Assembly: GCA_963750255.1 (NCBI GenBank)
Contig: CAVVPZ010000006.1
Coordinates: 346,776-410,775 of the forward strand
Direction of reading: 5' to 3'
DNA: 64,000 nt
DNA from: an uncultured Actinomycetes bacterium
GTDB taxonomy: Bacteria > Actinomycetota > Acidimicrobiia > Acidimicrobiales > CADCTF01
This document shows positions 1 through 64,000 of the stretch, piece by piece; within the stretch, counting starts at the first letter, position 1; each line of letters starts with the position of its first letter. The notes below the pieces were generated by a model. It saw nothing but the letters and a program-made list of their open reading frames with translations, was not told the origin of the DNA and searched no databases. The translations under genes were made by a program, and so were the position numbers.

Positions 1-109
1 GAGACGCGCTCGTATCCGAGTCCTTCGAGCAGAGCCCGCAGATCGGCCATCGCCACCCGTTTGGCCTTGCCCACGTTGATGCCCCGGAGCAGGGCCACAT
101 ACATCGCCA
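1..109 (-). CDS. DUF1697-family protein, N-terminal fragment (gene runs off the window start)
   Basis: Minus-strand reading from ATG at 109 gives MAMYVALLRGINVGKAKRVAMADLRALLEGLGYERV. This is the LLRGINVGG-type N-terminus I associate with DUF1697. It is absent from the ORF track because no stop lies inside the window. Confidence 0.5.
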
Positions 110-130
110 TGCCCGTAGGCTTGCAGAACC

Positions 131-1114
131 ATGAGCTTTCCCGAACGCCGCCTCCGCCGCCTCCGCCGCACGCCGGCGATGCGCCGCCTCGTGGCCGAGA
201 CCCGGCTTTCGGTCGACGACCTCGTGGCCCCGTTGTTCGTTCGCGAAGGCGTCGATCAGCCCGAGCCGATTCTCTCCTTGCCGGGCCAGTTCCAACACAC
301 CCGCGAGTCGCTGCGCAAGGAGGTGCGCGCCCTCGCCGATCTCGGCGTGCCCGCCATCGTCCTCTTCGGTGTGCCCGCCGACAAGGACGCCACCGGCAGC
401 GGCGCATGGGACCATGACGGCATTGTCCAACTCGCCTTGCGCGACCTGCGCGACGAGGTGGGTGACGGTGTGGTGTTGATGGCCGACCTCTGCCTCGACG
501 AGTACACCGACCACGGCCACTGCGGCATCGTGACGGCCTCGGGTGAGGTCGACAACGACGCCACCCTCGAGTTGTATGGCCGAGTAGCGGTCGCCCAGGC
601 CGAGGCCGGTGCCGATGTGGTGGCGCCCAGCGGGATGATGGACGGGCAGGTGGCCGCCATTCGCGACGCGCTCGACGACGCCGGGCACACGACGACGTCG
701 ATCCTCGCTTATGCGGCGAAGTACGCCTCGGCGCTGTACGGACCGTTCCGCGACGCCGTGCAGGTCGAGATCGCCGGCGGAGGCGACCGCAAGGGCTACC
801 AACAAGACCCCCGCAATCGCCGCGAAGCGCTGTCCGAGGTGTTGGCCGACATCGGCGAAGGGGCCGACATGGTGATGGTGAAGCCCGCCCTCGCCTACCT
901 CGACGTGATCGCCGACGTCCGCCACGAGGTCGACGTGCCTGTGGCCGCCTACCACGTGAGCGGCGAATATTCGATGATCAAGGCTGCGGCCGAGCGGGGC
1001 TGGATCGACGGTCCCGCAGTAGCGCTCGAACATCTCACCGCCATCAAGCGGGCTGGTGCCGACGTCATTCTCACCTACCTCGCTCGCGAGATGGCCGAGG
1101 TCCTCGGTGGCTGA
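131..1114 (+). CDS. hemB: porphobilinogen synthase (delta-aminolevulinate dehydratase)
   Basis: 327-aa ORF with RRLRRTPAMRRLVAETRLSVDDLVAPLFV at the N-terminus, active-site region MVKPALAYLDV, and YHVSGEYSMIKAAA. This is a full-length ALAD architecture. Confidence 0.95.
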   Translation: MSFPERRLRRLRRTPAMRRLVAETRLSVDDLVAPLFVREGVDQPEPILSLPGQFQHTRESLRKEVRALADLGVPAIVLFGVPADKDATGSGAWDHDGIVQLALRDLRDEVGDGVVLMADLCLDEYTDHGHCGIVTASGEVDNDATLELYGRVAVAQAEAGADVVAPSGMMDGQVAAIRDALDDAGHTTTSILAYAAKYASALYGPFRDAVQVEIAGGGDRKGYQQDPRNRREALSEVLADIGEGADMVMVKPALAYLDVIADVRHEVDVPVAAYHVSGEYSMIKAAAERGWIDGPAVALEHLTAIKRAGADVILTYLAREMAEVLGG

Positions 1115-1115
1115 G

Positions 1116-2369
1116 GTGACCAACGACGAGTTGTTCAAACGGGCCGGCGAAGCGATCCCCGGCGGCGTCAACTCACCCGTGCGCGCCTTCCGCTCGGTCG
1201 GAGGCACGCCCTACTTCGTGGCCCGGGGCGCGGGTGCCTACGTGTGGGACGTGGAGGGCCGGCGCTACCTCGACTACGTGCAGTCCTACGGAGCGTCGAT
1301 TCTCGGCCACGCCCACCCCGCGGTCGTCGACGCCATCCGGTCGGCGGCACTCGACGGCACCACGTTCGGCGCGCCGACCGAGCGCGAGGTGCTGTTGGCC
1401 GAGGCCATCAGTGCACGCATCGGGCCGGGCTGCGATCTGGTCCGGCTGGTGTCGAGTGGCACCGAGGCGACGATGAGCGCGGTTCGCCTCGCCCGGGGGT
1501 TCACCGGGCGCGACCGCATCGTGATGTTCGAGGGCTGCTACCACGGCCACAGCGACGGACTGCTGGCCGCCGGCGGAAGCGGCATGGCCACTCTCGGCCT
1601 TCCCGCCAGCGCAGGCGTGGCCAAAGGCGCCGTTGCCGACACCATCGTCGTTCCCTACAACGTGGTGCCCGCCATCGGCGACGACGTGGCCTGTGTGATC
1701 GTCGAACCGATCGCCGCCAACATGGGCCTCGTCGCACCCGCACCCGGGTTCCTTGAAGGGCTCCGGGCCGCGTGCGACGCCGCCGGCGCGTTGTTGATCT
1801 TCGACGAGGTCATCACCGGCTTCCGCCTCGCTCGGGGCGGCGCAGCCGAGTTCACCGGTGTTCGCCCCGACCTGTGGACCTTCGGCAAGGTCATCGGCGG
1901 CGGATTGCCGTTGGCCGCCTTTGCCGGTCGAAGCGACGTGATGGAGCAACTGGCGCCCCTCGGGCCTGTGTATCAAGCGGGCACGTTGTCGGGAAACCCG
2001 TTGGCCACCGCGGCTGGCCTCGCCGTGCTCGACCACCTCGACGATGCCGCCTACAAGATGCTGGCGGGCCGGGCGGCTGAGCTCGGCCCCATGCTGGCCG
2101 CGGTTCTCGGCGAGGTCACACCGGTCCAGGTCCCTGTGGTCGGCCCCTTGGTCGGACTCTTTTTTTCGTCGGATCCCGTCGTCGATTACGGCGGGGCGAA
2201 GTCGTCGGCCGACACCGGCTGGTACGCCCGCTTCTTCCGTTCGATGCTCGAGCGCAGCGTGGCCTTTGCCCCCGGGGCGTACGAGGTCATGTTCCCGTCG
2301 TTGGCCCACACCTGGGACGACATCGAGCGGACTGTCGACCTCGCCCGCGCCGCCATCGCCGTCGCCTGA
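1116..2369 (+). CDS. hemL: glutamate-1-semialdehyde 2,1-aminomutase
   Basis: GTG at 1116, 2 nt after the hemB stop, in frame with track ORF 1056..2369. Motifs: IPGGVNSPVRAFRSVGG, FDEVITGFR, FGKVIGGGLP (PLP lysine region). Confidence 0.95.
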   Translation: MTNDELFKRAGEAIPGGVNSPVRAFRSVGGTPYFVARGAGAYVWDVEGRRYLDYVQSYGASILGHAHPAVVDAIRSAALDGTTFGAPTEREVLLAEAISARIGPGCDLVRLVSSGTEATMSAVRLARGFTGRDRIVMFEGCYHGHSDGLLAAGGSGMATLGLPASAGVAKGAVADTIVVPYNVVPAIGDDVACVIVEPIAANMGLVAPAPGFLEGLRAACDAAGALLIFDEVITGFRLARGGAAEFTGVRPDLWTFGKVIGGGLPLAAFAGRSDVMEQLAPLGPVYQAGTLSGNPLATAAGLAVLDHLDDAAYKMLAGRAAELGPMLAAVLGEVTPVQVPVVGPLVGLFFSSDPVVDYGGAKSSADTGWYARFFRSMLERSVAFAPGAYEVMFPSLAHTWDDIERTVDLARAAIAVA

Positions 2370-2395
2370 GGCCCCGCGTCGGGCAGGATGCGCAC

Positions 2396-2947
2396 ATGAG
2401 CGGGTACCGCAAGATCGGATTTTTGGCCGACACGCACTCCAACAAGCCCGACGGCAGTGACCTGCCCGATGCGGTGCTGGCAGCGTTCAAAGGTGTCGAC
2501 CTGATCGTCCACCTCGGCGATGTGGGTCGCAAGGGGATCCTCGATCGACTCGGCGAGGTCGCACCCGTATGGGTGCCCTTTGGCGACGACAAGGGTTACG
2601 TGCCGCACCTGTCGCGCGACGACGATCCGATCAAGGTCATCGAAGGAGCCAAGGGGACGCAGGTCGGCCTCGTGTTCAACCTCACCAAGCCCGACAAGAA
2701 GATCGGCGTCGACGGCACCTCGATCACCTACGACGACGGAGCGTTGCCGGCGCTGCTCCAGCGGCGCTTCAAACAGCCCGTCGACGTCGTCGCCTTCGGC
2801 GGCACGCACGTCGCCCACGCCGAAGATCGAGACGGCGTGTTGTTCGTCAACCCCGGCAGCCCCACCCTGCCCTCCGACGAAGCCGCCTCGGTCGCCGTCG
2901 TCGACCTGACGAGCGCCAAGCCCAAGGCCAAGCTCATCCGCCTCTGA
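2396..2947 (+). CDS. metallophosphoesterase (YfcE/MJ0936-like)
   Basis: 183 aa with IGFLADTHSN, LIVHLGDVG, FGGTHV and FVNPGS metal-ligand motifs. Confidence 0.8.
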   Translation: MSGYRKIGFLADTHSNKPDGSDLPDAVLAAFKGVDLIVHLGDVGRKGILDRLGEVAPVWVPFGDDKGYVPHLSRDDDPIKVIEGAKGTQVGLVFNLTKPDKKIGVDGTSITYDDGALPALLQRRFKQPVDVVAFGGTHVAHAEDRDGVLFVNPGSPTLPSDEAASVAVVDLTSAKPKAKLIRL

Positions 2948-2973
2948 CGCCCACCGCCGCCGTCCCCATCCGA

Positions 2974-3087
2974 CCCCACACCCGTTGGTGTGGCCGTTCC
3001 GGTCGTTCCAACCCGTTGGTGTGGCCATTGCGGCCGCCGTTTCGGCCACGACAACGGGATGGAGCAGCCGTTTCGGCCACACCAACG
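2974..3087. repeat. nested-palindrome intergenic repeat, copy A
   Basis: 13-mer CGTTGGTGTGGCC at 2983-2995 and 3014-3026. Its reverse complement lies at 3044-3056 (2 mismatches) and 3075-3087 (perfect). About 90% identical over about 112 nt to 6060-6172. Confidence 0.85.
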
Positions 3088-3105
3088 CAGCGCATGGACA
3101 GGTGC

Positions 3106-3123
3106 TATCGTGATATCACGATA
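3106..3123. promoter_or_regulatory. perfect 18-bp palindrome TATCGTGATATCACGATA, probable operator of the RHH gene
   Basis: AT-rich perfect inverted repeat 40 nt upstream of the GTG start at 3163. An RBS-like GGAGGGAG lies at 3147-3154. Confidence 0.55.
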
Positions 3124-3162
3124 ACTGGCTGAGGCGAAGCCCGGCCGGAGGGAGATGCAAAC

Positions 3163-3390
3163 GTGGCCAAGACCAAGAACGTGCTCTTGCGACTCGATCC
3201 GGATCTGGCGGCCCAACTGCAGGCGATCGCCGACGTGGAGGAGCGCCCGATGTCCGAGGTGGTGCGCGAAGCCATCAGGTCGCTCGTCGAAGCCCGCCGT
3301 CGCGACGAGGACTTCCAACGCCGTCTTCGCGACAGCGCTCGCCAACACGGGCGAACGATTCGGGCCCTCAAGGCAGCCGAAGATGGCTGA
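3163..3390 (+). CDS. ribbon-helix-helix (CopG/Arc-like) DNA-binding protein, antitoxin-like
   Basis: 75 aa. KNVLLRLDPDLAAQLQAIADVEERPMSEVVREAIRSLV is a classic RHH beta-strand plus two-helix pattern. Confidence 0.75.
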   Translation: MAKTKNVLLRLDPDLAAQLQAIADVEERPMSEVVREAIRSLVEARRRDEDFQRRLRDSARQHGRTIRALKAAEDG

Positions 3391-4057
3391 ACGGGCTCAT
3401 ATCGACGAAGCGACTCTGTTGTGGGCGGCAGCCGTCGTCGGTCGGGTCGATCCGGTCGCGGCCGCGAACGGGGTCGATGTCGACGCCCTTGTTCGGGTGG
3501 TGACGGCGGCCGACGACGCGCCGGACCCGCTCAGCACGGCAGCGGGAGTTCTGTTTAACCTGATCACCTCACGCCCGTTCCCGTCATCCAACGCGGCCAT
3601 CGGCTGGCTGGCAGCGACCGAGTTGCTGGCCAGGGTCGGCTGCCGTGTGGTCGTGTCGAGCGAGACTGTCGTGAGCTTGTGCGATGCGGTTCGCGACGGC
3701 TGCCGAACCGAGGACCAGGTGGCCGCATCGTTGCGATCGTGGATGGTGGTCGCCGGGACGGCGTGCCCGGTCTGCGGGCGGAGGGTTTACGCCAACGCCT
3801 CCGGTGCCCGGCGGACGAGTATGCCGGGCTCAGCGAGATTCGAGCTCACGGCTCGATGCGCCTTCGAACATCGAGTGCACGACAAGCTCGGCCGCGCGAT
3901 CGCCCGCCCTTTCGAACCATCGCCCGAGTCCCGTCAGCCCGTCTTGGCTCGGGGGGCCTGTGGCTCGCTCCTCATCGCCGGCCCGGACGGCGCGGGCGTG
4001 GGTGGTCAGCCCGTGTTCGTTCGACCCGACGACGCTCCGCGTCGCCGAGGTGATTGA
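3383..4057 (+). CDS. Fic/Doc-like protein with degenerate active-site motif (toxin-like partner of the RHH protein)
   Basis: ATG at 3383 overlaps the RHH stop (ATGGCTGA). FNLITSRPFPSSNAAIGWLAATELL aligns with the Doc motif HPFxDGNKRtA, but H, D, G, K and R are replaced. The C-terminal part carries CPVCG...C..H. Confidence 0.4.
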   Translation: MAERAHIDEATLLWAAAVVGRVDPVAAANGVDVDALVRVVTAADDAPDPLSTAAGVLFNLITSRPFPSSNAAIGWLAATELLARVGCRVVVSSETVVSLCDAVRDGCRTEDQVAASLRSWMVVAGTACPVCGRRVYANASGARRTSMPGSARFELTARCAFEHRVHDKLGRAIARPFEPSPESRQPVLARGACGSLLIAGPDGAGVGGQPVFVRPDDAPRRRGD

Positions 4058-4260
4058 CGTGCGGCCCGGTGATCTCGTCGGTCGCTGGGATCGATTGCTC
4101 GAACGGTCGACGACGGCCGGTTACCTCGCCCGTGGGGCGTTTGTCGTCGGCGACGACGGCCGTGTCGACGTTCTTGCGCTCGAGAGCCACGTTCGTGCCG
4201 CCAGCCGAGACATCGAGGCGATGCGGCACCCCCATCTCGTCGGCGCGTCGGCGGGCGGTC

Positions 4261-5194
4261 ATGGCTGAGACGGTCCTGCGGGTGCGCGGCGTGTCGCACT
4301 CGTTCGGGGAGGTGCGGGCGCTCCGGGGAGTGAACCTCGAGGTCCGAGCGGGGGAAGTGGTGGCATTGCTCGGACCGAACGGCGCAGGCAAGACCACGTT
4401 GGTTCGAATCGTGTCGACGCTCATCCACGCCGACGAAGGCCAAGTCTCCGTCGCCGGGACCGACGTCGCCTCCGAACCGTCCATTGCCCGGAGCCACCTC
4501 GGCTTGGCCGGGCAGTTCGCCTCGATGGACGAGGTGTTGACCGGTCGCGAAAACCTTCGGCTGATCGGCCGTCTCTATGGCATCGCGGCTGTCGAATGCC
4601 ACCGCCGGGTCGACGCGTTGCTCGCGTCACTCGACCTCGCCAGCGCCGCTGATCGCCGCGTCGCCACCTACTCGGGTGGCATGCGCCGCCGTCTCGACCT
4701 CGGCGCAACGCTGATCGCGGAACCGTCCCTGTTGCTCCTCGACGAACCGACGACCGGCCTCGACCCGGCCGCTCGACTCGAGATCTGGGATGTGATCGAG
4801 GAACTGGCCGCACGAGGTGCAGCGATTCTGCTCACGAGCCAGAACCTCGAGGAGGTGGAACGTCTCGCTGACCGGGTTGTCGTACTCGACGGCGAGGTCG
4901 TGGCCGAGGGGCACCCGCAAGAACTGCAGCGCCGCTTCGGAGGACAGGTGGTCGAGGTTGGGGTGGATGGCGACGATGCCCTCGACGCGGCGGCACGGGT
5001 TCTTTCCGCCTCGGGGCTCTCGGTGCGAGTCGAGCCCGCTCGTCGGCGCGTCACCGCCCCGACCGGAGGCTCTCTGGCGGCGGCTGTGGACGCGGCGAGC
5101 GAGTTGATCGCCGCTGACGTTGCGCCGAGCTTGTTCGCGCTAAAGGAGCCCCAGTCTGGAGGAAGCGTTTCTGACGATCACTGGCAAGACCACG
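4261..5194 (+). pseudogene. ABC transporter ATP-binding protein (DrrA/ABC-2 type); frame broken near its 3' end
   Basis: Walker A GPNGAGKTT, signature YSGGMRRRL, Walker B LLLLDEPTTGLD. The expected C-terminus PSLEEAFLTITGK is in the +1 frame after the C4 run at 5149-5152. The as-given frame has no stop until 6600. Confidence 0.85.
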
Positions 5195-6052
5195 GTGCAA
5201 TCGAAGGACGACGCCGGTCGGACTCGACAAGAGGCGCTGCATGCCTTGAGCGGCTGGGGGCTCGCCGACGCAGAGCGACCGGTCCTCCGCCGGTCGTTTT
5301 CGCGGGACGTCGCCGTCATGGTCGGTCGGGACGTGCGACGACTGCGGCGCTCGCCGCAGACGTTGTTCTTCGCGTCGGTTCAACCGGTGTTGTTCGTACT
5401 CGGTCTGACCGCCGTGTTCGGCACGCTGGTCGAGTCCGTTCTCGGCCAGCGCTACATCCAATTCCTCCTCCCGGGGGCGTTGGTCATGCAGGTCGCACTG
5501 GCGGCCGGAACCACCGGGGTCGGTTTGGCCTCAGATCTACAGGACGGGATCATCGACCGATTCCGGAGCCTGCCGATGTCGCCGCTCGCGGTGCTGATTG
5601 GGCGGACCACCACCGACTTGATCCGCAACGTGGCTGCGATTGCCGTGATGGTTGCCGCCGGTTTCGTACTCGGGTTCGAGCCCGGCGGCGGGTATCTCAG
5701 AAGTGCGATGGCGGTCGCGCTCGCTCTGACTTTCGGATATGCCGCCATCTGGGTGTTTGCCGCCGTCGGCCTGGCCGTCAAGGATCCGCAAGCCGCCACA
5801 TTTCTCGGCTTCGCCCCGGTCCTGCTCTTCGTCTATCTGTCGAGCGCGTGGGTTCCGATCGACACGATGAGTGCGGCGGTGCGCGGTTTCGCTCGCCACC
5901 AGCCCCTCAACGTCACCATCGAGGCGGTGCGGGGACTGGCCAACGGGACAAGCGCCACGGGTTCGATCCTTCAATCCCTGGCGTGGTCGGGCGCACTCAT
6001 CGTCGCCTTCGCATGGATCTCGTCGCGCCAGTTCCGACGGGCCACGTCCTAG
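5195..6052 (+). CDS. ABC-2 type transporter permease
   Basis: 285 aa, six predicted hydrophobic spans, RRLRRSPQTLFFASVQPVLFVLG N-terminal pattern typical of ABC-2 permeases. The start is uncertain because the frame stays open back to 5144. Confidence 0.8.
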   Translation: MQSKDDAGRTRQEALHALSGWGLADAERPVLRRSFSRDVAVMVGRDVRRLRRSPQTLFFASVQPVLFVLGLTAVFGTLVESVLGQRYIQFLLPGALVMQVALAAGTTGVGLASDLQDGIIDRFRSLPMSPLAVLIGRTTTDLIRNVAAIAVMVAAGFVLGFEPGGGYLRSAMAVALALTFGYAAIWVFAAVGLAVKDPQAATFLGFAPVLLFVYLSSAWVPIDTMSAAVRGFARHQPLNVTIEAVRGLANGTSATGSILQSLAWSGALIVAFAWISSRQFRRATS

Positions 6053-6059
6053 GTCCGTC

Positions 6060-6172
6060 CCCCACCACGTTGGTGTGGCCGTTCGGGTCGCTCCAACCCG
6101 TTGGTGTGGCCCTGGCGGCCGCCGTTTCGGCCACGACAACGAGATTGAGCAGCCTCTTCGGCCACGGCAACG
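6060..6172. repeat. nested-palindrome intergenic repeat, copy B
   Basis: CGTTGGTGTGGCC at 6068-6080 and 6099-6111. Inverted copies lie at 6129-6141 and 6160-6172. It sits between convergent genes. Confidence 0.85.
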
Positions 6173-6180
6173 GGGGAGGG

Positions 6181-7431
6181 CTATTCGGGGGTGACGCGGG
6201 CGATGAGGGCGACGGCCTTGTAGGCGGCCTCGGCCGGACCGAGTTCGTCGGGGCGCAACAGGTTGGCCATGATCCGCAGCACCCACTCCATGAGGGTGCG
6301 CGAGTGCATGCCAGTCGAGACGAGGGCACGCATGAGTTCGGGGCGACCGATGATTTTCACGAACGCCCGGGCCACCTTGTAATAGAGCCCGTAGGTGGCT
6401 TGGAGTTCGCGCTCGTAGCGCTGGAGGGCGAGGCCGTCGCCCGACAACAAAGCGTCGCTGAGCACCGACGCCGCAAGGCGTCCCGTCTCGTAGGCGTAGG
6501 CGATGCCTTCGCCATTGAACGGGTTGATGGCACCACCGGCGTCGCCGGTGACGAGGTAGGTCGGGCCGGCGTGGGGACCGACGGAGAACGCCATCGGTAG
6601 CCGGCCGCCGGTGGCCGGGCCGCACGACGTCTCGGGTGAGATCTCCCAGGACTTGGGGGCGTAGTCGACGAAGGCGTCCATCAGGTGGGAGGTGTTGACG
6701 GCCTTCCACTGGTTGAACGTCGAGAGCAGGCCGATGCCGACGTTGACCCGTCCGTCGCCCACGGGAAAGATCCATCCGTAGCCGGGCAGGACGTTGCCCG
6801 CCTTGTCGCGGATGTCGAGGTGGGACTCGATCCACGGCTCGTCGTGGCGAGGCGAGGTGTAGTACCCGCGAATGGCCATGCCCAGCGGGTAGTTGCGGTT
6901 GCGCGACGTGCCCAAGGCGCGGCCGAAGCGCGAGTTGGCGCCGTCGGCCACGACGACGAATCGAGCGCGGACTGCATCGATCCGGCCGCCCTCTGCCTTG
7001 CGCTTGATCGTCGCCCCCCGCACGAGGCCACCCTCGACCAAGGGAGCGATCGCCTCGGACTCCTGCCACAGGGTCGCGCCGGCCTTGACGGCTCGGTCGG
7101 CCACCATCTCGTCCAGATCGTGACGGGTTATCACGTAGCCGTAGTCAGGGAAGTCGGGGTGCGACGGCCACTCGAGTTCGAGCGTGCGGCCGAAGGCCAT
7201 CGACCGCAGGCCTGTGAAGCGATGCGCGTCGGCGGCCAGTCGGTCGCCGAGACCCATGTCTTCGAGTTGCTTGACCGAACGGGGCGTGAGGCCATCGCCG
7301 CAGGTCTTCTCGCGGGGGTAGCGCTTCTTCTCGACGAGCAACACGTCGTAGCCGGCCTCGGCCAGCCAATAGGCGCACGAAGCGCCGGAGGGCCCCCCGC
7401 CCACCACGAGGACGTCGGGGCGATCGCTCAT
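6181..7431 (-). CDS. geranylgeranyl reductase family FAD-dependent oxidoreductase (MenJ-like)
   Basis: 416 aa. DVLVVGGGPSGASCAYWLAEAGYDVLLVEKK dinucleotide fold, KTCGDGLTP, GDAGGAINPFNGEGI. Confidence 0.85.
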   Translation of the reverse strand: MSDRPDVLVVGGGPSGASCAYWLAEAGYDVLLVEKKRYPREKTCGDGLTPRSVKQLEDMGLGDRLAADAHRFTGLRSMAFGRTLELEWPSHPDFPDYGYVITRHDLDEMVADRAVKAGATLWQESEAIAPLVEGGLVRGATIKRKAEGGRIDAVRARFVVVADGANSRFGRALGTSRNRNYPLGMAIRGYYTSPRHDEPWIESHLDIRDKAGNVLPGYGWIFPVGDGRVNVGIGLLSTFNQWKAVNTSHLMDAFVDYAPKSWEISPETSCGPATGGRLPMAFSVGPHAGPTYLVTGDAGGAINPFNGEGIAYAYETGRLAASVLSDALLSGDGLALQRYERELQATYGLYYKVARAFVKIIGRPELMRALVSTGMHSRTLMEWVLRIMANLLRPDELGPAEAAYKAVALIARVTPE

Positions 7432-7445
7432 GACTCCAGTATCAG

Positions 7446-8129
7446 TCAGCTACCGGCAGATGCGGAATCGGCTCCCGCCTCAGGGGTCGCCGCCGGATCG
7501 CACTCAGGCGGGAGCGGGTCGGCCTTGCCGTAGTCGACTCGCTCGTGGCAGACGACGGCGATGACCTCGGCATCGGTGAGATCGGGGAAGGCGGGCATGC
7601 CGCCGGTGGCGATCTTGCCTGTGGCCCCGTAGGGCTGACCCTTGACCCCGGCCGAACCGCTGCGGACCCAGGCCACGTGGTCCTTGAAGTCGGGGAACGT
7701 CTTCAACACGCCGCCGAGGGCGGGACCGACGCCGCCGCCACCCGTCGGACCGTGGCAGCCCGAACAGCCCTGGGCCCGGTACACCGTCTGGCCGACCTGG
7801 ACGGGTCCCTCGACGGTCGAGGGTCGCTCGCCGAAGGCGCCGCCGTAGAGGACGGCCCACAACGGCAGCGCCACCAGCACCGGCATGGCCCACGCCGGGA
7901 CGCGCTGCTTGCGGGGAGGTGACGGCGGCGGCCCTGTGTACGGCGGCGGCACCGGTTCGCGCGGCGGCTGAGCTCCGCCGCCGCCGGCGGCAGCCGGGGT
8001 GGCCGCGGCGGCCGATTCGACCGCGCTCGACGTGGCGGCGCCCGCGGGTGCCTCGGCCGCCTCGCCGGTCATGGCGGAGCGGCGCTCTTTGGCACGGCGG
8101 AGGAGATGTTCAGGTACCTCGGTCAACAC
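7446..8129 (-). CDS. membrane-anchored monohaem c-type cytochrome
   Basis: Single CSGCH haem site, GGMPAF Met-ligand region, one TM (VPAWAMPVLVALPLWAVLYGG) after a Pro/Ala-rich linker. I chose GTG 8129 (or TTG 8126) rather than the track start 8258, by analogy with the MTEIPEHLL start of the 10099 gene. Confidence 0.8.
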   Translation of the reverse strand: MLTEVPEHLLRRAKERRSAMTGEAAEAPAGAATSSAVESAAAATPAAAGGGGAQPPREPVPPPYTGPPPSPPRKQRVPAWAMPVLVALPLWAVLYGGAFGERPSTVEGPVQVGQTVYRAQGCSGCHGPTGGGGVGPALGGVLKTFPDFKDHVAWVRSGSAGVKGQPYGATGKIATGGMPAFPDLTDAEVIAVVCHERVDYGKADPLPPECDPAATPEAGADSASAGS

Positions 8130-8297
8130 ATGCTCCCGACAAACGGGCAGTAGGGACGGGCGAATCGTAGGCGCGGGTCCTCCTGCATCACCAAGACGGT
8201 GAGCCAGGCGTGCGGAATGGGAGTCGTGCGAGGCGCCGTGGTAGAACCGCGGACACACCCCGGGGCGTTCGACCGAAGTACGCCTCGCCCCGGTAGA

Positions 8298-8315
8298 ATG
8301 TGATTCCGTTCACGA
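8298..8315. promoter_or_regulatory. TGTGA-N6-TCAC inverted repeat (Rex/CRP-type operator candidate) overlapping a TAGAAT -10-like hexamer
   Basis: ATGTGATTCCGTTCACGA at 8298-8315 matches 11 of 14 specified positions of TTGTGAA-N4-TTCACAA. TAGAAT lies at 8294-8299. Location is the divergent intergenic region between the cytochrome c gene and the respiratory array. Confidence 0.4.
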
Positions 8316-8833
8316 GAGGCAGAGAAGGGCCAAGGTTCAACGACGTGGTTGCGTTTCTCATCTCGCTTGTCCTCAGCGGCGGCATGATCGCCGTGATCCT
8401 CCGTGTGGGCAAGAACCGCCCGGTCGGGACACCGCTCACCTGGGGTGAGGCGTTCGTCGCCGCCATTTGGGTGTTCACCCTGCTCTTCCTGCTCTACGGC
8501 GTCGTGCCCCACCAGTTCCTGGCCTGGGCCGACAACGAACTCGAGTGGCGCTCCGACAAGATCGGCATCCCTCTCGGCCCGCTTGGCGGCGTGCTCAACG
8601 GCACCCTCGGCATCAAGAAGGGTCTGCTCTTCCCCAACGGCGTGCCGCTGCCCAATGGCACCTTCATCCTCACGGCCCAGGTGCTGCGCGACATCCTCGC
8701 GGCCGGCATCTACATCGTGTTCCTCTTGGCCCAGATCAAGATGTGGCTCTGGTGGCAGAAGCGTGATCAGGTGAAGACGGATCAAGGCGAGCTGACCTCA
8801 CCGTATGGACGCCCCCTGGTGCGGGGAAGCTGA
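8300..8833 (+). CDS. hypothetical integral membrane protein (first gene of the respiratory array)
   Basis: 177-aa ORF with 3-4 hydrophobic spans. I recognise no family. The true start may be GTG 8345, because 8300 abuts the -10-like hexamer and the palindrome. Confidence 0.6.
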   Translation: MIPFTRGREGPRFNDVVAFLISLVLSGGMIAVILRVGKNRPVGTPLTWGEAFVAAIWVFTLLFLLYGVVPHQFLAWADNELEWRSDKIGIPLGPLGGVLNGTLGIKKGLLFPNGVPLPNGTFILTAQVLRDILAAGIYIVFLLAQIKMWLWWQKRDQVKTDQGELTSPYGRPLVRGS

Positions 8834-8845
8834 GGATGTGCGCTG

Positions 8846-9259
8846 ATGGCTAAGACCGACGCCAACCCCCCGCTCCCGAACTTCCCGGGCGACTACGTCC
8901 TTCAGGAGATCGGCCCCGACGACCTCTCGAAGTCGGTCAAGCCAAAGCAGTTCCTCCACATCGACCAGGCCGAGTGCATCATGTGCGAGGGCTGTGTCGA
9001 CATCTGCCCGTGGAAGTGCATCCACATGCTCGACGCGGGCACGGTGGCCGAGTCGACCAACACCGAACAACCCGGCGTCGACCCCGACGATCACGTGATC
9101 TTCGTGGTCGACGAGGACGTGTGCACGCGGTGCGGCCTCTGCGTCGACCGGTGCCCGACAGGCGTGATCATCATGGGCAAGGCCGGGGTGGCGCCCCGCG
9201 AAGGCGACGCCCACCAACGCGACACCAAGCACGGTTTCGCTTACGGCATGCGGTTCTAG
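8846..9259 (+). CDS. 2x[4Fe-4S] ferredoxin-like protein
   Basis: 137 aa with CIMCEGCVDICP and CTRCGLCVDRCP cluster motifs. Confidence 0.85.
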   Translation: MAKTDANPPLPNFPGDYVLQEIGPDDLSKSVKPKQFLHIDQAECIMCEGCVDICPWKCIHMLDAGTVAESTNTEQPGVDPDDHVIFVVDEDVCTRCGLCVDRCPTGVIIMGKAGVAPREGDAHQRDTKHGFAYGMRF

Positions 9260-9296
9260 GAAGGTAGCGAGATGGCTGTGACAACTGGAGGAACGC

Positions 9297-10082
9297 GTGG
9301 CTAAGCGCATGAGCCTGAAGGACCGGCTCCCCAAGGCTCCCAAGCCGGCCGACATGGTCGACTACGTCCAGGGAAGTCAGCTGTGGTCGTCGATCTTCCG
9401 GCCCGGGTCGATCTTCCGCAAGGGCTACACCGACAGCCCTCGGAACCGGTCCTACGTGGTCATGAACTCGGTGCTGTACCACCTGCACCCGGTCAAGGTG
9501 AAGCGCCACGCGGTCAAGGTGAGCTACACGCTGTGCCTGGGCGGACTTTCGTTCTTCCTCTTCATCATCCTGACGGTCACCGGCATCTTCTTGATGTTCT
9601 TCTACCGACCGACGGCGGCCCAGGCGTGGAACGACATCGAGACCCTGCAGACGTCGGTGACGTTCGGGCTGTTGGTGCGCAACATGCATCGATGGGGTGC
9701 CCATCTCATGGTGATCTCGGTGTTCCTGCACATGGCCCGCGTCTTCTACCACGGGGCCTACAAGCCGCCCCGAGAGTTCAACTGGGTGATCGGCATCATC
9801 TTGTTGACGCTCACCTTGCTGCTGTCCTTCACCGGTTACCTGCTCCCGTGGGACCAGTTGGCGCTGTGGGCTGTGACCGTCGGCACCAACATGATGGGCT
9901 ACACACCCGTCTTCGGTCAGCAGGTCAGATTCGTGTTGCTCGGCGGGGTGGAGATCGGCACCGACACCTTGTTGCGCTGGTACGTCCTCCACGTCCTCAT
10001 GTTCCCGTTCGTCATCGTCATCTTCATGGCCATCCATTTCTGGAGGGTCCGGAAGGACGGCGGCATCTCCGGGCCGCTGTAG
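9297..10082 (+). CDS. cytochrome b6-type (N-terminal four-helix) cytochrome b
   Basis: 261 aa. RNMHRWGAHLMVISVFLHMARVFYHGAYKPPREFNW and HVLMFPFVIVIFMAIH supply the two H-x13-H haem ligand pairs. The ORF ends right after helix D. Confidence 0.9.
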   Translation: MAKRMSLKDRLPKAPKPADMVDYVQGSQLWSSIFRPGSIFRKGYTDSPRNRSYVVMNSVLYHLHPVKVKRHAVKVSYTLCLGGLSFFLFIILTVTGIFLMFFYRPTAAQAWNDIETLQTSVTFGLLVRNMHRWGAHLMVISVFLHMARVFYHGAYKPPREFNWVIGIILLTLTLLLSFTGYLLPWDQLALWAVTVGTNMMGYTPVFGQQVRFVLLGGVEIGTDTLLRWYVLHVLMFPFVIVIFMAIHFWRVRKDGGISGPL

Positions 10083-10098
10083 GAAAGGTCGAACTCCG

Positions 10099-10830
10099 AT
10101 GACCGAGATCCCCGAACACCTCCTCAAGCGAGCGCAGGCCCGCAGGGCCGAGAAGGCCGCCGGCGGTGACGCCGCCCCGGCCGACGCCGGTGCCGGTGCG
10201 ACCGATGACGGCGACAAGATCCCGGCGCGCTTGCTCACCGGCGAAGCCGGCCCCGGTGGCGGCACGGCGACGGCCACCGTCGCTCGGCCCGCGGCCCCGA
10301 CGGCCACCGGTCCGGCCGGCACCGCCGCCGGTCACACGCAACGCCTTCTCACCGTCGTCAAGGCGGGTTCGATCCAAGACGTCAAGGCGGTGCCGACCGA
10401 CAAGGTCCACGTCTGGCCCCACCTCATCGTCGTCGAGTTCGTCTCGGCGTTGGCGATGACGTGCTTCTTGCTCGTCTTCTCGACCTTCGTCAACGCCCCG
10501 CTGTTGGGCATGGCCAACTTCAACCTCACGCCCAACCCGTCGAAGGCGCCGTGGTACTTCCTCGGCCTCCAGGAACTGCTCACCATGTTTCACCCCATGG
10601 TCGCCGGCGTGACCATTCCGGGTATGGGCCTGATCGTGCTCGGCGCTGCCGGTTACATCGACAAGAACCCGTCGAACAAGCCGGAGGATCGCAAGTTCAC
10701 CATTGCCATGATGACGGTCTTCCTCATGTTCTGGGCCACCCTCGTCATCATCGGATCCTTCTTCCGCGGCGAGGGCTTCAACTTCATCATGCCTTGGGTC
10801 CAGGGCGTCCACGAGATCTTCGACCTCTAA
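10099..10830 (+). CDS. cytochrome b C-terminal part / subunit IV (PetD-like) with a long N-terminal extension
   Basis: 243 aa. KAPWYFLGLQELL (PEWY-loop equivalent) and three TM spans follow a roughly 95-aa Ala/Gly/Pro-rich extension starting MTEIPEHLLKRAQARR. Confidence 0.85.
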   Translation: MTEIPEHLLKRAQARRAEKAAGGDAAPADAGAGATDDGDKIPARLLTGEAGPGGGTATATVARPAAPTATGPAGTAAGHTQRLLTVVKAGSIQDVKAVPTDKVHVWPHLIVVEFVSALAMTCFLLVFSTFVNAPLLGMANFNLTPNPSKAPWYFLGLQELLTMFHPMVAGVTIPGMGLIVLGAAGYIDKNPSNKPEDRKFTIAMMTVFLMFWATLVIIGSFFRGEGFNFIMPWVQGVHEIFDL

Positions 10831-10840
10831 AGAGAGACGA

Positions 10841-11695
10841 ATGACCACCACCACCATCCTCGGACTCGCCGCCGTCGTCCTCGTCGTGCTCGGCGGGCTG
10901 TTCGCCTTCGCAACCACGCGCGCACGCGACCGGGCCTCGGCCGTCGGAGCGCTGTCTCGCGAGACCCGTTCTCGCGACAAGGGCCGCACCCGCACCGCCG
11001 CCGGCACTGAAGAACCCGCAGCGACCGGCCGTGAGGTCGAGCGCTCCGCTGCGCTGGCCCGCACTGGCGGAGGCACGCTGGTCGAGACCAAGCCCGCACC
11101 GCCCGCCATCCCGCTGCCCGCCGATCCTGAGACCTACGGCGTCACCCGTCGCCAGTTCTTCAACCGAGGCATCACCGCCTTCTTCGCCCTCGGCCTGGCC
11201 GGCTTCGGCACGGCCACGATCGGCTTCCTCTGGCCCACCCTCAAGGGCGGTTTCGGCTCGAAGATCCGGGCCGGGAAACTCGACGACATCCTGCGCGACA
11301 TCGACGACAAGAAGGAACCCTTCTACGTTCCCGAGGGCCGCTTCTACATCAACCCCTTCCCCAAGGATGATCTCGACAAGGCGTCGAAGGCGTACGCCGG
11401 CGGTGTGCTCGAGGGCATGCAGGACGGCGTCGTGGCGCTGTATCAAAAGTGCGTCCACCTCGGTTGTCGCGTCCCGTGGTGCAAGTCGTCGCAGTGGTTC
11501 GAGTGTCCTTGCCACGGATCGCAGTACAACCGGGTCGGTGAGAAGAAGGGCGGTCCGGCTCCCCGTGGTCTGGATCGCTTCGCCGTCTCCGTCGATGGCG
11601 GCGTCGTCGTCGTCGACACCGGCGCGCTGAGCCAGGGCCCGCCCATCGGAACCAACACCACCGGTCAGGAAGCTGAGGGGCCGCACTGCGCATGA
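10841..11695 (+). CDS. Rieske [2Fe-2S] subunit (actinobacterial QcrA-like)
   Basis: CVHLGCRVPW and CPCHGSQYN boxes. An internal twin-arginine TRRQFFNRG is preceded by an extra N-terminal TM. Confidence 0.9.
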   Translation: MTTTTILGLAAVVLVVLGGLFAFATTRARDRASAVGALSRETRSRDKGRTRTAAGTEEPAATGREVERSAALARTGGGTLVETKPAPPAIPLPADPETYGVTRRQFFNRGITAFFALGLAGFGTATIGFLWPTLKGGFGSKIRAGKLDDILRDIDDKKEPFYVPEGRFYINPFPKDDLDKASKAYAGGVLEGMQDGVVALYQKCVHLGCRVPWCKSSQWFECPCHGSQYNRVGEKKGGPAPRGLDRFAVSVDGGVVVVDTGALSQGPPIGTNTTGQEAEGPHCA

Positions 11696-12730
11696 TCTCG
11701 CTCGCCCAACCCACGACCCTCGTCGTCGGCTCCGCCGTCGAGCGCGCCGGCTGGCTGCTCGGCGCCGTCACGATCATCGTGATGATCGCCTACTTCGTGG
11801 TGACGTTCCGCTACCGCGATCCCGACGAGGACCGCACCGCCGAGGCCGAACTCGCGCCCAACCGCAAGCCCTACCTCGATGACGAGGCCCTCGAAGGCCG
11901 CCGTCTCGAGCGTGCGCTCGGCTGGGCCCTCGTCCTGTTGATCGTCGCCGCCATTGGGCCGCTCGTCTACTGGCTCAACGAGCCCGGCCGGCAGGCCGGG
12001 GCCATCGCCGAGTTCGACAGCAAGGCTGTCGAGCGGGGACGGCAGCTCTTCCAGCCCACCGACTCACCCGAACACGGCGCCCACTTCGGTTGCGCGACCT
12101 GCCACGGTCCCCAGGGCCAGGGCGGCGTGACGAAATACACGATCACCGACTACCTCGGCACGACCCGTCAGGTCTCGTGGGCCGCTCCCGCGATCGACAC
12201 GGCACTGTTGAAGTTCTCGCCCGACGAGGTGCAAACCATCCTCACCTACGGCCGGGCCAACAGCCCGATGCCGGCCTGGGGCGTGGCCGGCGGCGGCCCG
12301 ATGAACGACCAACAGATCACCGACCTCGTCGCCTATCTCGACAGCATCAAGCTGACGCCCGCCGAGGCCCGCAAACGCACCATGGCGCGACGCCGAGCAG
12401 CAGGCGAAGACCGACGGCAAGTCGAGCGTCGACGGCGAGACGCTGTTCAAGACCAACTGCGCCCGTTGCCACACCAAGGGCTGGTCCTACGGCGAGCCGT
12501 CGATCATGGGCGGCGGCGCCTTCGGGCCGAATCTCACCGGCGGCGACACCCTGCGTCAGTTCCCCGACCGAGACACGATGGTCGACTTCATCACCAACGG
12601 CTCCGAGTACGCCAAGCCCTACGGCGTCCGCGGCGTCGGCGGCGACGAGGGCGGCGGCATGCCGGGCTTCGGCCAGGTGCTCACCGCCGAGCAGATCCAA
12701 GCCATCATCGACTACGAGCGAGGCCTCTAG
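11692..12730 (+). pseudogene. dihaem c-type cytochrome (QcrC-like), one frame break as assembled
   Basis: First haem site CATCHG is in the frame of 11692. The second site, NCARCHT, and the C-terminus (track ORF 12506..12730) are in the +1 frame. The switch lies between 12370 and 12385 (AAA run at 12373-12375). Confidence 0.85.
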
Positions 12731-13588
12731 ATGACCGCGCAGCTCCTCGCTGCACTTGCCTGGGACCCGCAGATCCGCGGCGCGTTGATCGTGGTGACCG
12801 CGTTCACGATCCTTCCTGGCAGCGTGTACCTCCTCCTCGCCACCAACACTGGCGCCAAGCTGGGATTCCTCCTCGCCGCCGCCGGGCTCACAGGCTGGAT
12901 GGCGGTCATGGGTTGGATCTGGGTGGCATACGGCATCGGCATCAAGGGCGACCCGCCCACGTGGCACGTCGAAGAGGTCGTCACGGGCAAGGTGGCCGAA
13001 AACGGCACCACCGATGAGGTGGCCACGTTTCCGGCCGGTTGGCGCAAGCTCAAGACAGGCGACGCCATCCTCGGCGACGCCACCGCATCGGCTGACAAGG
13101 TGCTCGCTCCGAGCACGAGCAGTGGCGGCCACGGCGGGAGCGAGGCCGCCGTTCCGGTGACGCCGGTCTACGACAGCCCGGCCGACTACGTGCAGGTCGG
13201 CGGCTACGCCAAGGGCGGGGAGAATTACTGGCTCCCCGGCGGTGGCTTGGCCAGCGAGACGAGCATCGGCAACCCGGGCACCAACGTGTTCTCGAAGTTG
13301 ATCGAACGGCTCAAGCGTGGCCCGTTCCACGCCCCGCACTACGCCGTCATTCAGGTGCAACCGACCCTCAAGCAACAAACGATCACCGGGGTTCCGCCCG
13401 CGCCGGCGCCGGATCCGACCAAGGCCGTGAGTTCGGTGGTCATGGTCCGTGACCACGGCGACCTCAGGTTCCCGTCGACGATGGTCGCCATCTCGATGTC
13501 CATCGTGTTCGGGCTGGTGGTCAATGCACTCCACCGCCGTGACCTCGAAATCATGCGCCAGCGCGCCAACGCGCCGGCCGCCGCCTGA
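12731..13588 (+). CDS. hypothetical membrane protein between the bc-type module and nuoA
   Basis: 285 aa. ATG abuts the preceding stop (TAGATG). Two N-terminal TMs and one C-terminal TM flank a soluble roughly 170-aa domain. I recognise no family. Confidence 0.6.
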   Translation: MTAQLLAALAWDPQIRGALIVVTAFTILPGSVYLLLATNTGAKLGFLLAAAGLTGWMAVMGWIWVAYGIGIKGDPPTWHVEEVVTGKVAENGTTDEVATFPAGWRKLKTGDAILGDATASADKVLAPSTSSGGHGGSEAAVPVTPVYDSPADYVQVGGYAKGGENYWLPGGGLASETSIGNPGTNVFSKLIERLKRGPFHAPHYAVIQVQPTLKQQTITGVPPAPAPDPTKAVSSVVMVRDHGDLRFPSTMVAISMSIVFGLVVNALHRRDLEIMRQRANAPAAA

Positions 13589-13603
13589 GCCGGAGGATTC
13601 GCC

Positions 13604-14083
13604 GTGGATCAGTATCTGCCGATCTTCACCATGCTGGTCCTGGCCATCCTGTTCTCGGGCCTGTCGTTCTTCGCCTCCGGACTCCTCGCGCCCAAGAAGG
13701 CGTCGGCGGCAAAGGAAGCGCCCTACGAGTGCGGCATCGTCCCGAGCCGCGAGCCCCCTCAGCGCTTCCCAGTGCGCTTCTACGTGGTGGCGATGCTCTT
13801 CATCATCTTCGACATCGAGATCATCTTCTTGTATCCGTGGGCGGTGAGTTTCGGTGCCCTCGGGACCTATGGGCTCGTGGCCATGGTCGTCTTCGCCGCC
13901 ATCGTTTTCATCTCGCTTCTGTACGAGATCGCCATGGGGGGCCTCGAGTGGGGGTCGGTCAACCGACTGCTCGCTCCCGACGTCGACGGTGAGCTCACGG
14001 TTCGCACCTCGACATCGACGATCCGTCGTGTGGCCAAGCAATCGCCGGTCGAGGCGCCCGTCGAGCAGGGAGCAGCGGCCTGA
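13604..14083 (+). CDS. nuoA: NADH-quinone oxidoreductase subunit A
   Basis: [27 protein letters not shown]. Has a C-terminal tail of about 45 aa. Confidence 0.93.
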
Positions 14084-14646
14084 TGCCGGGAATCGAAGAT
14101 CTCTCGCACAACTTCCTCACGGGGCGACTCGAAGATGTCGTCAAGTGGGCCCGCCGCAACAGCATGTGGCCAGCCACGTTCGGGTTGGCGTGCTGCGCCA
14201 TCGAGATGATGGCCACTGGCGCGGCCAACTACGACATCAGCCGCTTCGGCATGGAGGTCTTCCGGGCGTCGCCCCGCCAGGCCGACCTGATGATCGTCGC
14301 CGGACGGGTCAGCCAGAAGATGGCCCCGGTTCTCCGTCAGGTCTACGACCAGATGATGGAGCCCAAGTGGGTCCTGTCGATGGGTGTGTGCGCATCGAGC
14401 GGGGGCATGTTCCAGAACTACGCCATCGTCCAAGGGGTCGATCAGATCGTGCCCGTCGACGTGTATGCGCCTGGCTGCCCGCCCAACCCCGAGACGCTGC
14501 TCCACGCCATCTTGACCCTGCACGAGCAGGTCCGCACCGGCGACATCACCCGCCGTCGTGAAGAGACTGGCGCCGGTGCCCAGCTGCACGTCGAGGCCAA
14601 GACCCCGCCGCGGTCGACGTCGACCCCCGTCATCCTGAGCCGCTGA
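14083..14646 (+). CDS. nuoB: NADH-quinone oxidoreductase subunit B
   Basis: [24 protein letters not shown] (N2 cluster cysteines). ATG overlaps the nuoA stop. Confidence 0.95.
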
Positions 14647-14647
14647 T

Positions 14648-15193
14648 ATGAGCGACGCACCGACCGACGAGGCCGTCGACGCGCCGGAAGCGCCACCCGA
14701 GCCCGAGCGTTTGCATGGCGCGTTGGTGTGGGTCGACCATCGAGGCCAGACCATCGTCTTCTCGACGCTCGAGCAGTACGGCGGGCTGATGCAGGCGTTC
14801 TACGACGAGGGCTTCAACTTCTGCTCTGACGTCACCGCGGTCGACTACCTGACCCACCCGGGCCGGGCGCTGCCGGTCGGCATCGAGGGCGAACGCTTCG
14901 AGATCGTGGTCAACCTCTTGTCGATGACCGAGCGGCGCCGGGTTCGCGTGCGGTTGCAAGTGCCCGAGTCGGCCCCCACCGTCCCGTCGCTGTTCACGCT
15001 GTGGCCCGGCACCGAGGCCATGGAGCGCGAGGTGTGGGACATGTTCGGGATCGCCTTCGACGCTCACCCCGACCTGACCCGCATCCTGATGCCCGAAGAC
15101 TGGGAAGGTCACCCCCTCCGCAAGGACTACGCCATGGGACGCATCCCCGTGCAGTTCAAGGCCACGACGCCGCGACCGGGGCCAGTGTCATGA
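14648..15193 (+). CDS. nuoC: NADH-quinone oxidoreductase subunit C
   Basis: WPGTEAMEREVWDMFGIAFDAHPDLTRILMPEDWEGHPLRKDY. Confidence 0.93.
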   Translation: MSDAPTDEAVDAPEAPPEPERLHGALVWVDHRGQTIVFSTLEQYGGLMQAFYDEGFNFCSDVTAVDYLTHPGRALPVGIEGERFEIVVNLLSMTERRRVRVRLQVPESAPTVPSLFTLWPGTEAMEREVWDMFGIAFDAHPDLTRILMPEDWEGHPLRKDYAMGRIPVQFKATTPRPGPVS

Positions 15194-16521
15194 GCCGCAC
15201 CGACGGTTTCGCGGCCGAGACCTCCGAGGGCGCCCAAGAGATGCGGGGCCGTAGCCAGACCGACGGCACCGAACTGCTCATGGAGCGCGGCGCCGTCCTG
15301 AGACTTCCGGAAGGTCACACGCTGTCGATCGACGACATCTCCATCGAGGTCGACGAAGACGAGACCATGATCATCAACATGGGGCCGCAGCACCCGAGTA
15401 CCCACGGCGTGCTGCGGGTGATGATGGAACTCGAGGGCGAGCAGGTCATCCGCTCCAAGCCCGTCATCGGCTACCTCCACACCGGCATGGAGAAGACGGC
15501 CGAGGACCTGATGTACATCCAGGGGTCGACCAACGTCACCCGGATGGACTACCTGGCCAACTTCCACAACGAGACTGTGCTCTCGATGGCCGTCGAGTCG
15601 CTCCTCGGCATCGACGTTCCGGATCGGGCCACCTGGATCCGGATGCTCCTGATGGAGCTCAACCGGGTCTCATCGCATCTGCTCTTCATGGCCACCAACG
15701 GCATGGACGTCGGCGCAGTGTCGATGATGATCTTCGGGTGGCGCGAGCGCGAGTTGGTGCTCGCCTTCTTCGAGAAGGTCACCGGACTCCGGATGAACTA
15801 CAACTTCATTCGACCCGGTGGCGTGGCCGCCGACCTGCCTGCCGGCTGGCGCGACGACGTGCTCGAACTGTGCGATCTGATCCTGCCTCGGCTCGACGAG
15901 TACGACGAGCTCTTGACCGGCCAGCCAATCTTCCAGCAGCGCACCCAGGGCGTGGGCGTCATCACCGCCGAGCAGGCCATCGCCCTCGGCGCATCTGGTC
16001 CGATCCTCCGCGCCACCGGACATCCGTGGGATCTTCGCTCCGACCTGCCCTACATGTTCTACGACCAGATCGACTTCGACGTCATCGTGGGCCAGTACGG
16101 CGACGCCTTCGACCGCTACGCGGTGCGCCTCAACGAGATGCGCGAGTCGATCAAGATCGTTCGCCAGATCGTCGACCTGATGCCGGCCGGCGATTACCGC
16201 ATCCAGGACAAGAAGGTCACGCCCCCTCCCCGGGCCCGGATCGACGAGTCGATGGAAGCCCTCATCCACCACTTCAAGCTCTTCACCGAGGGGTTCAAGG
16301 TGCCTGAGGGCGAGGTCTACGTGAGCATCGAGGCCCCCCGCGGCGAACTCGGCTGCTATCTGGCGTCGGACGGCACGGCCAAGCCGTACCGCATGCACAT
16401 CCGCGGTCCGTCGTTCGCCAACCTTCAAACGTTGCCGGTCATGCTCAAGGGCGGCCTGGTCGCCGACGCCGTGGCCGTCATCTCATCGATCGACCCTGTG
16501 ATGGGAGACGTGGACCGCTGA
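15190..16521 (+). CDS. nuoD: NADH-quinone oxidoreductase subunit D
   Basis: ATGA overlap with nuoC. MIINMGPQHPSTHGVLR and the C-terminal SIDPVMGDVDR. Confidence 0.95.
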   Translation: MSRTDGFAAETSEGAQEMRGRSQTDGTELLMERGAVLRLPEGHTLSIDDISIEVDEDETMIINMGPQHPSTHGVLRVMMELEGEQVIRSKPVIGYLHTGMEKTAEDLMYIQGSTNVTRMDYLANFHNETVLSMAVESLLGIDVPDRATWIRMLLMELNRVSSHLLFMATNGMDVGAVSMMIFGWRERELVLAFFEKVTGLRMNYNFIRPGGVAADLPAGWRDDVLELCDLILPRLDEYDELLTGQPIFQQRTQGVGVITAEQAIALGASGPILRATGHPWDLRSDLPYMFYDQIDFDVIVGQYGDAFDRYAVRLNEMRESIKIVRQIVDLMPAGDYRIQDKKVTPPPRARIDESMEALIHHFKLFTEGFKVPEGEVYVSIEAPRGELGCYLASDGTAKPYRMHIRGPSFANLQTLPVMLKGGLVADAVAVISSIDPVMGDVDR

Positions 16522-16570
16522 TGAGCGAAGCGAACGGCTTGCCCGCCCGTGCGAAGCACTGGAGGCACTG

Positions 16571-17162
16571 ATGGCCCGCTTGACGAAGGACAACGAAGCC
16601 CGCGCCCGGCACACGATGTCGCTGTATCCGCAGGTCCGCTCGGCGCTGATTCCCATGCTCCACCTCGTGCAGGAGCAGGACGGCTACCTCACGCGGGACG
16701 GCATGGTTCACGTGGCCGAGCTCCTCGACCTGACTCCCGCCGAGGTGTACGGCACCGCCAGCTTCTACGACATGTTCTTCTCCCATCCGGTGGGCAAGTA
16801 CCTCGTCTCGGTGTGCACCAACATCGCCTGCCTCCTCAACGGCGGCCAGCGAAGTGCTCGAACACGCCGAGGATGCGCTCGGCGTCCAAGCCGGCGGCAC
16901 GACCGAGGACGGCGAGTTCACGCTCGAAGAGGTCGAGTGCATCGCCTTTTGCGGCAACGCTCCGTGCCTGGCGGTGAACTGGCGGTTCTTCGGCGACGTC
17001 ACCAACGACTTCTTCGATCGCTCGTCGACGACCTCGAGTCGGGTCGGCTGGCGGAATCGGTTCCGAGCCACGGGACGCTCCCTGAGCCGCGTGCGGCGAG
17101 TTCCGAGCCTCGTCAGCGCAGACGCCGACCGACCCGACGACACGAGCGGGGAGCGCAAGTAG
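16571..17162 (+). pseudogene. nuoE: NADH-quinone oxidoreductase subunit E, about 3 frame breaks as assembled
   Basis: LIPMLHLVQEQDGYL and VCTNIACLLNGG are in one frame. EVLEHAEDALGV...ECIAFCGNAPCLAVN is in a second frame. LVDDLESGRLAESVPSHGTL returns to the first, then SRVRR...stop at 17162 returns to the second. Switches lie near 16848, 17018 and 17080. Confidence 0.85.
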
Positions 17163-18491
17163 TGCCCATCACCGACGTCGACAAGATCGTCACCCGACGG
17201 ATCGGCATCCCCGAGAGTTGGACGCTGCGTAGCTACCTCGAAAACGGGGGATACGACGGGTTGCGGAAGGCGCTCGAGATCGGTCCGGAGCAAGTGCAGG
17301 CCGAGGTCGATACCGCCAACCTCCTCGGTCGCGGCGGCGCGGGTTTCGAAGCCGGGAAGAAGTGGTCGTTGCTGCGCGACGCCACCCGCAGTATCTCGTC
17401 ATCAATGGCGACGAGAGCGAGCCGTCCACATTCAAAGATCACATGCTCCTCGAGAACGACCCGCACCAGATCATCGAGGGCACGATCATCACTGCGTTAC
17501 GCCATCCGCGCATCGCAGGCATTCATCTACGTGCGTGGCGAGTTCGCCCTCGGCATCGAGCGCATGATGAGCGCAGTCAACGAGGCGTACGAGCACGGGG
17601 CGCTCGGCAGCGAACATCTTCGGTTCCGGGTTCGACCTCGACCTCGTGATCCACCCGGGCGCCGGGGCGTACATCTGTCGGTGAGGAGACTGCGCTGCTC
17701 GAAAGTCTCGAGGGCAAGCGTGGGTTCCCGCGGATCAAGCCCCCCTACTTCCCCGCCGTATCGGCCTCTACGGCGCTCCGACCGTCGTCAACAACGTCGA
17801 GACGATGTCGAACATGCCATGGATCGTCCGCAACGGCGGCGCCGCGTTCGCAGCGCTCGGCGCGGGCCGCACGCACCGGTACCCGAATCTTCGCGGTTTC
17901 CGGCCACGTCAACAAGCCGGGCAACTACGAGGTCGAGATGGTCAAGACCACCTTTCGCGACATCATCTACGACCCCAAGTCCGGTGCCGGCATCCGCGGC
18001 GGCGAGAGTTGAAGGCGTTCATCCCTGGCGGCGCGCTCCGCACTGGTTCGGGCCGCGAGCAACTCGACATGCCGCTCGGGAGAACAAGGTCGGGGAGCGA
18101 GGGCGGCTCGAGGAGGGGGTCGGGATCGGTGATCGTGCCATGGACGACACGACGTGCATGGTGCGGGCCGTCGTGGCGCCTCGTCCGGTTCTTCGCCCGG
18201 GAATCCTGCGGGCAAGTGCACCCGTGTCGGGAAGGCACTCGGTGGCTCGACAAGATCATGCACCGCATCGAGTCGGGGGACGGCCGGATGGAGGATCTCG
18301 ACCTGCTCCTACGGACGTCTGCGACAACATCGCCCCGGCGTGCAATGGCCGTCGAAGTGGCCGCCGAACATGACCACATCTGCCCGTTGGGGCCGTCGAT
18401 CCCGCCTCCGATCGTCTCGGCGCTCCGCATGTTCCGCGACGAGTTCCTGACCCACAATCAAGGACGGAGCCTGAGCCCGTCGGATGCCTGA
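17162..18491 (+). pseudogene. nuoF: NADH-quinone oxidoreductase subunit F, about 19 frame breaks as assembled
   Basis: GTG 17162 overlaps the nuoE stop (TAGTG). Conserved blocks are scattered over all three frames: [147 protein letters not shown]. Confidence 0.85.
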
Positions 18492-18525
18492 GTCGACGTG
18501 AGACTCCTGTGCCGAACGGAAAACG

Positions 18526-21129
18526 GTGACGATCACCGTCGACGGCAAGCCGGTCGAGGCCAAGAAGGGCGAGATGATCATCGCCGCCGCCGAGCGCGCC
18601 GGCACCTACATCCCCCGGTTCTGTTATCACCCGCGCATGCGGCCCGTGGGCATGTGCCGGATGTGTCTCGTGCAGGTCGTCGGCCCTCGGGGCCCCCAGC
18701 TCCAGCCTGCGTGCTTCGTGCCGGTCGCCGACGGCCAAGAGGTCATCACCGACTCTCCGGCGGTGAAGAAGGCCCAGGACGGTGTCCTCGAGTTCCTTCT
18801 CGTCAACCATCCCCTCGACTGCCCGGTGTGCGACAAGGGCGGCGAGTGCCCGTTGCAGGACCAGACCTACGCGTTCGGCCCCGGCGAGACTCGATTCGTC
18901 GAGGAGAAGCGGCACTGGGAGAAGCCGATCAACCTTTCGCCGCTGGTGCAGATCGACCGCGAGCGGTGCATCCAGTGCGATCGCTGCACCCGCTTCGCTG
19001 ATGAGGTTGCCGGCGACGCGCTGATCGAGTTCATCGGTCGCGGGGCCAAGACCGAGGTCAACACCTTCCCCGATCAACCCTTCTCGTCGTACTTCAGCGG
19101 CAACACGGCCCAGATCTGCCCCGTCGGCGCCCTCGTCACCGTTCCCTACCGCTTCCGGGCCCGTCCGTGGGACCTCGAGCAGGTCGAGAGCACGTGCACG
19201 CAGTGCTCGGTCGGTTGCCGAGTTGCTGTGCAGTCGTCTCGCGACGAGCTCACCCGCTACCTCGGCCTCGACAGCGACCCGGTCAACCACGGTTGGCTCT
19301 GCGACAAGGGCCGCTTCTCCTACGAAGCCGTCAACAGCAGCGAGCGTTTGGGTCAGCCGCTCGTCCGCTCGGGTGACTCGCTGGTGCCGGCGGCCTGGTC
19401 CGACGCGCTCGACGCCGCCGCGCTGGCACTCGGCGACGCTCGTACCGGGTTCGGCGGCGAGTCGATCGGGGTCATCGGCGGCGCCCGCCTGCCCAATGAA
19501 GACGCCTACGCGTGGGCCAAGCTGGCCAAGGGTGTCCTCGGCACCGACTCCGTCGACTGTCAGCTGGGCGACGGGCTTCCGGCTGAGGTCATCCTCGGCA
19601 TGGCCCGGGCGACGATCGACGACCTCGACTCGGCGTCGGCCATCGTGCTCTTGTCGCCCGACGTCAAAGAAGAGCTTCCCGTGCTCTATTTGCGACTTCG
19701 GGCTGCCGCCGTCGACCACAAGGTTCGGATCGTCGAGTTGACCCCAACTCGCACGGGTCTGACCCGCTACACCAGCCAGACCATCGGGTACCGGCCCGGC
19801 GAAGCCGTCGGCGCCGTTCGTCAACTGCTCGACTCCGACGTCGACCTCGGCGATTGTCCCGTCGTCGTGCTCGGTCGTCCGTCGCTCGGCGAGTCGGCCG
19901 ACTCCGTCGTCGAAGCTGCCGCCGCTCTGGCCGCGCTGCCCGGCGTCACGTTTCTCTCCGCCCTCCGGCGGGGCAACGTCCACGGCGCCCTCGACGCCGG
20001 CCTGGCGCCCGGGTTGCTTCCCGGCCGCGTCGGCCTCGAGTCGGGTTCGTCATGGTTCGCCGACGGCTGGGGTCGTGTGCCCGAAGGCCGAGGCCGCGAC
20101 ACCGAGGGCATCTTGCGGGCCGCCGCGGCCGGCGAACTCCAGGCGCTGATCCTGCTCGGCGCCGACCCGCTGGCCGACTTCCCCGACCGCGAACTCGCAC
20201 GCACCGCGCTCGAGCGGGCGCCGTTCGTGCTGTCGATCGACATCTTCTCCAGCGAGTCGACGCGCATGGCCGACGTCGTGCTCGCCGCCGCCACCTTCGC
20301 CGAGCGCCCGGGCACGACCACCAACCTCGAAGGTCGCGTCACCCGCCTGGGCCAAAAGACCACCGCGCCCGAGGTCGCGTGGCCCGACTGGATGATCGCC
20401 GTCGAACTCGCCGCCCGCCTGGGTGAGAACCTCGGCTTCCTCTCCCTCGAGGAGATCGCGGCCGAGATGGAACGCCTGTCGACGGTGCACGCCGGCCTCA
20501 CCCCCGAGGTCCTCAACGCCCGCGCCTTCCGCGACGGCGTGCTCGTGCCAATGGCGACGGCTGCCGCCCACACCCACTCGGGCATCGACGCCAGCGCCGA
20601 CCCCATGTCGACGCCCGGCGTCCTCCACGTCGAGGAGCAGGGCGCCACCGTCGACGTCGCCGAGGCCCCAGCCGACCCGGCCGAGGAGTCTGACGACTCG
20701 CCTGAGGAGTCCGCCGCCGAGGGCGCGGTCGAGCCTGGCCCGTCGCGACCGGCGATGCTCTCATGGGATCCGACGGCGGTGTCGGCCACGCACGCGCCCA
20801 AGGTCGACGCCTACAAGACGCGCCTCGTCGTCGGTCGCAAGCTCTACGACGCAGGGGTGATGTTGCGCATGTCTCCCTCGCTGGCACCGCTGGCGGCGCC
20901 CCCGGTGCTGCGGGTCCATCCGAGCGACCTCGAGCGGCTCGGCGTGGGCGATGGCGGGCGGGTCCGGCTCCGGTCCAAGCGTCTCACGGTAGACACCATC
21001 GAGGTCGAAGCCGACGTCTTCCAACCTCGGGGCACGGCCGGGATCCCGTACAACCTGCCCGGGCTCGACACTTCGCTGCTGTTCAGCGTCGACGCCCCGG
21101 TGGTCGAAGTCGACTTGGAGTCGGTGTGA
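18526..21129 (+). CDS. nuoG: NADH-quinone oxidoreductase subunit G
   Basis: 867 aa, intact. N-terminal 2Fe-2S fold (IPRFCYHPRM..GMCRMCLV), HPLDCPVCDKGGECPLQD, CIQCDRCTRF, CPVGAL. Has a long acidic insertion near the C-terminus. Confidence 0.93.
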   Translation: MTITVDGKPVEAKKGEMIIAAAERAGTYIPRFCYHPRMRPVGMCRMCLVQVVGPRGPQLQPACFVPVADGQEVITDSPAVKKAQDGVLEFLLVNHPLDCPVCDKGGECPLQDQTYAFGPGETRFVEEKRHWEKPINLSPLVQIDRERCIQCDRCTRFADEVAGDALIEFIGRGAKTEVNTFPDQPFSSYFSGNTAQICPVGALVTVPYRFRARPWDLEQVESTCTQCSVGCRVAVQSSRDELTRYLGLDSDPVNHGWLCDKGRFSYEAVNSSERLGQPLVRSGDSLVPAAWSDALDAAALALGDARTGFGGESIGVIGGARLPNEDAYAWAKLAKGVLGTDSVDCQLGDGLPAEVILGMARATIDDLDSASAIVLLSPDVKEELPVLYLRLRAAAVDHKVRIVELTPTRTGLTRYTSQTIGYRPGEAVGAVRQLLDSDVDLGDCPVVVLGRPSLGESADSVVEAAAALAALPGVTFLSALRRGNVHGALDAGLAPGLLPGRVGLESGSSWFADGWGRVPEGRGRDTEGILRAAAAGELQALILLGADPLADFPDRELARTALERAPFVLSIDIFSSESTRMADVVLAAATFAERPGTTTNLEGRVTRLGQKTTAPEVAWPDWMIAVELAARLGENLGFLSLEEIAAEMERLSTVHAGLTPEVLNARAFRDGVLVPMATAAAHTHSGIDASADPMSTPGVLHVEEQGATVDVAEAPADPAEESDDSPEESAAEGAVEPGPSRPAMLSWDPTAVSATHAPKVDAYKTRLVVGRKLYDAGVMLRMSPSLAPLAAPPVLRVHPSDLERLGVGDGGRVRLRSKRLTVDTIEVEADVFQPRGTAGIPYNLPGLDTSLLFSVDAPVVEVDLESV

Positions 21130-22310
21130 CCAGCCTCCTCGCCGGCGGCGATCCGCTGCTCAGCGGGAAGATCGACTTCGTCGTCTTCCTCATCGTTTGC
21201 CTCAAGACCTTCGTCACCTTTGCCGTGTTGATGGTCGCCGTGCTCTTCATGGTGTGGTTCGAGCGCAAGGTCATCTCCGACATGCAGAACCGGATCGGGC
21301 CCAACCGGGCCGGCCCGTGGGGGCTGCTCCAGACGTTGGCCGACGGCATCAAACTCTTCTTCAAAGAAGACCTGCTGCCCGAGCGCGCCGACCGGCGCAT
21401 CTTCCGGCTGGCCCCGTATCTCTCCGCCGTGCCTGCCTTCTTGTCTTTCGCCATCGTGCCGATCGGCGGGGTGGTGAGCGTGTTCGGCCACCAGACCCGC
21501 ATGCAGTTGGCCGACCCGCCGGTCGGCATCCTCTTCCTCCTCGCCATGTCGTCGGTCGCCGTGTACGGCGTGATGCTGGCGGGCTGGTCTTCGGGCTCGA
21601 AGTATCCGCTGCTCGGCTCGGTGCGAGCTTCGGCGCAGATGGTTTCCTACGAAGCGGCACTCGGCCTCGTCGTCGCCACCGTGGTCTTGGTGAGCGGGTC
21701 GCTCTACACGAGTGAGATCGTGTCGTCGCAGTCGGGCAACGTCGCCAACTGGAACCTCATCCGCCTCGGCATCGTCCCGTTCTTCCTCTTTTTGATCGCG
21801 GCCACGGCCGAGCTCAACCGACCTCCCTTCGACCTCGTCGAAGCCGAGCAAGAACTCGTCGGTGGCTTCCACACCGAGTACTCCTCGATTCGGTTCGCCC
21901 TGTTCTTCCTGGCCGAGTTCATGAACACGGTCACCATGTCGGCTGTGATCGTGACCCTCTTCCTCGGGGGACCGAGCGCGCCGTTCGGCATTGGCGAGGG
22001 TATCGGCGGATTCTTCGGGGCTTGGCTGTTGCCGGTGTTCTGGTTCGTCCTGAAGCTCTTCCTCTTCCTGTTCACCTACGTCTGGTTCCGAGCCACGCTG
22101 CCCCGCCTGCGCTACGACCAGTTGATGGACCTCGGGTGGAAAGCCCTCATCCCGGCCTCCCTGGCCTGGTTGCTCGTGATCGCCGCCATCACGGTGGAAC
22201 GCACCTACCTTCTCCTCGCCTTTCCCGTCCTGATCGTCTGTTGGGCGATGCTGTACCGGGCGCTGGCGCTGGGGCGGGCGACGGTGCAAGAGGAGGACCT
22301 GCACGCGTGA
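21126..22310 (+). CDS. nuoH: NADH-quinone oxidoreductase subunit H
   Basis: GTGA overlap with nuoG. ERKVISDMQNRIGPNRAGPWGLLQTLADGIKLFFKED, ELNRPPFDLVEAEQELVGGFHTEYS. Confidence 0.93.
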   Translation: MTSLLAGGDPLLSGKIDFVVFLIVCLKTFVTFAVLMVAVLFMVWFERKVISDMQNRIGPNRAGPWGLLQTLADGIKLFFKEDLLPERADRRIFRLAPYLSAVPAFLSFAIVPIGGVVSVFGHQTRMQLADPPVGILFLLAMSSVAVYGVMLAGWSSGSKYPLLGSVRASAQMVSYEAALGLVVATVVLVSGSLYTSEIVSSQSGNVANWNLIRLGIVPFFLFLIAATAELNRPPFDLVEAEQELVGGFHTEYSSIRFALFFLAEFMNTVTMSAVIVTLFLGGPSAPFGIGEGIGGFFGAWLLPVFWFVLKLFLFLFTYVWFRATLPRLRYDQLMDLGWKALIPASLAWLLVIAAITVERTYLLLAFPVLIVCWAMLYRALALGRATVQEEDLHA

Positions 22311-22320
22311 GGAGCACCTG

Positions 22321-22965
22321 ATGGGAGCACTCGACGGATTCAAGGTGACGTTCCGGCAGATGATGCTGCCGCGCGTCACGACGTCGTATCCCGAGGAGAA
22401 GCGCCCGAAGCCCGAGCGTCTCCACGGACGACACGTCCTCAACCGCTACGAGGACGGCATGGAGAAGTGCATCGGCTGCGAGTTGTGCGCCGGCGTCTGC
22501 CCAGCTCGATGCATCTACGTGCGGGGCGCCGACAACCCGCCCGACGCCCCCGTCTCACCCGGCGAGCGGTACGGCTTCACCTACGAGATCAACTACCTGC
22601 GCTGCATCCATTGCGATCTCTGCGTCGAGGCGTGCCCGACCGAGGCCATCACCGAGACCAAGCTCTTCGAGTTCTCCTTCACGAACCGGCAAGACGCGAT
22701 CTACACCAAGGCCGAACTCCTCGTCGACGACGACGGCAAGCCCCAGAAACTCCCGTGGGAGCACTGGGCCGAGGGCGACGACGACATCACGTCGCAATGG
22801 GTCCGTGCCACGGCTCCCTCGGGCGACGCGTCGTTCACCGGTGTCGTGCAGTGGTCGGGCGAGCTCGGGCGGGGTGTGCCCGAGGCCGAGATGGCTCAGG
22901 CCGACGCCGACGAAGAGACCGGCGAGGCCTGGTGGGTGCTGTCCCAGAACCGGGGCGGCCAGTGA
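22321..22965 (+). CDS. nuoI: NADH-quinone oxidoreductase subunit I
   Basis: [12 protein letters not shown] and [12 protein letters not shown]. Has a C-terminal extension of about 60 aa. Confidence 0.93.
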
Positions 22966-23555
22966 CCGCCACGCTCATCGCGCCGCTGCTGCTGGCCACG
23001 GCCAGCAAGGTCGACCTCGGCGTCTTCGTCGTCTGCGCCGTGATCGTGCTCGCTGGCGCCTTCGGTGTCGTCCTGCTCCGCAATCCGGTGCACGCTGCGC
23101 TCAGCCTCGTCATGACCCTGTTCGGCGTGGCCGTGTTGTTCGTCGCTCAAGAGGCACAGTTCTTGGCCGCCGTGCAGGTGATCGTCTACGCCGGCGCCAT
23201 CGTCGTGCTCTTCCTCTTCGTCATCATGTTGCTCGGCGTGGATCGAGACGAGGCGATCGAGGCCGAGACCCTGCCTGGCCAGCGTCCAGCCGCCATCGGG
23301 CTGGGTCTCATGGTGCTGGCCCTCGTCGTCCTCCTCTCCCGCCTCGATCACTGGGCCACTGGCACGCCTTCGGCCCGCGGCGCCGCCGACGCGAGTGCCG
23401 AGAACGTGGCGCTGCTCGGACGGTCGATCTTCACCGACTTCCTCCTCCCGTTCGAGGTCACCGCCGTCTTGTTGGTGATCGCGGTTGTGGGAGCCGTGGT
23501 GCTGGCCCGCCGTCCCCCGAAGTTCATCGACGAGCCCGAGGAGGCCCGCCGATGA
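22962..23555 (+). CDS. nuoJ: NADH-quinone oxidoreductase subunit J
   Basis: GTGA overlap. [53 protein letters not shown]. Confidence 0.9.
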
Positions 23556-23866
23556 CCGTCGACGGAAGCGCCTACCTCCTGCTCGCCGCGGTGCTCTTCA
23601 GCGTCGGGGCCGTCGGGCTGTTGATCCGGCGCAATGTGCTGGTGATGTTCATGTGCGTCGAGTTGATGCTCAACGCCGTCAACCTCACGTTCGTCACCTT
23701 CGCCCGGATGCTCAACGACATCGGCGGGCAAGTCGTCGTGTTCTTCGTGCTCGTCGTGGCCGCCGCCGAAGTGGTGGTCGGCCTCGGGATCATCGTGTCG
23801 ATCTTCCGGCGTCGTACCGGCGATCAAGCGCCGACCGCTGACGACCTCCACCTCCTCAAGGGCTGA
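23552..23866 (+). CDS. nuoK: NADH-quinone oxidoreductase subunit K
   Basis: ATGA overlap. 104 aa. [29 protein letters not shown]. Confidence 0.93.
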
Positions 23867-23877
23867 CCCCGATCACC

Positions 23878-25824
23878 ATGGACCTCTTGGACGCCGTCTG
23901 GCTCATCCCCGCCCTGCCGCTGGCGGGGTTCCTCACCCTCGTCGTCGCCGGCCGCAAACTCGGCGAACCGCTGGCCGGTTGGCTGGCGACGTCGGCCATG
24001 GGCGGCGCCTTCCTCACCACAGTCGTGCTCTTCGTCGAAATGCTCACGTTGCACGGCGAAGAGCGGCGGCACATCGTCAAGCTGTTCGCTTGGGTGCCTG
24101 TCGGCGGCTTCTCCGTCGACGTGGGCTTCCTGCTCGACCCGCTTTCGATCACGATGGCGCTCTTCGTGACCGGCATCGGCACGCTCATCCACCTGTACTC
24201 CATCGGCTACATGCACGGCGACGAACGGTTTTCGAAGTTCTTCGTCTACCTCAACCTGTTCGCGTTCTCGATGTTGATGTTGGTACTCGCCGACAACTTC
24301 CTCCTCAGCTTCCTGGGGTGGGAAGGCGTTGGCGCCTGCTCGTACTTCCTCATCTCGTTCTGGTTCACCCGCGAATCCGCAGCCGTCGCCGGCAAGAAGG
24401 CGTTCGTCACCAACCGGATCGGCGACTTCGGCTTCATGGTCGCCATGTTCCTGCTCTTCTCCAGCCTCGGCACCCTCGACTACTGGGGCGGCACCTCGGT
24501 GTTCGCCGAGGTCGAGCGGTTGCCGCAATACACGGCGTCGGCCATCGTCTTGCTCCTGTTCTTGGGAGCGGCGGGCAAGTCGGCCCAGCTCCCGCTCTAC
24601 GTGTGGCTCCCCGACGCCATGGAGGGTCCCACCCCCGTCTCGGCGCTCATCCACGCCGCCACCATGGTGACCGCCGGCGTCTACCTCCTGGTGCGTTCGG
24701 CGCCGCTGCTCGAGCACGCTGACCCGTCGGTCACCCTGTTCATTGCCGGCATCGGCGCGCTCACCGCCCTGTTCGCCGCCACCGTGGCGTGTGCTCAGGA
24801 CGACATCAAGAAGGTGCTCGCCTATTCGACGGTCAGCCAACTCGGCTACATGGTGCTCGCCGTCGGGTCGGGCGCCTACGTCGCCGCCATTTTCCACATG
24901 ATCACGCACGCCTTCTTCAAGGCACTGCTGTTCCTCGGGGCCGGCTCCGTGATCCACGGCATGCACGACGAGCAGGACATGAAGCGCATGGGTGCCCTCC
25001 GCAAGTGGATGCCGATCACGTGGGCCACATTCATGATCGGCTGGCTTGCCATCTCGGGTGTGCCGCCACTGTCGGGCTTCTGGTCCAAAGACGAAATCCT
25101 GGCCGGCGCCTTCGGCCGGAGTCCGCTCCTGTGGGCCGTCGGGGTCGTCACTGCACTCCTCACCGCGTACTACATGAGCCGGCAAGTGTTCCTCGTCTTC
25201 TACGGCGGCGAGCGGTGGCGCCACGCGGCCGAGCCCGAGAGCGAGGCCGCGCCGGCGGATGCTCACGGTGATCATGCTGCCGAGCCCCATGAGTCGCCGT
25301 GGCTGATGACGCTTCCCCTCGTCGTGTTGGCGGCGCTGGCGTCGGTGGCCGGCTTGCTCAACCTCCCCCTCTTCCACTCGACCCTTTTCTTGGAGAAGTG
25401 GCTCGAGCCCGCCCTGGGCGAGACGGCACACCACAGCCTGGCCACCGGCACCAAACTGGCGTTGGCCCTCGTCGCCACGCTTGCCGCCGCCGCCGGCATC
25501 GGGTTCGCATACGTGACGTGGTTCCGCCGGCAACCGGCTGACAACGCCGGCCTCGAGCCCGACGTCCTCAAGCGGGCCTGGGGCCTCGACGCGGCGTACG
25601 CCGCCGTCGTCGGAGGACCCGGTCGGGCCGCAGCCGCGTGGACCGCCTTCACCTTCGACAAGCGGATCATCGACGGCGCCGTGAATGGCGTCGCCACGCT
25701 GGTTCGCGAGGGAGGCGGGCAGTTGCGCAAGGTGCAGACCGGCTACGTCAGGAACTACGCCCTCGGCCTCGCCGGTGGCGTCGTCCTCCTCCTCCTCTGG
25801 ATGCTCGTGAAGGTGGGCCTGTGA
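23878..25824 (+). CDS. nuoL: NADH-quinone oxidoreductase subunit L
   Basis: 648 aa. SIGYMHGDERFSKFF, GWEGVGACSYFLISFWF, GKSAQLPLYVWLPDAMEGPTPVSALIHAATMVTAGVY. Confidence 0.95.
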   Translation: MDLLDAVWLIPALPLAGFLTLVVAGRKLGEPLAGWLATSAMGGAFLTTVVLFVEMLTLHGEERRHIVKLFAWVPVGGFSVDVGFLLDPLSITMALFVTGIGTLIHLYSIGYMHGDERFSKFFVYLNLFAFSMLMLVLADNFLLSFLGWEGVGACSYFLISFWFTRESAAVAGKKAFVTNRIGDFGFMVAMFLLFSSLGTLDYWGGTSVFAEVERLPQYTASAIVLLLFLGAAGKSAQLPLYVWLPDAMEGPTPVSALIHAATMVTAGVYLLVRSAPLLEHADPSVTLFIAGIGALTALFAATVACAQDDIKKVLAYSTVSQLGYMVLAVGSGAYVAAIFHMITHAFFKALLFLGAGSVIHGMHDEQDMKRMGALRKWMPITWATFMIGWLAISGVPPLSGFWSKDEILAGAFGRSPLLWAVGVVTALLTAYYMSRQVFLVFYGGERWRHAAEPESEAAPADAHGDHAAEPHESPWLMTLPLVVLAALASVAGLLNLPLFHSTLFLEKWLEPALGETAHHSLATGTKLALALVATLAAAAGIGFAYVTWFRRQPADNAGLEPDVLKRAWGLDAAYAAVVGGPGRAAAAWTAFTFDKRIIDGAVNGVATLVREGGGQLRKVQTGYVRNYALGLAGGVVLLLLWMLVKVGL

Positions 25825-27398
25825 GCGCCTCGCTGTTGGCCGCCATCGCTTCTGAACACGGGGCCCAACCGACCTTCCCGCTGTTGACGGCCCTCGTGGT
25901 CGTGCCCACCTTCGGCGCCGCCTTGGTCGCTCTGCTCCCCAAACGGCAGGAGGGTCTCCTCCGCCTCGTGGCCCTGCTGTTCTCGGTGGCGACGCTCGTA
26001 CTCACCGTCTACGTCGCCATCGACTTCAAGTCGGACGCCGACGGCTTCCAGTTGCTCCAGTCGTACTCCTGGATCAAGGAGTTCGGGATCAGTTGGAAGC
26101 TTGGCATCGACGGCATCTCACTGTGGTTGGTCGTCCTCACCGGCGTCCTCTTCCCGCTGGCCATCGCCGGACCGGTCGTGACCAAAGACGTGAAGAGTTA
26201 CCTGGGGTGGCTGCTGTTGCTCGAGGCGGGTTGCCTGGGCGTGTTTCTCGCACTCGACCTCATCGTGTTCTTCCTCTTCTTCGAGATCGTGCTGGTCCCG
26301 ATGTACTTCCTCATCGCCGGATGGGGACACGACGGACGCAACTACGCCGCGCTCAAGTTCTTCCTCTACACCCTCTTCGGGTCGGCCTTCTTGTTGGTGA
26401 GCATCCTGGCGTTGGCCTTCCTCCACCAGCGGGCCACCGGCGTGTTGACCTTCGATCTCGTCACGTTGGCCGAGAGCCAGACGTTGGCCGAGTCGACGGC
26501 TCGCTGGCTCTTCCTCGGATTCACCATCGCCTTCGCCGTGAAGGTGCCGCTGTTCCCGGTGCACACCTGGTTGCCCGACGCCCACACCGAGGCGCCGACG
26601 GCAGGCTCGGTCATCTTGGCCGGCGTGATGCTCAAGCTTGGGACTTACGGGCTCTTGCGCTTCGGGCTCTACCTCTTCCCCCAGGCTGCGGTCGACCTGG
26701 CGCCGATCCTGTTGACGCTGGCCACCATCGGCATCATCTACGGCGCCGTCGTGGCCGCCATGCAAAAGGATCTCAAGCGACTCGTCGCGTACTCGTCGGT
26801 CGCCCACCTCGGCTTCATCGTCCTGGGCACCTTTGCGCTCACCAGTCAGGGTCTGAGTGGCGGTGTGCTGCAGATGGTCAACCATGGCGTGTCGACCGGA
26901 GCCCTCTTCCTCCTCGTCGGGATGATCTACGAGCGACGCCACACCCGCCTCATCAGCGAACTCGGCGGCCTCCAGAAGCCGGCCCCGATCCTCGCCGCGG
27001 TGTTCACGGTGGTGATGCTCTCGTCGATCGGTCTGCCGGGCCTCAATGGGTTCGTGGGTGAGTTCTTGATCCTGCTCGGCACCTTCGTCACCCACCGGTG
27101 GTGGGCCGTGGCCAGTGCCTCGGGCGTGATCCTGGCCGCCGTCTACCTGTTGTGGGCCTACCAGCGGGTGTTCCACGGTGAGCCCGAGGGCGACAACGCG
27201 ACCATGCCCGACATGACCTGGCGCGAGCGGGGGATCATGGTCCCGCTGCTGGTGCTCATCGTCTTCCTCGGCGTCTATCCCAAGCCCGTGCTCGACCGGA
27301 TCCAGCCTTCGGTCGATCGCTTGATCGCCCACGTCGAGCAACACAGCGACTTCGAGGAACCGGCCGTGGCCCAAGCACATTCGATCGAGGACAACTGA
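25821..27398 (+). CDS. nuoM: NADH-quinone oxidoreductase subunit M
   Basis: GTGA overlap with nuoL. FAVKVPLFPVHTWLPDAHTEAPTAGSVILAGVMLKLGTYG. Confidence 0.95.
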   Translation: MSASLLAAIASEHGAQPTFPLLTALVVVPTFGAALVALLPKRQEGLLRLVALLFSVATLVLTVYVAIDFKSDADGFQLLQSYSWIKEFGISWKLGIDGISLWLVVLTGVLFPLAIAGPVVTKDVKSYLGWLLLLEAGCLGVFLALDLIVFFLFFEIVLVPMYFLIAGWGHDGRNYAALKFFLYTLFGSAFLLVSILALAFLHQRATGVLTFDLVTLAESQTLAESTARWLFLGFTIAFAVKVPLFPVHTWLPDAHTEAPTAGSVILAGVMLKLGTYGLLRFGLYLFPQAAVDLAPILLTLATIGIIYGAVVAAMQKDLKRLVAYSSVAHLGFIVLGTFALTSQGLSGGVLQMVNHGVSTGALFLLVGMIYERRHTRLISELGGLQKPAPILAAVFTVVMLSSIGLPGLNGFVGEFLILLGTFVTHRWWAVASASGVILAAVYLLWAYQRVFHGEPEGDNATMPDMTWRERGIMVPLLVLIVFLGVYPKPVLDRIQPSVDRLIAHVEQHSDFEEPAVAQAHSIEDN

Positions 27399-28906
27399 TG
27401 CTGCTCGCCCAGGCCCCCGCCAGGCTCGGCCCCGTCGTCGTGCCCGAACTCGCGTACTCCGACATCGGCCCGATCGTCATCCTCGTCGTCGGCGCCATGG
27501 CCCTGTTGACCCTCGCGTCCCTCGTGCGGACCAAGCCCGCGGCCGGGTTCTACGCCCTCTTCACGATCGGCACGGCCGGTGCCGCGCTGGCGTCGGCGTC
27601 GTGGCTGTGGATCGGCCTCGGTGACGGCACCCCGGCCCGCTTCGCGTTCTCCAACATGATCTCGGTCGACGGCTTCGCCGTGTTCTTCTTCGTCGTGATC
27701 GCGATCTCGATCGTGCTCGCGTCGCTGCTGGCCGACGGCTATTTGCGGCGAGAGCAACTCGACGGGCCCGAGTTCTACGTGCTCGTGCTGCTCAGCGGCG
27801 CCGGCGGCATGTTGATGGCGGCGGCCAACGACCTCATCGTCATCTTCCTCGGCCTCGAGACGCTCTCGATCGCTCTGTTCGTGCTCGCCGGGTTCCATCG
27901 TCGCCGGGCTGAGTCGGGCGAAGCGGCGATGAAGTACTTCGTGCTCTCCGCATTTTCGTCGGCCTTCCTCCTCTACGGCATCGCGTTGGTCTACGGGTCC
28001 ACCGGCACCACCAACCTGGCCGGTATCGCGGCGTGGTTGGCGGAGAACGTGGCGCTTTCGAATGGCGTGCTGATGGCTGGTCTCGCCCTGTTGCTCGTCG
28101 GGTTCGGATTCAAGGTCGCAGCCGTTCCGTTCCACACGTGGACGCCGGACGTGTACCAGGGCGCACCGACACCGGTGACGGCGTTCATGGCCGGGGCGTC
28201 GAAGGCGGCCGGGTTCGCCGCCCTGCTCCGCGTTTTCTTCTCGACCTTCTCGGTGTTGCGGCCCGACTGGCAACCCCTCGTTTGGGGTCTGGCCGTGGCG
28301 TCTCTTCTTGTCGGATCGGTCCTCGCCGTCGTCCAATCCGACATCAAGCGGATGCTGGCGTATTCGTCGATCAGCCACGCCGGCTACATCCTCGTCGGGC
28401 TCCAAGCGGCCAACGACCGAGGGCTGGCCGGATCGCTCTTCTACTTGTTGGCCTACACGTTCATGGTCATGGGCTCGTTCACCATCGCCACCCTCGTCGG
28501 GCGCCGGGGTGACGCCGAGCACGACCTCGAGAGCTACCGCGGTCTCGCTCGGCGGCGGCCCGCCGTCGCCCTCGGCTTCACCGTGTTGTTGATGGCTCAG
28601 GCCGGCGTGCCATTCACCTCGGGCTTCCTGGCCAAGTTCTATGTGATCTCGGCCGCCGTCGAGAGCCACTCGTACGCCCTCGCTTTGATCGCCATGCTCG
28701 GCGCCGTCGTGGCCGCGTTCTTCTACCTCCGGGTCATCATCACGATGTACTCGCCTCCCGAAGACGCCGACGCTGTCCCGGTTCGGCTCCCGATCCCCTT
28801 CGGTGCGGGCCTGGTGTTGGGCACCACGGTGGCGGTCACGCTGCTGGCCGGCGTGCTGCCCCAGGTCTTCTTCGACTTCGCCCGGCAGGCCACCCTGCTC
28901 TTCTGA
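27398..28906 (+). CDS. nuoN: NADH-quinone oxidoreductase subunit N
   Basis: 502 aa. GFKVAAVPFHTWTPDVYQGAPTPVTAFM, LAYSSISHAGYIL. Confidence 0.95.
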   Translation: MLLAQAPARLGPVVVPELAYSDIGPIVILVVGAMALLTLASLVRTKPAAGFYALFTIGTAGAALASASWLWIGLGDGTPARFAFSNMISVDGFAVFFFVVIAISIVLASLLADGYLRREQLDGPEFYVLVLLSGAGGMLMAAANDLIVIFLGLETLSIALFVLAGFHRRRAESGEAAMKYFVLSAFSSAFLLYGIALVYGSTGTTNLAGIAAWLAENVALSNGVLMAGLALLLVGFGFKVAAVPFHTWTPDVYQGAPTPVTAFMAGASKAAGFAALLRVFFSTFSVLRPDWQPLVWGLAVASLLVGSVLAVVQSDIKRMLAYSSISHAGYILVGLQAANDRGLAGSLFYLLAYTFMVMGSFTIATLVGRRGDAEHDLESYRGLARRRPAVALGFTVLLMAQAGVPFTSGFLAKFYVISAAVESHSYALALIAMLGAVVAAFFYLRVIITMYSPPEDADAVPVRLPIPFGAGLVLGTTVAVTLLAGVLPQVFFDFARQATLLF

Positions 28907-28945
28907 GCAACGTTTGGCCGCTGACGCCGACTCAGTTCGGACAAG

Positions 28946-30535
28946 ATGGTGGGTCGTCGGCGGACCGATCGGAGGAGGTCGGAGGTGGTTCACGAGGAGC
29001 GGCTTCGCGCCGTGCCCTTCTTTCGCGGTCTGCCGGGTGCCGGCCTCCGCGCTCTCGCCGCGTCCCTGGCTGCCGAGCATCACGAAGCCGGCGACCTGAT
29101 CTTTCGCGAGGGCGACCGCGCCGACAGCCTCTTCCTCGTCGAGTCGGGCCTCGTCGAGGTCCGGCGGGCCGGTGAGGCCCTGGCCGTGCTCGGGCCTGGG
29201 AGCTTCGTCGGCGAACTCGGTCTGCTGTTGGGCGAGCCGAGGTCGGCCGACCTCGTGTCGGTGGCCGACAGCACACTGCTCGCCCTGCACCGTGCCGACG
29301 TCGACCGACTCCTCGACGAGCATCCGAGCATCGCCGTCGAGATCAGCCGCGAGCTCGGGAGGCGATTGGTGCGGACCAACGAGCGCATCGCCGCTCCGCC
29401 GGTGGCGCGGGCGCCGGTGGCCTTCTGGGGCGACCGTGCCGGCCTCGAGCGTTTTGCTACCGCTGTCGAAGAGGTCTCGGGTCACACACCACTCGTTCTC
29501 TCCGTTGACGTCGACGTGGCCGTGGCCGAGCGGGATCTCGCCGGTCGACTTGCCGTCTATGAGCTCCCGCTCGAGCGAAGCCGTGAGACGCGGGCGGTGC
29601 TTCGCCGCGCCGGCCATGTCGTCTGCACCCGTTCGCCGGTCGACTGGGTGGTACGTCGCCACCGAGACGACCAGATCCTCCGGTGCGACCAGCGACTCGG
29701 CGTCGAGCGGGCCGCCCGATGGGTGACGGGACGGGCCGTCGGACTGGCGTTGTCGAGTGGCGGGAGCAAGACCGTCGCCCACTTGGGCGTCGTGCAGCGT
29801 CTGCAGGAGCTCGGCGTCCCCATCGACGCGGTGTCGGCCAGCAGCGGGGGAGCGTTGATCGCCGCCGCGGTGGCCGCCGGCATTCCCCACGAGACGAGGC
29901 GTCACCACCTCGACGAGGTGGCCGAGCTGCTCTCGGTTCGCCGGTGGGACTTCAACGTGCCTCCGCGCACCGGGGTCATGAAGGGCCGCCGGCTCCGTGA
30001 CGCCCTCGACCGAATGTTCGAGGGTCGGACCTTCGATGACCTGCTGGTGCCGCTCTACATCGTGGCCACCGATTTAGCCACCGGAGCGGAAGTGGTGATC
30101 GACTCGGGGCCGCTGGCCGACGCGATGCGAGCCAGCCTTGGGATCCCCGGCGCCTTCGACCCCTGGATGGTCGGGGGTCGGCTCCTCGTCGACGGGGCCG
30201 TCGTCAACCCCATGCCTGCCAGTGTTCTGCGGGATCGTGGTGTTCCGATCGTCATCGCCTCGATGGTGGCCGGGAAGCGAGACGACCCCACCGCGCCACC
30301 GCTCACGGCGGCGCCGCCGATCATGCAGACGCTCATGCGCATGGTGAACCTCATGGAGCGCGAATTGCTGGAGGGTCAGATCCCTTTGGTCGACGTGCTG
30401 ATCCGGCCTGCGGTAGCGGCTAGCAACAGCTTCGATTTCGCCAACATGGATCCGTTCATCGCCGAGGGGGCCCGGGCGACGACAATCGCGATGGCCGGGG
30501 TCGATCTCGACTCGATCGGCGTCAGGTCAGTTTGA
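28946..30535 (+). CDS. cyclic-nucleotide-binding domain / patatin-like phospholipase fusion protein
   Basis: N-terminal cNMP-binding fold (FREGDRADSLFLVESGLVEV...FVGELGLLLGEPRSADLV). C-terminal patatin domain: GLALSSGGSKTVAHLGV oxyanion region, nucleophile elbow SASSGG, catalytic DGA in LLVDGAVVNPMP. Confidence 0.85.
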   Translation: MVGRRRTDRRRSEVVHEERLRAVPFFRGLPGAGLRALAASLAAEHHEAGDLIFREGDRADSLFLVESGLVEVRRAGEALAVLGPGSFVGELGLLLGEPRSADLVSVADSTLLALHRADVDRLLDEHPSIAVEISRELGRRLVRTNERIAAPPVARAPVAFWGDRAGLERFATAVEEVSGHTPLVLSVDVDVAVAERDLAGRLAVYELPLERSRETRAVLRRAGHVVCTRSPVDWVVRRHRDDQILRCDQRLGVERAARWVTGRAVGLALSSGGSKTVAHLGVVQRLQELGVPIDAVSASSGGALIAAAVAAGIPHETRRHHLDEVAELLSVRRWDFNVPPRTGVMKGRRLRDALDRMFEGRTFDDLLVPLYIVATDLATGAEVVIDSGPLADAMRASLGIPGAFDPWMVGGRLLVDGAVVNPMPASVLRDRGVPIVIASMVAGKRDDPTAPPLTAAPPIMQTLMRMVNLMERELLEGQIPLVDVLIRPAVAASNSFDFANMDPFIAEGARATTIAMAGVDLDSIGVRSV

Positions 30536-30967
30536 CGGCCCGCTGTCGGCCTGGCGCAGCCGTCGGGCCATGCCGGTCAGGAGCTTCTCGTTCATGGCCG
30601 GCACATCGCGGAGCAGGGAACGAAACACGCGGGCGCTGATGGCGGCCAGCGTGACCGGCGTCGAAGCGCACACCGTCGCGCTGCGAGGCGCGGGGTCGAG
30701 GAGGGCGAGTTCGCCGAAGTAGCTCCCGGCGGTGAGCGTGGCGACCCGACGGCTGCGAGCGGCGTCTCCTTTGCGCCGTACCGACGCCTCGCCGCTCAAG
30801 AGTACGAAGAAGGTGTCGGCCTGCTCGCCTTCGGCCACCAGCACGGTGTCGACCGGCGCCTCGACCTCGGTGGCATGCCGGGCGACGATTCGCAGATCGG
30901 ATTTCGAGCACGCGGAGAACAACGGCACGTTGGCCAGGTGGTCGACGAGTTGGTCGCGCTTGGTCAT
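30527..30967 (-). CDS. stand-alone cyclic-nucleotide-binding domain protein
   Basis: 146 aa from ATG 30967 (MTKRDQLVDHLANVPLF). AEGEQADTFFVLLSGEASV and FGELALLDPAPRSATV. I see no DNA-binding domain. Confidence 0.8.
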   Translation of the reverse strand: MTKRDQLVDHLANVPLFSACSKSDLRIVARHATEVEAPVDTVLVAEGEQADTFFVLLSGEASVRRKGDAARSRRVATLTAGSYFGELALLDPAPRSATVCASTPVTLAAISARVFRSLLRDVPAMNEKLLTGMARRLRQADSGPSN

Positions 30968-31086
30968 GTGGCCGCCTCCACGAAGTACCCCCGGCCCGCC
31001 CGGGGTTGTGTGGGCGTTTCCTACCACGCTGTCCGGGTTTATGCTGCACTTGAGCGCACCTGGCGGGTGCGGGGGCGGAGGATCAG

Positions 31087-33354
31087 ATGTTGATGCGGCG
31101 GCTGGGGCGCGTGGTCACCCGATACCGGTGGGTCGTTCTCGCTGTCACACTCTTGATGTTGCCGGTCGCCGGACTCCTCGGCGGCCCGGTCAAGGGCAAG
31201 CTGTCGGCCGGCGGATTCGCCGACCCATCGGCGGAGTCGTCGCGAGCGGCCCGTCTCCTCGAGTCGACCTTTTCGACCGGGTCCCCCAATGTGGTGCTGC
31301 TCGTGCACGCAGATGCGGGGACCGTCGACGACCCGGCCGTGGCCGAGCGAGGCCGAGCGCTGACTGCGGAACTGGCGGCGACGCCCGGCCTCGACAACGC
31401 CGTGTCGTACTGGACGCTGAATGCAGCGCCGTTGCGCAGCACCGACGGGCGCGACGCGCTCGTACTGGGCCGGGTGCGGGGCGACGAGGATGATCTGCGC
31501 GACGCCGCCGCCGGTATCGCAGAGCGCTTCGACGGACGCGATGACGGCGTGGTCACCGTGGGTGTGGGTGGGTCGGGCGAGATCTTCCGCCAGATCACCG
31601 CCCAAGCCGAGACCGACCTGCAAAAGGCCGAAACGATCTCGTTCCCGATCACGTTGTTGTTGCTGCTGTTCGTGTTCGGCAGCGCCGTGGCCGCCGCCCT
31701 CCCGCTCGGCGTGGGCATCGTTGCCGTACTCGGAACCTTCCTCGTCCTCACCGTCTTCGCCGCCTTCACGCAAGTGTCGATCTTCGCGCTCAACCTGACG
31801 ACGGCGATGGGGCTGGGACTCGCCATCGACTACAGCCTGTTCATCGTCTCGCGCTACCGGGAGGAGTTGGCCGCCGGCCGAGAGCCCGAGGGAGCGCTGC
31901 TCCGCACGATGCAGACGGCGGGGCGGACCGTGGCGTTCAGCGCGTTCACGGTGGCCATCTCGCTGGCTGCCCTCCTGCTCTTCCCGCTCGCCTATCTGCG
32001 TTCGTTCGCCTACGCCGGGGTGGGCGTCGTGGCCCTCGCCGCTGTCGGTGCGACCGTGGTGCTCCCGGCGCTCTTGGCGGCGCTCGGCCACCGGATCGAC
32101 GCCGGACGCGTCTTGCGCCGCAAGGCGGCCGCGACCGACCCGTCGGCCCACGGCTTCTGGTACCACCGAGCCCACAGCGTCATGCGCCGACCAGGCCCGG
32201 TGGCTGTGGCCGTGACGTTGCTCCTCCTCTTCCTCGGGGCGCCCTTCTTGCGCTTCTCGGCTGGCCAAGCCGACGATCGTGTCCTCCCGGCATCGGCGTC
32301 GGTGCGGGCCGTCCACGACCAACTCCGGCGCGACTTCACGAGCAACGAGGCGTCGGCCGTCTCGGTCGTGCCAGCCGACCCGTCGTCGTCGCCAGATCTC
32401 GGCGCCGTCGATGCCTATGCCAGCGTCCTCTCGCGGTTGCCAGGCGTGGCCCGGGTGGATGCGCTCACCGGCTACTACATCAACGGCGACAAGGTGCGCG
32501 ACACCGACGGGTTGTCGGCCCGATTCTCGAGCCCGGGCGGGTCGACCTGGCTGTCGGTGGTGCCGTCGGTCGAGCCCTACTCGTCTGAAGGGGAGGCGCT
32601 CGTCTCGGCCGTGCGGGCGACGCCGGCGCCGTTCGCCGCCTTGGTCGGAGGTCCGTCGGCCGAGTTGCACGACTCGAAATCGTCGCTGGCATCTCGCTTG
32701 CCGCTGGCCCTCGGCCTCATCGCCGTAGCCACCTTCGTCCTGCTCTTCCTCATGACCGGGAGCGTCGTCGTGCCGCTCAAGGCGCTGCTGCTCAACCTGT
32801 TGAGTCTCTCGGCCACCTTCGGGATGCTGGTGTGGGTGTTCGAGGACGGCCACTTCTCGGGCGTGCTCGGTTTCACTCCGACGGGCACGATCTCGGTGCA
32901 CACTCCGATCCTGTTGTTCTGCATCGCGTTCGGGCTTTCGATGGATTACGAGGTCTTCCTCCTGTCTCGAATCAAGGAGGAGTACGACCTCGGCCATACC
33001 AACGAGGAGTCGGTGGCCGTCGGACTCGAGCGCACGGGCAGCATCGTGACCGCCGCTGCGTTGTTGTTGGCCGTCGTGTTCGTCGCCTTTGCCACCGCCG
33101 AGGTCGCGGTGGTCAAGGTCTTCGGAGTCGGCCTGACGCTGGCTGTGCTGGTCGACGCCTTCCTCATCCGGACGTTGCTCGTACCCGCGTTCATGAAGAT
33201 GGCGGGCCGGACCAACTGGTGGGCGCCGCGGTCTCTGCGCAGGTTCCACCTTCGCTTCGGAATCTGGGAGACCGACCCTGGTTCGGTGCTCGACCTGCTC
33301 GACCGGGCCGAGCGAGTGCGCTCCGAGGAGGAGCCCGCGGGCGCCGAGCGCTGA
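31087..33354 (+). CDS. MMPL-family (RND superfamily) membrane transporter
   Basis: 755 aa. Two six-TM bundles, each followed by a soluble loop. Duplicated GLAIDYSLFIVSRYREE / GLSMDYEVFLLSRIKEE motifs. Confidence 0.9.
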   Translation: MLMRRLGRVVTRYRWVVLAVTLLMLPVAGLLGGPVKGKLSAGGFADPSAESSRAARLLESTFSTGSPNVVLLVHADAGTVDDPAVAERGRALTAELAATPGLDNAVSYWTLNAAPLRSTDGRDALVLGRVRGDEDDLRDAAAGIAERFDGRDDGVVTVGVGGSGEIFRQITAQAETDLQKAETISFPITLLLLLFVFGSAVAAALPLGVGIVAVLGTFLVLTVFAAFTQVSIFALNLTTAMGLGLAIDYSLFIVSRYREELAAGREPEGALLRTMQTAGRTVAFSAFTVAISLAALLLFPLAYLRSFAYAGVGVVALAAVGATVVLPALLAALGHRIDAGRVLRRKAAATDPSAHGFWYHRAHSVMRRPGPVAVAVTLLLLFLGAPFLRFSAGQADDRVLPASASVRAVHDQLRRDFTSNEASAVSVVPADPSSSPDLGAVDAYASVLSRLPGVARVDALTGYYINGDKVRDTDGLSARFSSPGGSTWLSVVPSVEPYSSEGEALVSAVRATPAPFAALVGGPSAELHDSKSSLASRLPLALGLIAVATFVLLFLMTGSVVVPLKALLLNLLSLSATFGMLVWVFEDGHFSGVLGFTPTGTISVHTPILLFCIAFGLSMDYEVFLLSRIKEEYDLGHTNEESVAVGLERTGSIVTAAALLLAVVFVAFATAEVAVVKVFGVGLTLAVLVDAFLIRTLLVPAFMKMAGRTNWWAPRSLRRFHLRFGIWETDPGSVLDLLDRAERVRSEEEPAGAER

Positions 33355-33357
33355 GCC

Positions 33358-34341
33358 TCACGCCACCCTGGCTGCGAGCGGGGGGTCGAGGTTCCAAGAC
33401 CGCAAAGTGCGCCGCACGCGACGCAGCACTGGCGGATCGAGGTGCTCGGCACACATCGCCAAGAGGTGGGGCAAGGGCACCAATCCGGCGAGCACCCAGC
33501 GGGCGAACATGCCTTCGTCCATCCAGTCGGCTACCTCGGGTCGGATGTCGACGCCGATCTCGGCCCCGGCCGCGACGCGCAACCTGAGTTGCTTCCAGTC
33601 GACCGCTCGGGCCATGGCCCGACCGGCGCCGATCAACTCCTCGGGCTGTGGACGGTGGCCGGCTCCGGAAAGCATGCGCATCGACGGGTGCCGGTCGGCG
33701 ATCTCGGTCCACGAGAGGGGACGGCGCGCCGCGGCGATTTCCTCGAGCCAGCACGCGGCGAACACCTCGGTTGTGGGGACCGGCGGTGGTTCGGTCGCCA
33801 GATCGAGGCAGCGCCGGAGCGCGTCATTGACCGTCCCGGTGCCGGGCTCGTCGATCACCGAGCCGTCCTCCATGGTCGCGGTGCAGCGTTCGACGCCGTC
33901 TCGTCCGACCAGACAGGTGACTCGTACGCGTTGACGGTCGGGGTGGCGTGACGGGCGACCACCGCTCACGACGTGACGTTTGGCGTCGACATCGCCAGGC
34001 GCGGCCCAGCCAAAGCACACCGAGCCGATGCCACGCCACGACTTGGGTGCCCGGAATCCGAGGAGCACCTCCATGGGGTGTTGGCCCTCGTCGAGGGGGC
34101 GGAAGCCGAGGTCGACGAGGGGTCGGTCGTCGTCATCGCGATCGGTGCCGGGCTCGACCGAGACGAGACAATGGGGCTGGAACCAGCCACCGTCGGCGAA
34201 GGAGGCGTCGAGCAAGGTGACGCAGCGATCGAGCCAGTCGGGCTCGGGGAGCAAGGGGACGGCCACGGAGGGCTCCTCTCGGTGCAGAAGATTCGAGAGG
34301 GAGCCGGCGGGAGGGCTCCGTGTGACCGCCCGCCCAGACAA
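33358..34341 (-). CDS. hypothetical protein
   Basis: 327-aa ORF with coding-like codon usage. I recognise no motif. The start is uncertain. Confidence 0.5.
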   Translation of the reverse strand: MSGRAVTRSPPAGSLSNLLHREEPSVAVPLLPEPDWLDRCVTLLDASFADGGWFQPHCLVSVEPGTDRDDDDRPLVDLGFRPLDEGQHPMEVLLGFRAPKSWRGIGSVCFGWAAPGDVDAKRHVVSGGRPSRHPDRQRVRVTCLVGRDGVERCTATMEDGSVIDEPGTGTVNDALRRCLDLATEPPPVPTTEVFAACWLEEIAAARRPLSWTEIADRHPSMRMLSGAGHRPQPEELIGAGRAMARAVDWKQLRLRVAAGAEIGVDIRPEVADWMDEGMFARWVLAGLVPLPHLLAMCAEHLDPPVLRRVRRTLRSWNLDPPLAARVA

Positions 34342-34376
34342 GCACGGGTCCGAAGCGGTGGCAAGCTCGTCTCTTC

Positions 34377-35702
34377 ATGCCGCCCGAACCCCCCGAACCC
34401 AGCGGACCGGCCCCCGAGACCGAACCGCGCCTCCCCGACCTCGAAACCACCGAGGACGCCGTCCTCGAGGGCGACACGGTCTATGCCGCAGGGAGCGCCC
34501 GAGCGGCGCTGGCCCACCGACCGTTCCGACTGGTGTGGATGGGGTCGTTGGCCTCGAACATCGGCACCTGGATGCAAAACGTTGCCCTCGGCGCGTTCGC
34601 CTACAAGCTGACGGGGTCATCGGGTTTCGTCGCCCTGCTCGGGTTCGCACAACTCGGTCCGCTGCTCGTGCTGTCGATCGTGGGCGGATTGTTGGCCGAC
34701 ACCATCGACCGCCGGTGGCTGTTGATCGGCTGTCAGGTCGAACAGATGGCGCTCTCGTTCGTTCTCGCCGTCCTCACTCGCCACGACGATCCCTCGAAGA
34801 CGTTGCTCTTCGTGTGCGTCCTCGGGATCGGCGTCGGCAACGCGTTGAACGCGCCGACGTTCTCGGCCGTGTTGCCCCAGCTCGTGGGGAAACGCGACCT
34901 CGTCGGCGCCGTCTCCCTGCAGTCGGTACAGCTCAACCTCTCGCGGGTCGTCGGGCCGGCGATCGCCGGGCTCGTTCTCCCGATCGTCGGTGCCAGCGGC
35001 GTGTTCGCCATCAACGGGTTCACGTACATCTTCGCCATCGGGACGTTGTTGATGGTCACCATTCCTCGGCCGTACCCCTCTTACGGCGAGCAGGGCTTGC
35101 GCCGACTCATCGGGGGCTTCGCCGTCGCTCGTCGGGACCGCCTGGTGCGCCGCTGCCTCCTCACGATCACGTCGATCTCGTTCTTCTGCCTTCCCTTCAT
35201 CGGGCTGCTCCCCGTCATCGCCGGCAAGAACCTCGGACTCGACGTCGAAGGGGCCGCCTACGGCGTGCTCTTCGCCGGGTTCGGCCTCGGCGCTGCGCTC
35301 GGCGCCATCGCCGTCGGCACCGTCCTCGTCAATCGGTCTCGCCCGCTGGTGGTGCGCGTCGGTCTCGGACTGTTCGGACTGAGCCTCGGGTCGTTCGCGT
35401 TGTTGCGCGACGTCCGGTTCGCCTACCCAGCCCTGTTCCTCGTGGGCCTCTTCTACTTCGGAACCGTCACGTCGTTGTCGACGGTGCTGCAGGCGCACCT
35501 CGAGGAGTCGGTGCGAGGGAGGGTGATGGCCCTGTGGATCATGGGCTTCGGCGGGACGGTCCCGATCGGGCTGCTCGTGGGCGGGCTCATCGCCGAACGC
35601 ACCTCGGTGTCGACCGTCGTCGTCGGAGGCGCCGTGATGGCGCTCGTACTGGCCGCCGTCGCCGACGTGCACGCCGTCGACGAGCCGATGACGTCCGCCT
35701 AG
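34377..35702 (+). CDS. MFS transporter (EntS/MFS_3-like)
   Basis: 441 aa, 12 hydrophobic spans. FRLVWMGSLASNIGTWMQNVALGAF, GGLLADTIDRRW. Confidence 0.85.
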   Translation: MPPEPPEPSGPAPETEPRLPDLETTEDAVLEGDTVYAAGSARAALAHRPFRLVWMGSLASNIGTWMQNVALGAFAYKLTGSSGFVALLGFAQLGPLLVLSIVGGLLADTIDRRWLLIGCQVEQMALSFVLAVLTRHDDPSKTLLFVCVLGIGVGNALNAPTFSAVLPQLVGKRDLVGAVSLQSVQLNLSRVVGPAIAGLVLPIVGASGVFAINGFTYIFAIGTLLMVTIPRPYPSYGEQGLRRLIGGFAVARRDRLVRRCLLTITSISFFCLPFIGLLPVIAGKNLGLDVEGAAYGVLFAGFGLGAALGAIAVGTVLVNRSRPLVVRVGLGLFGLSLGSFALLRDVRFAYPALFLVGLFYFGTVTSLSTVLQAHLEESVRGRVMALWIMGFGGTVPIGLLVGGLIAERTSVSTVVVGGAVMALVLAAVADVHAVDEPMTSA

Positions 35703-36676
35703 GAGACGAGAGGAAAGCGCAGGCGGATGGCGGTGCCGCCGACGGGGGTATCGCCCACGTCGATCGTCGCGTGGAGTGCGGAGGCCAAACGTCGGGCAAT
35801 GGTCAGCCCGAGCCCGAGCCCCTCGCCGTCGCTCGATCGTTCGAGCCGGCCGTAGGGCTCGAGGACCTGCGATCGCCCGTCGGAGGGCACCCCCGGTCCA
35901 CTGTCGGCCACGGTGAGCACGACATGGTCGTCGTCGGGTTCGAGGATGAGCCGAACGGGCGCCTCGCCGTGGCTGTGACCGTTGTCGATGAGTTCGGCCA
36001 GCAGACGGCGAAGCTCGGCGCTGCGCCCGTTGACGTAGGCCGCTGTGGGCCCACGCACGCCGGTCGGGCGTCCGCTCCGCTCGGCGTCGTCGGCCACCGA
36101 ACGGGCCACCGCAGCGAGGTTGAGCACCTCGTCGGCGCCCGGTTGGACGAAGTCGACGTCGGCCGCCGAACGGAGATGACGGAGCATGGCCGACAGGTGG
36201 CGCTCGGGTTCGCTCCGACCCTCGCGCCGGTCCATCTCGTACATCCGGGCCGAGGCCAGCACGTTGGCGGCGTGTTTGGCGAAGTCGGTGGCGGCCTGCA
36301 GGTCGAAGTCGGTGAACCCGCGACCAGGACCGGCGTTGACGTTGAGCACGCCGAAGATGCGGCCGTCGTGGAGCAAGGGCACACACATGCCGCTGTCGAC
36401 GGGCTTGGAGCGGTTCCCGGCTCGTCCGGTGACCAACACAGGGTCGCAACTTGCGGCCACCTTGCCAGCGACGCCGTCGCCGAAGCGCACGCGCGCGCCG
36501 AGGGCGGCGGGGTTGGACGGCGAGGCGACGACCTCGAGTTCTTCGGGGCCGACGAGCAACATGACCGACCCTCCTTCGCCCTCGAAGATGCGCGCCGCGC
36601 TCGACAGCACGACGTCGAGTACGGCGTCGACCTGGAGCGGCGCCGCGCCGGCGGTGGGTTTGGTGTCGGCCATCAT
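35699..36676 (-). CDS. GAF domain plus histidine-kinase-like ATPase (HATPase_c) protein
   Basis: N-terminal GAF-like region (GGSVMLLV...GVAGKVAA...MCVPLLHDGRIFGVLNV). C-terminal N, G1 and G2 boxes (LAELIDNGHSHG, ADSGPGV, GLGLGLTIARRL). No TM and no clear HisKA H-box. Confidence 0.7.
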   Translation of the reverse strand: MMADTKPTAGAAPLQVDAVLDVVLSSAARIFEGEGGSVMLLVGPEELEVVASPSNPAALGARVRFGDGVAGKVAASCDPVLVTGRAGNRSKPVDSGMCVPLLHDGRIFGVLNVNAGPGRGFTDFDLQAATDFAKHAANVLASARMYEMDRREGRSEPERHLSAMLRHLRSAADVDFVQPGADEVLNLAAVARSVADDAERSGRPTGVRGPTAAYVNGRSAELRRLLAELIDNGHSHGEAPVRLILEPDDDHVVLTVADSGPGVPSDGRSQVLEPYGRLERSSDGEGLGLGLTIARRLASALHATIDVGDTPVGGTAIRLRFPLVS

Positions 36677-36778
36677 GACGATCGTGGCACGGACGGGGAA
36701 TGCGGCGCGTCGAGCCGGTTCTGGAGAAGCGCCATCCTCCTACGTCGGCGGTTCCCACGCCCGCCTTGAGCGACGGTC

Positions 36779-36811
36779 GTCAGTCCGCCGTCAGTCCGCC
36801 GTCAGGCCGCT
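36779..36811. repeat. 11-bp tandem repeat x3 (GTCAGTCCGCC, GTCAGTCCGCC, GTCAGGCCGCT)
   Basis: Read directly at 36779-36811, immediately 3' of the methyltransferase stop. Each unit carries TCA, which is TGA on the minus strand. Confidence 0.8.
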
Positions 36812-37665
36812 CAGCCGGGGGCAGTGGCCCGGGCGGCGGAGAGGACTGCGGCGGCGCGGCCGTTGTCGATCGCCTCGGCCACCTGGCGACAACCATCGAG
36901 ACCGACGTTCCACATGCCTGGCGGACCCTCGTCGACGATGAGGAACACCTCGAACGCCGCGGCTCCGGGGGTGTGGAGTTGGGCACGGCCGGTCCAGCCG
37001 GGCGGCCGAGGTTCGAAGCGGAGGTCGACGACGACGTCGTCGCCCGGCCCGGCTCGATCGGCGCCGGTCCGGACGGTCACCGTCGACGACGGATCGACGC
37101 AGTCGACCACCACGTCTCCCCCGCTGTGTCGCAGGGGGACGGCGACGAGCGACGGACCATCCGGGCGCATGGCCACCACCAGCCCCGCTCCCGTCCACCC
37201 CGCCGGGCCGGATGTCGGGGGTGTCTCTGTGGCGGGCAGTCGGTAGAGAAAGCACCGGCCGCCGACCTCGTCGGGCTCCCAGCCGGGGACGGCGTAGCCG
37301 GTCGTCACGACCCGGCTGCCGACAGGGAGTGCGGCCAGGCGAGCGCGTAGTCGCTGGAGCGTCGACGGACTCAGGTAGGCGAAGACGACGTCCACTCCGG
37401 TCAGGTCGATCGAGGCGAAGTCGGCCTCGATCACCGTGCCCGTGACACCGTGCTCGGCAAGGAGTGACCGAGCGGAAGTGGCCAATTCGGCGTCGAGCTC
37501 GACGCCGGTCACGCGCGCCGAGCGCAACGCTGCAGCCCGCAGGAGCACCCGTCCGTCGCCGCACCCGAGATCGATGAGGTGCTCTCCGGGTGCGAGGCCG
37601 GCCAAGTCGAAGGCCCGGTCGATGCGGTCGTCGCTCGTCGCGGCCCAGAACGGCCATCCGGTCAT
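36811..37665 (-). CDS. class I SAM-dependent methyltransferase with an uncharacterised C-terminal domain
   Basis: HLIDLGCGDGRVLL (motif I), VTGVELD, DVVFAYL. A roughly 150-aa C-terminal region has no motif I recognise. Confidence 0.7.
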   Translation of the reverse strand: MTGWPFWAATSDDRIDRAFDLAGLAPGEHLIDLGCGDGRVLLRAAALRSARVTGVELDAELATSARSLLAEHGVTGTVIEADFASIDLTGVDVVFAYLSPSTLQRLRARLAALPVGSRVVTTGYAVPGWEPDEVGGRCFLYRLPATETPPTSGPAGWTGAGLVVAMRPDGPSLVAVPLRHSGGDVVVDCVDPSSTVTVRTGADRAGPGDDVVVDLRFEPRPPGWTGRAQLHTPGAAAFEVFLIVDEGPPGMWNVGLDGCRQVAEAIDNGRAAAVLSAARATAPG

Positions 37666-37705
37666 GAGCCAGGTCTATCCGACCGTTGCGCAGCGGAGGT
37701 TGCGT

Positions 37706-38452
37706 TCAGGTGGCGAGCGCGGGCTGTGGTCGCCGGACCTCGTCGTCGGCGGCGGCGTGGAGGCCCTCGATGAGATCCCCGATGGTGAGCACGGCGCGTT
37801 CGACGAGCACGTTGGGCAGGAGTACCCGGCTTCCGAGTTCGGCCAGCCACGCGTCGTGCTGGTAACCGTTGAGGACGGCGACGGCGTCGACGACGCGCAC
37901 CCCACCCGGCGCCTCGGTGAGGCCGGGGCCAAACGTGAGCACGGCGGGCACCACGTCGACGTGGATCTCGTTGCGAGCGAGGAGCTCGCGGAGCTGTTGG
38001 GCTGCGATCCGGGCCCGGATCGGGGGCTTGCCGCGGGGGTCGTCGCGGTCGGTCCACCGGCTCTGGATCGCGAGAATGCCCGCCGGGCCGATGGCGACAT
38101 GATCGACGTCGACGTGGGGGAGCACGACGCGATCGGTCACGTACCAGCCGGTCCGCCGGAACGCGGCGATGACCCGACGCTCCTCCCGTCGACGGACGGC
38201 TTCGGGGGTGGCTGCGGCCTTGGTCGCCGGACGCTTGCGCCCGAACGAAGTCGCCACGGCGTAGGCGCCCACGAGGAGCAAGACGGCCGCGTAGCCCAGC
38301 ATGGGCAGGCGCGAGGCCTCGGGAACGGTGGGCACACCGGCACCGTTGTTCTCGACGGCCGAGGCCACGGCAGCGACGACGGCAGCCAGGAGTGCAGCGG
38401 CGAGACCGAAGAGGCGCCGAAGCGGTCGGGACCGGCGGGCGGATGCGGTCAT
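37706..38452 (-). CDS. membrane-anchored NERD (nuclease-related) domain protein
   Basis: Two N-terminal TMs, then GWYVTDRVVLPHVDVDHVAIGPAGILAIQSRW, resembling the NERD core (DIDHvvigp.Gvfvie.K). Confidence 0.55.
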   Translation of the reverse strand: MTASARRSRPLRRLFGLAAALLAAVVAAVASAVENNGAGVPTVPEASRLPMLGYAAVLLLVGAYAVATSFGRKRPATKAAATPEAVRRREERRVIAAFRRTGWYVTDRVVLPHVDVDHVAIGPAGILAIQSRWTDRDDPRGKPPIRARIAAQQLRELLARNEIHVDVVPAVLTFGPGLTEAPGGVRVVDAVAVLNGYQHDAWLAELGSRVLLPNVLVERAVLTIGDLIEGLHAAADDEVRRPQPALAT

Positions 38453-38623
38453 GGTTGTTTCTTCGGCGCGACCAGTGAACGCCTGTAGACCGAACCGGCT
38501 CGAGCTGGCCCCTTTCGCCCGGCGGGCCGTCGTGGTAGACGTTGAGTGCGTTCCCTTCCACGGGGCGCGAACTCGCAGGCTCCGGCCCGCCTCGGTCGAT
38601 CGATCCGATCCCCTGGAGGGCCT

Positions 38624-40615
38624 GTGTCACGCACTCGCTTCCGCCCACCTCTTTCGTGGTCCCTCGTCGTGGCCGCGATCGTCGCGACGGCAGGCCTGCT
38701 CCGAGGTGGCCTGTTCGATCCACCTGCGCCCGCTGGTGCCGCCGTGGAGCACGGCGCCGGCTTTCACGGCGTCGTCGACGGCTACCGCAGTTGGTTCGGC
38801 AGCTATCGCCTGGGTGGCGAGGGTGAGGTCTGGTGCGTCGACCACGGCATTCGGGCGCCCGACGTCGTGCTGGGTTACGAGCCGACTGGACTCGACGATC
38901 GGGCTCCCGATACCCGACGGGCCATCGCCTGGGCTGTCGGACGCCACGGGCCTGGAGCCGACCGGGTGGGTGCAGCAGCGCTGATGCTCGTCCTCCACGA
39001 CCTGATGGGCGCTCGGTACCCCTCGGGCCCGCTGTCGGTCGATCAGCTCGCTCCCGACCGCCTCCAGGGGTTTGACGGGCTCGAAGGCGAGGTCGTCGCT
39101 CGGGCCCGGTCGATCAAGGCCGACGCCGTCGCTCGGGCCGCACTCGTCGGCCCATTCCGTCTCGCCGTGTCGGCCACCGAGGTGCTGGCCGGTCGCCGAG
39201 GCAACCTCGAGGCGTCGGTTGTCGACGCTGGTGGTCGCCCCGTCAGTGGGGTCGCCATCCATCCCGCCGTCACAGGAGCCGCGCTGGTCGGCGACGTCGA
39301 CCAGGTCACCGCGGCCGACGGCCGGGCCACCTGGGCCTTCGACGCCGCACCGGGGGCGAACACGTTCGACCTGTCAGCCAGCGCCCCCGGCGCGGAGTTG
39401 CGGGCCCTCCGGCCCACGGTTGGTCCGGCCCAGCGGGTGGCTCGCCCTGCCACCGTCGCGCTGCGGGTGTCAACCGCCTTCGACGGTCAGGTCCCCCGAC
39501 GGCTCTCCGTTCACAAGTCCGGCGACGGCGGCCCGACCCTTCCGGTGACCGGTGCGGAGTTCGTGGTCGAGGGCCACGAGCAGACGCCGCTGGTCGTCAC
39601 GAACGATGGACTCACGGAGTCGATCGAGGTGCTTCCCGGTCGGTACACGGTGACCGAGGTGAGGGCGCCGATCGGGTACGAGCCCGCCGGTCCCTGGACG
39701 GTCGAGATCACCGATCACGACGTGGTGCTCGAGGTGTCCAACGCCGCTCGCCGGGGCCGACTCCGCATCGAGAAGGTCGACGCGCTCACGGGCCAGCCCG
39801 TGACCGGGGCCACCTTCGAGGTGCGGGGCGACCTCGACGGCGACCACGACGCCTTCGAAGTCGGCGTCGACGACATCAACGCCGATCTTCTCCCCGGTCG
39901 CTACCAGGTCCGAGAGGTGAGCGCGCCGCCCGGGTACGCGCTGGCCGACGATCCCGTCGTCGTCGAGGTCCGCGCCAGAGAGACGGCGGTGGCCACCATC
40001 GCCGACCATCCGCTGGTGAGCATCGTCTTCGAGAAGTCGCCGGCGTTGGCCGGGGCGACGTTCGCGGTGACAACTGCGGCCGGTGATCGGGTGGTCGGGC
40101 GGTGCACGACAGACGCCGACGGCAAGTGCTCGGTCGGCGCTGGTGCCATCGGCGCCGGGACCGACTTCTGCTGGCAGCGAAGAGGCGGCCCCGCCCGGCT
40201 GGCTGGCGGACGAGGGCGACTGCCTGACGGCGCCGACCGCCCCCGGCAGCCGCCACGTCATCGCCGTCCACGAGCAGCCGATCCCGCCGCCGACCACGAT
40301 CACCTCGACGCCCCCACCTACAACCACGACCACGCCCCGCTTCCGACATCGACGACGATCACCACGGTGGCGCCGTCGATTGCCACCGCGCCGCCTCCAG
40401 TGGTCGCTGCCTCCCCGCCCGTGGGTCGTCCGCCGGCCACCGAGTTGCCCCGAACAGGAGCATCGCTACGACGGCTGACCGGCATCGGGCTGGCCCTGTG
40501 CGGCGTCGGCCTCGGCGCCGTCGCTAGCTCGGAAGCCAGCTCGTCGGGTAGGCGGGATCGTCGAGGGCGTCGGCGCCGGCCGCGAGCTGCAGGGGGGCGA
40601 AGGTGTCGATCATGA
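38624..40615 (+). pseudogene. LPxTG-anchored surface protein with three SpaA/Cna-B-like domains; two frame breaks as assembled
   Basis: GTG 38624 gives a signal/TM peptide (LSWSLVVAAIVATAGLL). Three repeats follow the pattern G..F.V......LLPGRY.V.E..AP.GY. The Pro/Thr linker leads to LPRTG plus a hydrophobic tail. The segment 40178-40337 reads correctly only in the frame of track ORF 40083..40478. The 3' end after the TM is uncertain. Confidence 0.7.
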
Positions 40616-41694
40616 CCGCGAGTTCGTCGGTCCAGGTCTTGCCGATCGAGGCTTCGGCCACCCCTGGCGCTGGGCCGTGGGGGATGCCCCGAGGGTGCCA
40701 CGTAAGCGCCCCGGCCTCGATGCCGCGTCGACTGAAGAAGTCGCCGCTCACGTAGAACAACACCTCGTCGGAGTCGAGATTGGCGTGGTGGTACGGCGCG
40801 GTGATCACGCCGGGTCCGTCGTCGAGGCGTCGGGGCACGAACGAGCACACGACTGCGCCATCGAGTTCAAACGTCTGATGCACGGGCGGAGGCTGGTGTT
40901 GGCGGCCGCTGATCGGCTCGAAATCGTGGATCGACAGGGCGTAGGGATAGAGATGGCCGTCCCATCCCGCGACATCGAAGGGGTGATGGTCGAGCGTGTA
41001 GACCGCGGCGCGGTCTCCGACCCGGACCCAGACGTCGAACTCGCCGAGGACGTCGAGATCGACAAGGCTCGGTGGGCCGGCGGAAGTCGCGTTCCCAATA
41101 CGGGGCGTGCTCGAGGAGTTGGCCCTCAGTGTTTTGGTAGCGCCGGGGCAGACGGACGGTGCCAGGCGACTCGACGACGAGGTGGACGTTGCCGTCGCCG
41201 TCCGGGTGCCACTGGTGAACCGTCCCCTTTGGCACGACCACGTAGTCGCCGGCGCGGTAGTCGAGCACGCCGAACACCGACTCGAGTCGGCCTCCTCCCT
41301 GGTGCACGAAGTGGATCTCATCGCCGCCGCCATTTCGTGTCAGGCGGCCGGCCTCGGCCCCGAACGACGAGAGCGCTATTCGGACGGCGTCGTTGGACAA
41401 CAGGGTGCGTCGCCCGTCGAGTTCGTCGGCGCCGGCGGTGAGCCGTCCCGCCGAACGCAGGAGATGGTGGCGGAGGACCCGATCTTGTGACGCCAACGCT
41501 GGCGCTGGGACCGCGGCGACCTCGCGCACGGACAAGACCCGGGTGGGGGCGTGCCGGTGGTAGAGGATGGAATACCGCCCGCTGAATCCTTCGAGGCCGA
41601 CAACCTCTTCGTTCAGGAGGGAGCCGTCGGCGCTGCGGTGGGCAACGTGGCGTTTGGCCGGGACGTCACCGAGGCGGTGGTAGCTGGGCGCCAT
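40524..41694 (-). pseudogene. homogentisate 1,2-dioxygenase-family protein (cupin), one frame break as assembled
   Basis: The N-terminal half is track ORF 40867..41694 (HFVHQGGGRLESVFGVLDYRAGDYVVVPKGTVHQW). The C-terminal half is ORF 40524..41333 (PYHHANLDSDEVLFYVSGDF). The junction ERDFR|GPPSLVDL lies near 41080. Confidence 0.7.
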
Positions 41695-41715
41695 CGGCCC
41701 CCAGTCTGTCGCCGC

Positions 41716-42498
41716 TCAGCCGAGGACGTTGGAAACAGGCGAGACCGGCATTGCGATCGGCGCTGCTGGCGACGACGCCTGGGCCATGGAAGGCGAGGGC
41801 TCGACGACGGGCGCCGTCGGCGACGTCGTCGAGGTCAGCGATGTCGACGACGTGAGGCGGTCGGCAACCGGCGTGACCACGGTGTCGTCGACCTGGGCCA
41901 GGACGGGTGACAGCACGGGCCCGGCGACAGGCACCTGGGCCACGACGCTCACCACAGGTGCGAGCACGCCGCCACCGGTCGTCACCGGTCCGGAACCCGA
42001 TCCCGGGGCGGGGGGAGCCGGCGGGCGGGGAGCGCTGGGCGTCGAGCGATCGGCCACGGTGGAGCCGGCGGGAACGGTCCGTTCCGCGGGCACGGTCGGC
42101 GTCGGGGCGGTGGTGGCGGCCGGGGCCGGGGCGGCGACCTCGCCTTCGGCCAGCGTGGGACCGGGCAGGGGACGGGGAGCCAAGCTGGCGGCGTAGGCGT
42201 GCTCGCCGAACACGAAGCCCTCGCTGCCGTTGCCGAAGCCGGCGAAGGGGGAGGTGGACGACGCGACGGCAGGGGCGGCAGCCGCTGCGGCGGTCGCCGC
42301 CCGGCGGTCGGCGGCCGAGCCATCGCTCAGCGGCGACTGGAGCACCACGTAGAGATCGCCGGCCAGGAGCCCGGCGATGGCCACGCCGAGGCCGATCTTG
42401 GCCCATCGAGGGGCGCCCGTCGAACGGGCCGGCAGGGGTCGAACCGGCTTGGGGGCCGGGCGGGCTGGGGTCGCGGTCGGACTGGTGATGCTGGTCAT
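41716..42498 (-). CDS. Pro/Ala/Thr-rich membrane-anchored hypothetical protein
   Basis: One TM (WAKIGLGVAIAGLLAGDLYVVL) followed by a low-complexity region. The start is ATG 42498 or GTG 42528. Confidence 0.45.
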   Translation of the reverse strand: MTSITSPTATPARPAPKPVRPLPARSTGAPRWAKIGLGVAIAGLLAGDLYVVLQSPLSDGSAADRRAATAAAAAAPAVASSTSPFAGFGNGSEGFVFGEHAYAASLAPRPLPGPTLAEGEVAAPAPAATTAPTPTVPAERTVPAGSTVADRSTPSAPRPPAPPAPGSGSGPVTTGGGVLAPVVSVVAQVPVAGPVLSPVLAQVDDTVVTPVADRLTSSTSLTSTTSPTAPVVEPSPSMAQASSPAAPIAMPVSPVSNVLG

Positions 42499-42516
42499 GG
42501 TGGCTCCCGTCGATGC

Positions 42517-42541
42517 CGAACTAGTCACGTCGAACTAGTTC
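42517..42541. promoter_or_regulatory. duplicated GAACTAGT motif; the second copy forms the 10-bp palindrome GAACTAGTTC
   Basis: CGAACTAGTCACGTCGAACTAGTTC, two copies 14 nt apart. The sequence is AT-rich against the GC background and lies in the divergent region upstream of the second nuo operon. Confidence 0.3.
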
Positions 42542-42601
42542 TTCGGCAGGTCCATTGTCCATGTTGAGCGGGTGAGCAGGTGGGAGGCTCGCTTTGGCGG
42601 C

Positions 42602-42619
42602 GTGTGAAGCCGCTCACTA
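42602..42619. promoter_or_regulatory. TGTGA-N6-TCAC inverted repeat (Rex/CRP-type operator candidate) upstream of the second nuoA
   Basis: GTGTGAAGCCGCTCACTA, 14 nt upstream of ATG 42633. It overlaps a TAGGCT -10-like hexamer (42618-42623). No Shine-Dalgarno sequence is visible, so the transcript may be leaderless. Confidence 0.4.
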
Positions 42620-42632
42620 GGCTCCCGCCCCG

Positions 42633-42998
42633 ATGTCGGACTTCCTCCGGAGCTACCTGACGGTGGCCATTCTCGGGGGTGCCGCGTTGGTGCTGGTCAG
42701 CGCGATGTTGGGCGCCGGCAGCCTCATCCGGCCCCGTCGACCGCAGCCACAGAAATACATTCCCTATGAGAGCGGTGTCGATCCCGTCGGTACCGGCTGG
42801 TCCCAGAGCCAGATCCGGTACTACGTGTTCGCACTGTTGTTCGTGCTGTTCGACGTCGAAGCCGTCTTCATTTTCCCGTGGGCCGTCCAACTCGAGTTGC
42901 TGGGCGTCTTCGGCCTCGTCGAGATGATCGTCTTCATCGTCATCCTCGTACTCGGCCTGGTCTACGCCTGGCGCAAGGGGGTCCTCCGGTGGGTCTAG
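42633..42998 (+). CDS. nuoA: NADH-quinone oxidoreductase subunit A (second, 11-subunit operon)
   Basis: 121 aa. [29 protein letters not shown]. Confidence 0.92.
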
Positions 42999-43504
42999 TC
43001 GAGAGCGGCAAGGTCCCGAAGCCCCTCACGTGGCTGTTGAACTACGGCCGCAAGTACTCGCTGTGGGTGTACCAGTGGGGTCTGGCCTGCTGCGCCATCG
43101 AGATGGGCGCCGCCTTCGGCTCGCCCCGCTACGACGTGATGCGCCTCGGCGTCATCCCGCTGCCCGCCAGCGCCCGCCAGGCCGACCTGGTCGTCATCTC
43201 CGGCACGGTCACCGACAAGATGGCGCCGCCCATCCGGCGCCTCTGGGAGCAGATGCCCGATCCCAAGTACGTGATCAGCATGGGTAGCTGTGCGAACTGC
43301 GGCGGGCCCTACTGGGACAGCTATTCGGTGACCAAGGGCGTCGACCAGATCATCCCGGTCGACGTCTACGTGCCCGGTTGCCCGCCCCGCCCCGAGGCCC
43401 TGCTGGAGGGCATCGTCTTGCTGCAACAGATGATCCAGCAGGAGAACATGGCCGATCGCTGGCGGGGCGAGCCCCTCGTCGTCGGCGGTGGTCCGATCTC
43501 ATGA
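42989..43504 (+). CDS. nuoB: NADH-quinone oxidoreductase subunit B (second operon)
   Basis: GTG 42989 overlaps the nuoA stop. [29 protein letters not shown]. Confidence 0.93.
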
Positions 43505-44167
43505 GTGACGAGCAGCCCGACGTGCCCGCCGGCCCGGTGCCGGACGACCTCCGCGACCCGATCCTTGCCGCCCTCGAGGCCGCGCTCGGCGAGGCGGTTC
43601 TCGGGTCGGAGGTGGCCAAAGGCGACCTCACGGTGCGGGTGGCCACCGGCGAGTGGCGGCGCGACCGTCCAGTGGTGCAAAGACCACGGCTTCACGTATT
43701 TCTGCTTCCTCTCGGGGATCGACTGGATGCCCAGCCCCGACGCCGAGGGTCGCTACGAGAACACCTTCGTCCCGACCGACGCCGAGGCCGAGGTCGACCA
43801 GCCCGAACGCCAGAGCGGTGTGGCCGGCGGCGACACCCGTTTCCAGGTTCTGTGCCGGCTCTTCGATGTCGACAGCAAGGTCGGGATCAACCTGAAGGCC
43901 GACCTCGACGACTCGACCCCCTCGGTCGAGTCGGTCACGGGTGTCTTCCGCGGTGCCGACTGGCACGAGCGTGAAGCCTGGGAGATGTTCGGCTTCGACT
44001 TCGTCGGCCACCCCGGGCTCCGCCACTTGTATCTGCCCTCCGAGTTCGAGGGATTCCCGCTCCGGAAGGACTTCCCGCTGCTCGCCCGCGTGGTCAAGCC
44101 GTGGCCGGGACTCGTGGACAAAGAGCCCGTCCCCGGCGAGGACGAAGAAGAGGAGGCGACGGCGTGA
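43501..44167 (+). pseudogene. nuoC: NADH-quinone oxidoreductase subunit C (second operon), one frame break as assembled
   Basis: ATGA overlap at 43501 gives [35 protein letters not shown]...GEWRR. The remainder (VQWCKDHGFTYFCFLSGIDW...HEREAWEMFGFDFVGHPGLRHLYLP) is in the frame of track ORF 43505. The switch lies near 43660. Confidence 0.85.
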
Positions 44168-45336
44168 CGATCACCGACCACCAACAGCAGGCCTATATCG
44201 CCGGCCAGGCCGCCGACGCCCGGATCCGCTTCGAGCTCGAGACCGAGGGCATGACCCTCAACATCGGCCCTCAGCACCCGGCCACCCACGGCACCCTGCG
44301 CATCGTGGTCCGCCTCGACGGCGAGCAGGTCGTCTGGGCCGATCCGGTCTGTGGCTACATGCATCGCGGCTACGAGAAGCTGGCCGAGGTCCGCAAGTAC
44401 CAGCAGGTCACGACCCTGGTCAACCGCATCGACTGGTTGGGATCGTTCTGCAACGAGGTGCCGTTCATCCTCGCGGCAGAGAAGCTCTACGAGGTCGAGG
44501 CGCCGCCCCGTGCCCAGTGGATCCGCACGATCCTCTTCGAGTTGGGTCGCATCGCCAACATCGCGTTGTTCCTCGGCGACATGGGAGTCCAACTCGGCGC
44601 CATCACCCCCGTCTTCTTCGCGTTCCGAGACCGCGAGCACGTCCTCAACCTGATCGAGGGCGCCACCGGCGGCCGGTTCCACCCCAACTACGACCGAGTC
44701 GGCGGCCTGAAGGAAGACCTGCCCAAGGGCTGGGTCGAAGAGTGCCGGTCGGCGATGGACAGCCTCCGGACGTTCTGCGACGAGATGGAGACGCTGCTCC
44801 TCGGCAACGAGATCTTCGCCGAGCGGTGCCGCGGCATCGGCGTCATTCCCCGCCAGATCGCGCTCGACTACGGACTTTCTGGAGCCAATGCCCGGGCCAG
44901 CGGTATCGACTGGGACATTCGTCGCGACGCGCCGAGTCCGCTGGCGTGGAACGAGGTCGACTGGAAGGTCTGGACCCATCCCGACGGCGACTCCTACGCT
45001 CGCTACTGGGTCCGCCTGCAGGAGACCCGGGAGGCGACCAAGATCGTCGACCAACTGCTCGACGGTCTGCCCTCGGGCCCGGTGATGGCCAAGATGCCGG
45101 CCCGCCTCCGCGTGCCCCGCGGCGAAGCGTGGATCAGCACCGAGAACCCCCTTGGCGAGATGGGTTACTACGTGATCAGCGACGGCGGCCCCAGTGGTCC
45201 CTTCCGCTGCAAGATCCGGACGCCGAGCTTCAACAACATCTCGATCGTGCCCTGGTTGCTGCGCGGCGTCTACGTGCCCGACGTGATCACGATCCTGGCC
45301 AGCCTCTACTTCATCCTGGGGGACATCGACCGGTGA
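44164..45336 (+). CDS. nuoD: NADH-quinone oxidoreductase subunit D (second operon)
   Basis: GTGA overlap. MTLNIGPQHPATHGTLR and the C-terminal FILGDIDR. Confidence 0.93.
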   Translation: MTITDHQQQAYIAGQAADARIRFELETEGMTLNIGPQHPATHGTLRIVVRLDGEQVVWADPVCGYMHRGYEKLAEVRKYQQVTTLVNRIDWLGSFCNEVPFILAAEKLYEVEAPPRAQWIRTILFELGRIANIALFLGDMGVQLGAITPVFFAFRDREHVLNLIEGATGGRFHPNYDRVGGLKEDLPKGWVEECRSAMDSLRTFCDEMETLLLGNEIFAERCRGIGVIPRQIALDYGLSGANARASGIDWDIRRDAPSPLAWNEVDWKVWTHPDGDSYARYWVRLQETREATKIVDQLLDGLPSGPVMAKMPARLRVPRGEAWISTENPLGEMGYYVISDGGPSGPFRCKIRTPSFNNISIVPWLLRGVYVPDVITILASLYFILGDIDR

Positions 45337-46352
45337 TCGCCCTCAGCTATCCGGTCGAGACGGCCATCAAGATGGCCGTGATGCTGGGCGTCGTCCCCGT
45401 GTCGGCCCTCGTTTTCGGCTACGTGTTCCTCTTCAAGATGATGAGCCACATGCAGAGCCGGCTCGGGCCCATGGAGGCCGGGTTCCACGGCACCCTGCAG
45501 CCCATCGCCGAAGGCATCAAGTTCCTCCAGAAGGAAGACCTGATGCCCGACAAGGCCGACCGTCGGATCTTCGGGATGGCGCCGATCGTGGTCGTCCTCT
45601 CGACGTTCCTGGTCTTCGCCGTCATCCCGGCTGGACCCAGCCTCGTCGTCGCCGACCTCGATGTCGGCATCTTCTACGCCATGGCCGTCGGATCGATCGG
45701 CGTGCTCGGCGTCCTGATGGCCGGCTGGGGCTCGGCCAACAAGTACTCCCTGCTCGGAGCGCTCCGGGCCGCGGGCCAGCTCATCGCCTACGAATTGCCG
45801 CTCGTCCTCGCCGTCGTCGGCGTCGTGATCCAGGCCGGCACCATGAGTCTTCCCGGCATCGTCGAAGCCCAGGCCAAGGGGGAGATCTTCGGGTTCGGAG
45901 GTTTCGGCAACCCGTTCATCCTCACCCAGTTCATCGGCTTCGCCCTGTTCATGATCGCGGCGCAGGCCGAGTTGACCCAGGCGCCGTTCGACATGCCGAT
46001 CGCCGAGTCGGAGCTCGTGGCTGGCTACATGACCGAATACAGCGGCTTCCGGTTCCTCTTCTTCTTCATCGCCGAGTTCGCCACTGCCTTCGCGCTCTCG
46101 GCCATCGCCGCCACCCTCTTCTTGGGAGGATGGTTCCTGCCCGGCATGGGGACCGACGGCGGTACCGGCAACTTCCTCGGGCCGCTCGTGCTCGGCGGCA
46201 AGGTCATGCTCGTGGCCTTCTTCATCTTCTGGTTCCGCTTCTCGTATCCCCGCCTCCGCGAGGATCAGTTGCAGACGTTCGCGTGGAAGTACCTCATCCC
46301 GATCTCGTTGGTGAACATCACCGCGACCGCAGTGCTGAAGGTGGTGTTCTAA
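45333..46352 (+). CDS. nuoH: NADH-quinone oxidoreductase subunit H (second operon)
   Basis: GTGA overlap. MQSRLGPMEAGFHGTLQPIAEGIKFLQKED, ELTQAPFDMPIAESELVAGYMTEYS. Confidence 0.93.
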   Translation: MIALSYPVETAIKMAVMLGVVPVSALVFGYVFLFKMMSHMQSRLGPMEAGFHGTLQPIAEGIKFLQKEDLMPDKADRRIFGMAPIVVVLSTFLVFAVIPAGPSLVVADLDVGIFYAMAVGSIGVLGVLMAGWGSANKYSLLGALRAAGQLIAYELPLVLAVVGVVIQAGTMSLPGIVEAQAKGEIFGFGGFGNPFILTQFIGFALFMIAAQAELTQAPFDMPIAESELVAGYMTEYSGFRFLFFFIAEFATAFALSAIAATLFLGGWFLPGMGTDGGTGNFLGPLVLGGKVMLVAFFIFWFRFSYPRLREDQLQTFAWKYLIPISLVNITATAVLKVVF

Positions 46353-46868
46353 GTGGCCAAGCCGCAGATCCCCGGCCTGATCAAGGGCCTCGGCGTCACG
46401 CTGGGCACGATGCTGCGTCCGGCCGTCACCGTGCAGTATCCGCACGTCAAGGAAGCGCCGCCCGTCCGGGCCCGAGGGGTCATCGCCCTCCTCGAGGACA
46501 ACTGCACCGTCTGCATGCTGTGCGCCCGCGAGTGCCCCGACTGGTGCATCTACATCGAGGGCCACAACGACAAGGCGCCGCCGAGGCGGGAGGGCGGCAA
46601 GCCCCGCACCGTCAATGTGCTCGACCGCTTCGACATCGACTACTCGCTGTGCATGTACTGCGGCATCTGCGTCGAGGTCTGCCCGTTCGACGCCCTCTTT
46701 TGGAGCCCGGAGTACGAGTACTCCGAGATCAGCATCGCCGACCTCCTGCACGACAAGCGACGCCTGGGCGAGTGGATGGACACCGTCCCCGAGCCCCCCG
46801 CCCTCGAGGCCGGGTCCCAGGGCAAGCTCAAGAAGGGGCCCGCCGAGGCGCGGGCCAAGAACAAGTAG
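46353..46868 (+). CDS. nuoI: NADH-quinone oxidoreductase subunit I (second operon)
   Basis: [12 protein letters not shown] and [12 protein letters not shown]. Confidence 0.92.
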
Positions 46869-46870
46869 CC

Positions 46871-47362
46871 ATGGTCGCCCAGAACATCGCCTTCGGCGTC
46901 CTCGCGCTCGTGATGGCCATCTCGGCCATTCGGGTGGTGACGGCCAAGAACGTCGTCCACGCTGCGCTCTACCTCGTGCTGGTGCTCGCCGGCGTGGCCG
47001 GCATCTTCATCTTGTTGGCCGCCGAGTTCCTCGCCATCGTCCAAGTGCTCGTCTACATCGGTGCCATCGTCGTGCTGTTCCTGTTCGGCATCATGCTCAC
47101 CCGAGCGCCGATCGGGAACTCCTCCGAACTCGACAACGACCAGCGCTGGGTCGGTCTCTTGGTGAGCGTCGGGCTCTTCGCGCTTCTGGCCACGATCCTC
47201 CTCGACGGTTTCGGTGACGTGAAGCTCCAAGACCAGGGCGTGGCCCGCACCGACGCCGTCGGCCTCGCCATCTTCCAGACCTACGTGATCCCGTTCGAGG
47301 TCATCTCCGTGCTCCTGCTGGCCGCCCTCGTCGGGGCCGTCGTGATCGCCCGAAGGGATTAG
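46871..47362 (+). CDS. nuoJ: NADH-quinone oxidoreductase subunit J (second operon)
   Basis: ATG 46871. [51 protein letters not shown]. Confidence 0.9.
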
Positions 47363-47367
47363 CGGCC

Positions 47368-47676
47368 GTGTACCTCATGCAGTTCCTCCTCCTGGCCGCG
47401 TTCCTCTTCTGCGTCGGCGTCTATGGCGTGCTGGCGCGCAAGAACGCCGTGTTGGTGCTCATGTCGGTCGAGCTGATCCTCAACTCTGTCAACATCAACC
47501 TGATCGCGCTGGGCGTCTACCGGGGCGCCGAAGAGGCCGTCATCGGCCAGGTCTTCGCCCTCTTCACCGTGGCCGTCGCCGCGGCCGAGGTCGGAATCGG
47601 CCTGGCCATCGTCCTGCTCATCTACCGCAACCGCGCCGACATCGACCTCACCCAGGTCGACCTGATGAAGGGCTGA
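47368..47676 (+). CDS. nuoK: NADH-quinone oxidoreductase subunit K (second operon)
   Basis: 102 aa. [29 protein letters not shown]. Confidence 0.92.
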
Positions 47677-47687
47677 TCGGCCACCAC

Positions 47688-49829
47688 ATGCTCGAGAACA
47701 TCTGGCTCATCCCCGCCGTCACGGCGTCGTCGTTCTTCCTGATCATCTTCTTCGGGAAGCGCGAGCCCAACAAGGGCGCGACGATCGGCATCGCCGCACT
47801 CGCCCTGGCCTTCGCCTTCTCGACGATCTCCGTCGTGTCGTGGATCTCGCGCCCGGCCGACTTCGAAGTCGCGCCGGCTCACGCCATCGAGTCGGCCGGC
47901 GCCACCGTCGACTCCGGATCGCACGCAGACGACACCCACGCCGCCGACAGCCACGCCGTTGACGAGCACGCCGTTGACGAGGCGTCGTCCGAGGGCGCCC
48001 ATCACGCCGAGCCCATCCGCCACCCGGTCACCCGGAGCTGGGAGTGGTTCAACAACGGCCAGATCAAGGTCGAGGCGGGCACGACGGCTGACGGTCTGGC
48101 CATCGCGTTGTGCTTCGTGGTCAGCCTCATCTCGCTGCTCGTACACATCTTCTCCTTCAGTTACATGCACGGCGACGAGCGCTTCACCCACTACTACGCC
48201 GCGCTCAGCCTGTTCACCACCGGCATGTTCGTGCTCATCACCTCGTCGAACACGCTCCAGGCGCTGTTCGGCTGGGAGCTGATGGGGCTGTGTTCGTTCA
48301 TGCTCATCGGCCATTGGTGGGACCGCGACGGCAACAAGAACTCCAACGCCGCGCTCAAGGCCTTCTTCACCACCCGAACCGGTGACGTCGGCCTCCTGGT
48401 CGGCATCTCGATCCTCTTCTTCGCCGCCGGCGAGACGTTCAACATCCAGAAGATCAACGACGCCGCCCTCAACGGGTCGATCAGCCACGGGGTGCTGCTG
48501 GCGGCTGCGTGCGCCCTGCTCGTCGCCGTGATCGGCAAGAGCGCCCAGTTCCCCCTCCACACGTGGCTGCCCGACGCCATGGCCGGGCCGACCCCTGTGT
48601 CAGCGCTGATCCATGCGGCCACGATGGTCGTCGCCGGCGTCTACCTCGTCGCCCGGCTCTACGGGGTCTTCTGGGTCGCCTTCGACATCCCCGGTGGGGG
48701 CATCAACCCGCTGGCCGCAGTCGGCGGCATAACCGTGATCATCGCTGCCGCCCTGGCGTTCGTGCAGCGCGACATCAAGAAGGTGCTGGCCTACTCCACC
48801 GTCAGCCAGCTGGGCTACATGGTCATGGCGCTCGGCGTCGGTGCGTGGACGGCGGCCGTCTTCCACCTCTTCACCCACGCCTTCTTCAAGGCCTGCCTCT
48901 TCTTGGGCGCAGGCTCGATCAGCCACTCGGGCTCGCACCACTCCTTCGACATGATCGACGACATGGGCGGGCTCAAGGACAAGATGCCGTGGACGTTCCG
49001 GACGTTCGGGATCGCCACGCTCGCCTTGGCCGGCGTGCCGCCGCTGGCCGGGTTCTGGTCCAAGGACGAGATCCTCCTCGGCGCGGGTGAGAACGGCTAC
49101 CAGCTCTTCTTGATCGTCGGCCTCGTGGGCGCGTTCATGACTGCGGCCTACATGACCCGGTGCGTCTACCTCACGTTCTTCGGCGAGCCGCGCGGCGCTG
49201 CCGCGCACCATCACCCCCACGAGTCCCCGCCGCTCATCGTCGTGCCGCTCATGATCCTGGCGGTGTTCTCCCTGTTCGCCGGACTGCTCAACGCCCCCGG
49301 CATCGAGCTCTTCGGCAAGTGGACCGAGAATCAGACCGTGCTGGGTGCCGGCGTCGAGCACCACCAGTTCGCGCTGGCCACGGCGGCGTTGTCGGTGGCC
49401 ATCGGACTCGGCGGTATCGCGACGGCGTTCCTGTACTACTGGCGCGGGCTGCGGTTCCCCATCACCTCCGAGGGTGCCGGCAAGCCGATCTACAAGCTTC
49501 TCTCCAACAAGTACTACCTCGACGACCTCTACGAAGGCGTCGTGGTCAAGGGGATCCGCGAACCCCTCTCGCAAGGTGCGTACTGGGTCAACCAGCACAT
49601 CATCGACGGTGTCGTCAACGGCGTCGGCGTCGCCGCTCGCGGCCTGGCCCGCTTCGTCTACGAGGTCATCGACCAGAAGGGCGTCGACGGTGTCGTCAAC
49701 GGCGCCGGCTTGGCCTCTGAAGGCTCAGGCAACCTCCTCCGCCACATCCAGACCGGCCGCGTACAGCAGTACGCAGCCCTCATGCTCGGTGCCGTCGGCG
49801 TGTTCGCGCTGGCTCTGGTGCTGTTGTAA
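47688..49829 (+). CDS. nuoL: NADH-quinone oxidoreductase subunit L (second operon) with a His/Asp-rich insertion
   Basis: 713 aa. SYMHGDERFTHYY, GWELMGLCSFMLIGHWW, GKSAQFPLHTWLPDAMAGPTPVSALIHAATMVVAGVY. An insertion of about 60 aa follows TM1. Confidence 0.93.
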   Translation: MLENIWLIPAVTASSFFLIIFFGKREPNKGATIGIAALALAFAFSTISVVSWISRPADFEVAPAHAIESAGATVDSGSHADDTHAADSHAVDEHAVDEASSEGAHHAEPIRHPVTRSWEWFNNGQIKVEAGTTADGLAIALCFVVSLISLLVHIFSFSYMHGDERFTHYYAALSLFTTGMFVLITSSNTLQALFGWELMGLCSFMLIGHWWDRDGNKNSNAALKAFFTTRTGDVGLLVGISILFFAAGETFNIQKINDAALNGSISHGVLLAAACALLVAVIGKSAQFPLHTWLPDAMAGPTPVSALIHAATMVVAGVYLVARLYGVFWVAFDIPGGGINPLAAVGGITVIIAAALAFVQRDIKKVLAYSTVSQLGYMVMALGVGAWTAAVFHLFTHAFFKACLFLGAGSISHSGSHHSFDMIDDMGGLKDKMPWTFRTFGIATLALAGVPPLAGFWSKDEILLGAGENGYQLFLIVGLVGAFMTAAYMTRCVYLTFFGEPRGAAAHHHPHESPPLIVVPLMILAVFSLFAGLLNAPGIELFGKWTENQTVLGAGVEHHQFALATAALSVAIGLGGIATAFLYYWRGLRFPITSEGAGKPIYKLLSNKYYLDDLYEGVVVKGIREPLSQGAYWVNQHIIDGVVNGVGVAARGLARFVYEVIDQKGVDGVVNGAGLASEGSGNLLRHIQTGRVQQYAALMLGAVGVFALALVLL

Positions 49830-49846
49830 GGGAGCAGATCCAAACC

Positions 49847-51373
49847 ATGAACTTCGACGAGCTGGCACTCACCCTGGCGGTCTTTCTGCCGTTGGTGGGC
49901 GTCGCCATCATCGGGCTGATCCCGAGGGCCAACGAGGAGGCACACAAGCTGGTGGCCCTCGTCACCAGCCTCGTGACCCTCGGGGTCGGTGTCGGCATCC
50001 TCACCCGGTTCGACTTCGACAACACGAAGCTGGCCCAACTCGAGGTCAACCACGGCTGGATCGATGTCATCAACAGCCGCTACCACATCTTCATCGACGG
50101 GATCTCGCTGCCGCTGTTGATCCTCTCGATGTTCATCACGGTGCTCTGCATCATCTACTCGTGGGACCACTTCCCTGAGCCGCACAACCCCAAGGCGTTC
50201 CTCATCCTGATGCTCGTCCTCGAGACGGGGATGAACGGCACCTTCGTGGCTCAGGACCTGATCCTGTTCTTCGTGTTCTTCGAACTGGTCCTGTTGCCGA
50301 TGTACTTCATGATCGGCGTCTGGGGCGGCGCCAACCGGCAGTACGCGTCGATCAAGTTCTTCCTTTACACGCTCTTCGGGTCGGCGCTCATGATCCTGAG
50401 CTTCCTCGCCCTCTACTTCCTCGGCGGCAACACCTTCGACATCCCCCAGTTGGTGGCCAACGGCGCCAGCATCGCCAAGGACACCCAGATCCTGATCTTC
50501 GCCGGGTTGTTCATGGGCTTCGCCATCAAGGTGCCGATGTTCCCGTTCCACACCTGGTTGCCCGACGCCCACACCGAGGCCCCAACCGTCGGCTCGGTCA
50601 TCCTCGCTGCAGTCCTCCTGAAACTCGGCACGTACGGCTTCATCCGTATCGCCCTGCCGATCCTCCCCGACGCCGCCGTCAAGTGGGCTCCGTGGATCGG
50701 TGGCCTCGCCGTGGTCGGCATCATCTACGGCGCGCTGGGCTGCCTGGCCCAGAAAGACCTCAAACGGCTCATCGCCTTCTCGTCGGTGGCCCACATGGGC
50801 TTCGTCATGCTCGGCATCGCCACCCTCACCGACTACGGCATCAACGCCGCCGTCTTCGGCATGGTCGCCCACGGCCTGATCACGGGCATGTTGTTCTTCC
50901 TCGCCGGGTCGATCGGTGAACGGTTCGGCACCCGTGACCTCGCCCGTCTCGGCGGTTTGCTCAAGCAGGCACCCCACCTCGGTTGGATCCTCGGCTTCTG
51001 CGTGTTCGCCTCGCTGGGCTTGCCTGGTCTCGCCGGCTTCTGGGGTGAGTTCCCGGCCATCTTGTCGGCGTACCAGCCCGCGCCCGGCTTGCCTGTCGGA
51101 GTGTTCCGGGCCTACATGGTCATCGCCTCGGTCGGCACCGTTCTCGCCGCCGGATACCTGCTCTGGATGTTCCAGCGGACGGCCTTCGGCCTGCCCAAGC
51201 CCGAGTTCGAACACGCGCACATCCACGACGTGCACGGACCCGAGTGGCTGGCCTGGACCCCGCTGCTGGTATTGATCCTCCTGCTCGGTATCTTCCCCGG
51301 CCTGCTCTTCCAGGTCACCGACGGCGCCGTGCAGTCGGTGACGTCGGCCTTCGCCCACGTGGTCGGGAGCTAG
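49847..51373 (+). CDS. nuoM: NADH-quinone oxidoreductase subunit M (second operon)
   Basis: FAIKVPMFPFHTWLPDAHTEAPTVGSVILAAVLLKLGTYG. Confidence 0.93.
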   Translation: MNFDELALTLAVFLPLVGVAIIGLIPRANEEAHKLVALVTSLVTLGVGVGILTRFDFDNTKLAQLEVNHGWIDVINSRYHIFIDGISLPLLILSMFITVLCIIYSWDHFPEPHNPKAFLILMLVLETGMNGTFVAQDLILFFVFFELVLLPMYFMIGVWGGANRQYASIKFFLYTLFGSALMILSFLALYFLGGNTFDIPQLVANGASIAKDTQILIFAGLFMGFAIKVPMFPFHTWLPDAHTEAPTVGSVILAAVLLKLGTYGFIRIALPILPDAAVKWAPWIGGLAVVGIIYGALGCLAQKDLKRLIAFSSVAHMGFVMLGIATLTDYGINAAVFGMVAHGLITGMLFFLAGSIGERFGTRDLARLGGLLKQAPHLGWILGFCVFASLGLPGLAGFWGEFPAILSAYQPAPGLPVGVFRAYMVIASVGTVLAAGYLLWMFQRTAFGLPKPEFEHAHIHDVHGPEWLAWTPLLVLILLLGIFPGLLFQVTDGAVQSVTSAFAHVVGS

Positions 51374-51377
51374 CCCC

Positions 51378-52901
51378 GTGTTGGCCGCGATCCTGGCTCA
51401 GGCGGCCTCGGGCCTCGAGTTCACCGCGCCCAAACTCGACTACGCCGCGCTGGCCCCCGAGTTGGTACTCACCGCGACGCTCGTCGTCGTCCTGTTGCTC
51501 GACCTCTTCCTCGACGAGACCCAGCGCTACCTCATCCCGAGTGTCGCCGGTTTCGGGACGCTCGCCGCGCTGTTCCCGCTCGCGTATCTCGCGCTGGAGG
51601 GCGACGAGGTGCGAGAGATGTTCGGCGGAGCGTACGTCTCCGACCATTTCGCGCTCGTCCTCAAGGCGCTCTTCCTCGGGTCGGCCTACGTCGTGTTGTT
51701 GATGTCCAACCGCTACATCGAGGAGGGCGACTACTACTCGAGCGAGTACTACTTCTTGTTGCTCTCGTCGGTACTCGGCATGCTCGTGATGGCGTCGTCG
51801 CGCGACCTCATCTCGATCTTCGTGGCCCTCGAGCTTCTCTCGATTCCCGCGTACCTGCTCGCCGGATGGCGCAAGCGGGATCTCCGCAGCAACGAGGCCG
51901 CGCTCAAGTACTACTTGCTGGGCGTGCTCTCGACCGGCGTGATGCTCTACGGGATGTCGCTCATCTTCGGCGCCACCGGCACCACCGTCCTCGACGGCAT
52001 CCGGACCGAACTGGCCGGGTCGAGCCCGCAACTCGAGCGGGTCGTGACTCTCGGCATCTTCTTCATCATCGTCGGCTTCGCCTTCAAGGTCTCGGCCGTC
52101 CCCTTCCACTTCTGGGCGCCCGACACCTACGAGGGCGCTCCCACCCCCGTCACTGCCTTCCTCTCGGTCGCGTCCAAGGCGGCTGGCTTCGTCGCCCTCA
52201 TGGAGTTGGTCTACGTCGGCTTCCGCGGCCAGGCCGATGTCTGGGGTCCGGTCTTCTGGGTGCTGGCCGCGCTGTCGATGACGGTCGGCAACCTCATCGC
52301 CCTCCGCCAGACCAACATCGTCCGCATGCTGGCCTACTCCTCGGTGGCCCAGGCCGGCTACATCCTGGTCCCGTTTGCCGTCGCCGGCGACGAGTTCCGA
52401 GCTGCGGGTTCGGCCCAGACGGCAACGATCATCTACCTGCTGATGTACTCGGCCATGAACCTCGGTGCTTTCGCCATCGTCCTGGCCGTCGCCCGCAAGA
52501 CCCGCTCGGGTGAGATCTCGAGCTTCGGTGGCCTGTTCCAGTACGCCCCCGGGCTCACGGTCCTGATGACGGTCTTCCTCGCTTCGCTGGCGGGTGTCCC
52601 GCCCGCAGGTGGCTGGTTCGCCAAACTGGCCGTGTTCCGGTCGGTGCTCGACGCCGGCACGCCTTGGGCCATCGCACTGGGCATCATCGCCGCCGTCAAC
52701 TCGGTGATCGCCGCGTTCTACTACTTCAACGTGGCCCGGGAGATGTGGATCTCGCCACCCCCCGACGAGGATCGCACCCCGATCCGCGTGCCCGCCGCTC
52801 TCGGCGCCGCCCTCGGCATCACGGTCGTCGTCGTCCTCGTCGTCGGGGTCTTCCCGGGCATCTTCGCCGACCTCGGCGACATGGCCTCGCTGGTCCGGTA
52901 G
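51378..52901 (+). CDS. nuoN: NADH-quinone oxidoreductase subunit N (second operon)
   Basis: FAFKVSAVPFHFWAPDTYEGAPTPVTAFL, LAYSSVAQAGYIL. Confidence 0.93.
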   Translation: MLAAILAQAASGLEFTAPKLDYAALAPELVLTATLVVVLLLDLFLDETQRYLIPSVAGFGTLAALFPLAYLALEGDEVREMFGGAYVSDHFALVLKALFLGSAYVVLLMSNRYIEEGDYYSSEYYFLLLSSVLGMLVMASSRDLISIFVALELLSIPAYLLAGWRKRDLRSNEAALKYYLLGVLSTGVMLYGMSLIFGATGTTVLDGIRTELAGSSPQLERVVTLGIFFIIVGFAFKVSAVPFHFWAPDTYEGAPTPVTAFLSVASKAAGFVALMELVYVGFRGQADVWGPVFWVLAALSMTVGNLIALRQTNIVRMLAYSSVAQAGYILVPFAVAGDEFRAAGSAQTATIIYLLMYSAMNLGAFAIVLAVARKTRSGEISSFGGLFQYAPGLTVLMTVFLASLAGVPPAGGWFAKLAVFRSVLDAGTPWAIALGIIAAVNSVIAAFYYFNVAREMWISPPPDEDRTPIRVPAALGAALGITVVVVLVVGVFPGIFADLGDMASLVR

Positions 52902-52924
52902 CCACGCCGACGCCTCCGGGGTCG

Positions 52925-54091
52925 ATGGACGGTCCCGCGTCGGCCGTCGTCCGGGAGCACATTCACCGTCGCGGCCCGATCACCTTCGCCGACTACGTCG
53001 ATCTCTCCCTCTACGCGCCCGACGCCGGGTTCTACGCGCTCGACGGCGCCGCGGGGAGGGCGGGCGACTTCTTGACCAGTCCCGAGCTCGGGCCGCTGTT
53101 CGGCACCGTCATGGCCAGTGCCGTCGATTCGTGGTGGCACGACCTCGGCCGGCCCGACCCCTTCTTGGTCGTCGAGGCGGCTGCCGGCGAGGGGGCGCTG
53201 GCCAAAGCGGTGCTCGACGCGCAGCCGGAGTGCGCGCCGGCGCTGCGGTACCTGCTCGTCGAGCGCTCGCCTGCCCGACGCGCTCGTCAGCCGACCGTCC
53301 TCTCGATCGAGCCGGCGGCGACCGTCCTCGGACCGATGGGGGCCCGCGACGACGAAGACCTCGACGGCGCCCACACGCTTCCCGGTGGCGGGCCGCGGGT
53401 GGCATCGCTCGACGAGCTGCCTGCGGGCCCGATCACGGGGGTGGTGCTGGCCAATGAGCTTCTCGACAATCTCCCGTTCTCATTGCTCGAACGAAGCTCG
53501 CTCGGGTGGCTCGAAGTTCGCGTCACCGATGAAGCGGGGGAGCTGGCCGAGGTCCTGACGCCGGCCGGCGCGGCCGACGCAGAACTCGCGAACCGCCTCG
53601 CCCCGGCGACGGCGCCAGGCCAGCGCATCCCCCTCCAGCGCCACGCCACCGAGTGGCTACGTTCCACGCGTCGCCGACTGACCGAGGGGAGGATCGTCCT
53701 CGTCGATTACGCGTCGACGACGGCGGCGCTGGCCGAGCGCCCCGTCGATGAGTGGGTGCGTACGTACCGGGGAGGACAGCGGGGCACCGCTCCGCTGCAT
53801 CGCCCTGGCTCCCAGGACATCACCGTCGAGGTCTGTGTCGACCAACTCGCGCGGGTTGCGCCCCTAGCCACAGATCACAGTCAGGCCGAGTTTCTCCGCG
53901 CTCACGGGATCGACGAACTCGTGGCCGACGCCCGCCGGCACTGGCAGGCCACGGCGGCGCGACCCGATCTGTCCTCGCTGCGAGCGCGGAGCCGGATCGA
54001 CGAGGCCGCCGCACTCGTCGACCCGACCGGTATGGGTGCATTTCGGGTTCTGGAGTGGGCCGTTTCCAGACAGAACCAAGCCGGCAGGTAG
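52925..54091 (+). CDS. MidA/NDUFAF7-family (DUF185) SAM-dependent methyltransferase
   Basis: ATG 52925. GPITFADYVDLSLYAPDAGFY....GRAGDFLTSPELGPLFG, VVEAAAGEGALA, VVLANELLDNLP. These are the conserved blocks I recall for MidA/NDUFAF7. Confidence 0.75.
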   Translation: MDGPASAVVREHIHRRGPITFADYVDLSLYAPDAGFYALDGAAGRAGDFLTSPELGPLFGTVMASAVDSWWHDLGRPDPFLVVEAAAGEGALAKAVLDAQPECAPALRYLLVERSPARRARQPTVLSIEPAATVLGPMGARDDEDLDGAHTLPGGGPRVASLDELPAGPITGVVLANELLDNLPFSLLERSSLGWLEVRVTDEAGELAEVLTPAGAADAELANRLAPATAPGQRIPLQRHATEWLRSTRRRLTEGRIVLVDYASTTAALAERPVDEWVRTYRGGQRGTAPLHRPGSQDITVEVCVDQLARVAPLATDHSQAEFLRAHGIDELVADARRHWQATAARPDLSSLRARSRIDEAAALVDPTGMGAFRVLEWAVSRQNQAGR

Positions 54092-54101
54092 CCTCGTCGT
54101 C

Positions 54102-55542
54102 GTGCTTCGGCGGATCGTGACCTTTTGCTCGCTCTTCTTCCTCGCTGCGGCGACGTCGGTGGTGGCGGCAACGACGCCAGCGGCCGCGGCCGGCGATGGC
54201 CACGTGCTCGCGTTTGGCGACGCCCCGTTCCGTGGCTCGACCTCGGGAATGTCGCTCTCCCAACCCCTCGTTGGCGTGGCCGGCAACCGGGCGGGCACGG
54301 GCTACTGGCTCGTCGCCCGCGACGGCGGCATCTTCTCTTTCGGCGCCGCCGCCTTCCACGGCTCGACCGGCAACATCAAGCTCAACCAGCCCATCGTCGG
54401 GATCTCCGCCACCCGGTCGGGTGACGGGTACTGGATGGTGGCCACCGACGGCGGCGTGTTCGCGTTCGGCGACGCCCGATTCCTGGGAAGCACCGGCGGC
54501 GTCCGGCTCAACAAGCCCGTCGTCGGGATGGCGACGACCCCGAGCGGCAACGGGTACTGGCTCGTCGCGTCCGACGGCGGAATGTTCACCTTTGGCGATG
54601 CCAACTTTTACGGCTCGGCCGCCGGCGAGCGTCTGGGGCGGCCCATCGTCGGCATGGCGGCCACGCCGGACGGTAAGGGCTACTGGATGGTGGCCGGCGA
54701 CGGCTCCGTGTACTCCTTCGGCAACGCGCCCTACTTCGGCAACACGCCCGGCAACGAATTGATCGCCGGCATCCAGGCGAGCATCACGGGGCAGGGGTAC
54801 CGCATCCTCGGACTCGGCGGAGGCATCTACACCTTCGGGGATGCGTCCTTCGAAGGGTCGGGTTCCGGTGCCGTGCCCGCCGGCCGTCAGGCTGTCGGCA
54901 TCGTGGGCACGCCCACGGGCAAGGGGTACTGGATCGCCACCGGCGAGGTTCCGCTCGCTCCTGGTGCCACCGGCTCGGGCGTCTCCAACCTCCAGAGCCG
55001 CCTCGACGACGCTCGGGTACTGGGTTCCCGTCGACGGTCGCTTCGGTGCCTTGACGACGCAGGCGCTCTACGCCCTGCAGAAGTCAGCGGGCATTCCCCG
55101 CACCGGCAACTACGACGACGCCACCGCCCGCGCCCTCGATGCGCAGGTGCGACCCAACCCGCGCAGCACGAGCGGTTACGTGGCCGAGGTCGACAAAGCG
55201 CGGCAGATTCTCATGTTGGTCAGCAACGGACGGGTGGTGCGGGTCATCAACGTCTCGACGGGCAATGGCGCTCGGTACCGCTCCGGTAATGGCTACGCCA
55301 CCGCCGTCACGCCCGAGGGTTCGTTCTCGGTCCAGCGTCAGATCGACGGAGTCCGCGTGTCCGAACTCGGCGAACTCTTCCGGCCCAAGTACTTCACCGG
55401 CGGCTACGCCGTGCACGGTTCGCCCAGCATCCCGCCTTATCCGGCGTCGCACGGTTGCGTGCGGGTGTCGAACGGCGCCATCAACTTCCTCTGGGATACC
55501 GGCGCCCTTCCGCTCGGCACCCCCCTCATCGTCTACTCCTGA
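54102..55542 (+). pseudogene. secreted repeat protein with peptidoglycan-binding and L,D-transpeptidase (YkuD) domains; one frame break as assembled
   Basis: GTG 54102 gives a signal peptide. About six repeats of about 42 aa follow (GYW.VA.DGG.F.FGDA.F.GS......L..P.VG). A PG_binding_1-like segment (LGYWVPVDGRFGALTTQALYALQKSAGIPRTG) and a YkuD catalytic motif (HGS...PASHGCVRV) come next. The frame switches near 55005-55012. Confidence 0.8.
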
Positions 55543-55904
55543 GCCAACTCCTGGCCGACCATGAAGCGGTGACCATCGGGTGAGCGCAGGGCCATTTCGC
55601 GCATGCCCCACGGTTCGTCGACCGGCGCCTTCGTGACGTCGGCTCCCGCGGCGATGGCTTGGCGATGGAGGGCGTCCACGTCGTCGGTGCGGAGGTACGC
55701 GAGGTAGGAGTGGTCGCCGATCTCCGACGCTGGCGTGGCGTCGGGACAGCGACCCAGCATGAAGGCGATGGCGTCAGCGCGACAGAACACCCAGTTCCCG
55801 GGGTCGACCTCGTCGAGGTCGCAGCCGAACACGGCCGCGTACCAGGCCGAGCTCCGGCCGAGATCGTGGACGGCGAGCACGGGGTGGGAACCGAGGAGCG
55901 ACAT
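55533..55904 (-). CDS. glyoxalase/bleomycin-resistance (VOC) family protein
   Basis: 123 aa. PVLAVHDLGRSSAWY and PWGMREMALRSPDGHRFMVGQ are typical VOC beta-alpha-beta-beta-beta modules. Confidence 0.75.
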   Translation of the reverse strand: MSLLGSHPVLAVHDLGRSSAWYAAVFGCDLDEVDPGNWVFCRADAIAFMLGRCPDATPASEIGDHSYLAYLRTDDVDALHRQAIAAGADVTKAPVDEPWGMREMALRSPDGHRFMVGQELAQE

Positions 55905-55965
55905 GCGGTCATCTTGGCTCCCGGGGCCCGGACCGCGCTCGGGAACGCGTCGCTAGGCTCGGCTC

Positions 55966-57932
55966 ATGCCTGCTGAGCCGACGATCGAGGCCTACCTCCT
56001 GGAGAACCGCACGTTCCCCCCGCCGCCCGACTTCGTGGCCAACGCGCTGGTGAGCGACCGAGTCGATGTACGACGCCGGCGACGCCGATCCCGAGGCGTT
56101 CTGGGCCGAGCAGGCCGGGCCAACTCGACTGGTACGAGCCCTGGCACACCGTGAGTTCGTGGGAGCTCCCGTTCGCCAAGTGGTTCGTCGGCGGCACGCT
56201 CAACGTCTCGGTCAACTGCCTCGATCGCCACGTCGACGCCGGCCGCGGCGACCAGGTGGCCTTCCACTGGGAGGGCGAGCCCGGCGACACCCGCACGATC
56301 ACCTACGCCGACCTGCTCGACGAGGCGCAGCGGTTCGCCAACGTGCTGAAGTCGCTCGGCGTCGCAGCGGGGCGACCGGGTCGACATCTACATGCCGATG
56401 ATCCCCGAGCTGCCGGTGGCGATGCTGGCCTGCGCCCGCATCGGCGCGCCGCACTCGGTCGTCTTCGGCGGGTTCTCGCGCCGACTGCGCTCCGCGACCG
56501 CATCAACGACGCCGAAGCCAAGGTGCTCATCACGGCCGACGGCGGCTTCCGGCGCGGGGCCGCCGGTGCGCTGAAGCCCAACGCCGATGCCGCCGTCGAA
56601 GGCACGCCCACCATCGAGCACGTCGTCGTCGTGCGCCGCACCGGCGGCGACGTCACGATGCACGAAGGGCGCGACCACTGGTACCACGAGCTCATGGTCG
56701 AGGCGGCCGACCCGGTCTGCGAGCCGGAGCGGATGGCGAGCGAGGACCTGCTGTACCTGCTCTACACGTCCGGCACCACCGGCTAAGCCCAAGGGGATCA
56801 TGCACACCACGGGCGGCTACCTGACCCAGGTGGCGTTCACCCACCGTTACGTGTTCGACCTCCATCCCGAGACCGACGTCTACTGGTGCGCGGCCGACAT
56901 CGGCTGGGTCACCGGCCACAGCTACATCGTCTACGGCCCGCTCGCCAACGGCGCCACCAGTCGTGATGTACGAGGGCACGCCGGACACGCCCGACAAGGA
57001 CCGCTTCTGGGACATCGTCGAGCGCTACGGGGTCACGATCCTCTACACCGCGCCCACCGCGATCCGCACGTTCATGAAGTGGGGTACCGAGTACCCCGAC
57101 GCGCCACGACCTGTCGTCGCTGCGCCTGCTCGGCTCGGTCGGCGAGCCCATCAACCCCGAGGCGTGGATGTGGTACCACGAGCACATCGGCGGCGGCCGC
57201 TGCCCGGTCGTCGACACGTGGTGGCAGACCGAGACCGGCGCCATCATGATCGCGCCGCTCCCGGGCGTCACCACGACCAAGCCCGGGTCGGCCACCCACC
57301 CGCTGCCCGGCATCGGCGCCGAGCTCGTCGACGAGGCCGGCGACAAGGTCGACGTGGGCGGCGGCTACCTCACGCTCACCCGGCCGTGGCCGTCGATGCT
57401 GCGCGGCATCTACGGCGACCCCGAGCGCTACCGGGAGACCTACTGGAGCCGGTTCGAGGGCCGCTACTTCGCCGGCGACGGCGCCAAGCTCGACGACGAC
57501 GGCTACCTGTGGCTGCTCGGCCGGGTCGACGACGTGATGAACGTGTCCGGCCACCGCATCTCGACCACCGAGGTCGAGTCGGCGCTCGTCGACCATCCCG
57601 CGGTGGCCGAGGCGGCCGTCGTCGGTGCCAACGACGACACCACCGGCCAGGCGATCGTCGCCTACGTGACCCTGCGAGGCGGCCACGAGCCGAGCGACGA
57701 GCACGGCCAGCAGCTGCGCAGCCACGTCGCCACCAAGATCGGCGCCATCGCCCGGCCGAAGACGATCGTCTTCACCGACGACCTGCCCAAGACCCGGAGC
57801 GGCAAGATCATGCGCCGCCTCCTGCGGGACGTGGCCGAGGGCCGCGACCTCGGCGACACCACCACCCTCGCCGACCCGGCGGTCGTCGAGGAGATCAAGC
57901 GTCGGGCCGCCACCAACCCGACCGAGGAATGA
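55966..57932 (+). pseudogene. acs: acetyl-CoA synthetase, about 7 frame breaks as assembled
   Basis: Conserved blocks are spread over three frames: [66 protein letters not shown]|[13 protein letters not shown] (an inserted T creates TAA at 56784-56786), [41 protein letters not shown]. Switches lie near 56060, 56118, 56369, 56480, 56784, 56960 and 57102. Confidence 0.9.
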
Positions 57933-58432
57933 GGCCCGAGCAGGTCCCCGACAATTGGCACTGGAGAGCCGGCCCCGTCACGGGCGGGCCGCCGTCGTCT
58001 TCGACATCGACGGCGTGCTGTCCGACGCCGTCGGCCGCCAGCACTTCATCGAGGGCGGCGGTCGGCGCAAGGACTGGGAGGCGTTCTTCGAGGCGTGCGG
58101 GGACGACGCGCTGATCGAGGAGGTCGGCCGCGCTCCTCGGACTGCTCGACCCGGCCTGCGGATCGTGCTGCTCACCGCCCGGCCGATCCGGGTGCAACCC
58201 CAGACCGTCGGCGTGGCTCGACCGGTACGAGCTGCGTTGGGACCTGCTCGTCATGCGCGACTTCGGCGACTACACCGCCGCCCGCGAGTTCAAGCGCTGG
58301 ACGATCGCCGACTGCGCGCGTACGGCTTCGACCTCCGGTTGGCCTTCGAGGACGACCGCCGCAACGTCGACATGTTCCGCGGCCGAGGGCATTCCCTGCG
58401 TCTACATCCACAGCGGCTACTACGACACCTGA
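57929..58432 (+). pseudogene. HAD-superfamily phosphatase-like protein, at least 4 frame breaks as assembled
   Basis: ATGA overlap with the acs stop. [12 protein letters not shown] (DxDG motif I), IVLLTARP (motif II), WLDRYELRWDLLVMRDFGDY..., FEDDRRNVDMFRAEGIPCVYIHSGYYDT. The stop at 58430-58432 is readable only by switching frames. Confidence 0.6.
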
Positions 58433-58507
58433 GCCGCCGGGGTGCTCGCGCCCACGTCGCCTCGGCGGGGAAGCACGATCGTGACGAGGAGCGTTGATCC
58501 AGTCGTC

Positions 58508-59389
58508 ATGAGCAAGAACACGATCAAGACCTTCGTCCTGCTCGCCGCCCTCGGCGGCTTGCTCGTGCTGGTCGGCGGGGTCTTCGGCGGACCGAGCGGC
58601 GCCGTCATCGGCCTCGGCCATCGGCCTGGTCTCGTCGGCGGCTCGTACTGGTTCACCGACAAGCTCGCCATCAAGGCCGCCCGGGCCGTGCCGGTGACCG
58701 AGGCCGAGATGCCCGAGTACTACTCGGATCGTCCGCGAGCTGACCCAGCGAGCCGGCATGCCGATGCCGAAGCTCTACGTCACGCCCGACCAGCAGCCCA
58801 ACGCCTTCGCCACCGGCCGCAACCCCGAGCACGCGGCCGTCGCCGTCACCCAGGGCATCCTCGAGATCCTCGACTGGGACGAGCTGCGGGGCGTGCTGGC
58901 CCACGAGATCAGCCACGTCGGCAACCGCGACATCCTCATCGGCTCGGTCGCCGCCGCCGTCGCCATGGGGATCACGTTCATCGCCCGCATGGTGATGTGG
59001 GGCGCGATGTTCGGTGGCATGGGCGGCAACGACCGCGACCGGCGCGGCGGCGGCATCGGCATCCTCGTCCTCGCCCTGCTCACCCCGATGGCCGCCAGGC
59101 CTGCTGCAGATGGCGCTTCAGCCGCAGCCGGGAGTTCGAGGCCGACCGCAGCGGCGCCCGCCTCATCGGCGACGGCGAGCCGCTGGCCCGGGCCCTCGAG
59201 AAGCTCGAGGCCGGCGCCCGCCGCATCCCGATGGACGTCGACCCGGCCCAGGCCCAGGCCTACATCGTCAACCCGCTCAGCGGGCGCAAGGTGCAGTTCG
59301 CCAACATGTTCCGGAGCCACCCGCCGACCGCGGACCGCGTCGCCCGGCTCCGTGGCCGTGAATGGCTCGACGACGGCCTGATCCGCTGA
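58508..59389 (+). pseudogene. htpX: zinc metalloprotease HtpX, about 5 frame breaks as assembled
   Basis: Reads like mycobacterial HtpX. RIVRELTQRAGMPMPKLYV..PNAFATGRNP..., the HEISH zinc motif in VLAHEISHVGNRDIL, SRSREFEADRSGA and [14 protein letters not shown] are distributed over three frames. Switches lie near 58618, 58635, 58728, 59092 and 59115. Confidence 0.88.
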
Positions 59390-59399
59390 CCCAGCCGGG

Positions 59400-59892
59400 C
59401 TAGTCCCGGAAGTTCTGGAACTGCAGCGGGATGCCGAGGTCCTCGCCCTTGAGCGCGGCGATCACCGCTTGGAGGTCGTCGCGCTTCTTGGCCGTGACCC
59501 GCAGCTGTTCGCCCTGGGTCTGCGACTGCACGCCCTTGAGGCCGAGGTCCTTGATGAACTTGTTGATCGCCTTGGCCTTGTCGCTCGAGATGCCGGCCTT
59601 GAGCGTGATGATCTGGCGGACGGTGCCCTTCGAGGCCTCCTCGACCTTGCCGTAGTCGAGGGCCTTGAGCGAGCACCTGGCGCTTCACCAGCTTCTCCTC
59701 GAGCACCTGCACGCAGGGCTCGCAGCCGGTCCTCGTGACGACGTGGCGAGCTTGATCTCGTGGTCGTCGAGCTCGATCGAGCGAGTCGGTGTCCTTGAAG
59801 TCGAAGCGGGTGGCGATCTCGCGCTGGGCCTGGTCGACGGCGTTGCGGACTTCCTGCATGTCGACCTCGGACACGACGTCGAAACTGGGCAT
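59400..59892 (-). pseudogene. yajQ: YajQ-family nucleotide-binding protein, about 4 frame breaks as assembled
   Basis: [33 protein letters not shown], then [32 protein letters not shown], and [90 protein letters not shown]. The sequence is readable only with frame switches near 59780, 59737, 59715 and 59676. Confidence 0.85.
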
Positions 59893-59921
59893 CCGGTGAG
59901 GCTATCCTCGGCTCTTCCCCA

Positions 59922-60003
<82 letters not shown>

Positions 60004-60028
60004 CTGGGTAGCTGAGCAGCAACTTTGT

Positions 60029-60070
60029 AAATTCGCCCTCCCGTCCAGGCCGGACGGGAGAGGCGAAATT
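60029..60070 (+). terminator. GC-rich hairpin just downstream of tRNA-Tyr
   Basis: AAATTCGCCCTCCCGTCC-AGGCC-GGACGGGAGAGGCGAAATT: a 15/16-bp stem with one bulge. No T-tract follows, so intrinsic-terminator function is uncertain. Confidence 0.35.
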
Positions 60071-60205
60071 GCTAACGGGTTGCTAACGAGCCGTCCGTCC
60101 GGCGCCTCGAGAGTGCGCCCGCTTGATGTTGTCCTCATCCTGGGGTACGGTCCTACCGATGAATACAACGATGTGTTCATATGACGTAGCCGGAAGGGGA
60201 TGCGC

Positions 60206-60868
60206 ATGACTCTCGAGCAGGGCGTCTTCACGGCGGACCAGGCGATCCGCCTGACGCAGATCACGCGGGGAGGCAGCTCGATTACTGGATGCAGACCGAC
60301 CTGATCCGTGCCGACATCGCTGTCCGGGACCGGCCGGGGCAGCGTCCGGCTCTTCACTTTCCAGAACCTGATCGAGATCCGAGCGGCGGCGTGGCTGCGA
60401 AACCAGCTGTCGCTCCAGCTGATTCGGAAGATCGTCGTGCACCTCCGCGAGGAGAGAGATCGCCCGCTCGCGGAATTGCAATTCGCCGTCATCGAGAATG
60501 AGGGCACCAGCAGCGGTTCCCAGCACCTCGACGTCATCGTCCAGCGCACGGACGGCGACTGGGAGAAGTGGACGGGACAGCAGATGCTCAAGGTGCGCGT
60601 GCCGATCCGCAAGTTCAGCGACGAACTCGCGAAGGCGGCGGCGAAGGAGCGGACGAAGCGGCGAAAGGTGGGGCAAGTCGAGACCCGGCGCGGCGCACTC
60701 GGGTCGGCACCGGTCCTGGCCGGAACGAGAATTCCAACGGCGGCGGTGTGGCGACTGCACGAGGCTGGCTACTCGCATCAACGGATCCTCGAGAACTACC
60801 CCGGGTTGAAGCTGGCCGACGTCACCGCTGCGCTCAAGGAGGAACGGCGCCGCCGGCGCACGGCCTGA
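60206..60868 (+). pseudogene. MerR-like HTH / DUF433 fusion protein (antitoxin-like), two frame breaks as assembled
   Basis: MTLEQGVFTADQAIRLTQITR, then QLDYWMQTDLIRADIA (frame of track ORF 60289), then GRGSVRLFTFQNLIEIRAAAWLRNQLSLQLIRKIV. The C-terminal DUF433 core is GSAPVLAGTRIPTAAVWRLHEAGYSHQRILENYPGL. Switches lie near 60265 and 60325. Confidence 0.6.
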
Positions 60869-61230
60869 GCTTCCTCGTCGACCACTGCGTACCGGCAGAG
60901 GTCGCTCACCTTCTGCGCGCCCGGGGCCTCGTCGCCTGGACGTGTCACGACCTCGGCATCGAGGCGCTGGGCGACGACGAGCTGGCCGTCGTCGCCGGTA
61001 ACCGTGGTGCCGTCGCCGTCACGACGAATCACAACTTCATCCGGCCAGCTCGGAGACTGCGCTGCTGTCCCGTCGCTTACCTCCGAGTCACCGAGGAGCA
61101 CGCCCTGGCGGCAATGGAGCGCGCGCTCACCTGGTTCGACGACCCGTCGCATCAGCTCGGACCTGGCTTCGTGCTGAAGGTGCCAAAGGTTGCCGATCTC
61201 TCGGTGATGCCGCCACTGCCCTGGAGGTAG
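60865..61230 (+). CDS. DUF5615-family (PIN-like) protein, usual partner of DUF433
   Basis: LSFLVDHCVPAEVAHLLRARGL...DDELAVVA fits the DUF5615 N-terminus (M.fL.De.lp..l...L...G). There is no ATG, GTG or TTG in frame. The only candidate is CTG 60865, overlapping the upstream stop (CTGA). Confidence 0.5.
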   Translation: MSFLVDHCVPAEVAHLLRARGLVAWTCHDLGIEALGDDELAVVAGNRGAVAVTTNHNFIRPARRLRCCPVAYLRVTEEHALAAMERALTWFDDPSHQLGPGFVLKVPKVADLSVMPPLPWR

Positions 61231-61306
61231 ACCGAGTCACGGCATATCACCGACGATCAGCCAGGCGACGCGCACGTGGCCGTCTCCTCCTCGAGCGCCG
61301 GACGCA

Positions 61307-63123
61307 ATGGTCAGAGCGTCCTGCCGATCCTTGATGTACGGTCCGCGGGTCGTGGGAGCGGACGATCGGAGTTCCAGGGCTGCGACCGCACTGTTCGTTG
61401 GAGGCCGGCTGCTCTGGCGTACTGCTCGTGTCTGGGTGGCGGCGACTATCGGACTGCAGCTCGTTGTCGGCGTGCTGCCCGCCGCCGAAATCGCTCTGCT
61501 CGCACGTATCGTCGACCGGGTCGCTTCCCGGGCAAGCGACCCACCGATCGGGCTGATCGTTGCTCTCGCTGCGGTCGTGGCCGGGCGCCACCTCGCAGAC
61601 CACGCGGTGTCAGCGCTGCACCCGAATACGTCGGTCCAGCCCCTCGTCCTTCGGTTCGTCTTCCGACTTGTCGGGCGTGCCGCGCCCGAACGCTTCGACG
61701 ATCCCGCGTTTTTGGACCTGGTGGAGCGCGCGGGGGGAGGCGTCGCTTCTCACGCAACCACCACACTGATCGCCGTCGGAGAGTCCGTTCGAGCAATCGC
61801 GGGCGCTTGCGCGATGCTCGGGCTGATCGCGTCTCTCGACGCCCGATTGGCCGCTCTGGCCGCCGTCTCGGCGATCCCAGTGTTGGTCGTCGCTCGCCTC
61901 GACGGCATCGACTCGGCACGAACATGGAGCGGCGACACTGTCGAGTCACGACTAAGGGGTTATCTCGGGCAGGTACTTCGCGATCCAGCAGCTGGCGGAG
62001 AACTCCGAGCGCTCGGCCTCACTGGTCATTTGTTGGATCGCCTCGCCGCGCTGTTCGCAGGTCGTGTGGCAGCACTTCGCGAACTCCGCGCCGTTCTCGT
62101 AATCGTGGGGTCCTCGTCGCCGCTCTCCAGGCCAGCGTTACGGTCGTTGCCCTCGCCCTGGTCGTCGGCGATGCAGTAGGGGGACGCCGACCCCCTGGCG
62201 ATGTGATCACGGGAATCAGCGCCGTCGCGGCCCTCTCTGGGCTGCTGTCGCGGTTGGCAGAGGTCCTGGGGTACCTCGCGACCGCCGCGCCGTACCTGTC
62301 ACCCGCAGAGGACCTGGCGCGTGAACTGAAAGAAACGGCGCGTCGAGAACGAGGTTCGATCGCGGCTGCCGTGGGTCCACTGCCTCTTCGCCTTTCTGAG
62401 GTGTCCTTTCGCTATCGAGAGGCGACCGACGATGTCATTCGTGCCGTCAGTCTTGACGTTGCGCCCGGTGAGCTCGTCGCGTTGGTCGGTGAGAACGGCG
62501 CCGGAAAGTCGACGCTGACCCGGATAACGCTGGGGGTACTCGAGGCGAACCACGGTTCGGTCCAGATCGGAGGTGCCGACCTCGCGGGCGTCGACCTCGA
62601 TCAGCTGTGGCGCCGGGTCGGGTTCCTTCCGCAGTATCCGCTGCGACCAGAGATCTCTCTTCGGGAAGCCGTAGCGCTCGGCTGCCCGTGGAAGGAAGGC
62701 GACGATGATCAGATTGCCGACGCTCTGGGTGCGGTCGGAGCCGGGGAACTTCTCACCAAGGTGGGGCTCGACGGGTTGCTCGGCCGCGCATGGGAGAACG
62801 GACACGATCTCTCGGGGGGTGAATGGCAGCGCGTGGCGCTAGCGAGGCTCGCCTACCGGCGGCCGGACCTCTGGGTCCTCGACGAGCCGACGTCGAACCT
62901 GGACCCTTCGGCTGAGGCGGCTTTCGTCGCTGGTCTGCGCGAGCTCCTCGGCGATGCCACCTGCGTCTTCATCAGCCACCGCTTCTCGACAGTCCGCGCC
63001 GCCGACCGGATCGCCGTCCTCGCACGCGGAACCCTGACCGAAGTCGGATCTCACGACCAACTGGTTGCGCTCGGTGGACGCTACGCCGAGCTGTTCGAGC
63101 TCCAGGCGGCGGGATACCGGTGA
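61307..63123 (+). pseudogene. ABC exporter, fused transmembrane and ATP-binding domains; one frame break as assembled
   Basis: The TMD is in the frame of track ORF 61307..62179. After about 62100-62112 (GGGG run) it continues in the frame of ORF 61276..63123. Motifs there: Walker A GENGAGKST, signature LSGGEWQRVALAR, Walker B LWVLDEPTSNLD, H-loop FISHR. Confidence 0.8.
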
Positions 63124-63140
63124 CATCCCGACTTGAGATC

Positions 63141-64000
63141 ATGGCGGACTGCTCGTGGCGGCACCAGCCGAAGAAGTACGGACTGCTCGTCATCGGAACG
63201 ATCGGCTTCGCGCTGACCCTCCCGGTACGACTCGCAGCAATTGGAGCTGTCGTCTCTCTCGTAGCCGACGATGGGAACTGGACCGCCGAGCTTGTGATTC
63301 TCCTCATCGGCGCCGGCCTCGCCGCAGCGTTGGGCCCGGCACTCGCGCCTGCACTGGAGTTCGCACAGACGAGCTACGTGACGGACGTCGCCTACCGCGT
63401 GCGTCTTCGCGTGATGAGGTCGCTCGCTGAGGTCGACATGGCGTTCTACGACGACCCGGCGTTGGCCGATAAGGCGGCGCGTGCGCACGACGCCGTGCTC
63501 TGGCGGCCCGAAAAGGTCACCGTCGCTCAGATGTCGATCCTTCTTGCAGTCATTCAGATCGTTGGGGTGGTCACGGTCATCGCCGCAAGCGGGCCCGTCC
63601 CCACCGGGCTCGTGGTGGTTGGGGCAATCTCAGCTGCCGGGGCCGATTTCCTTCTCGAGCGGAAGCGAGGGGACGTGGAGATCACGCGAGAGAACGATGT
63701 GCGACGCCAGAACACATACTCATTCCCGCTCCTCAACGCCGACGCCGCGACGGAGATTCGAATCATGGGCATGCCACCGGTGCTCCTTGAGGGCTGGTGG
63801 CGTCACGCCAACCGTCCGCGGAAGCTCATGCTTCGGGTTGCCATCGTGACGCTTCCGGCCGCAGCGGCCGCGGGAGTAGTCACCGGCGGCGCACTGCTGG
63901 CCGCGGTCGTCCTCGCTACGAGGGCCGGGGCGTCCGCCGGGACCGTCACGGTCACGGTGGGCGGGCTAGCTGCGATAGCAAGCGCCGTGCATCAGTTCAT
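63141..64000 (+). CDS. ABC exporter transmembrane domain, 5' part (runs off the window end)
   Basis: My own translation from ATG 63141 is open to 64000. It reads MADCSWRHQPKKYGLLVIGTIGFALTL...MAFYDDPALADKAARA...ATEIRIMGM, typical of type I ABC exporter TMDs. Absent from the ORF track because it has no stop. Confidence 0.6.
   Translation, partial: MADCSWRHQPKKYGLLVIGTIGFALTLPVRLAAIGAVVSLVADDGNWTAELVILLIGAGLAAALGPALAPALEFAQTSYVTDVAYRVRLRVMRSLAEVDMAFYDDPALADKAARAHDAVLWRPEKVTVAQMSILLAVIQIVGVVTVIAASGPVPTGLVVVGAISAAGADFLLERKRGDVEITRENDVRRQNTYSFPLLNADAATEIRIMGMPPVLLEGWWRHANRPRKLMLRVAIVTLPAAAAAGVVTGGALLAAVVLATRAGASAGTVTVTVGGLAAIASAVHQF

Follow-up and report, generated by a model that had tools for sequence, protein, structure and literature searches.

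A dicluster ferredoxin gene in the conserved cytochrome b6-Rieske operon of Acidimicrobiia

Introduction

What does a ferredoxin do among the genes of a respiratory cytochrome b complex? The question is raised by a locus of an uncultured bacterium of the order Acidimicrobiales, in which a gene for a 2x[4Fe-4S] ferredoxin precedes that for a split cytochrome b6. We analysed the locus within a stretch of 64,000 nucleotides (the window; contig CAVVPZ010000006.1, positions 346,776 to 410,775). A previous reading of the sequence alone had described it as a hybrid of actinobacterial and Bacillota-type complexes, which could have an additional cytoplasmic Fe-S entry or exit module. The split cytochrome b of deep-branching Actinobacteria and the cross-phylum APWY clade were already described in 2014 (PMC4122944). 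Five split actinobacterial pairs, one of them from an Acidimicrobidae strain (Ilumatobacter), sit in the APWY or the PEWY-cyt c clade (Kao & Hunte 2014, PMC4122944). A precedent for bc-type complexes with a cytoplasmic Fe-S module exists in anammox bacteria, whose complexes bear an NAD(P) oxidoreductase containing a chain of [4Fe-4S] clusters (PMC5600118, PMC12954380).

Results

The ferredoxin (Fdx) gene belongs to a conserved block of seven co-oriented genes, encoding a small 3-TM protein, Fdx, b6, subunit IV (suIV), a Rieske protein, a cytochrome c and a 285-aa membrane protein (TM285). The block and the two genes before it are laid out as follows:

6181-7431, minus strand: MenJ-like geranylgeranyl-reductase (GGR) family flavoprotein gene
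7446..8126, minus strand: membrane-anchored monohaem cytochrome c (CSGCH), divergent; true start probably near 8126
8345..8833, plus strand: small membrane protein, 3 TM; 162 aa when read from the conserved start MVAF (longest ORF from 8300)
8846..9259, plus strand: 2x[4Fe-4S] ferredoxin (Fdx), 137 aa; two CxxCxxCxxxCP motifs, Pfam Fer4
9297..10082, plus strand: split cytochrome b6, 261 aa, 4 TM; PF00033; stop at 10080-10082
10099..10830, plus strand: subunit IV-like protein (suIV), 243 aa, 3 TM; PF00032; KAPWY
10841..11695, plus strand: Rieske [2Fe-2S] protein, 284 aa; CVHLGC...CPCHGSQY
11692..12730, plus strand: membrane-anchored dihaem cytochrome c, ~344 aa once repaired, 2 TM; CATCH, CARCH
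12731..13588, plus strand: 285-aa membrane protein (TM285), 3 TM; begins right after the stop of cytochrome c

The small 3-TM gene and the Fdx gene are 12 nt apart, and the gaps from Fdx to TM285 are, in order, 37, 16, 10, -4 and 0 nt. The block adjoins the complex I operon, with the nuoA start 15 nt beyond the TM285 gene, and the MenJ-like menaquinone reductase gene. The sequence-only reading had listed five tightly packed genes; the tight spacing holds, but two flanking membrane-protein genes had been overlooked. The Fdx, b6, suIV and Rieske genes are uninterrupted and lie at the coordinates given to them before. The dihaem cytochrome c is not a single ORF in the window. Reading from 11692 places CATCH at residue 134 and leaves the true frame at ~12386-12389, where GCGCGAC holds one extra nucleotide (+1 frameshift), while the second haem domain (CARCH) lies in the frame of 12392-12730. 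Both haem motifs had been recognised and the frameshift missed. As nuoE and nuoF within the window are likewise frameshifted and the cytochrome c orthologues are uninterrupted (353-422 aa; 359 aa in L001), it is probably an error of an indel-prone assembly.

Of 80 species genomes of Acidimicrobiia, 77 have the ferredoxin gene upstream of b6, within the seven-gene order seen in the window. In a second lineage of Actinomycetota (lineage B), whose Fdx is 33-44% identical to that of the window, b6 follows Fdx in 77/77 informative loci. The reverse test, with loci selected through b6 matches, recovered Fdx upstream in all five. The link is kept while the neighbours vary (nuo downstream, nuo upstream, or a caa3 oxidase with ResB/CcsA) and persists where the cytochrome c of the block changes from dihaem to monohaem. 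The neighbours of the block in lineage B are genes for a caa3 oxidase and for cytochrome c maturation. Several core motifs are invariant in ~130 orthologues: CLGG, H-x13-H, H-x14-H, KAPWY, CPCHGS and the two CxxCxxCxxxCP. The operon is real, widely conserved in Acidimicrobiia-type actinobacteria, and encodes a quinol:cytochrome c respiratory complex. The proposed Rieske/cytochrome b module with a closely linked dicluster ferredoxin stands, and the synteny of ferredoxin and petB-like genes is conserved among relatives. A copy of Fdx, 69% identical, is remote from any b6 gene in three of the 80 genomes (L042, L047, L051), and Fdx can thus exist outside the operon. Four apparent Fdx-b6 fusions were also encountered; three are frameshift artefacts, and the one in frame is a singleton.

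The cytochrome b6 (PF00033, E 3e-46) carries H-x13-H in helix B and H-x14-H, the b6-type signature, in helix D, rather than H-x13-H in both as first described. Its haem-cn motif is C80-L-G-G and its C-terminus ...RKDGGISGPL. An N-terminal extension on the n side, ~45 aa longer than in PetB, is basic in both lineages (net +11) and holds an invariant YHLHPVK. The best PDB match is cyanobacterial b6 (PetB, E 6e-48), and the NCBIfam scores are 307.6 bits for ExtP (cut-off 290), 213.5 for cytochrome b6 and 119.5 for QcrB_actin (cut-off 500). More than 120 b6 orthologues share the PetB-like end ...DGGISGPL with a separate subunit IV next, which confirms the b6/suIV split as genuine and not an assembly error. 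The 3-TM suIV (PF00032, E 6e-6; KAPWYFLGLQELL) begins with the peptide MTEIPEHLLKRA, followed by an Ala/Gly/Pro-rich linker of ~80 aa, and its Qo motif KAPWY recurs in 113/115 orthologues.

The Rieske protein consists of an N-terminal TM, a low-complexity loop, a Tat-like TRRQFF(NRG) motif, a second TM and the cluster domain CVHLGC...CPCHGSQY, in which Ser and Tyr are typical for high-potential centres. It scores 62.6 bits with the NCBIfam PetC model against 25.8 with QcrA_actin (cut-off 275). The best PDB matches are two Rieske proteins from the NAD(P) reductase-bearing complexes of Kuenenia, 9rk4 (Kuste4569) and 9rk3 (Kustd1480), with b6f PetC after them; the two have Em values of +303 and +335 mV, respectively (PMC12954380). 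An actinobacterial-type Rieske had been proposed: the internal RRQFF and the extra N-terminal TM agree with this, but the cluster domain is PetC/Kuenenia-like. The dihaem cytochrome c finds only actinobacterial QcrC in the PDB, weakly (E 7e-6 to 8e-5), and reaches 17.7-22.8 bits with the QcrC model (cut-off 200).

The two membrane proteins flanking these subunits are lineage-specific. The small 3-TM gene lies directly upstream of Fdx in 75 loci, with stop/start overlap in L165 and L168. Its product has the conserved motifs TWGEA, YGVVPHQWL, WQKRG and YGRPL and no Pfam, NCBIfam or PDB profile match; in lineage B its position is taken by a 117-126-aa protein of ~18% identity. It is a candidate supernumerary subunit or assembly factor. 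In both lineages the TM285 gene comes after that for cytochrome c. Its product has two TM at the N-terminus, then a large domain outside the cytoplasm, and a last TM near the C-terminus with HRRD behind it. It has no Pfam or NCBIfam match and is a candidate supernumerary subunit.

The two CxxCxxCxxxCP motifs of Fdx (Pfam Fer4, E 1.5e-12) are canonical and lie at C44 and C93; an insert of ~38 residues separates them, and there is an additional invariant Cys58 (CPWKC). It is acidic (net charge -10) and has a conserved N-terminal extension (DY..E.D..L...VKPK). Inspection of the sequence found no signal peptide, Tat motif or TM, and the protein is therefore predicted to be cytoplasmic. Fdx ranks second in conservation within the block, the median identities being 86% for b6, 69% for Fdx, 62% for suIV, 56% for the Rieske protein and 42% for cytochrome c.

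A similarity scan of 1.84 billion representative sequences returned, outside the family, ~600-aa proteins composed of Fer4_20, Pyr_redox_2 and a C-terminal dicluster domain (E about 1e-11); repetitive polyferredoxin-like proteins match as well or better. Fdx is 40-41% identical over 81-89 aa to the dicluster domain of these NAD(P) oxidoreductases, although identity of 40% among dicluster domains owes partly to the cysteine motifs. The alignment covers the long insert and the CPxxC cysteine. The oxidoreductase genes adjoin a Rieske gene in three of four loci (L170, L172, L173) and b6/subunit IV in the fourth (L171), and cytochrome b is visible at three of the four. In AF3 models the FeS chain of the corresponding Kuenenia subunit is on the n side, 15-20 A from haem cN or a new interface haem, the latter with Arg511 and Arg550 of the reductase (PMC12954380). 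In the homologues the positions of both arginines fall inside or beside the C-terminal dicluster domain. Our AlphaFold2 models were unusable (pLDDT 48.8 and pTM 0.30 for a natural Fdx-b6 fusion, P0173; pLDDT 43.5 for Fdx alone).

By its KAPWY Qo motif and CLGG haem-cn motif, the complex is assigned to the published but uncharacterised APWY clade. A qcrCAB/Bacillota hybrid is ruled out: b6, suIV and Rieske are of APWY/'subfamily G' type, the Rieske has its nearest relatives among anammox and b6f proteins rather than in QcrA, and only the dihaem c resembles actinobacterial QcrC, weakly and far below the family cut-off. The complex does share with QcrCAB the phylum, a membrane-anchored dihaem cytochrome c, and a Rieske protein with an additional TM at the N-terminus and a Tat-like motif in its interior. 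It differs in the split, b6-like cytochrome b, in a Rieske with 2 rather than 3 TM and a PetC-/anammox-like cluster domain, and in APWY instead of PDWY. With b6f and Bacillota b6c (QcrABC) it has in common the four-helix b6 with H-x13-H and H-x14-H, the haem-cn Cys, the C-terminus ...GISGPL, a separate 3-TM subunit IV and a PetC-like Rieske domain. Unlike these, it has APWY in place of PEWY or PDWY, the extra n-side b6 extension of ~45 aa, neither cytochrome f nor a suIV-cytochrome c fusion, and a ferredoxin gene inside the operon. In b6f, an n-side interaction with ferredoxin or FNR is merely debated, and transient.

A close parallel is with the anammox-type Rieske/cytochrome b complexes (Kuenenia Kuste4569-4574 and Kustd1480-1485; Dibrova 'subfamily G'), which likewise combine a b6-like cytochrome b, an APWY subunit IV, a haem-cn motif, a high-potential-type Rieske and an iron-sulfur module on the n side whose gene is part of the operon. 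In the window, however, that module is a 137-aa dicluster ferredoxin alone, without Fer4_20, FAD and NAD(P) domains. Subunit IV has 3 TM instead of 5, and on the p side a class I cytochrome c with two haems or one takes the place of hexa-/octahaem proteins. The hosts are aerobic Actinomycetota with complex I or caa3 oxidase genes as neighbours, as opposed to anammox genes. The APWY clade also includes Geobacter ExtO/ExtP/ExtQ (Kao & Hunte 2014, PMC4122944). The window shares with the clade KAPWY, the split b6/suIV and CxGG (in the context TLCLGG, against the typical WCMGG), and its b6 exceeds the ExtP equivalog cut-off. It misses the ExtQ model (52 vs 150 bits) and lacks the multihaem cytochrome, porin and rhodanese context of the Geobacter cluster; that cluster has no ferredoxin, neither of the two additional membrane proteins and no class I cytochromes c. 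The PGAP name 'selenite/tellurite reduction ... ExtP' on Acidimicrobiia proteins is an over-propagated label.

Discussion

We favour, as the probable arrangement, an APWY-clade b6c complex with Fdx as a stoichiometric n-face subunit whose clusters are wired to the n-side haems; the physical binding, the n-side position and the direction of electron flow are what we infer. The seven genes would encode a menaquinol:cytochrome c oxidoreductase of the b6c type, formed by split b6 with its haem-cn site, suIV, the high-potential-type Rieske, the membrane-anchored dihaem c and the two lineage-specific membrane proteins. Fdx would be a supernumerary subunit that binds the b6/suIV dimer from the cytoplasm, with the basic N-terminal extension of b6 as its docking site. 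Both of its [4Fe-4S] clusters would serve to link the cytoplasm with the haem bn/cn pair, and possibly with a further interface haem carried by the invariant His of YHLHP. Fdx would correspond to the membrane-proximal dicluster domain of the anammox-type NAD(P) oxidoreductase, here standing alone and without the flavin/NAD(P) part. We prefer entry as the direction, since it is thermodynamically downhill: electrons would pass from a low-potential cytoplasmic donor through the clusters and haem cn to menaquinone at the Qn site, parallel to a normal forward Q cycle supplying cytochrome c and an aa3-type oxidase. Exit, a quinol-driven bifurcation reducing a cytoplasmic acceptor, is possible; it would be strongly uphill, because typical 2x[4Fe-4S] potentials are about -400 mV, far below those of the b haems. 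The initially suggested Fe-S module on the cytoplasmic side, for entry or exit, is the best current reading of an apparently uncharacterised variant.

Synteny by itself does not distinguish a subunit from an assembly factor. Fdx might be a maturation factor absent from the mature complex, a cytoplasmic reductant for the covalent attachment of haem cn to Cys80 of b6 or for other assembly steps, perhaps with help from the small 3-TM protein, whose part would then resemble that of the chloroplast CCB system. In plastids, the attachment of haem ci requires dedicated n-side factors, which sets a precedent; moreover, the haem-cn Cys is invariant wherever Fdx occurs, L170 combines a fused, CxGG-less cytochrome b with the lack of a stand-alone ferredoxin, two uncharacterised membrane proteins co-occur with Fdx, and the unlinked copies fit this role. 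We nevertheless consider it unlikely, if the least so among the alternatives: Bacillota and cyanobacteria manage the attachment of haem cn with no ferredoxin of this kind, the small 3-TM protein has no detectable CCB similarity and no Pfam match, conservation above that of Rieske, suIV and cytochrome c is unusual in assembly factors, and the nearest Fdx relatives are subunit domains of Rieske/cytochrome b-linked NAD(P) oxidoreductases. Slightly harder to credit is a bound Fdx with no through-route, whose clusters would sense redox state or oxygen, or buffer electrons, and in this way tune the Qn site or guard against over-reduction. Synteny and conservation argue for this exactly as for a wired subunit, neither a flavin/NAD(P) module nor an obvious gene for a cytoplasmic partner is conserved beside Fdx in the Acidimicrobiia and lineage B loci, and exposed [4Fe-4S] clusters would be natural O2 sensors in aerobic hosts. 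Two wire-like clusters and the homology to an electron-transfer-chain domain, however, favour throughput (PMC12954380), and Fdx has no sensing-specific sequence feature.

It is distinctly improbable that Fdx is a soluble carrier for another enzyme, merely co-transcribed with the bc genes. The candidate partner, the MenJ-like GGR, which saturates the menaquinone side chain, is encoded near the cluster in 53-54 Acidimicrobiia loci; some archaeal GGRs employ a dedicated ferredoxin, and the unlinked Fdx copy is in line with such a role. But the GGR gene is on the opposite strand with two genes in between and is missing from lineage B neighbourhoods, where the Fdx-b6 link stays; in addition, the very high conservation of Fdx and its N-terminal extension, which is conserved and not of ferredoxin type, point to a fixed docking partner. 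The frameshifts in cytochrome c, nuoE and nuoF could cast the b6/suIV split or the Fdx ORF as products of an error-prone assembly, a chance we put at next to nil: it is refuted by the same gene order, lengths and termini in >160 independent loci, including complete genomes of cultured strains.

The divergent monohaem cytochrome c (7446..8126) is the probable electron acceptor or shuttle. It is found in most Acidimicrobiia loci, is absent from lineage B, and shares the N-terminal peptide EVPEHLLRRA with subunit IV.

Gene content of the conserved block

The plus strand between 8300 and 13588 is filled with co-oriented, almost abutting open reading frames. Profile searches against Pfam and NCBIfam support the identities that the sequence-only reading had given to five of them, a ferredoxin, a cytochrome b6, a subunit IV, a Rieske protein and a cytochrome c, and the motifs quoted there were all found (CIMCEGCVDICP, CTRCGLCVDRCP, KAPWYFLGLQELL, TRRQFF, CATCH and CARCH). 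The five-gene unit drawn from them proved too small: seven genes are conserved, with a small protein of three transmembrane (TM) segments and a 285-aa membrane protein added.

Genes of the conserved block
8345-8833, plus strand: small membrane protein (conserved start at 8345; ORF run from 8300)
8846-9259, plus strand: ferredoxin, 137 aa (Fer4, E 1.5e-12)
9297-10082, plus strand: cytochrome b6, 261 aa (Cytochrome_B, PF00033, E 3e-46)
10099-10830, plus strand: subunit IV-like protein, 243 aa (Cytochrom_B_C, E 6e-6)
10841-11695, plus strand: Rieske protein, 284 aa (Rieske, E 3e-8)
11692-12730, plus strand: dihaem cytochrome c (Cytochrom_C in both gene halves)
12731-13588, plus strand: 285-aa membrane protein (by position in the ORF run)

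The two additional membrane proteins have no match in Pfam or NCBIfam, and a profile search of the PDB with the small protein returned chance matches only. The start of nuoA lies 15 nt past the gene of the 285-aa protein. On the minus strand upstream of the block are genes for a membrane-anchored monohaem cytochrome c and a MenJ-like flavoprotein of the geranylgeranyl-reductase family. A promoter and terminator scan of 7400-14200 gave no signal above background and is uninformative on co-transcription.

Synteny of the ferredoxin and cytochrome b6 genes

The ferredoxin gene is syntenic with a petB-like gene in relatives, and three scans agree on this. A species scan with the ferredoxin alignment as query, one genome per species, found a relative in at least 589 Actinomycetota species genomes. 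The best 80 of these belong without exception to the Acidimicrobiia, among them the cultured Aquihabitans sp. G128 and Salinilacustrithrix flava, and 77 of the 80 share the order small TM protein, ferredoxin, b6, subunit IV, Rieske protein, cytochrome c, 285-aa protein. Metagenomes were scanned with distant ferredoxin queries only (33-44% identical to that of the window), yielding 80 loci of a second, high-GC lineage with the source label 'Actinomycetota bacterium'. There, b6 directly follows the ferredoxin in 77/77 loci with enough downstream sequence, and is itself followed by subunit IV, the Rieske protein, a cytochrome c that is monohaem in most cases and a protein related to the 285-aa one. 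In the reverse test, the ferredoxin gene stands immediately upstream of b6 in all five loci chosen through b6 matches, among them a 3.3-Mb genome and abundant marine types.

The flanks of the block change while the pair stays: in most Acidimicrobiia the block is followed by nuo genes, which in one subclade precede it on the opposite strand, and the second lineage has ResB/CcsA/DsbD, a caa3-type oxidase and Rex. This makes the link between ferredoxin and b6 the invariant part of the arrangement. In the comparison locus L163 (1-8407 and 13467-14150) the ferredoxin-bc operon is divergent from DsbD/ResB/CcsA maturation genes and from an operon for a caa3-type oxidase (COX2-cytochrome c fusion, COX1, COX3, COX4, CtaG), and the gene of a Rex-like redox-sensing regulator lies just downstream. 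Exceptions to the synteny are three loci of uncultured Actinomycetes (L042, L047 and L051), where a 137-aa ferredoxin, ∼69% identical, is encoded at ∼7001-7411 of each, away from b6 genes. By eye, ORF translations around the L042 copy resemble ClpP, ArsR-like, Fpg/Nei-like and UbiB-like genes.

We also considered ferredoxin-b6 fusions as 'Rosetta stone' evidence and rejected them: the database proteins P0124, P0127 and P0210 are frameshift read-throughs, and P0173 is in frame but a singleton.

Across the Acidimicrobiia loci the median identity is highest for b6 (86%), followed by the ferredoxin (69%), subunit IV (62%), the Rieske protein (56%), cytochrome c (42%) and the two membrane proteins (34-40%); the ferredoxin is thus second in conservation within the block, in a comparison somewhat biased by the ranking of loci on ferredoxin similarity.

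The split cytochrome b

Cytochrome b6 and subunit IV are separate ORFs 16 nt apart, with four and three TM segments, respectively. The split is genuine rather than an assembly error, since more than 120 orthologues share the b6 terminus (...DGGISGPL) followed by a separate subunit IV gene. The alignment of b6 with cyanobacterial PetB spans both proteins from end to end (E 6e-48), and as in PetB the C-terminus of b6 is ...RKDGGISGPL. Of the two H-x13-H pairs claimed from the sequence, the one in helix B stands (HRW-x11-H) and the one in helix D is H-x14-H, the b6-type spacing; both pairs, corresponding to two bis-His haem sites, occur in the protein of the window and in no fewer than 121 of the 130 orthologues. 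The C80-L-G-G motif aligns with Cys35 of PetB and is predicted to be the attachment site of haem cn; CxGG is found in 129/130 orthologues. Subunit IV carries KAPWY, the APWY variant of the PxWY-type Qo motif, in 113/115 orthologues.

On the n side the N-terminus of b6 is ∼45 residues longer than that of PetB (Cys80 against Cys35). Residues 1-79 are strongly basic, with a net charge of +11, and the extension is nearly invariant in both lineages (W.SIFRPGSI.R.GY.D..R.R....MN.VLYHLHPVK). LYHLHPV (9468-9488, residues 58-64) belongs to the invariant motif [YFW]HLHP[VT]K, the first His of which precedes the haem-cn Cys by 19 residues in 126/130 orthologues from both lineages. The fused KAPWY cytochrome b of L170 (LLLHVMPVK), which is linked to an NAD(P) oxidoreductase, has this His as well. 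AlphaFold3 models of the complexes of the anammox bacterium Kuenenia propose a new b haem with one His ligand from each cytochrome b monomer (PMC12954380). By analogy, the first His of YHLHP may be a ligand of such an interface haem (His62 in Kustd1481).

Class of the complex

The sequence-only reading had described a hybrid of the actinobacterial qcrCAB and Bacillota designs. The complex is not such a mixture: the APWY Qo motif, CLGG, ExtP as the best b6 model and a PetC- and Kuenenia-like Rieske protein point elsewhere. The APWY clade is recognised by an APWY Qo motif on a split cytochrome b together with clustering in a cytochrome b tree; the present complex probably belongs to it, judging by its Qo motif, its split cytochrome b and its best NCBIfam model, the Geobacter clade member ExtP. 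The complex also fits subfamily G of Dibrova et al. (PMC5600118), a taxonomically mixed group. Split cytochrome b pairs, assigned to either the PEWY-cyt c or the APWY clade, had been reported by Kao & Hunte (PMC4122944) from Rubrobacteridae and from a single strain of Acidimicrobidae, the cultured Ilumatobacter; they noted that no member of the APWY clade had been characterised.

The general marks of Rieske/cytochrome b complexes (bis-His cytochrome b, Rieske boxes, Qo motif) are all present, as are those of b6f/b6c-type ('green') complexes with haem cn (four-TM b6, separate three-TM subunit IV, CxGG). In contrast, actinobacterial QcrCAB, which consists of a single long QcrB, a three-TM QcrA and a dihaem QcrC, differs in its unsplit cytochrome b and was not matched by the profiles (QcrB_actin 119.5 against a cut-off of 500, QcrA_actin 25.8 against 275, QcrC_actin at most 22.8 against 200). 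The b6 protein scores 307.6 bits with ExtP, an equivalog model from Geobacter, 213.5 with cytochrome b6 and 119.5 with QcrB_actin. In the Geobacter selenite/tellurite cluster ExtHIJKLMNOPQS, ExtP and ExtQ stand beside the multihaem cytochromes ExtKL/M/N/S, the porin ExtI and the rhodanese ExtH (PMC5877670). Here, the ExtP cut-off of 290 is barely passed and that of ExtQ is missed (52.3 against 150), and the neighbourhood contains none of the other Ext genes (multihaem cytochromes, porin, rhodanese). The ExtP name is therefore over-propagated and misleading. The NCBI pipeline (PGAP) names the Acidimicrobiia b6 proteins P0136 and P0189 'selenite/tellurite reduction operon b-type cytochrome ExtP'.

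The Rieske protein (CVHLGC...CPCHGSQY) has TRRQFF followed by a TM segment, a predicted Tat-type signal anchor. It had been called actinobacterial-type, whereas its cluster domain is PetC-like in NCBIfam. Among the best 60 of 70 PDB matches at E <= 0.001, its two closest solved relatives are 9rk4 and 9rk3, and actinobacterial QcrA is absent. Ser and Tyr in a Rieske box of the CPCHGSQY type go with a high potential, and the protein of the window carries both, as a high-potential centre would. The structures 9rk4 and 9rk3 are Kuste4569 and Kustd1480 of Kuenenia stuttgartiensis, and the Kuenenia Rieske proteins titrate at +303 and +335 mV (PMC12954380). Of the proteins of the block, the dihaem cytochrome c alone points towards actinobacterial QcrC; the similarity is weak (E 7e-6 to 8e-5), and QcrC is all that it matches in the PDB.

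The ferredoxin is related to a domain of NAD(P) reductases

Neither a signal peptide nor a Tat motif nor a TM segment is present in the ferredoxin, which is therefore predicted to be cytoplasmic. It is acidic (net charge -10). Its two CxxCxxCxxxCP motifs (C44-C54 and C93-C103), which define a bacterial-type 2x[4Fe-4S] ferredoxin, are invariant in 155/157 orthologues. Features invariant in both lineages and specific to the family are an N-terminal extension (Y17, L27, V31, K32), a ∼38-residue insert between the motifs and the Cys in CPWKC. This additional Cys (C54-P-W-K-C58, 9005-9019) lies four residues past the final ligand in the first of the two cluster motifs, at a position usually occupied by Ala (CPxxAI). 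The same CPxxC is found in the C-terminal dicluster domains of five NAD(P) oxidoreductases linked to Rieske/cytochrome b proteins (P0373, P0377, P0388, P0390 and P0384).

An exhaustive scan of 1.84 billion representatives delimited a compact family of 27 clusters at E <= 1e-30. Matches outside the family include proteins of ∼600 aa composed, according to Pfam, of Fer4_20, Pyr_redox_2 and a C-terminal dicluster domain. The ferredoxin is 40-41% identical to this last domain over 81-89 aa (pairwise BLASTP E 2e-19 and 5e-19), with the long insert and the CPxxC Cys shared. All four reductases examined are encoded in Rieske/cytochrome b gene clusters, an arrangement familiar from anammox complexes.

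Comparison loci encoding the reductases
L170: reductase, Rieske protein, fused KAPWY cytochrome b, multihaem cytochrome c, cbb3 oxidase
L171: b6 ending in ...DGGISGPL, five-TM KAPWY subunit IV, reductase, multihaem cytochrome c
L172: reductase, Rieske protein
L173: reductase, Rieske protein, cytochrome b, multihaem cytochrome c

Anammox-type complexes have a Fer4_20, FAD/NAD(P) and C-terminal dicluster subunit in the operon; the window has only a homologue of the n-side dicluster part, as a 137-aa protein, and the conserved block contains no Pyr_redox gene. In the 2025 Kuenenia models the reductase subunit sits on the n side, with four Fe-S clusters leading from haem bN/cN to FAD by way of the proposed b haem, and its Arg511 and Arg550 are placed at the haem propionates (PMC12954380). 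Judging from the homologues, these residues would be inside the C-terminal dicluster domain or immediately ahead of it. Taken together with the sequence similarity, these models make the ferredoxin look like a stand-alone counterpart of the membrane-proximal part of the anammox-type reductase module.

Structure predictions with AlphaFold2 were of low confidence both for the in-frame fusion P0173 (alignment of fusions, b6 and ferredoxins; pLDDT 48.8, pTM 0.30) and for the ferredoxin alone (104 sequences; pLDDT 43.5).

Possible roles of the ferredoxin

The respiratory neighbours are complex I and the MenJ-like gene here; in the second lineage they are a caa3 oxidase and genes for the maturation of cytochrome c. 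This context suggests a complex that runs forward, as the usual menaquinol:cytochrome c reductase of the cell. This fits poorly with the reverse running suggested for APWY complexes (PMC4122944).

From the observed genes, motifs, synteny and sequence relationships we infer that the ferredoxin may bind the n face of the b6/subunit IV dimer and wire the bn/cn haems to the cytoplasm. Of the two directions we favour entry, in which electrons would pass from a low-potential donor through the ferredoxin clusters and haem cn to menaquinone at the Qn site; this path runs downhill at the potentials usual for [4Fe-4S] clusters. For exit, the direction proposed for NAD(P)H production in anammox, either the clusters would have to have unusually high potentials or one step would have to run uphill. 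The conserved block contains no gene for a cytoplasmic partner of the ferredoxin. With a ferredoxin port of this kind built in at the bn/cn haems, the bc-type enzyme might be either a Q-cycle enzyme combined with a ferredoxin:menaquinone reductase or a quinol-driven bifurcating machine. We put this forward tentatively, as a possibility with the odds somewhat against it. If correct, the first form would be a hard-wired version of the debated ferredoxin-to-b6f cyclic route, and the second would make low-potential reductant in aerobic actinobacteria; in the bifurcating form the additional interface haem on the invariant YHLHP His may take part, after the models of the anammox complexes.

Rival roles are conceivable. 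The ferredoxin could be a maturation factor, for instance in the attachment of haem cn, or a bound sensor or buffer. It could also serve another enzyme such as the MenJ-like flavoprotein, whose gene adjoins the cluster in most Acidimicrobiia loci.

Whether electrons can enter or leave Rieske/cytochrome b complexes at the n-side haem bn/cn pair is a long-open question, underlying both the debate on ferredoxin-dependent cyclic flow through b6f and the proposals of reverse or NAD(P)-reducing operation for anammox and APWY-clade complexes. The operon offers a candidate for a minimal, genetically fixed n-side iron-sulfur port, present in at least 589 Actinomycetota species genomes. Among the hosts are groups abundant in the sea and in soil, as well as aerobes available in culture, for example Aquihabitans and Salinilacustrithrix; these organisms should be far easier than anammox bacteria to grow and purify from, which makes the question directly testable. 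The clade, the split in deep-branching Actinobacteria and the idea of an n-side redox module for bc-type complexes are already published. Our literature search turned up no account of actinobacterial bc operons that include a gene for a ferredoxin. So far as it shows, three things are new: a stand-alone dicluster ferredoxin fixed in the operon in two deep aerobic Actinomycetota lineages, its kinship to the anammox-type reductase domain, and its travelling with two more conserved membrane proteins. The analysis also corrects the misleading automatic ExtP naming of many Acidimicrobiia cytochromes b6. The interest for bioenergetics is real, given that the matter can be tested in cultured organisms, and does not amount to a new category.

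Frameshifts in the window

Both haem motifs of the cytochrome c are encoded, as had been read from the sequence, but the gene is frameshifted in the window and intact in orthologues. The frame of 11692 turns to nonsense past ...LTPAEARKRTMA, and the second haem domain (DAEQQAKTDGKSSVDGETLFKTNCARCH...) continues in the frame of 12392, which is explained by one additional nucleotide in GCGCGAC at ∼12386-12389. The orthologue in the Acidimicrobiia locus L001 is intact, with 359 aa, and both motifs are found in 63 of the 72 orthologous ORFs from Acidimicrobiia. Programmed frameshifting was rejected, since the orthologues are single intact ORFs. Frameshifts also occur in nuoE (16846-16851) and at several places in nuoF (within 17168-18473), with intact orthologues in relatives. 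The splitting of these genes as well suggests assembly indels as the cause of all three breaks; a recent pseudogene of cytochrome c, or decay of the genes in general, is less likely.

Neighbouring genes

The MenJ-like flavoprotein (6181-7431, minus strand) has the menaquinone reductase MenJ as its best match, with 312 bits against an equivalog cut-off of 700. This neighbour is consistent with a partly saturated menaquinone as the quinone. Farther upstream, a class-III aminotransferase gene occupies 1056-2369 on the plus strand. In L001 the same region is preceded (1-5655) by the Pfam families GlutR, porphobilinogen deaminase, HEM4/TP_methylase, ALAD and Aminotran_3, which we read as a putative haem biosynthesis operon hemA/C/D/B/L; haem synthesis, the bc complex and complex I would thus be clustered. 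Since its L001 counterpart follows the genes of haem biosynthesis, we take the aminotransferase of the window to be HemL-like.

A second complex I-like operon (42651-52901, plus strand) contains homologues of nuoA, B, C, D ... L, M and N, 33-47% identical to the first set. The interval between nuoD and nuoL, ∼2.3 kb, leaves no space for nuoE, F and G, and by its gene content the enzyme is of the 11-subunit type. Its donor could be a ferredoxin.

A peptide, M-T-E-[IV]-P-E-H-L-[LR]-[KR]-R-[AS], is common to the N-termini of subunit IV (10099-10140, plus strand) and of the divergent monohaem cytochrome c (∼8126-8085, minus strand), in both cases followed by a low-complexity linker and a TM helix. 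It occurs at these two sites only in the 64-kb window and again at both genes across the Acidimicrobiia loci (L001-L082); subunit IV of the second lineage has a conserved N-terminus of different sequence. The shared peptide might have a role in cytoplasmic docking or targeting.

Follow-up and report, generated by a model that had tools for sequence, protein, structure and literature searches.

A run of frameshifts in nuoE and nuoF of an Acidimicrobiales contig is very probably an assembly artefact

The frame switches that break nuoE and nuoF in this contig are very probably base-calling or consensus errors left in the assembly, rather than mutations of the organism, as judged from sequence comparison. 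We favour an artefact over loss of the NADH-oxidising module (N-module) of complex I because the same kind of damage recurs in a second patch, 38 kb away, where it breaks four unrelated genes. Both patches cross gene boundaries and the second involves genes on both strands, and so the cause belongs to stretches of the contig and not to particular genes. As the storm of frameshifts is not specific to nuoE and nuoF, the view that the module has really been lost is deprived of its main support.

The window, by which we mean the whole stretch of 64,000 nt that was analysed, has a GC content of ~0.68. Its nuo genes are nearest to those of Acidimicrobiales (Actinomycetota) metagenome-assembled genomes (MAGs), the best locus among representative genomes being L001, with a NuoD 90% identical to that of the window. 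On the + strand, nuoA (13604) to nuoN (~28906) form an operon of 14 genes, in the order nuoA-D, E, F, G, H-N. Directly upstream of nuoA, a cluster at 8345-13582 encodes a Fer4 protein, a split cytochrome b (N and C parts), a Rieske protein and a cytochrome c, and is syntenic with locus L082 at 76-98% amino acid identity. Nearer the start of the window, two copies of a 119-nt element (2969-3087 and 6054-6172, 87% identical) flank a block of ~3 kb; the first copy contains a 44-nt inverted repeat with arms at 2983-3026 and 3044-3087.

Results

The frames of nuoE and nuoF were followed with a purpose-written protein-to-DNA aligner, which allows frame changes of 1 and 2 nt and was given NuoE and NuoF of the closest relatives, L001 and L082, against positions 16400-18700. 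In this frameshift-aware alignment the conserved blocks of both proteins fall in differing frames. A global DNA-DNA alignment to L001 was tried for placing the indels and rejected as too noisy at 84% nucleotide identity, the protein-guided alignment being used instead. Two reference-free HMMs, one built on GC by codon position (GC3) and one on codon usage trained on the window's intact genes, recovered the same nuoE and nuoF frame switches. The features of this first patch are as follows.

16850..18518, no strand assigned: patch 1, ~22 net frame switches, from the frameshift-aware alignment, the GC3 and codon HMMs and nucleotide-level alignments.
16571..17162, + strand: nuoE, the 2Fe-2S subunit, with switches at 16850 (+1), 17019 (-1) and 17078 (+1) in the frameshift-aware alignment.
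17162..18491, + strand: nuoF, the FMN and N3 subunit, with 16-19 switches (the count varies with the frameshift penalty) between 17384 and 18472, plus compensated pairs.
18485..21129, + strand: nuoG, probable true start ATG 18485, body intact from ~18520, by alignment to L081 and L082.

The original prediction of about 22 frame switches proved right in number by both alignment and HMMs, and their clustering is beyond chance: 22 events occupy 1669 nt, where an even spread of the 45 verified events would put 1.2 (P ~1e-20). This corresponds to ~13 frame switches per kb, or ~1 per 25 codons. Nucleotide-level alignments, with compensated pairs included, raise the count to roughly 30 single-base indels; such pairs are seen in these alignments, whereas protein alignment scores them as substitutions. 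The patch starts in nuoE past 93 clean codons and stops 12 codons into nuoG.

As deposited, neither nuoE nor nuoF is a single ORF. Gene prediction would probably yield instead a 600-aa ATG ORF at 16571-18373, a chimera in which 93 genuine NuoE codons run on into out-of-frame sequence. After frame correction, NuoE still encodes both cysteine pairs (VSVCTNIAC and ECIAFCGNAPC), and nuoF starts at a GTG that overlaps the nuoE stop. The best database matches of corrected NuoF are intact 442-aa NuoF proteins at 84% identity, which bear PF01512 and PF10589. One compensated pair falls within the cluster-binding motif at 18207-18227, which had earlier been read as CGQVHPC and repaired to CGKCTPC. Nucleotide alignment bears out a +1/-1 pair at this place, 18214 (+A) with 18222 (-1); the closest relatives, however, have CGQCTPC and not CGKCTPC, and repair to either motif costs one deletion and one insertion.

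The flanking nuo genes, which had been described as intact, are so for nuoA-D, nuoH-M and the body of nuoG, but not for the first 12 codons of nuoG, which carry 2 shifts. Alignment to L082 revealed no internal frameshifts in nuoA-D or nuoH-M; apparent terminal frameshifts in nuoA, nuoB and nuoM were rejected as alignment end effects at divergent C-termini. In relatives, nuoG starts at an ATG overlapping the nuoF stop. ATG 18485 does the same in the window, and is split from the nuoG body by shifts at ~18499 (+1) and 18515-18518 (+2), so that the start aligns with L081 and L082 as MPEST\ETPVPN/KTVTITVDGK. The C-terminal part of nuoG has 0 frameshifts against L081. Two candidate frameshifts at 20557 and 20717, seen against L082 and absent against L081, were dismissed as an alignment artefact in a low-complexity linker.

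The original claim that the damage is confined to nuoE and nuoF did not survive: patch 1 extends to ~18518, a second storm occupies 56062-59781, and the cytochrome c gene (cytC) is shifted at ~12382. The second storm was first flagged by rapid frame switching in the codon HMM, and its features were established from Pfam profile segments split across frames, alignment to proteins of L083 and L084, and nucleotide context.

56062..59781, no strand assigned: patch 2, ~22 frameshifts that affect four neighbouring genes, on both strands, and leave 57100-57929 as a clean island.
55963..57932, + strand: acetyl-CoA synthetase (ACS), 7 frameshifts at 56062, 56117, 56364, 56485, 56781, 56962 and ~57096; last 275 codons clean.
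57923..58429 (ends approximate), + strand: HAD/PNKP-type phosphatase, 6 frameshifts at 57992, 58126, 58154, 58210, 58307 and 58381.
58508..59389, + strand: M48 peptidase, 5 internal frameshifts at 58616, 58632, 58724, 59097 and 59119.
59400..59892, - strand: YajQ/DUF520, 4 frameshifts at 59673, 59716, 59735 and 59781.
11710..12730, + strand: cytochrome c gene, one isolated +1 at ~12382, from a codon-HMM frame change without a stop codon and alignment to the cytC of L082.

Parts 80-175, 176-234, 237-276 and 305-382 of the AMP-binding profile match consecutively in four different ORFs, and the Peptidase_M48 and DUF520 profiles are also split over frames. The four genes of patch 2, which lies 38 kb from patch 1, are unrelated to nuo. 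Overall, 44 of the 45 verified events fall within 8.4% of the window, and the other ~17 kb of coding sequence that was checked against homologs is free of them. Neither repeats nor inverted repeats were found at the patch boundaries, and the GC content within the patches is not unusual.

The window contains further sites at which the codon model changes frame without a stop codon. One, at ~54997, probably marks a further indel, and patch 2 may start there; it lies in an L,D-transpeptidase-like gene (54036-55542, PG_binding_1 and YkuD) that also contains four 126-nt tandem repeats at 54263-54752. Others, at ~41067 (- strand), ~40169, 43499-43654, 33901-33965 and 60275-60330, may be isolated indels or model noise; for the switches at ~41067, ~40169 and ~33901, Pfam scans of the ORFs at 33-42 kb gave no decision. 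As a result of the cytC shift, a 441-aa ORF at 11692-13017 runs into the region of the next gene.

The disrupted ORFs could also be read as real and very recent pseudogenisation, in which the N-module (NuoE, NuoF) of the 14-subunit complex I has been lost and an EFG-less nuo operon is relied on, with ACS, HAD, M48, YajQ and cytC decaying in parallel, as in genome reduction. Such an operon is at hand, for the window carries, as originally predicted, an apparently intact set without E, F and G at 42633-52901, made up of nuoA, B, C, D, H, I, J, K, L, M and N, each a single ORF with the expected Pfam domains. Its presence has no bearing on the function of nuoE and nuoF. Our protein and metagenome searches, moreover, found no same-species sequence that contradicts pseudogenisation: corrected NuoF had no match above 84% identity among 5.8 billion proteins, a metagenome scan with the variable NuoC returned no same-species contig (best match 68-82%), and exact-protein matches to NuoD, NuoC and NuoI, which would mark a second assembly of the species, were nil. 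We nevertheless regard pseudogenisation as very unlikely, on the grounds of constraint, indel spectrum, position and relatives that are set out below.

Constraint on the corrected genes is not relaxed. Frame-corrected NuoE and NuoF contain 0 in-frame stops, so that the original description of conservation without stops or substitutions is accurate for stops; for substitutions it is accurate only insofar as they are no more frequent than in intact neighbours. Among columns invariant in nine relatives, 5 of 218 are changed in corrected NuoF, 2 of 256 in NuoD and 0 of 193 in NuoH; two of the five in NuoF are the compensated pair in CGQCTPC, and another two lie next to frameshift sites. Away from indels, NuoF is 86% identical to L082, which is within the 85-93% range of the intact subunits; NuoD reaches 88.5%, NuoI 88.8%, and NuoL and NuoM 85%. 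NuoE, likewise, is 80.6% identical to L082 over its clean codons 1-93 and 81.5% over codons 94-175, which lie within patch 1. We considered excess substitution as the cause of NuoF reaching only 84% identity to the L082 clade where NuoH reaches 93%, and rejected it, as outgroup identity is only ~2 points lower and the invariant columns are kept.

Counted by codon position, the nucleotide differences are 39:21:141 in nuoF, 52:26:143 in nuoD and 40:15:147 in nuoH. Third positions thus make up 70% of the differences in nuoF, like in the intact nuoD and nuoH, and the fraction that changes amino acids is also like that of the neighbours. This third-position bias indicates that purifying selection acted on nuoF up to the present. 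Drift long enough for 20 or more indels would have erased the codon-position signature. Nor does neutral decay account for ~22 indels in 1.7 kb that are not matched by an excess of substitutions. The marks of relaxed selection expected of a genuine pseudogene, namely excess nonsynonymous change, loss of invariant residues or stops, were not found.

The indels themselves also differ from those of natural pseudogenes. All frame-changing events in the patches are of 1-2 nt, none larger, and insertions outnumber deletions by ~33:13 in the aligner's calls, in which 2-nt calls are readable either way. A, C, G and T were all seen as inserted bases, with no shared motif and with shifts in both directions, and many sites lie outside homopolymers, for example CTG[T]CGG, TT[A]CGCC and CAG[T]CGTG. 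A set of 151 curated bacterial pseudogenes, from lineages aged roughly 10-15 Myr, contained 696 indels, ~4.6 per gene, with 396 deletions against 300 insertions and with small deletions skewed to multiples of 3; pseudogenes also accumulate nonsynonymous changes faster (PMC6054270). The spectrum of natural pseudogenes, deletion-rich, varied in size and with few indels per gene, is not that of the patches, in which indels are insertion-rich and confined to 1-2 nt.

Damage in the window tracks position rather than gene. Codons 1-93 of nuoE and the clean end of ACS are spared, and in nuoG nothing beyond the first 12 codons is affected. Pseudogenisation would have been favoured by damage limited to the module, or by parallel damage in relatives; instead ACS, HAD, M48, YajQ and cytC are hit too, and among the 79 related loci that match NuoF, 71 have a nuoF that is single-frame and full-length.

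Four related loci do have a frameshifted nuoF (L018, L020, L042 and L055), and all four carry 'MFD...contig_' record names. Over 8000-13300 of L020 there are 6 frameshifts in nuoF, and nuoG and nuoH are also split or broken, while nuoA-E are clean. In L083, gene calls at 5000-12300 are split for ACS, M48, PEPcase and PhoX. Many of the top ACS matches on very long contigs are also truncated.

Together, the selection signature, the indel spectrum, the positional patches and the similar runs in other MAGs support the original preference for local indel errors over a real loss of the N-module.

Discussion

These data allow us to propose how the patches could have come about. The contig, from Acidimicrobiales and probably metagenome-assembled, would contain short stretches whose consensus never got properly corrected. 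Read depth may have dropped locally, a stretch may have rested on a single noisy long read or a few of them, or it may have lain beyond the reach of the polishing reads. Within such stretches single bases would be randomly inserted or dropped every ~55-170 nt, with clean sequence between them. Two stretches may have stayed near raw long-read quality while the remainder of the contig was corrected; patch 1 would by chance fall on the greater part of nuoE, the whole of nuoF and the first nuoG codons, and patch 2 on ACS, HAD, M48 and YajQ. For the real genes we expect single open frames that encode ordinary NuoE and NuoF, and on the corrected reading the underlying nuoE and nuoF are ordinary genes, intact in design.

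What would be expected of an assembly error was observed: events of 1-2 nt in arbitrary context, a normal product restored by correction, and errors that follow position. As to technical cause and platform, we infer that the patches are most likely long-read sequence that escaped correction. Their excess of insertions and non-homopolymer contexts tentatively suggest noisy continuous long reads over a typical Nanopore consensus. Two points count against an artefact. The ~13 switches per kb of patch 1 are high for a polished consensus and need near-raw read quality, and neither repeats nor GC content explains why those two places failed.

If the indels were nonetheless real, an unknown tract-wise mutagenic process would have hit tracts of 1.7 and 3.7 kb, knocking out the N-module together with ACS and its neighbours, and the EFG-less 11-subunit operon would then be the sole intact complex-I-type enzyme; we hold this to be highly improbable. 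A specific form of this idea is patchwise indel hypermutation, in which the two tracts were very recently resynthesised in an error-prone manner, for example by mutagenic gap-filling after a break, and selection has yet to act. The sharp edges of the 1.7 and 3.7 kb tracts, which ignore gene boundaries and strand, would suit such an event, and the lack of excess substitutions would suit a very recent one. A cell losing NuoE, NuoF, ACS and the M48 protease together would, however, have to dominate the sampled population, and the appearance of the same signature at other positions in other public MAGs points to method error over biology. To our knowledge, no bacterial polymerase or repair pathway gives ~1% random single-base insertions with few substitutions. 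Hypermutation of this kind strikes us as extremely improbable.

Recoding, by which programmed ribosomal frameshifting, transcriptional slippage or insertion/deletion RNA editing would let the genes be expressed, borrows its appeal from blocks that alternate in frame every ~70 nt and superficially resemble cryptogenes repaired at the RNA level, and is vanishingly improbable given 20 or more sites per gene, in both directions, with all four bases and no shared slippery or homopolymer motif, shift sites conserved in none of the related loci compared, four unrelated genes affected on both strands, and no such system known to us in bacteria.

The frameshift storm in nuoE and nuoF is almost certainly not a biological feature, and its worth is as a warning for annotation and metabolic inference. 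Taken at face value, the locus would suggest an actinobacterium with a complex I lacking its NADH-oxidising module, which would be a mistaken conclusion. Consensus errors that come in patches can look like gene-specific decay, and the two can be separated by tests that need only the sequence: the codon-position signature, counts of invariant columns, the indel spectrum, and position set against gene. Annotation of this contig needs frameshift-aware correction, and the chimeric ORF of 600 aa at 16571-18373 should not be passed on. Truncated genes should be treated with suspicion when metabolism is inferred from this genome.

Several known systems bear comparison with the window. The pseudogenes of Burkholderia leaf-nodule symbionts, which have reductive genomes, resemble it in that multiple small indels break ORFs beside intact genes; they differ in their excess of nonsynonymous change, their deletion-rich and broadly sized indels and the small number of indels per gene, none of which is seen in the patches (PMC6054270). 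The operon at 42633-52901 has the gene set of the 11-subunit nuo operons that lack nuoEFG, but the copy in the window sits beside a 14-subunit operon and does not replace it.

The closest likeness to the patches themselves is to the frameshift errors of long-read and hybrid assemblies, as addressed by the IDEEL test and proovframe, in which indels of 1-2 nt split conserved genes and protein-guided alignment restores a full-length conserved product (PMC9262707; bioRxiv 10.1101/2021.08.23.457338). Indels in long-read assemblies lead to frameshifted gene calls above all below ~40x coverage (PMC9262707), and low depth or local heterogeneity can leave regions unpolishable (bioRxiv 10.1101/2021.08.23.457338), the severity of such errors being tied to local depth and polishing. 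Simulated raw nanopore sequences contain roughly 1 frameshift per 30 codons (proovframe preprint, bioRxiv 10.1101/2021.08.23.457338), near the ~1 switch per 25 codons of patch 1, and frameshift runs also occur in the Acidimicrobiales MAG loci L018, L020, L042, L055 and L083. The window differs from such assemblies in that its errors are confined to two sharp patches and not spread along the contig. It also departs from the usual Nanopore consensus profile, that of homopolymer deletions, as its patches are dominated by insertions and many of the errors lie outside homopolymers. Beneath the patches, the corrected NuoE and NuoF align end to end with those of relatives and match the N-module of the 14-subunit NADH:quinone oxidoreductase (PF01257, PF01512, PF10589), retaining GRGGAGF, GAGAYICGEETAL and the cluster-binding cysteines within the nuoA-N gene order.
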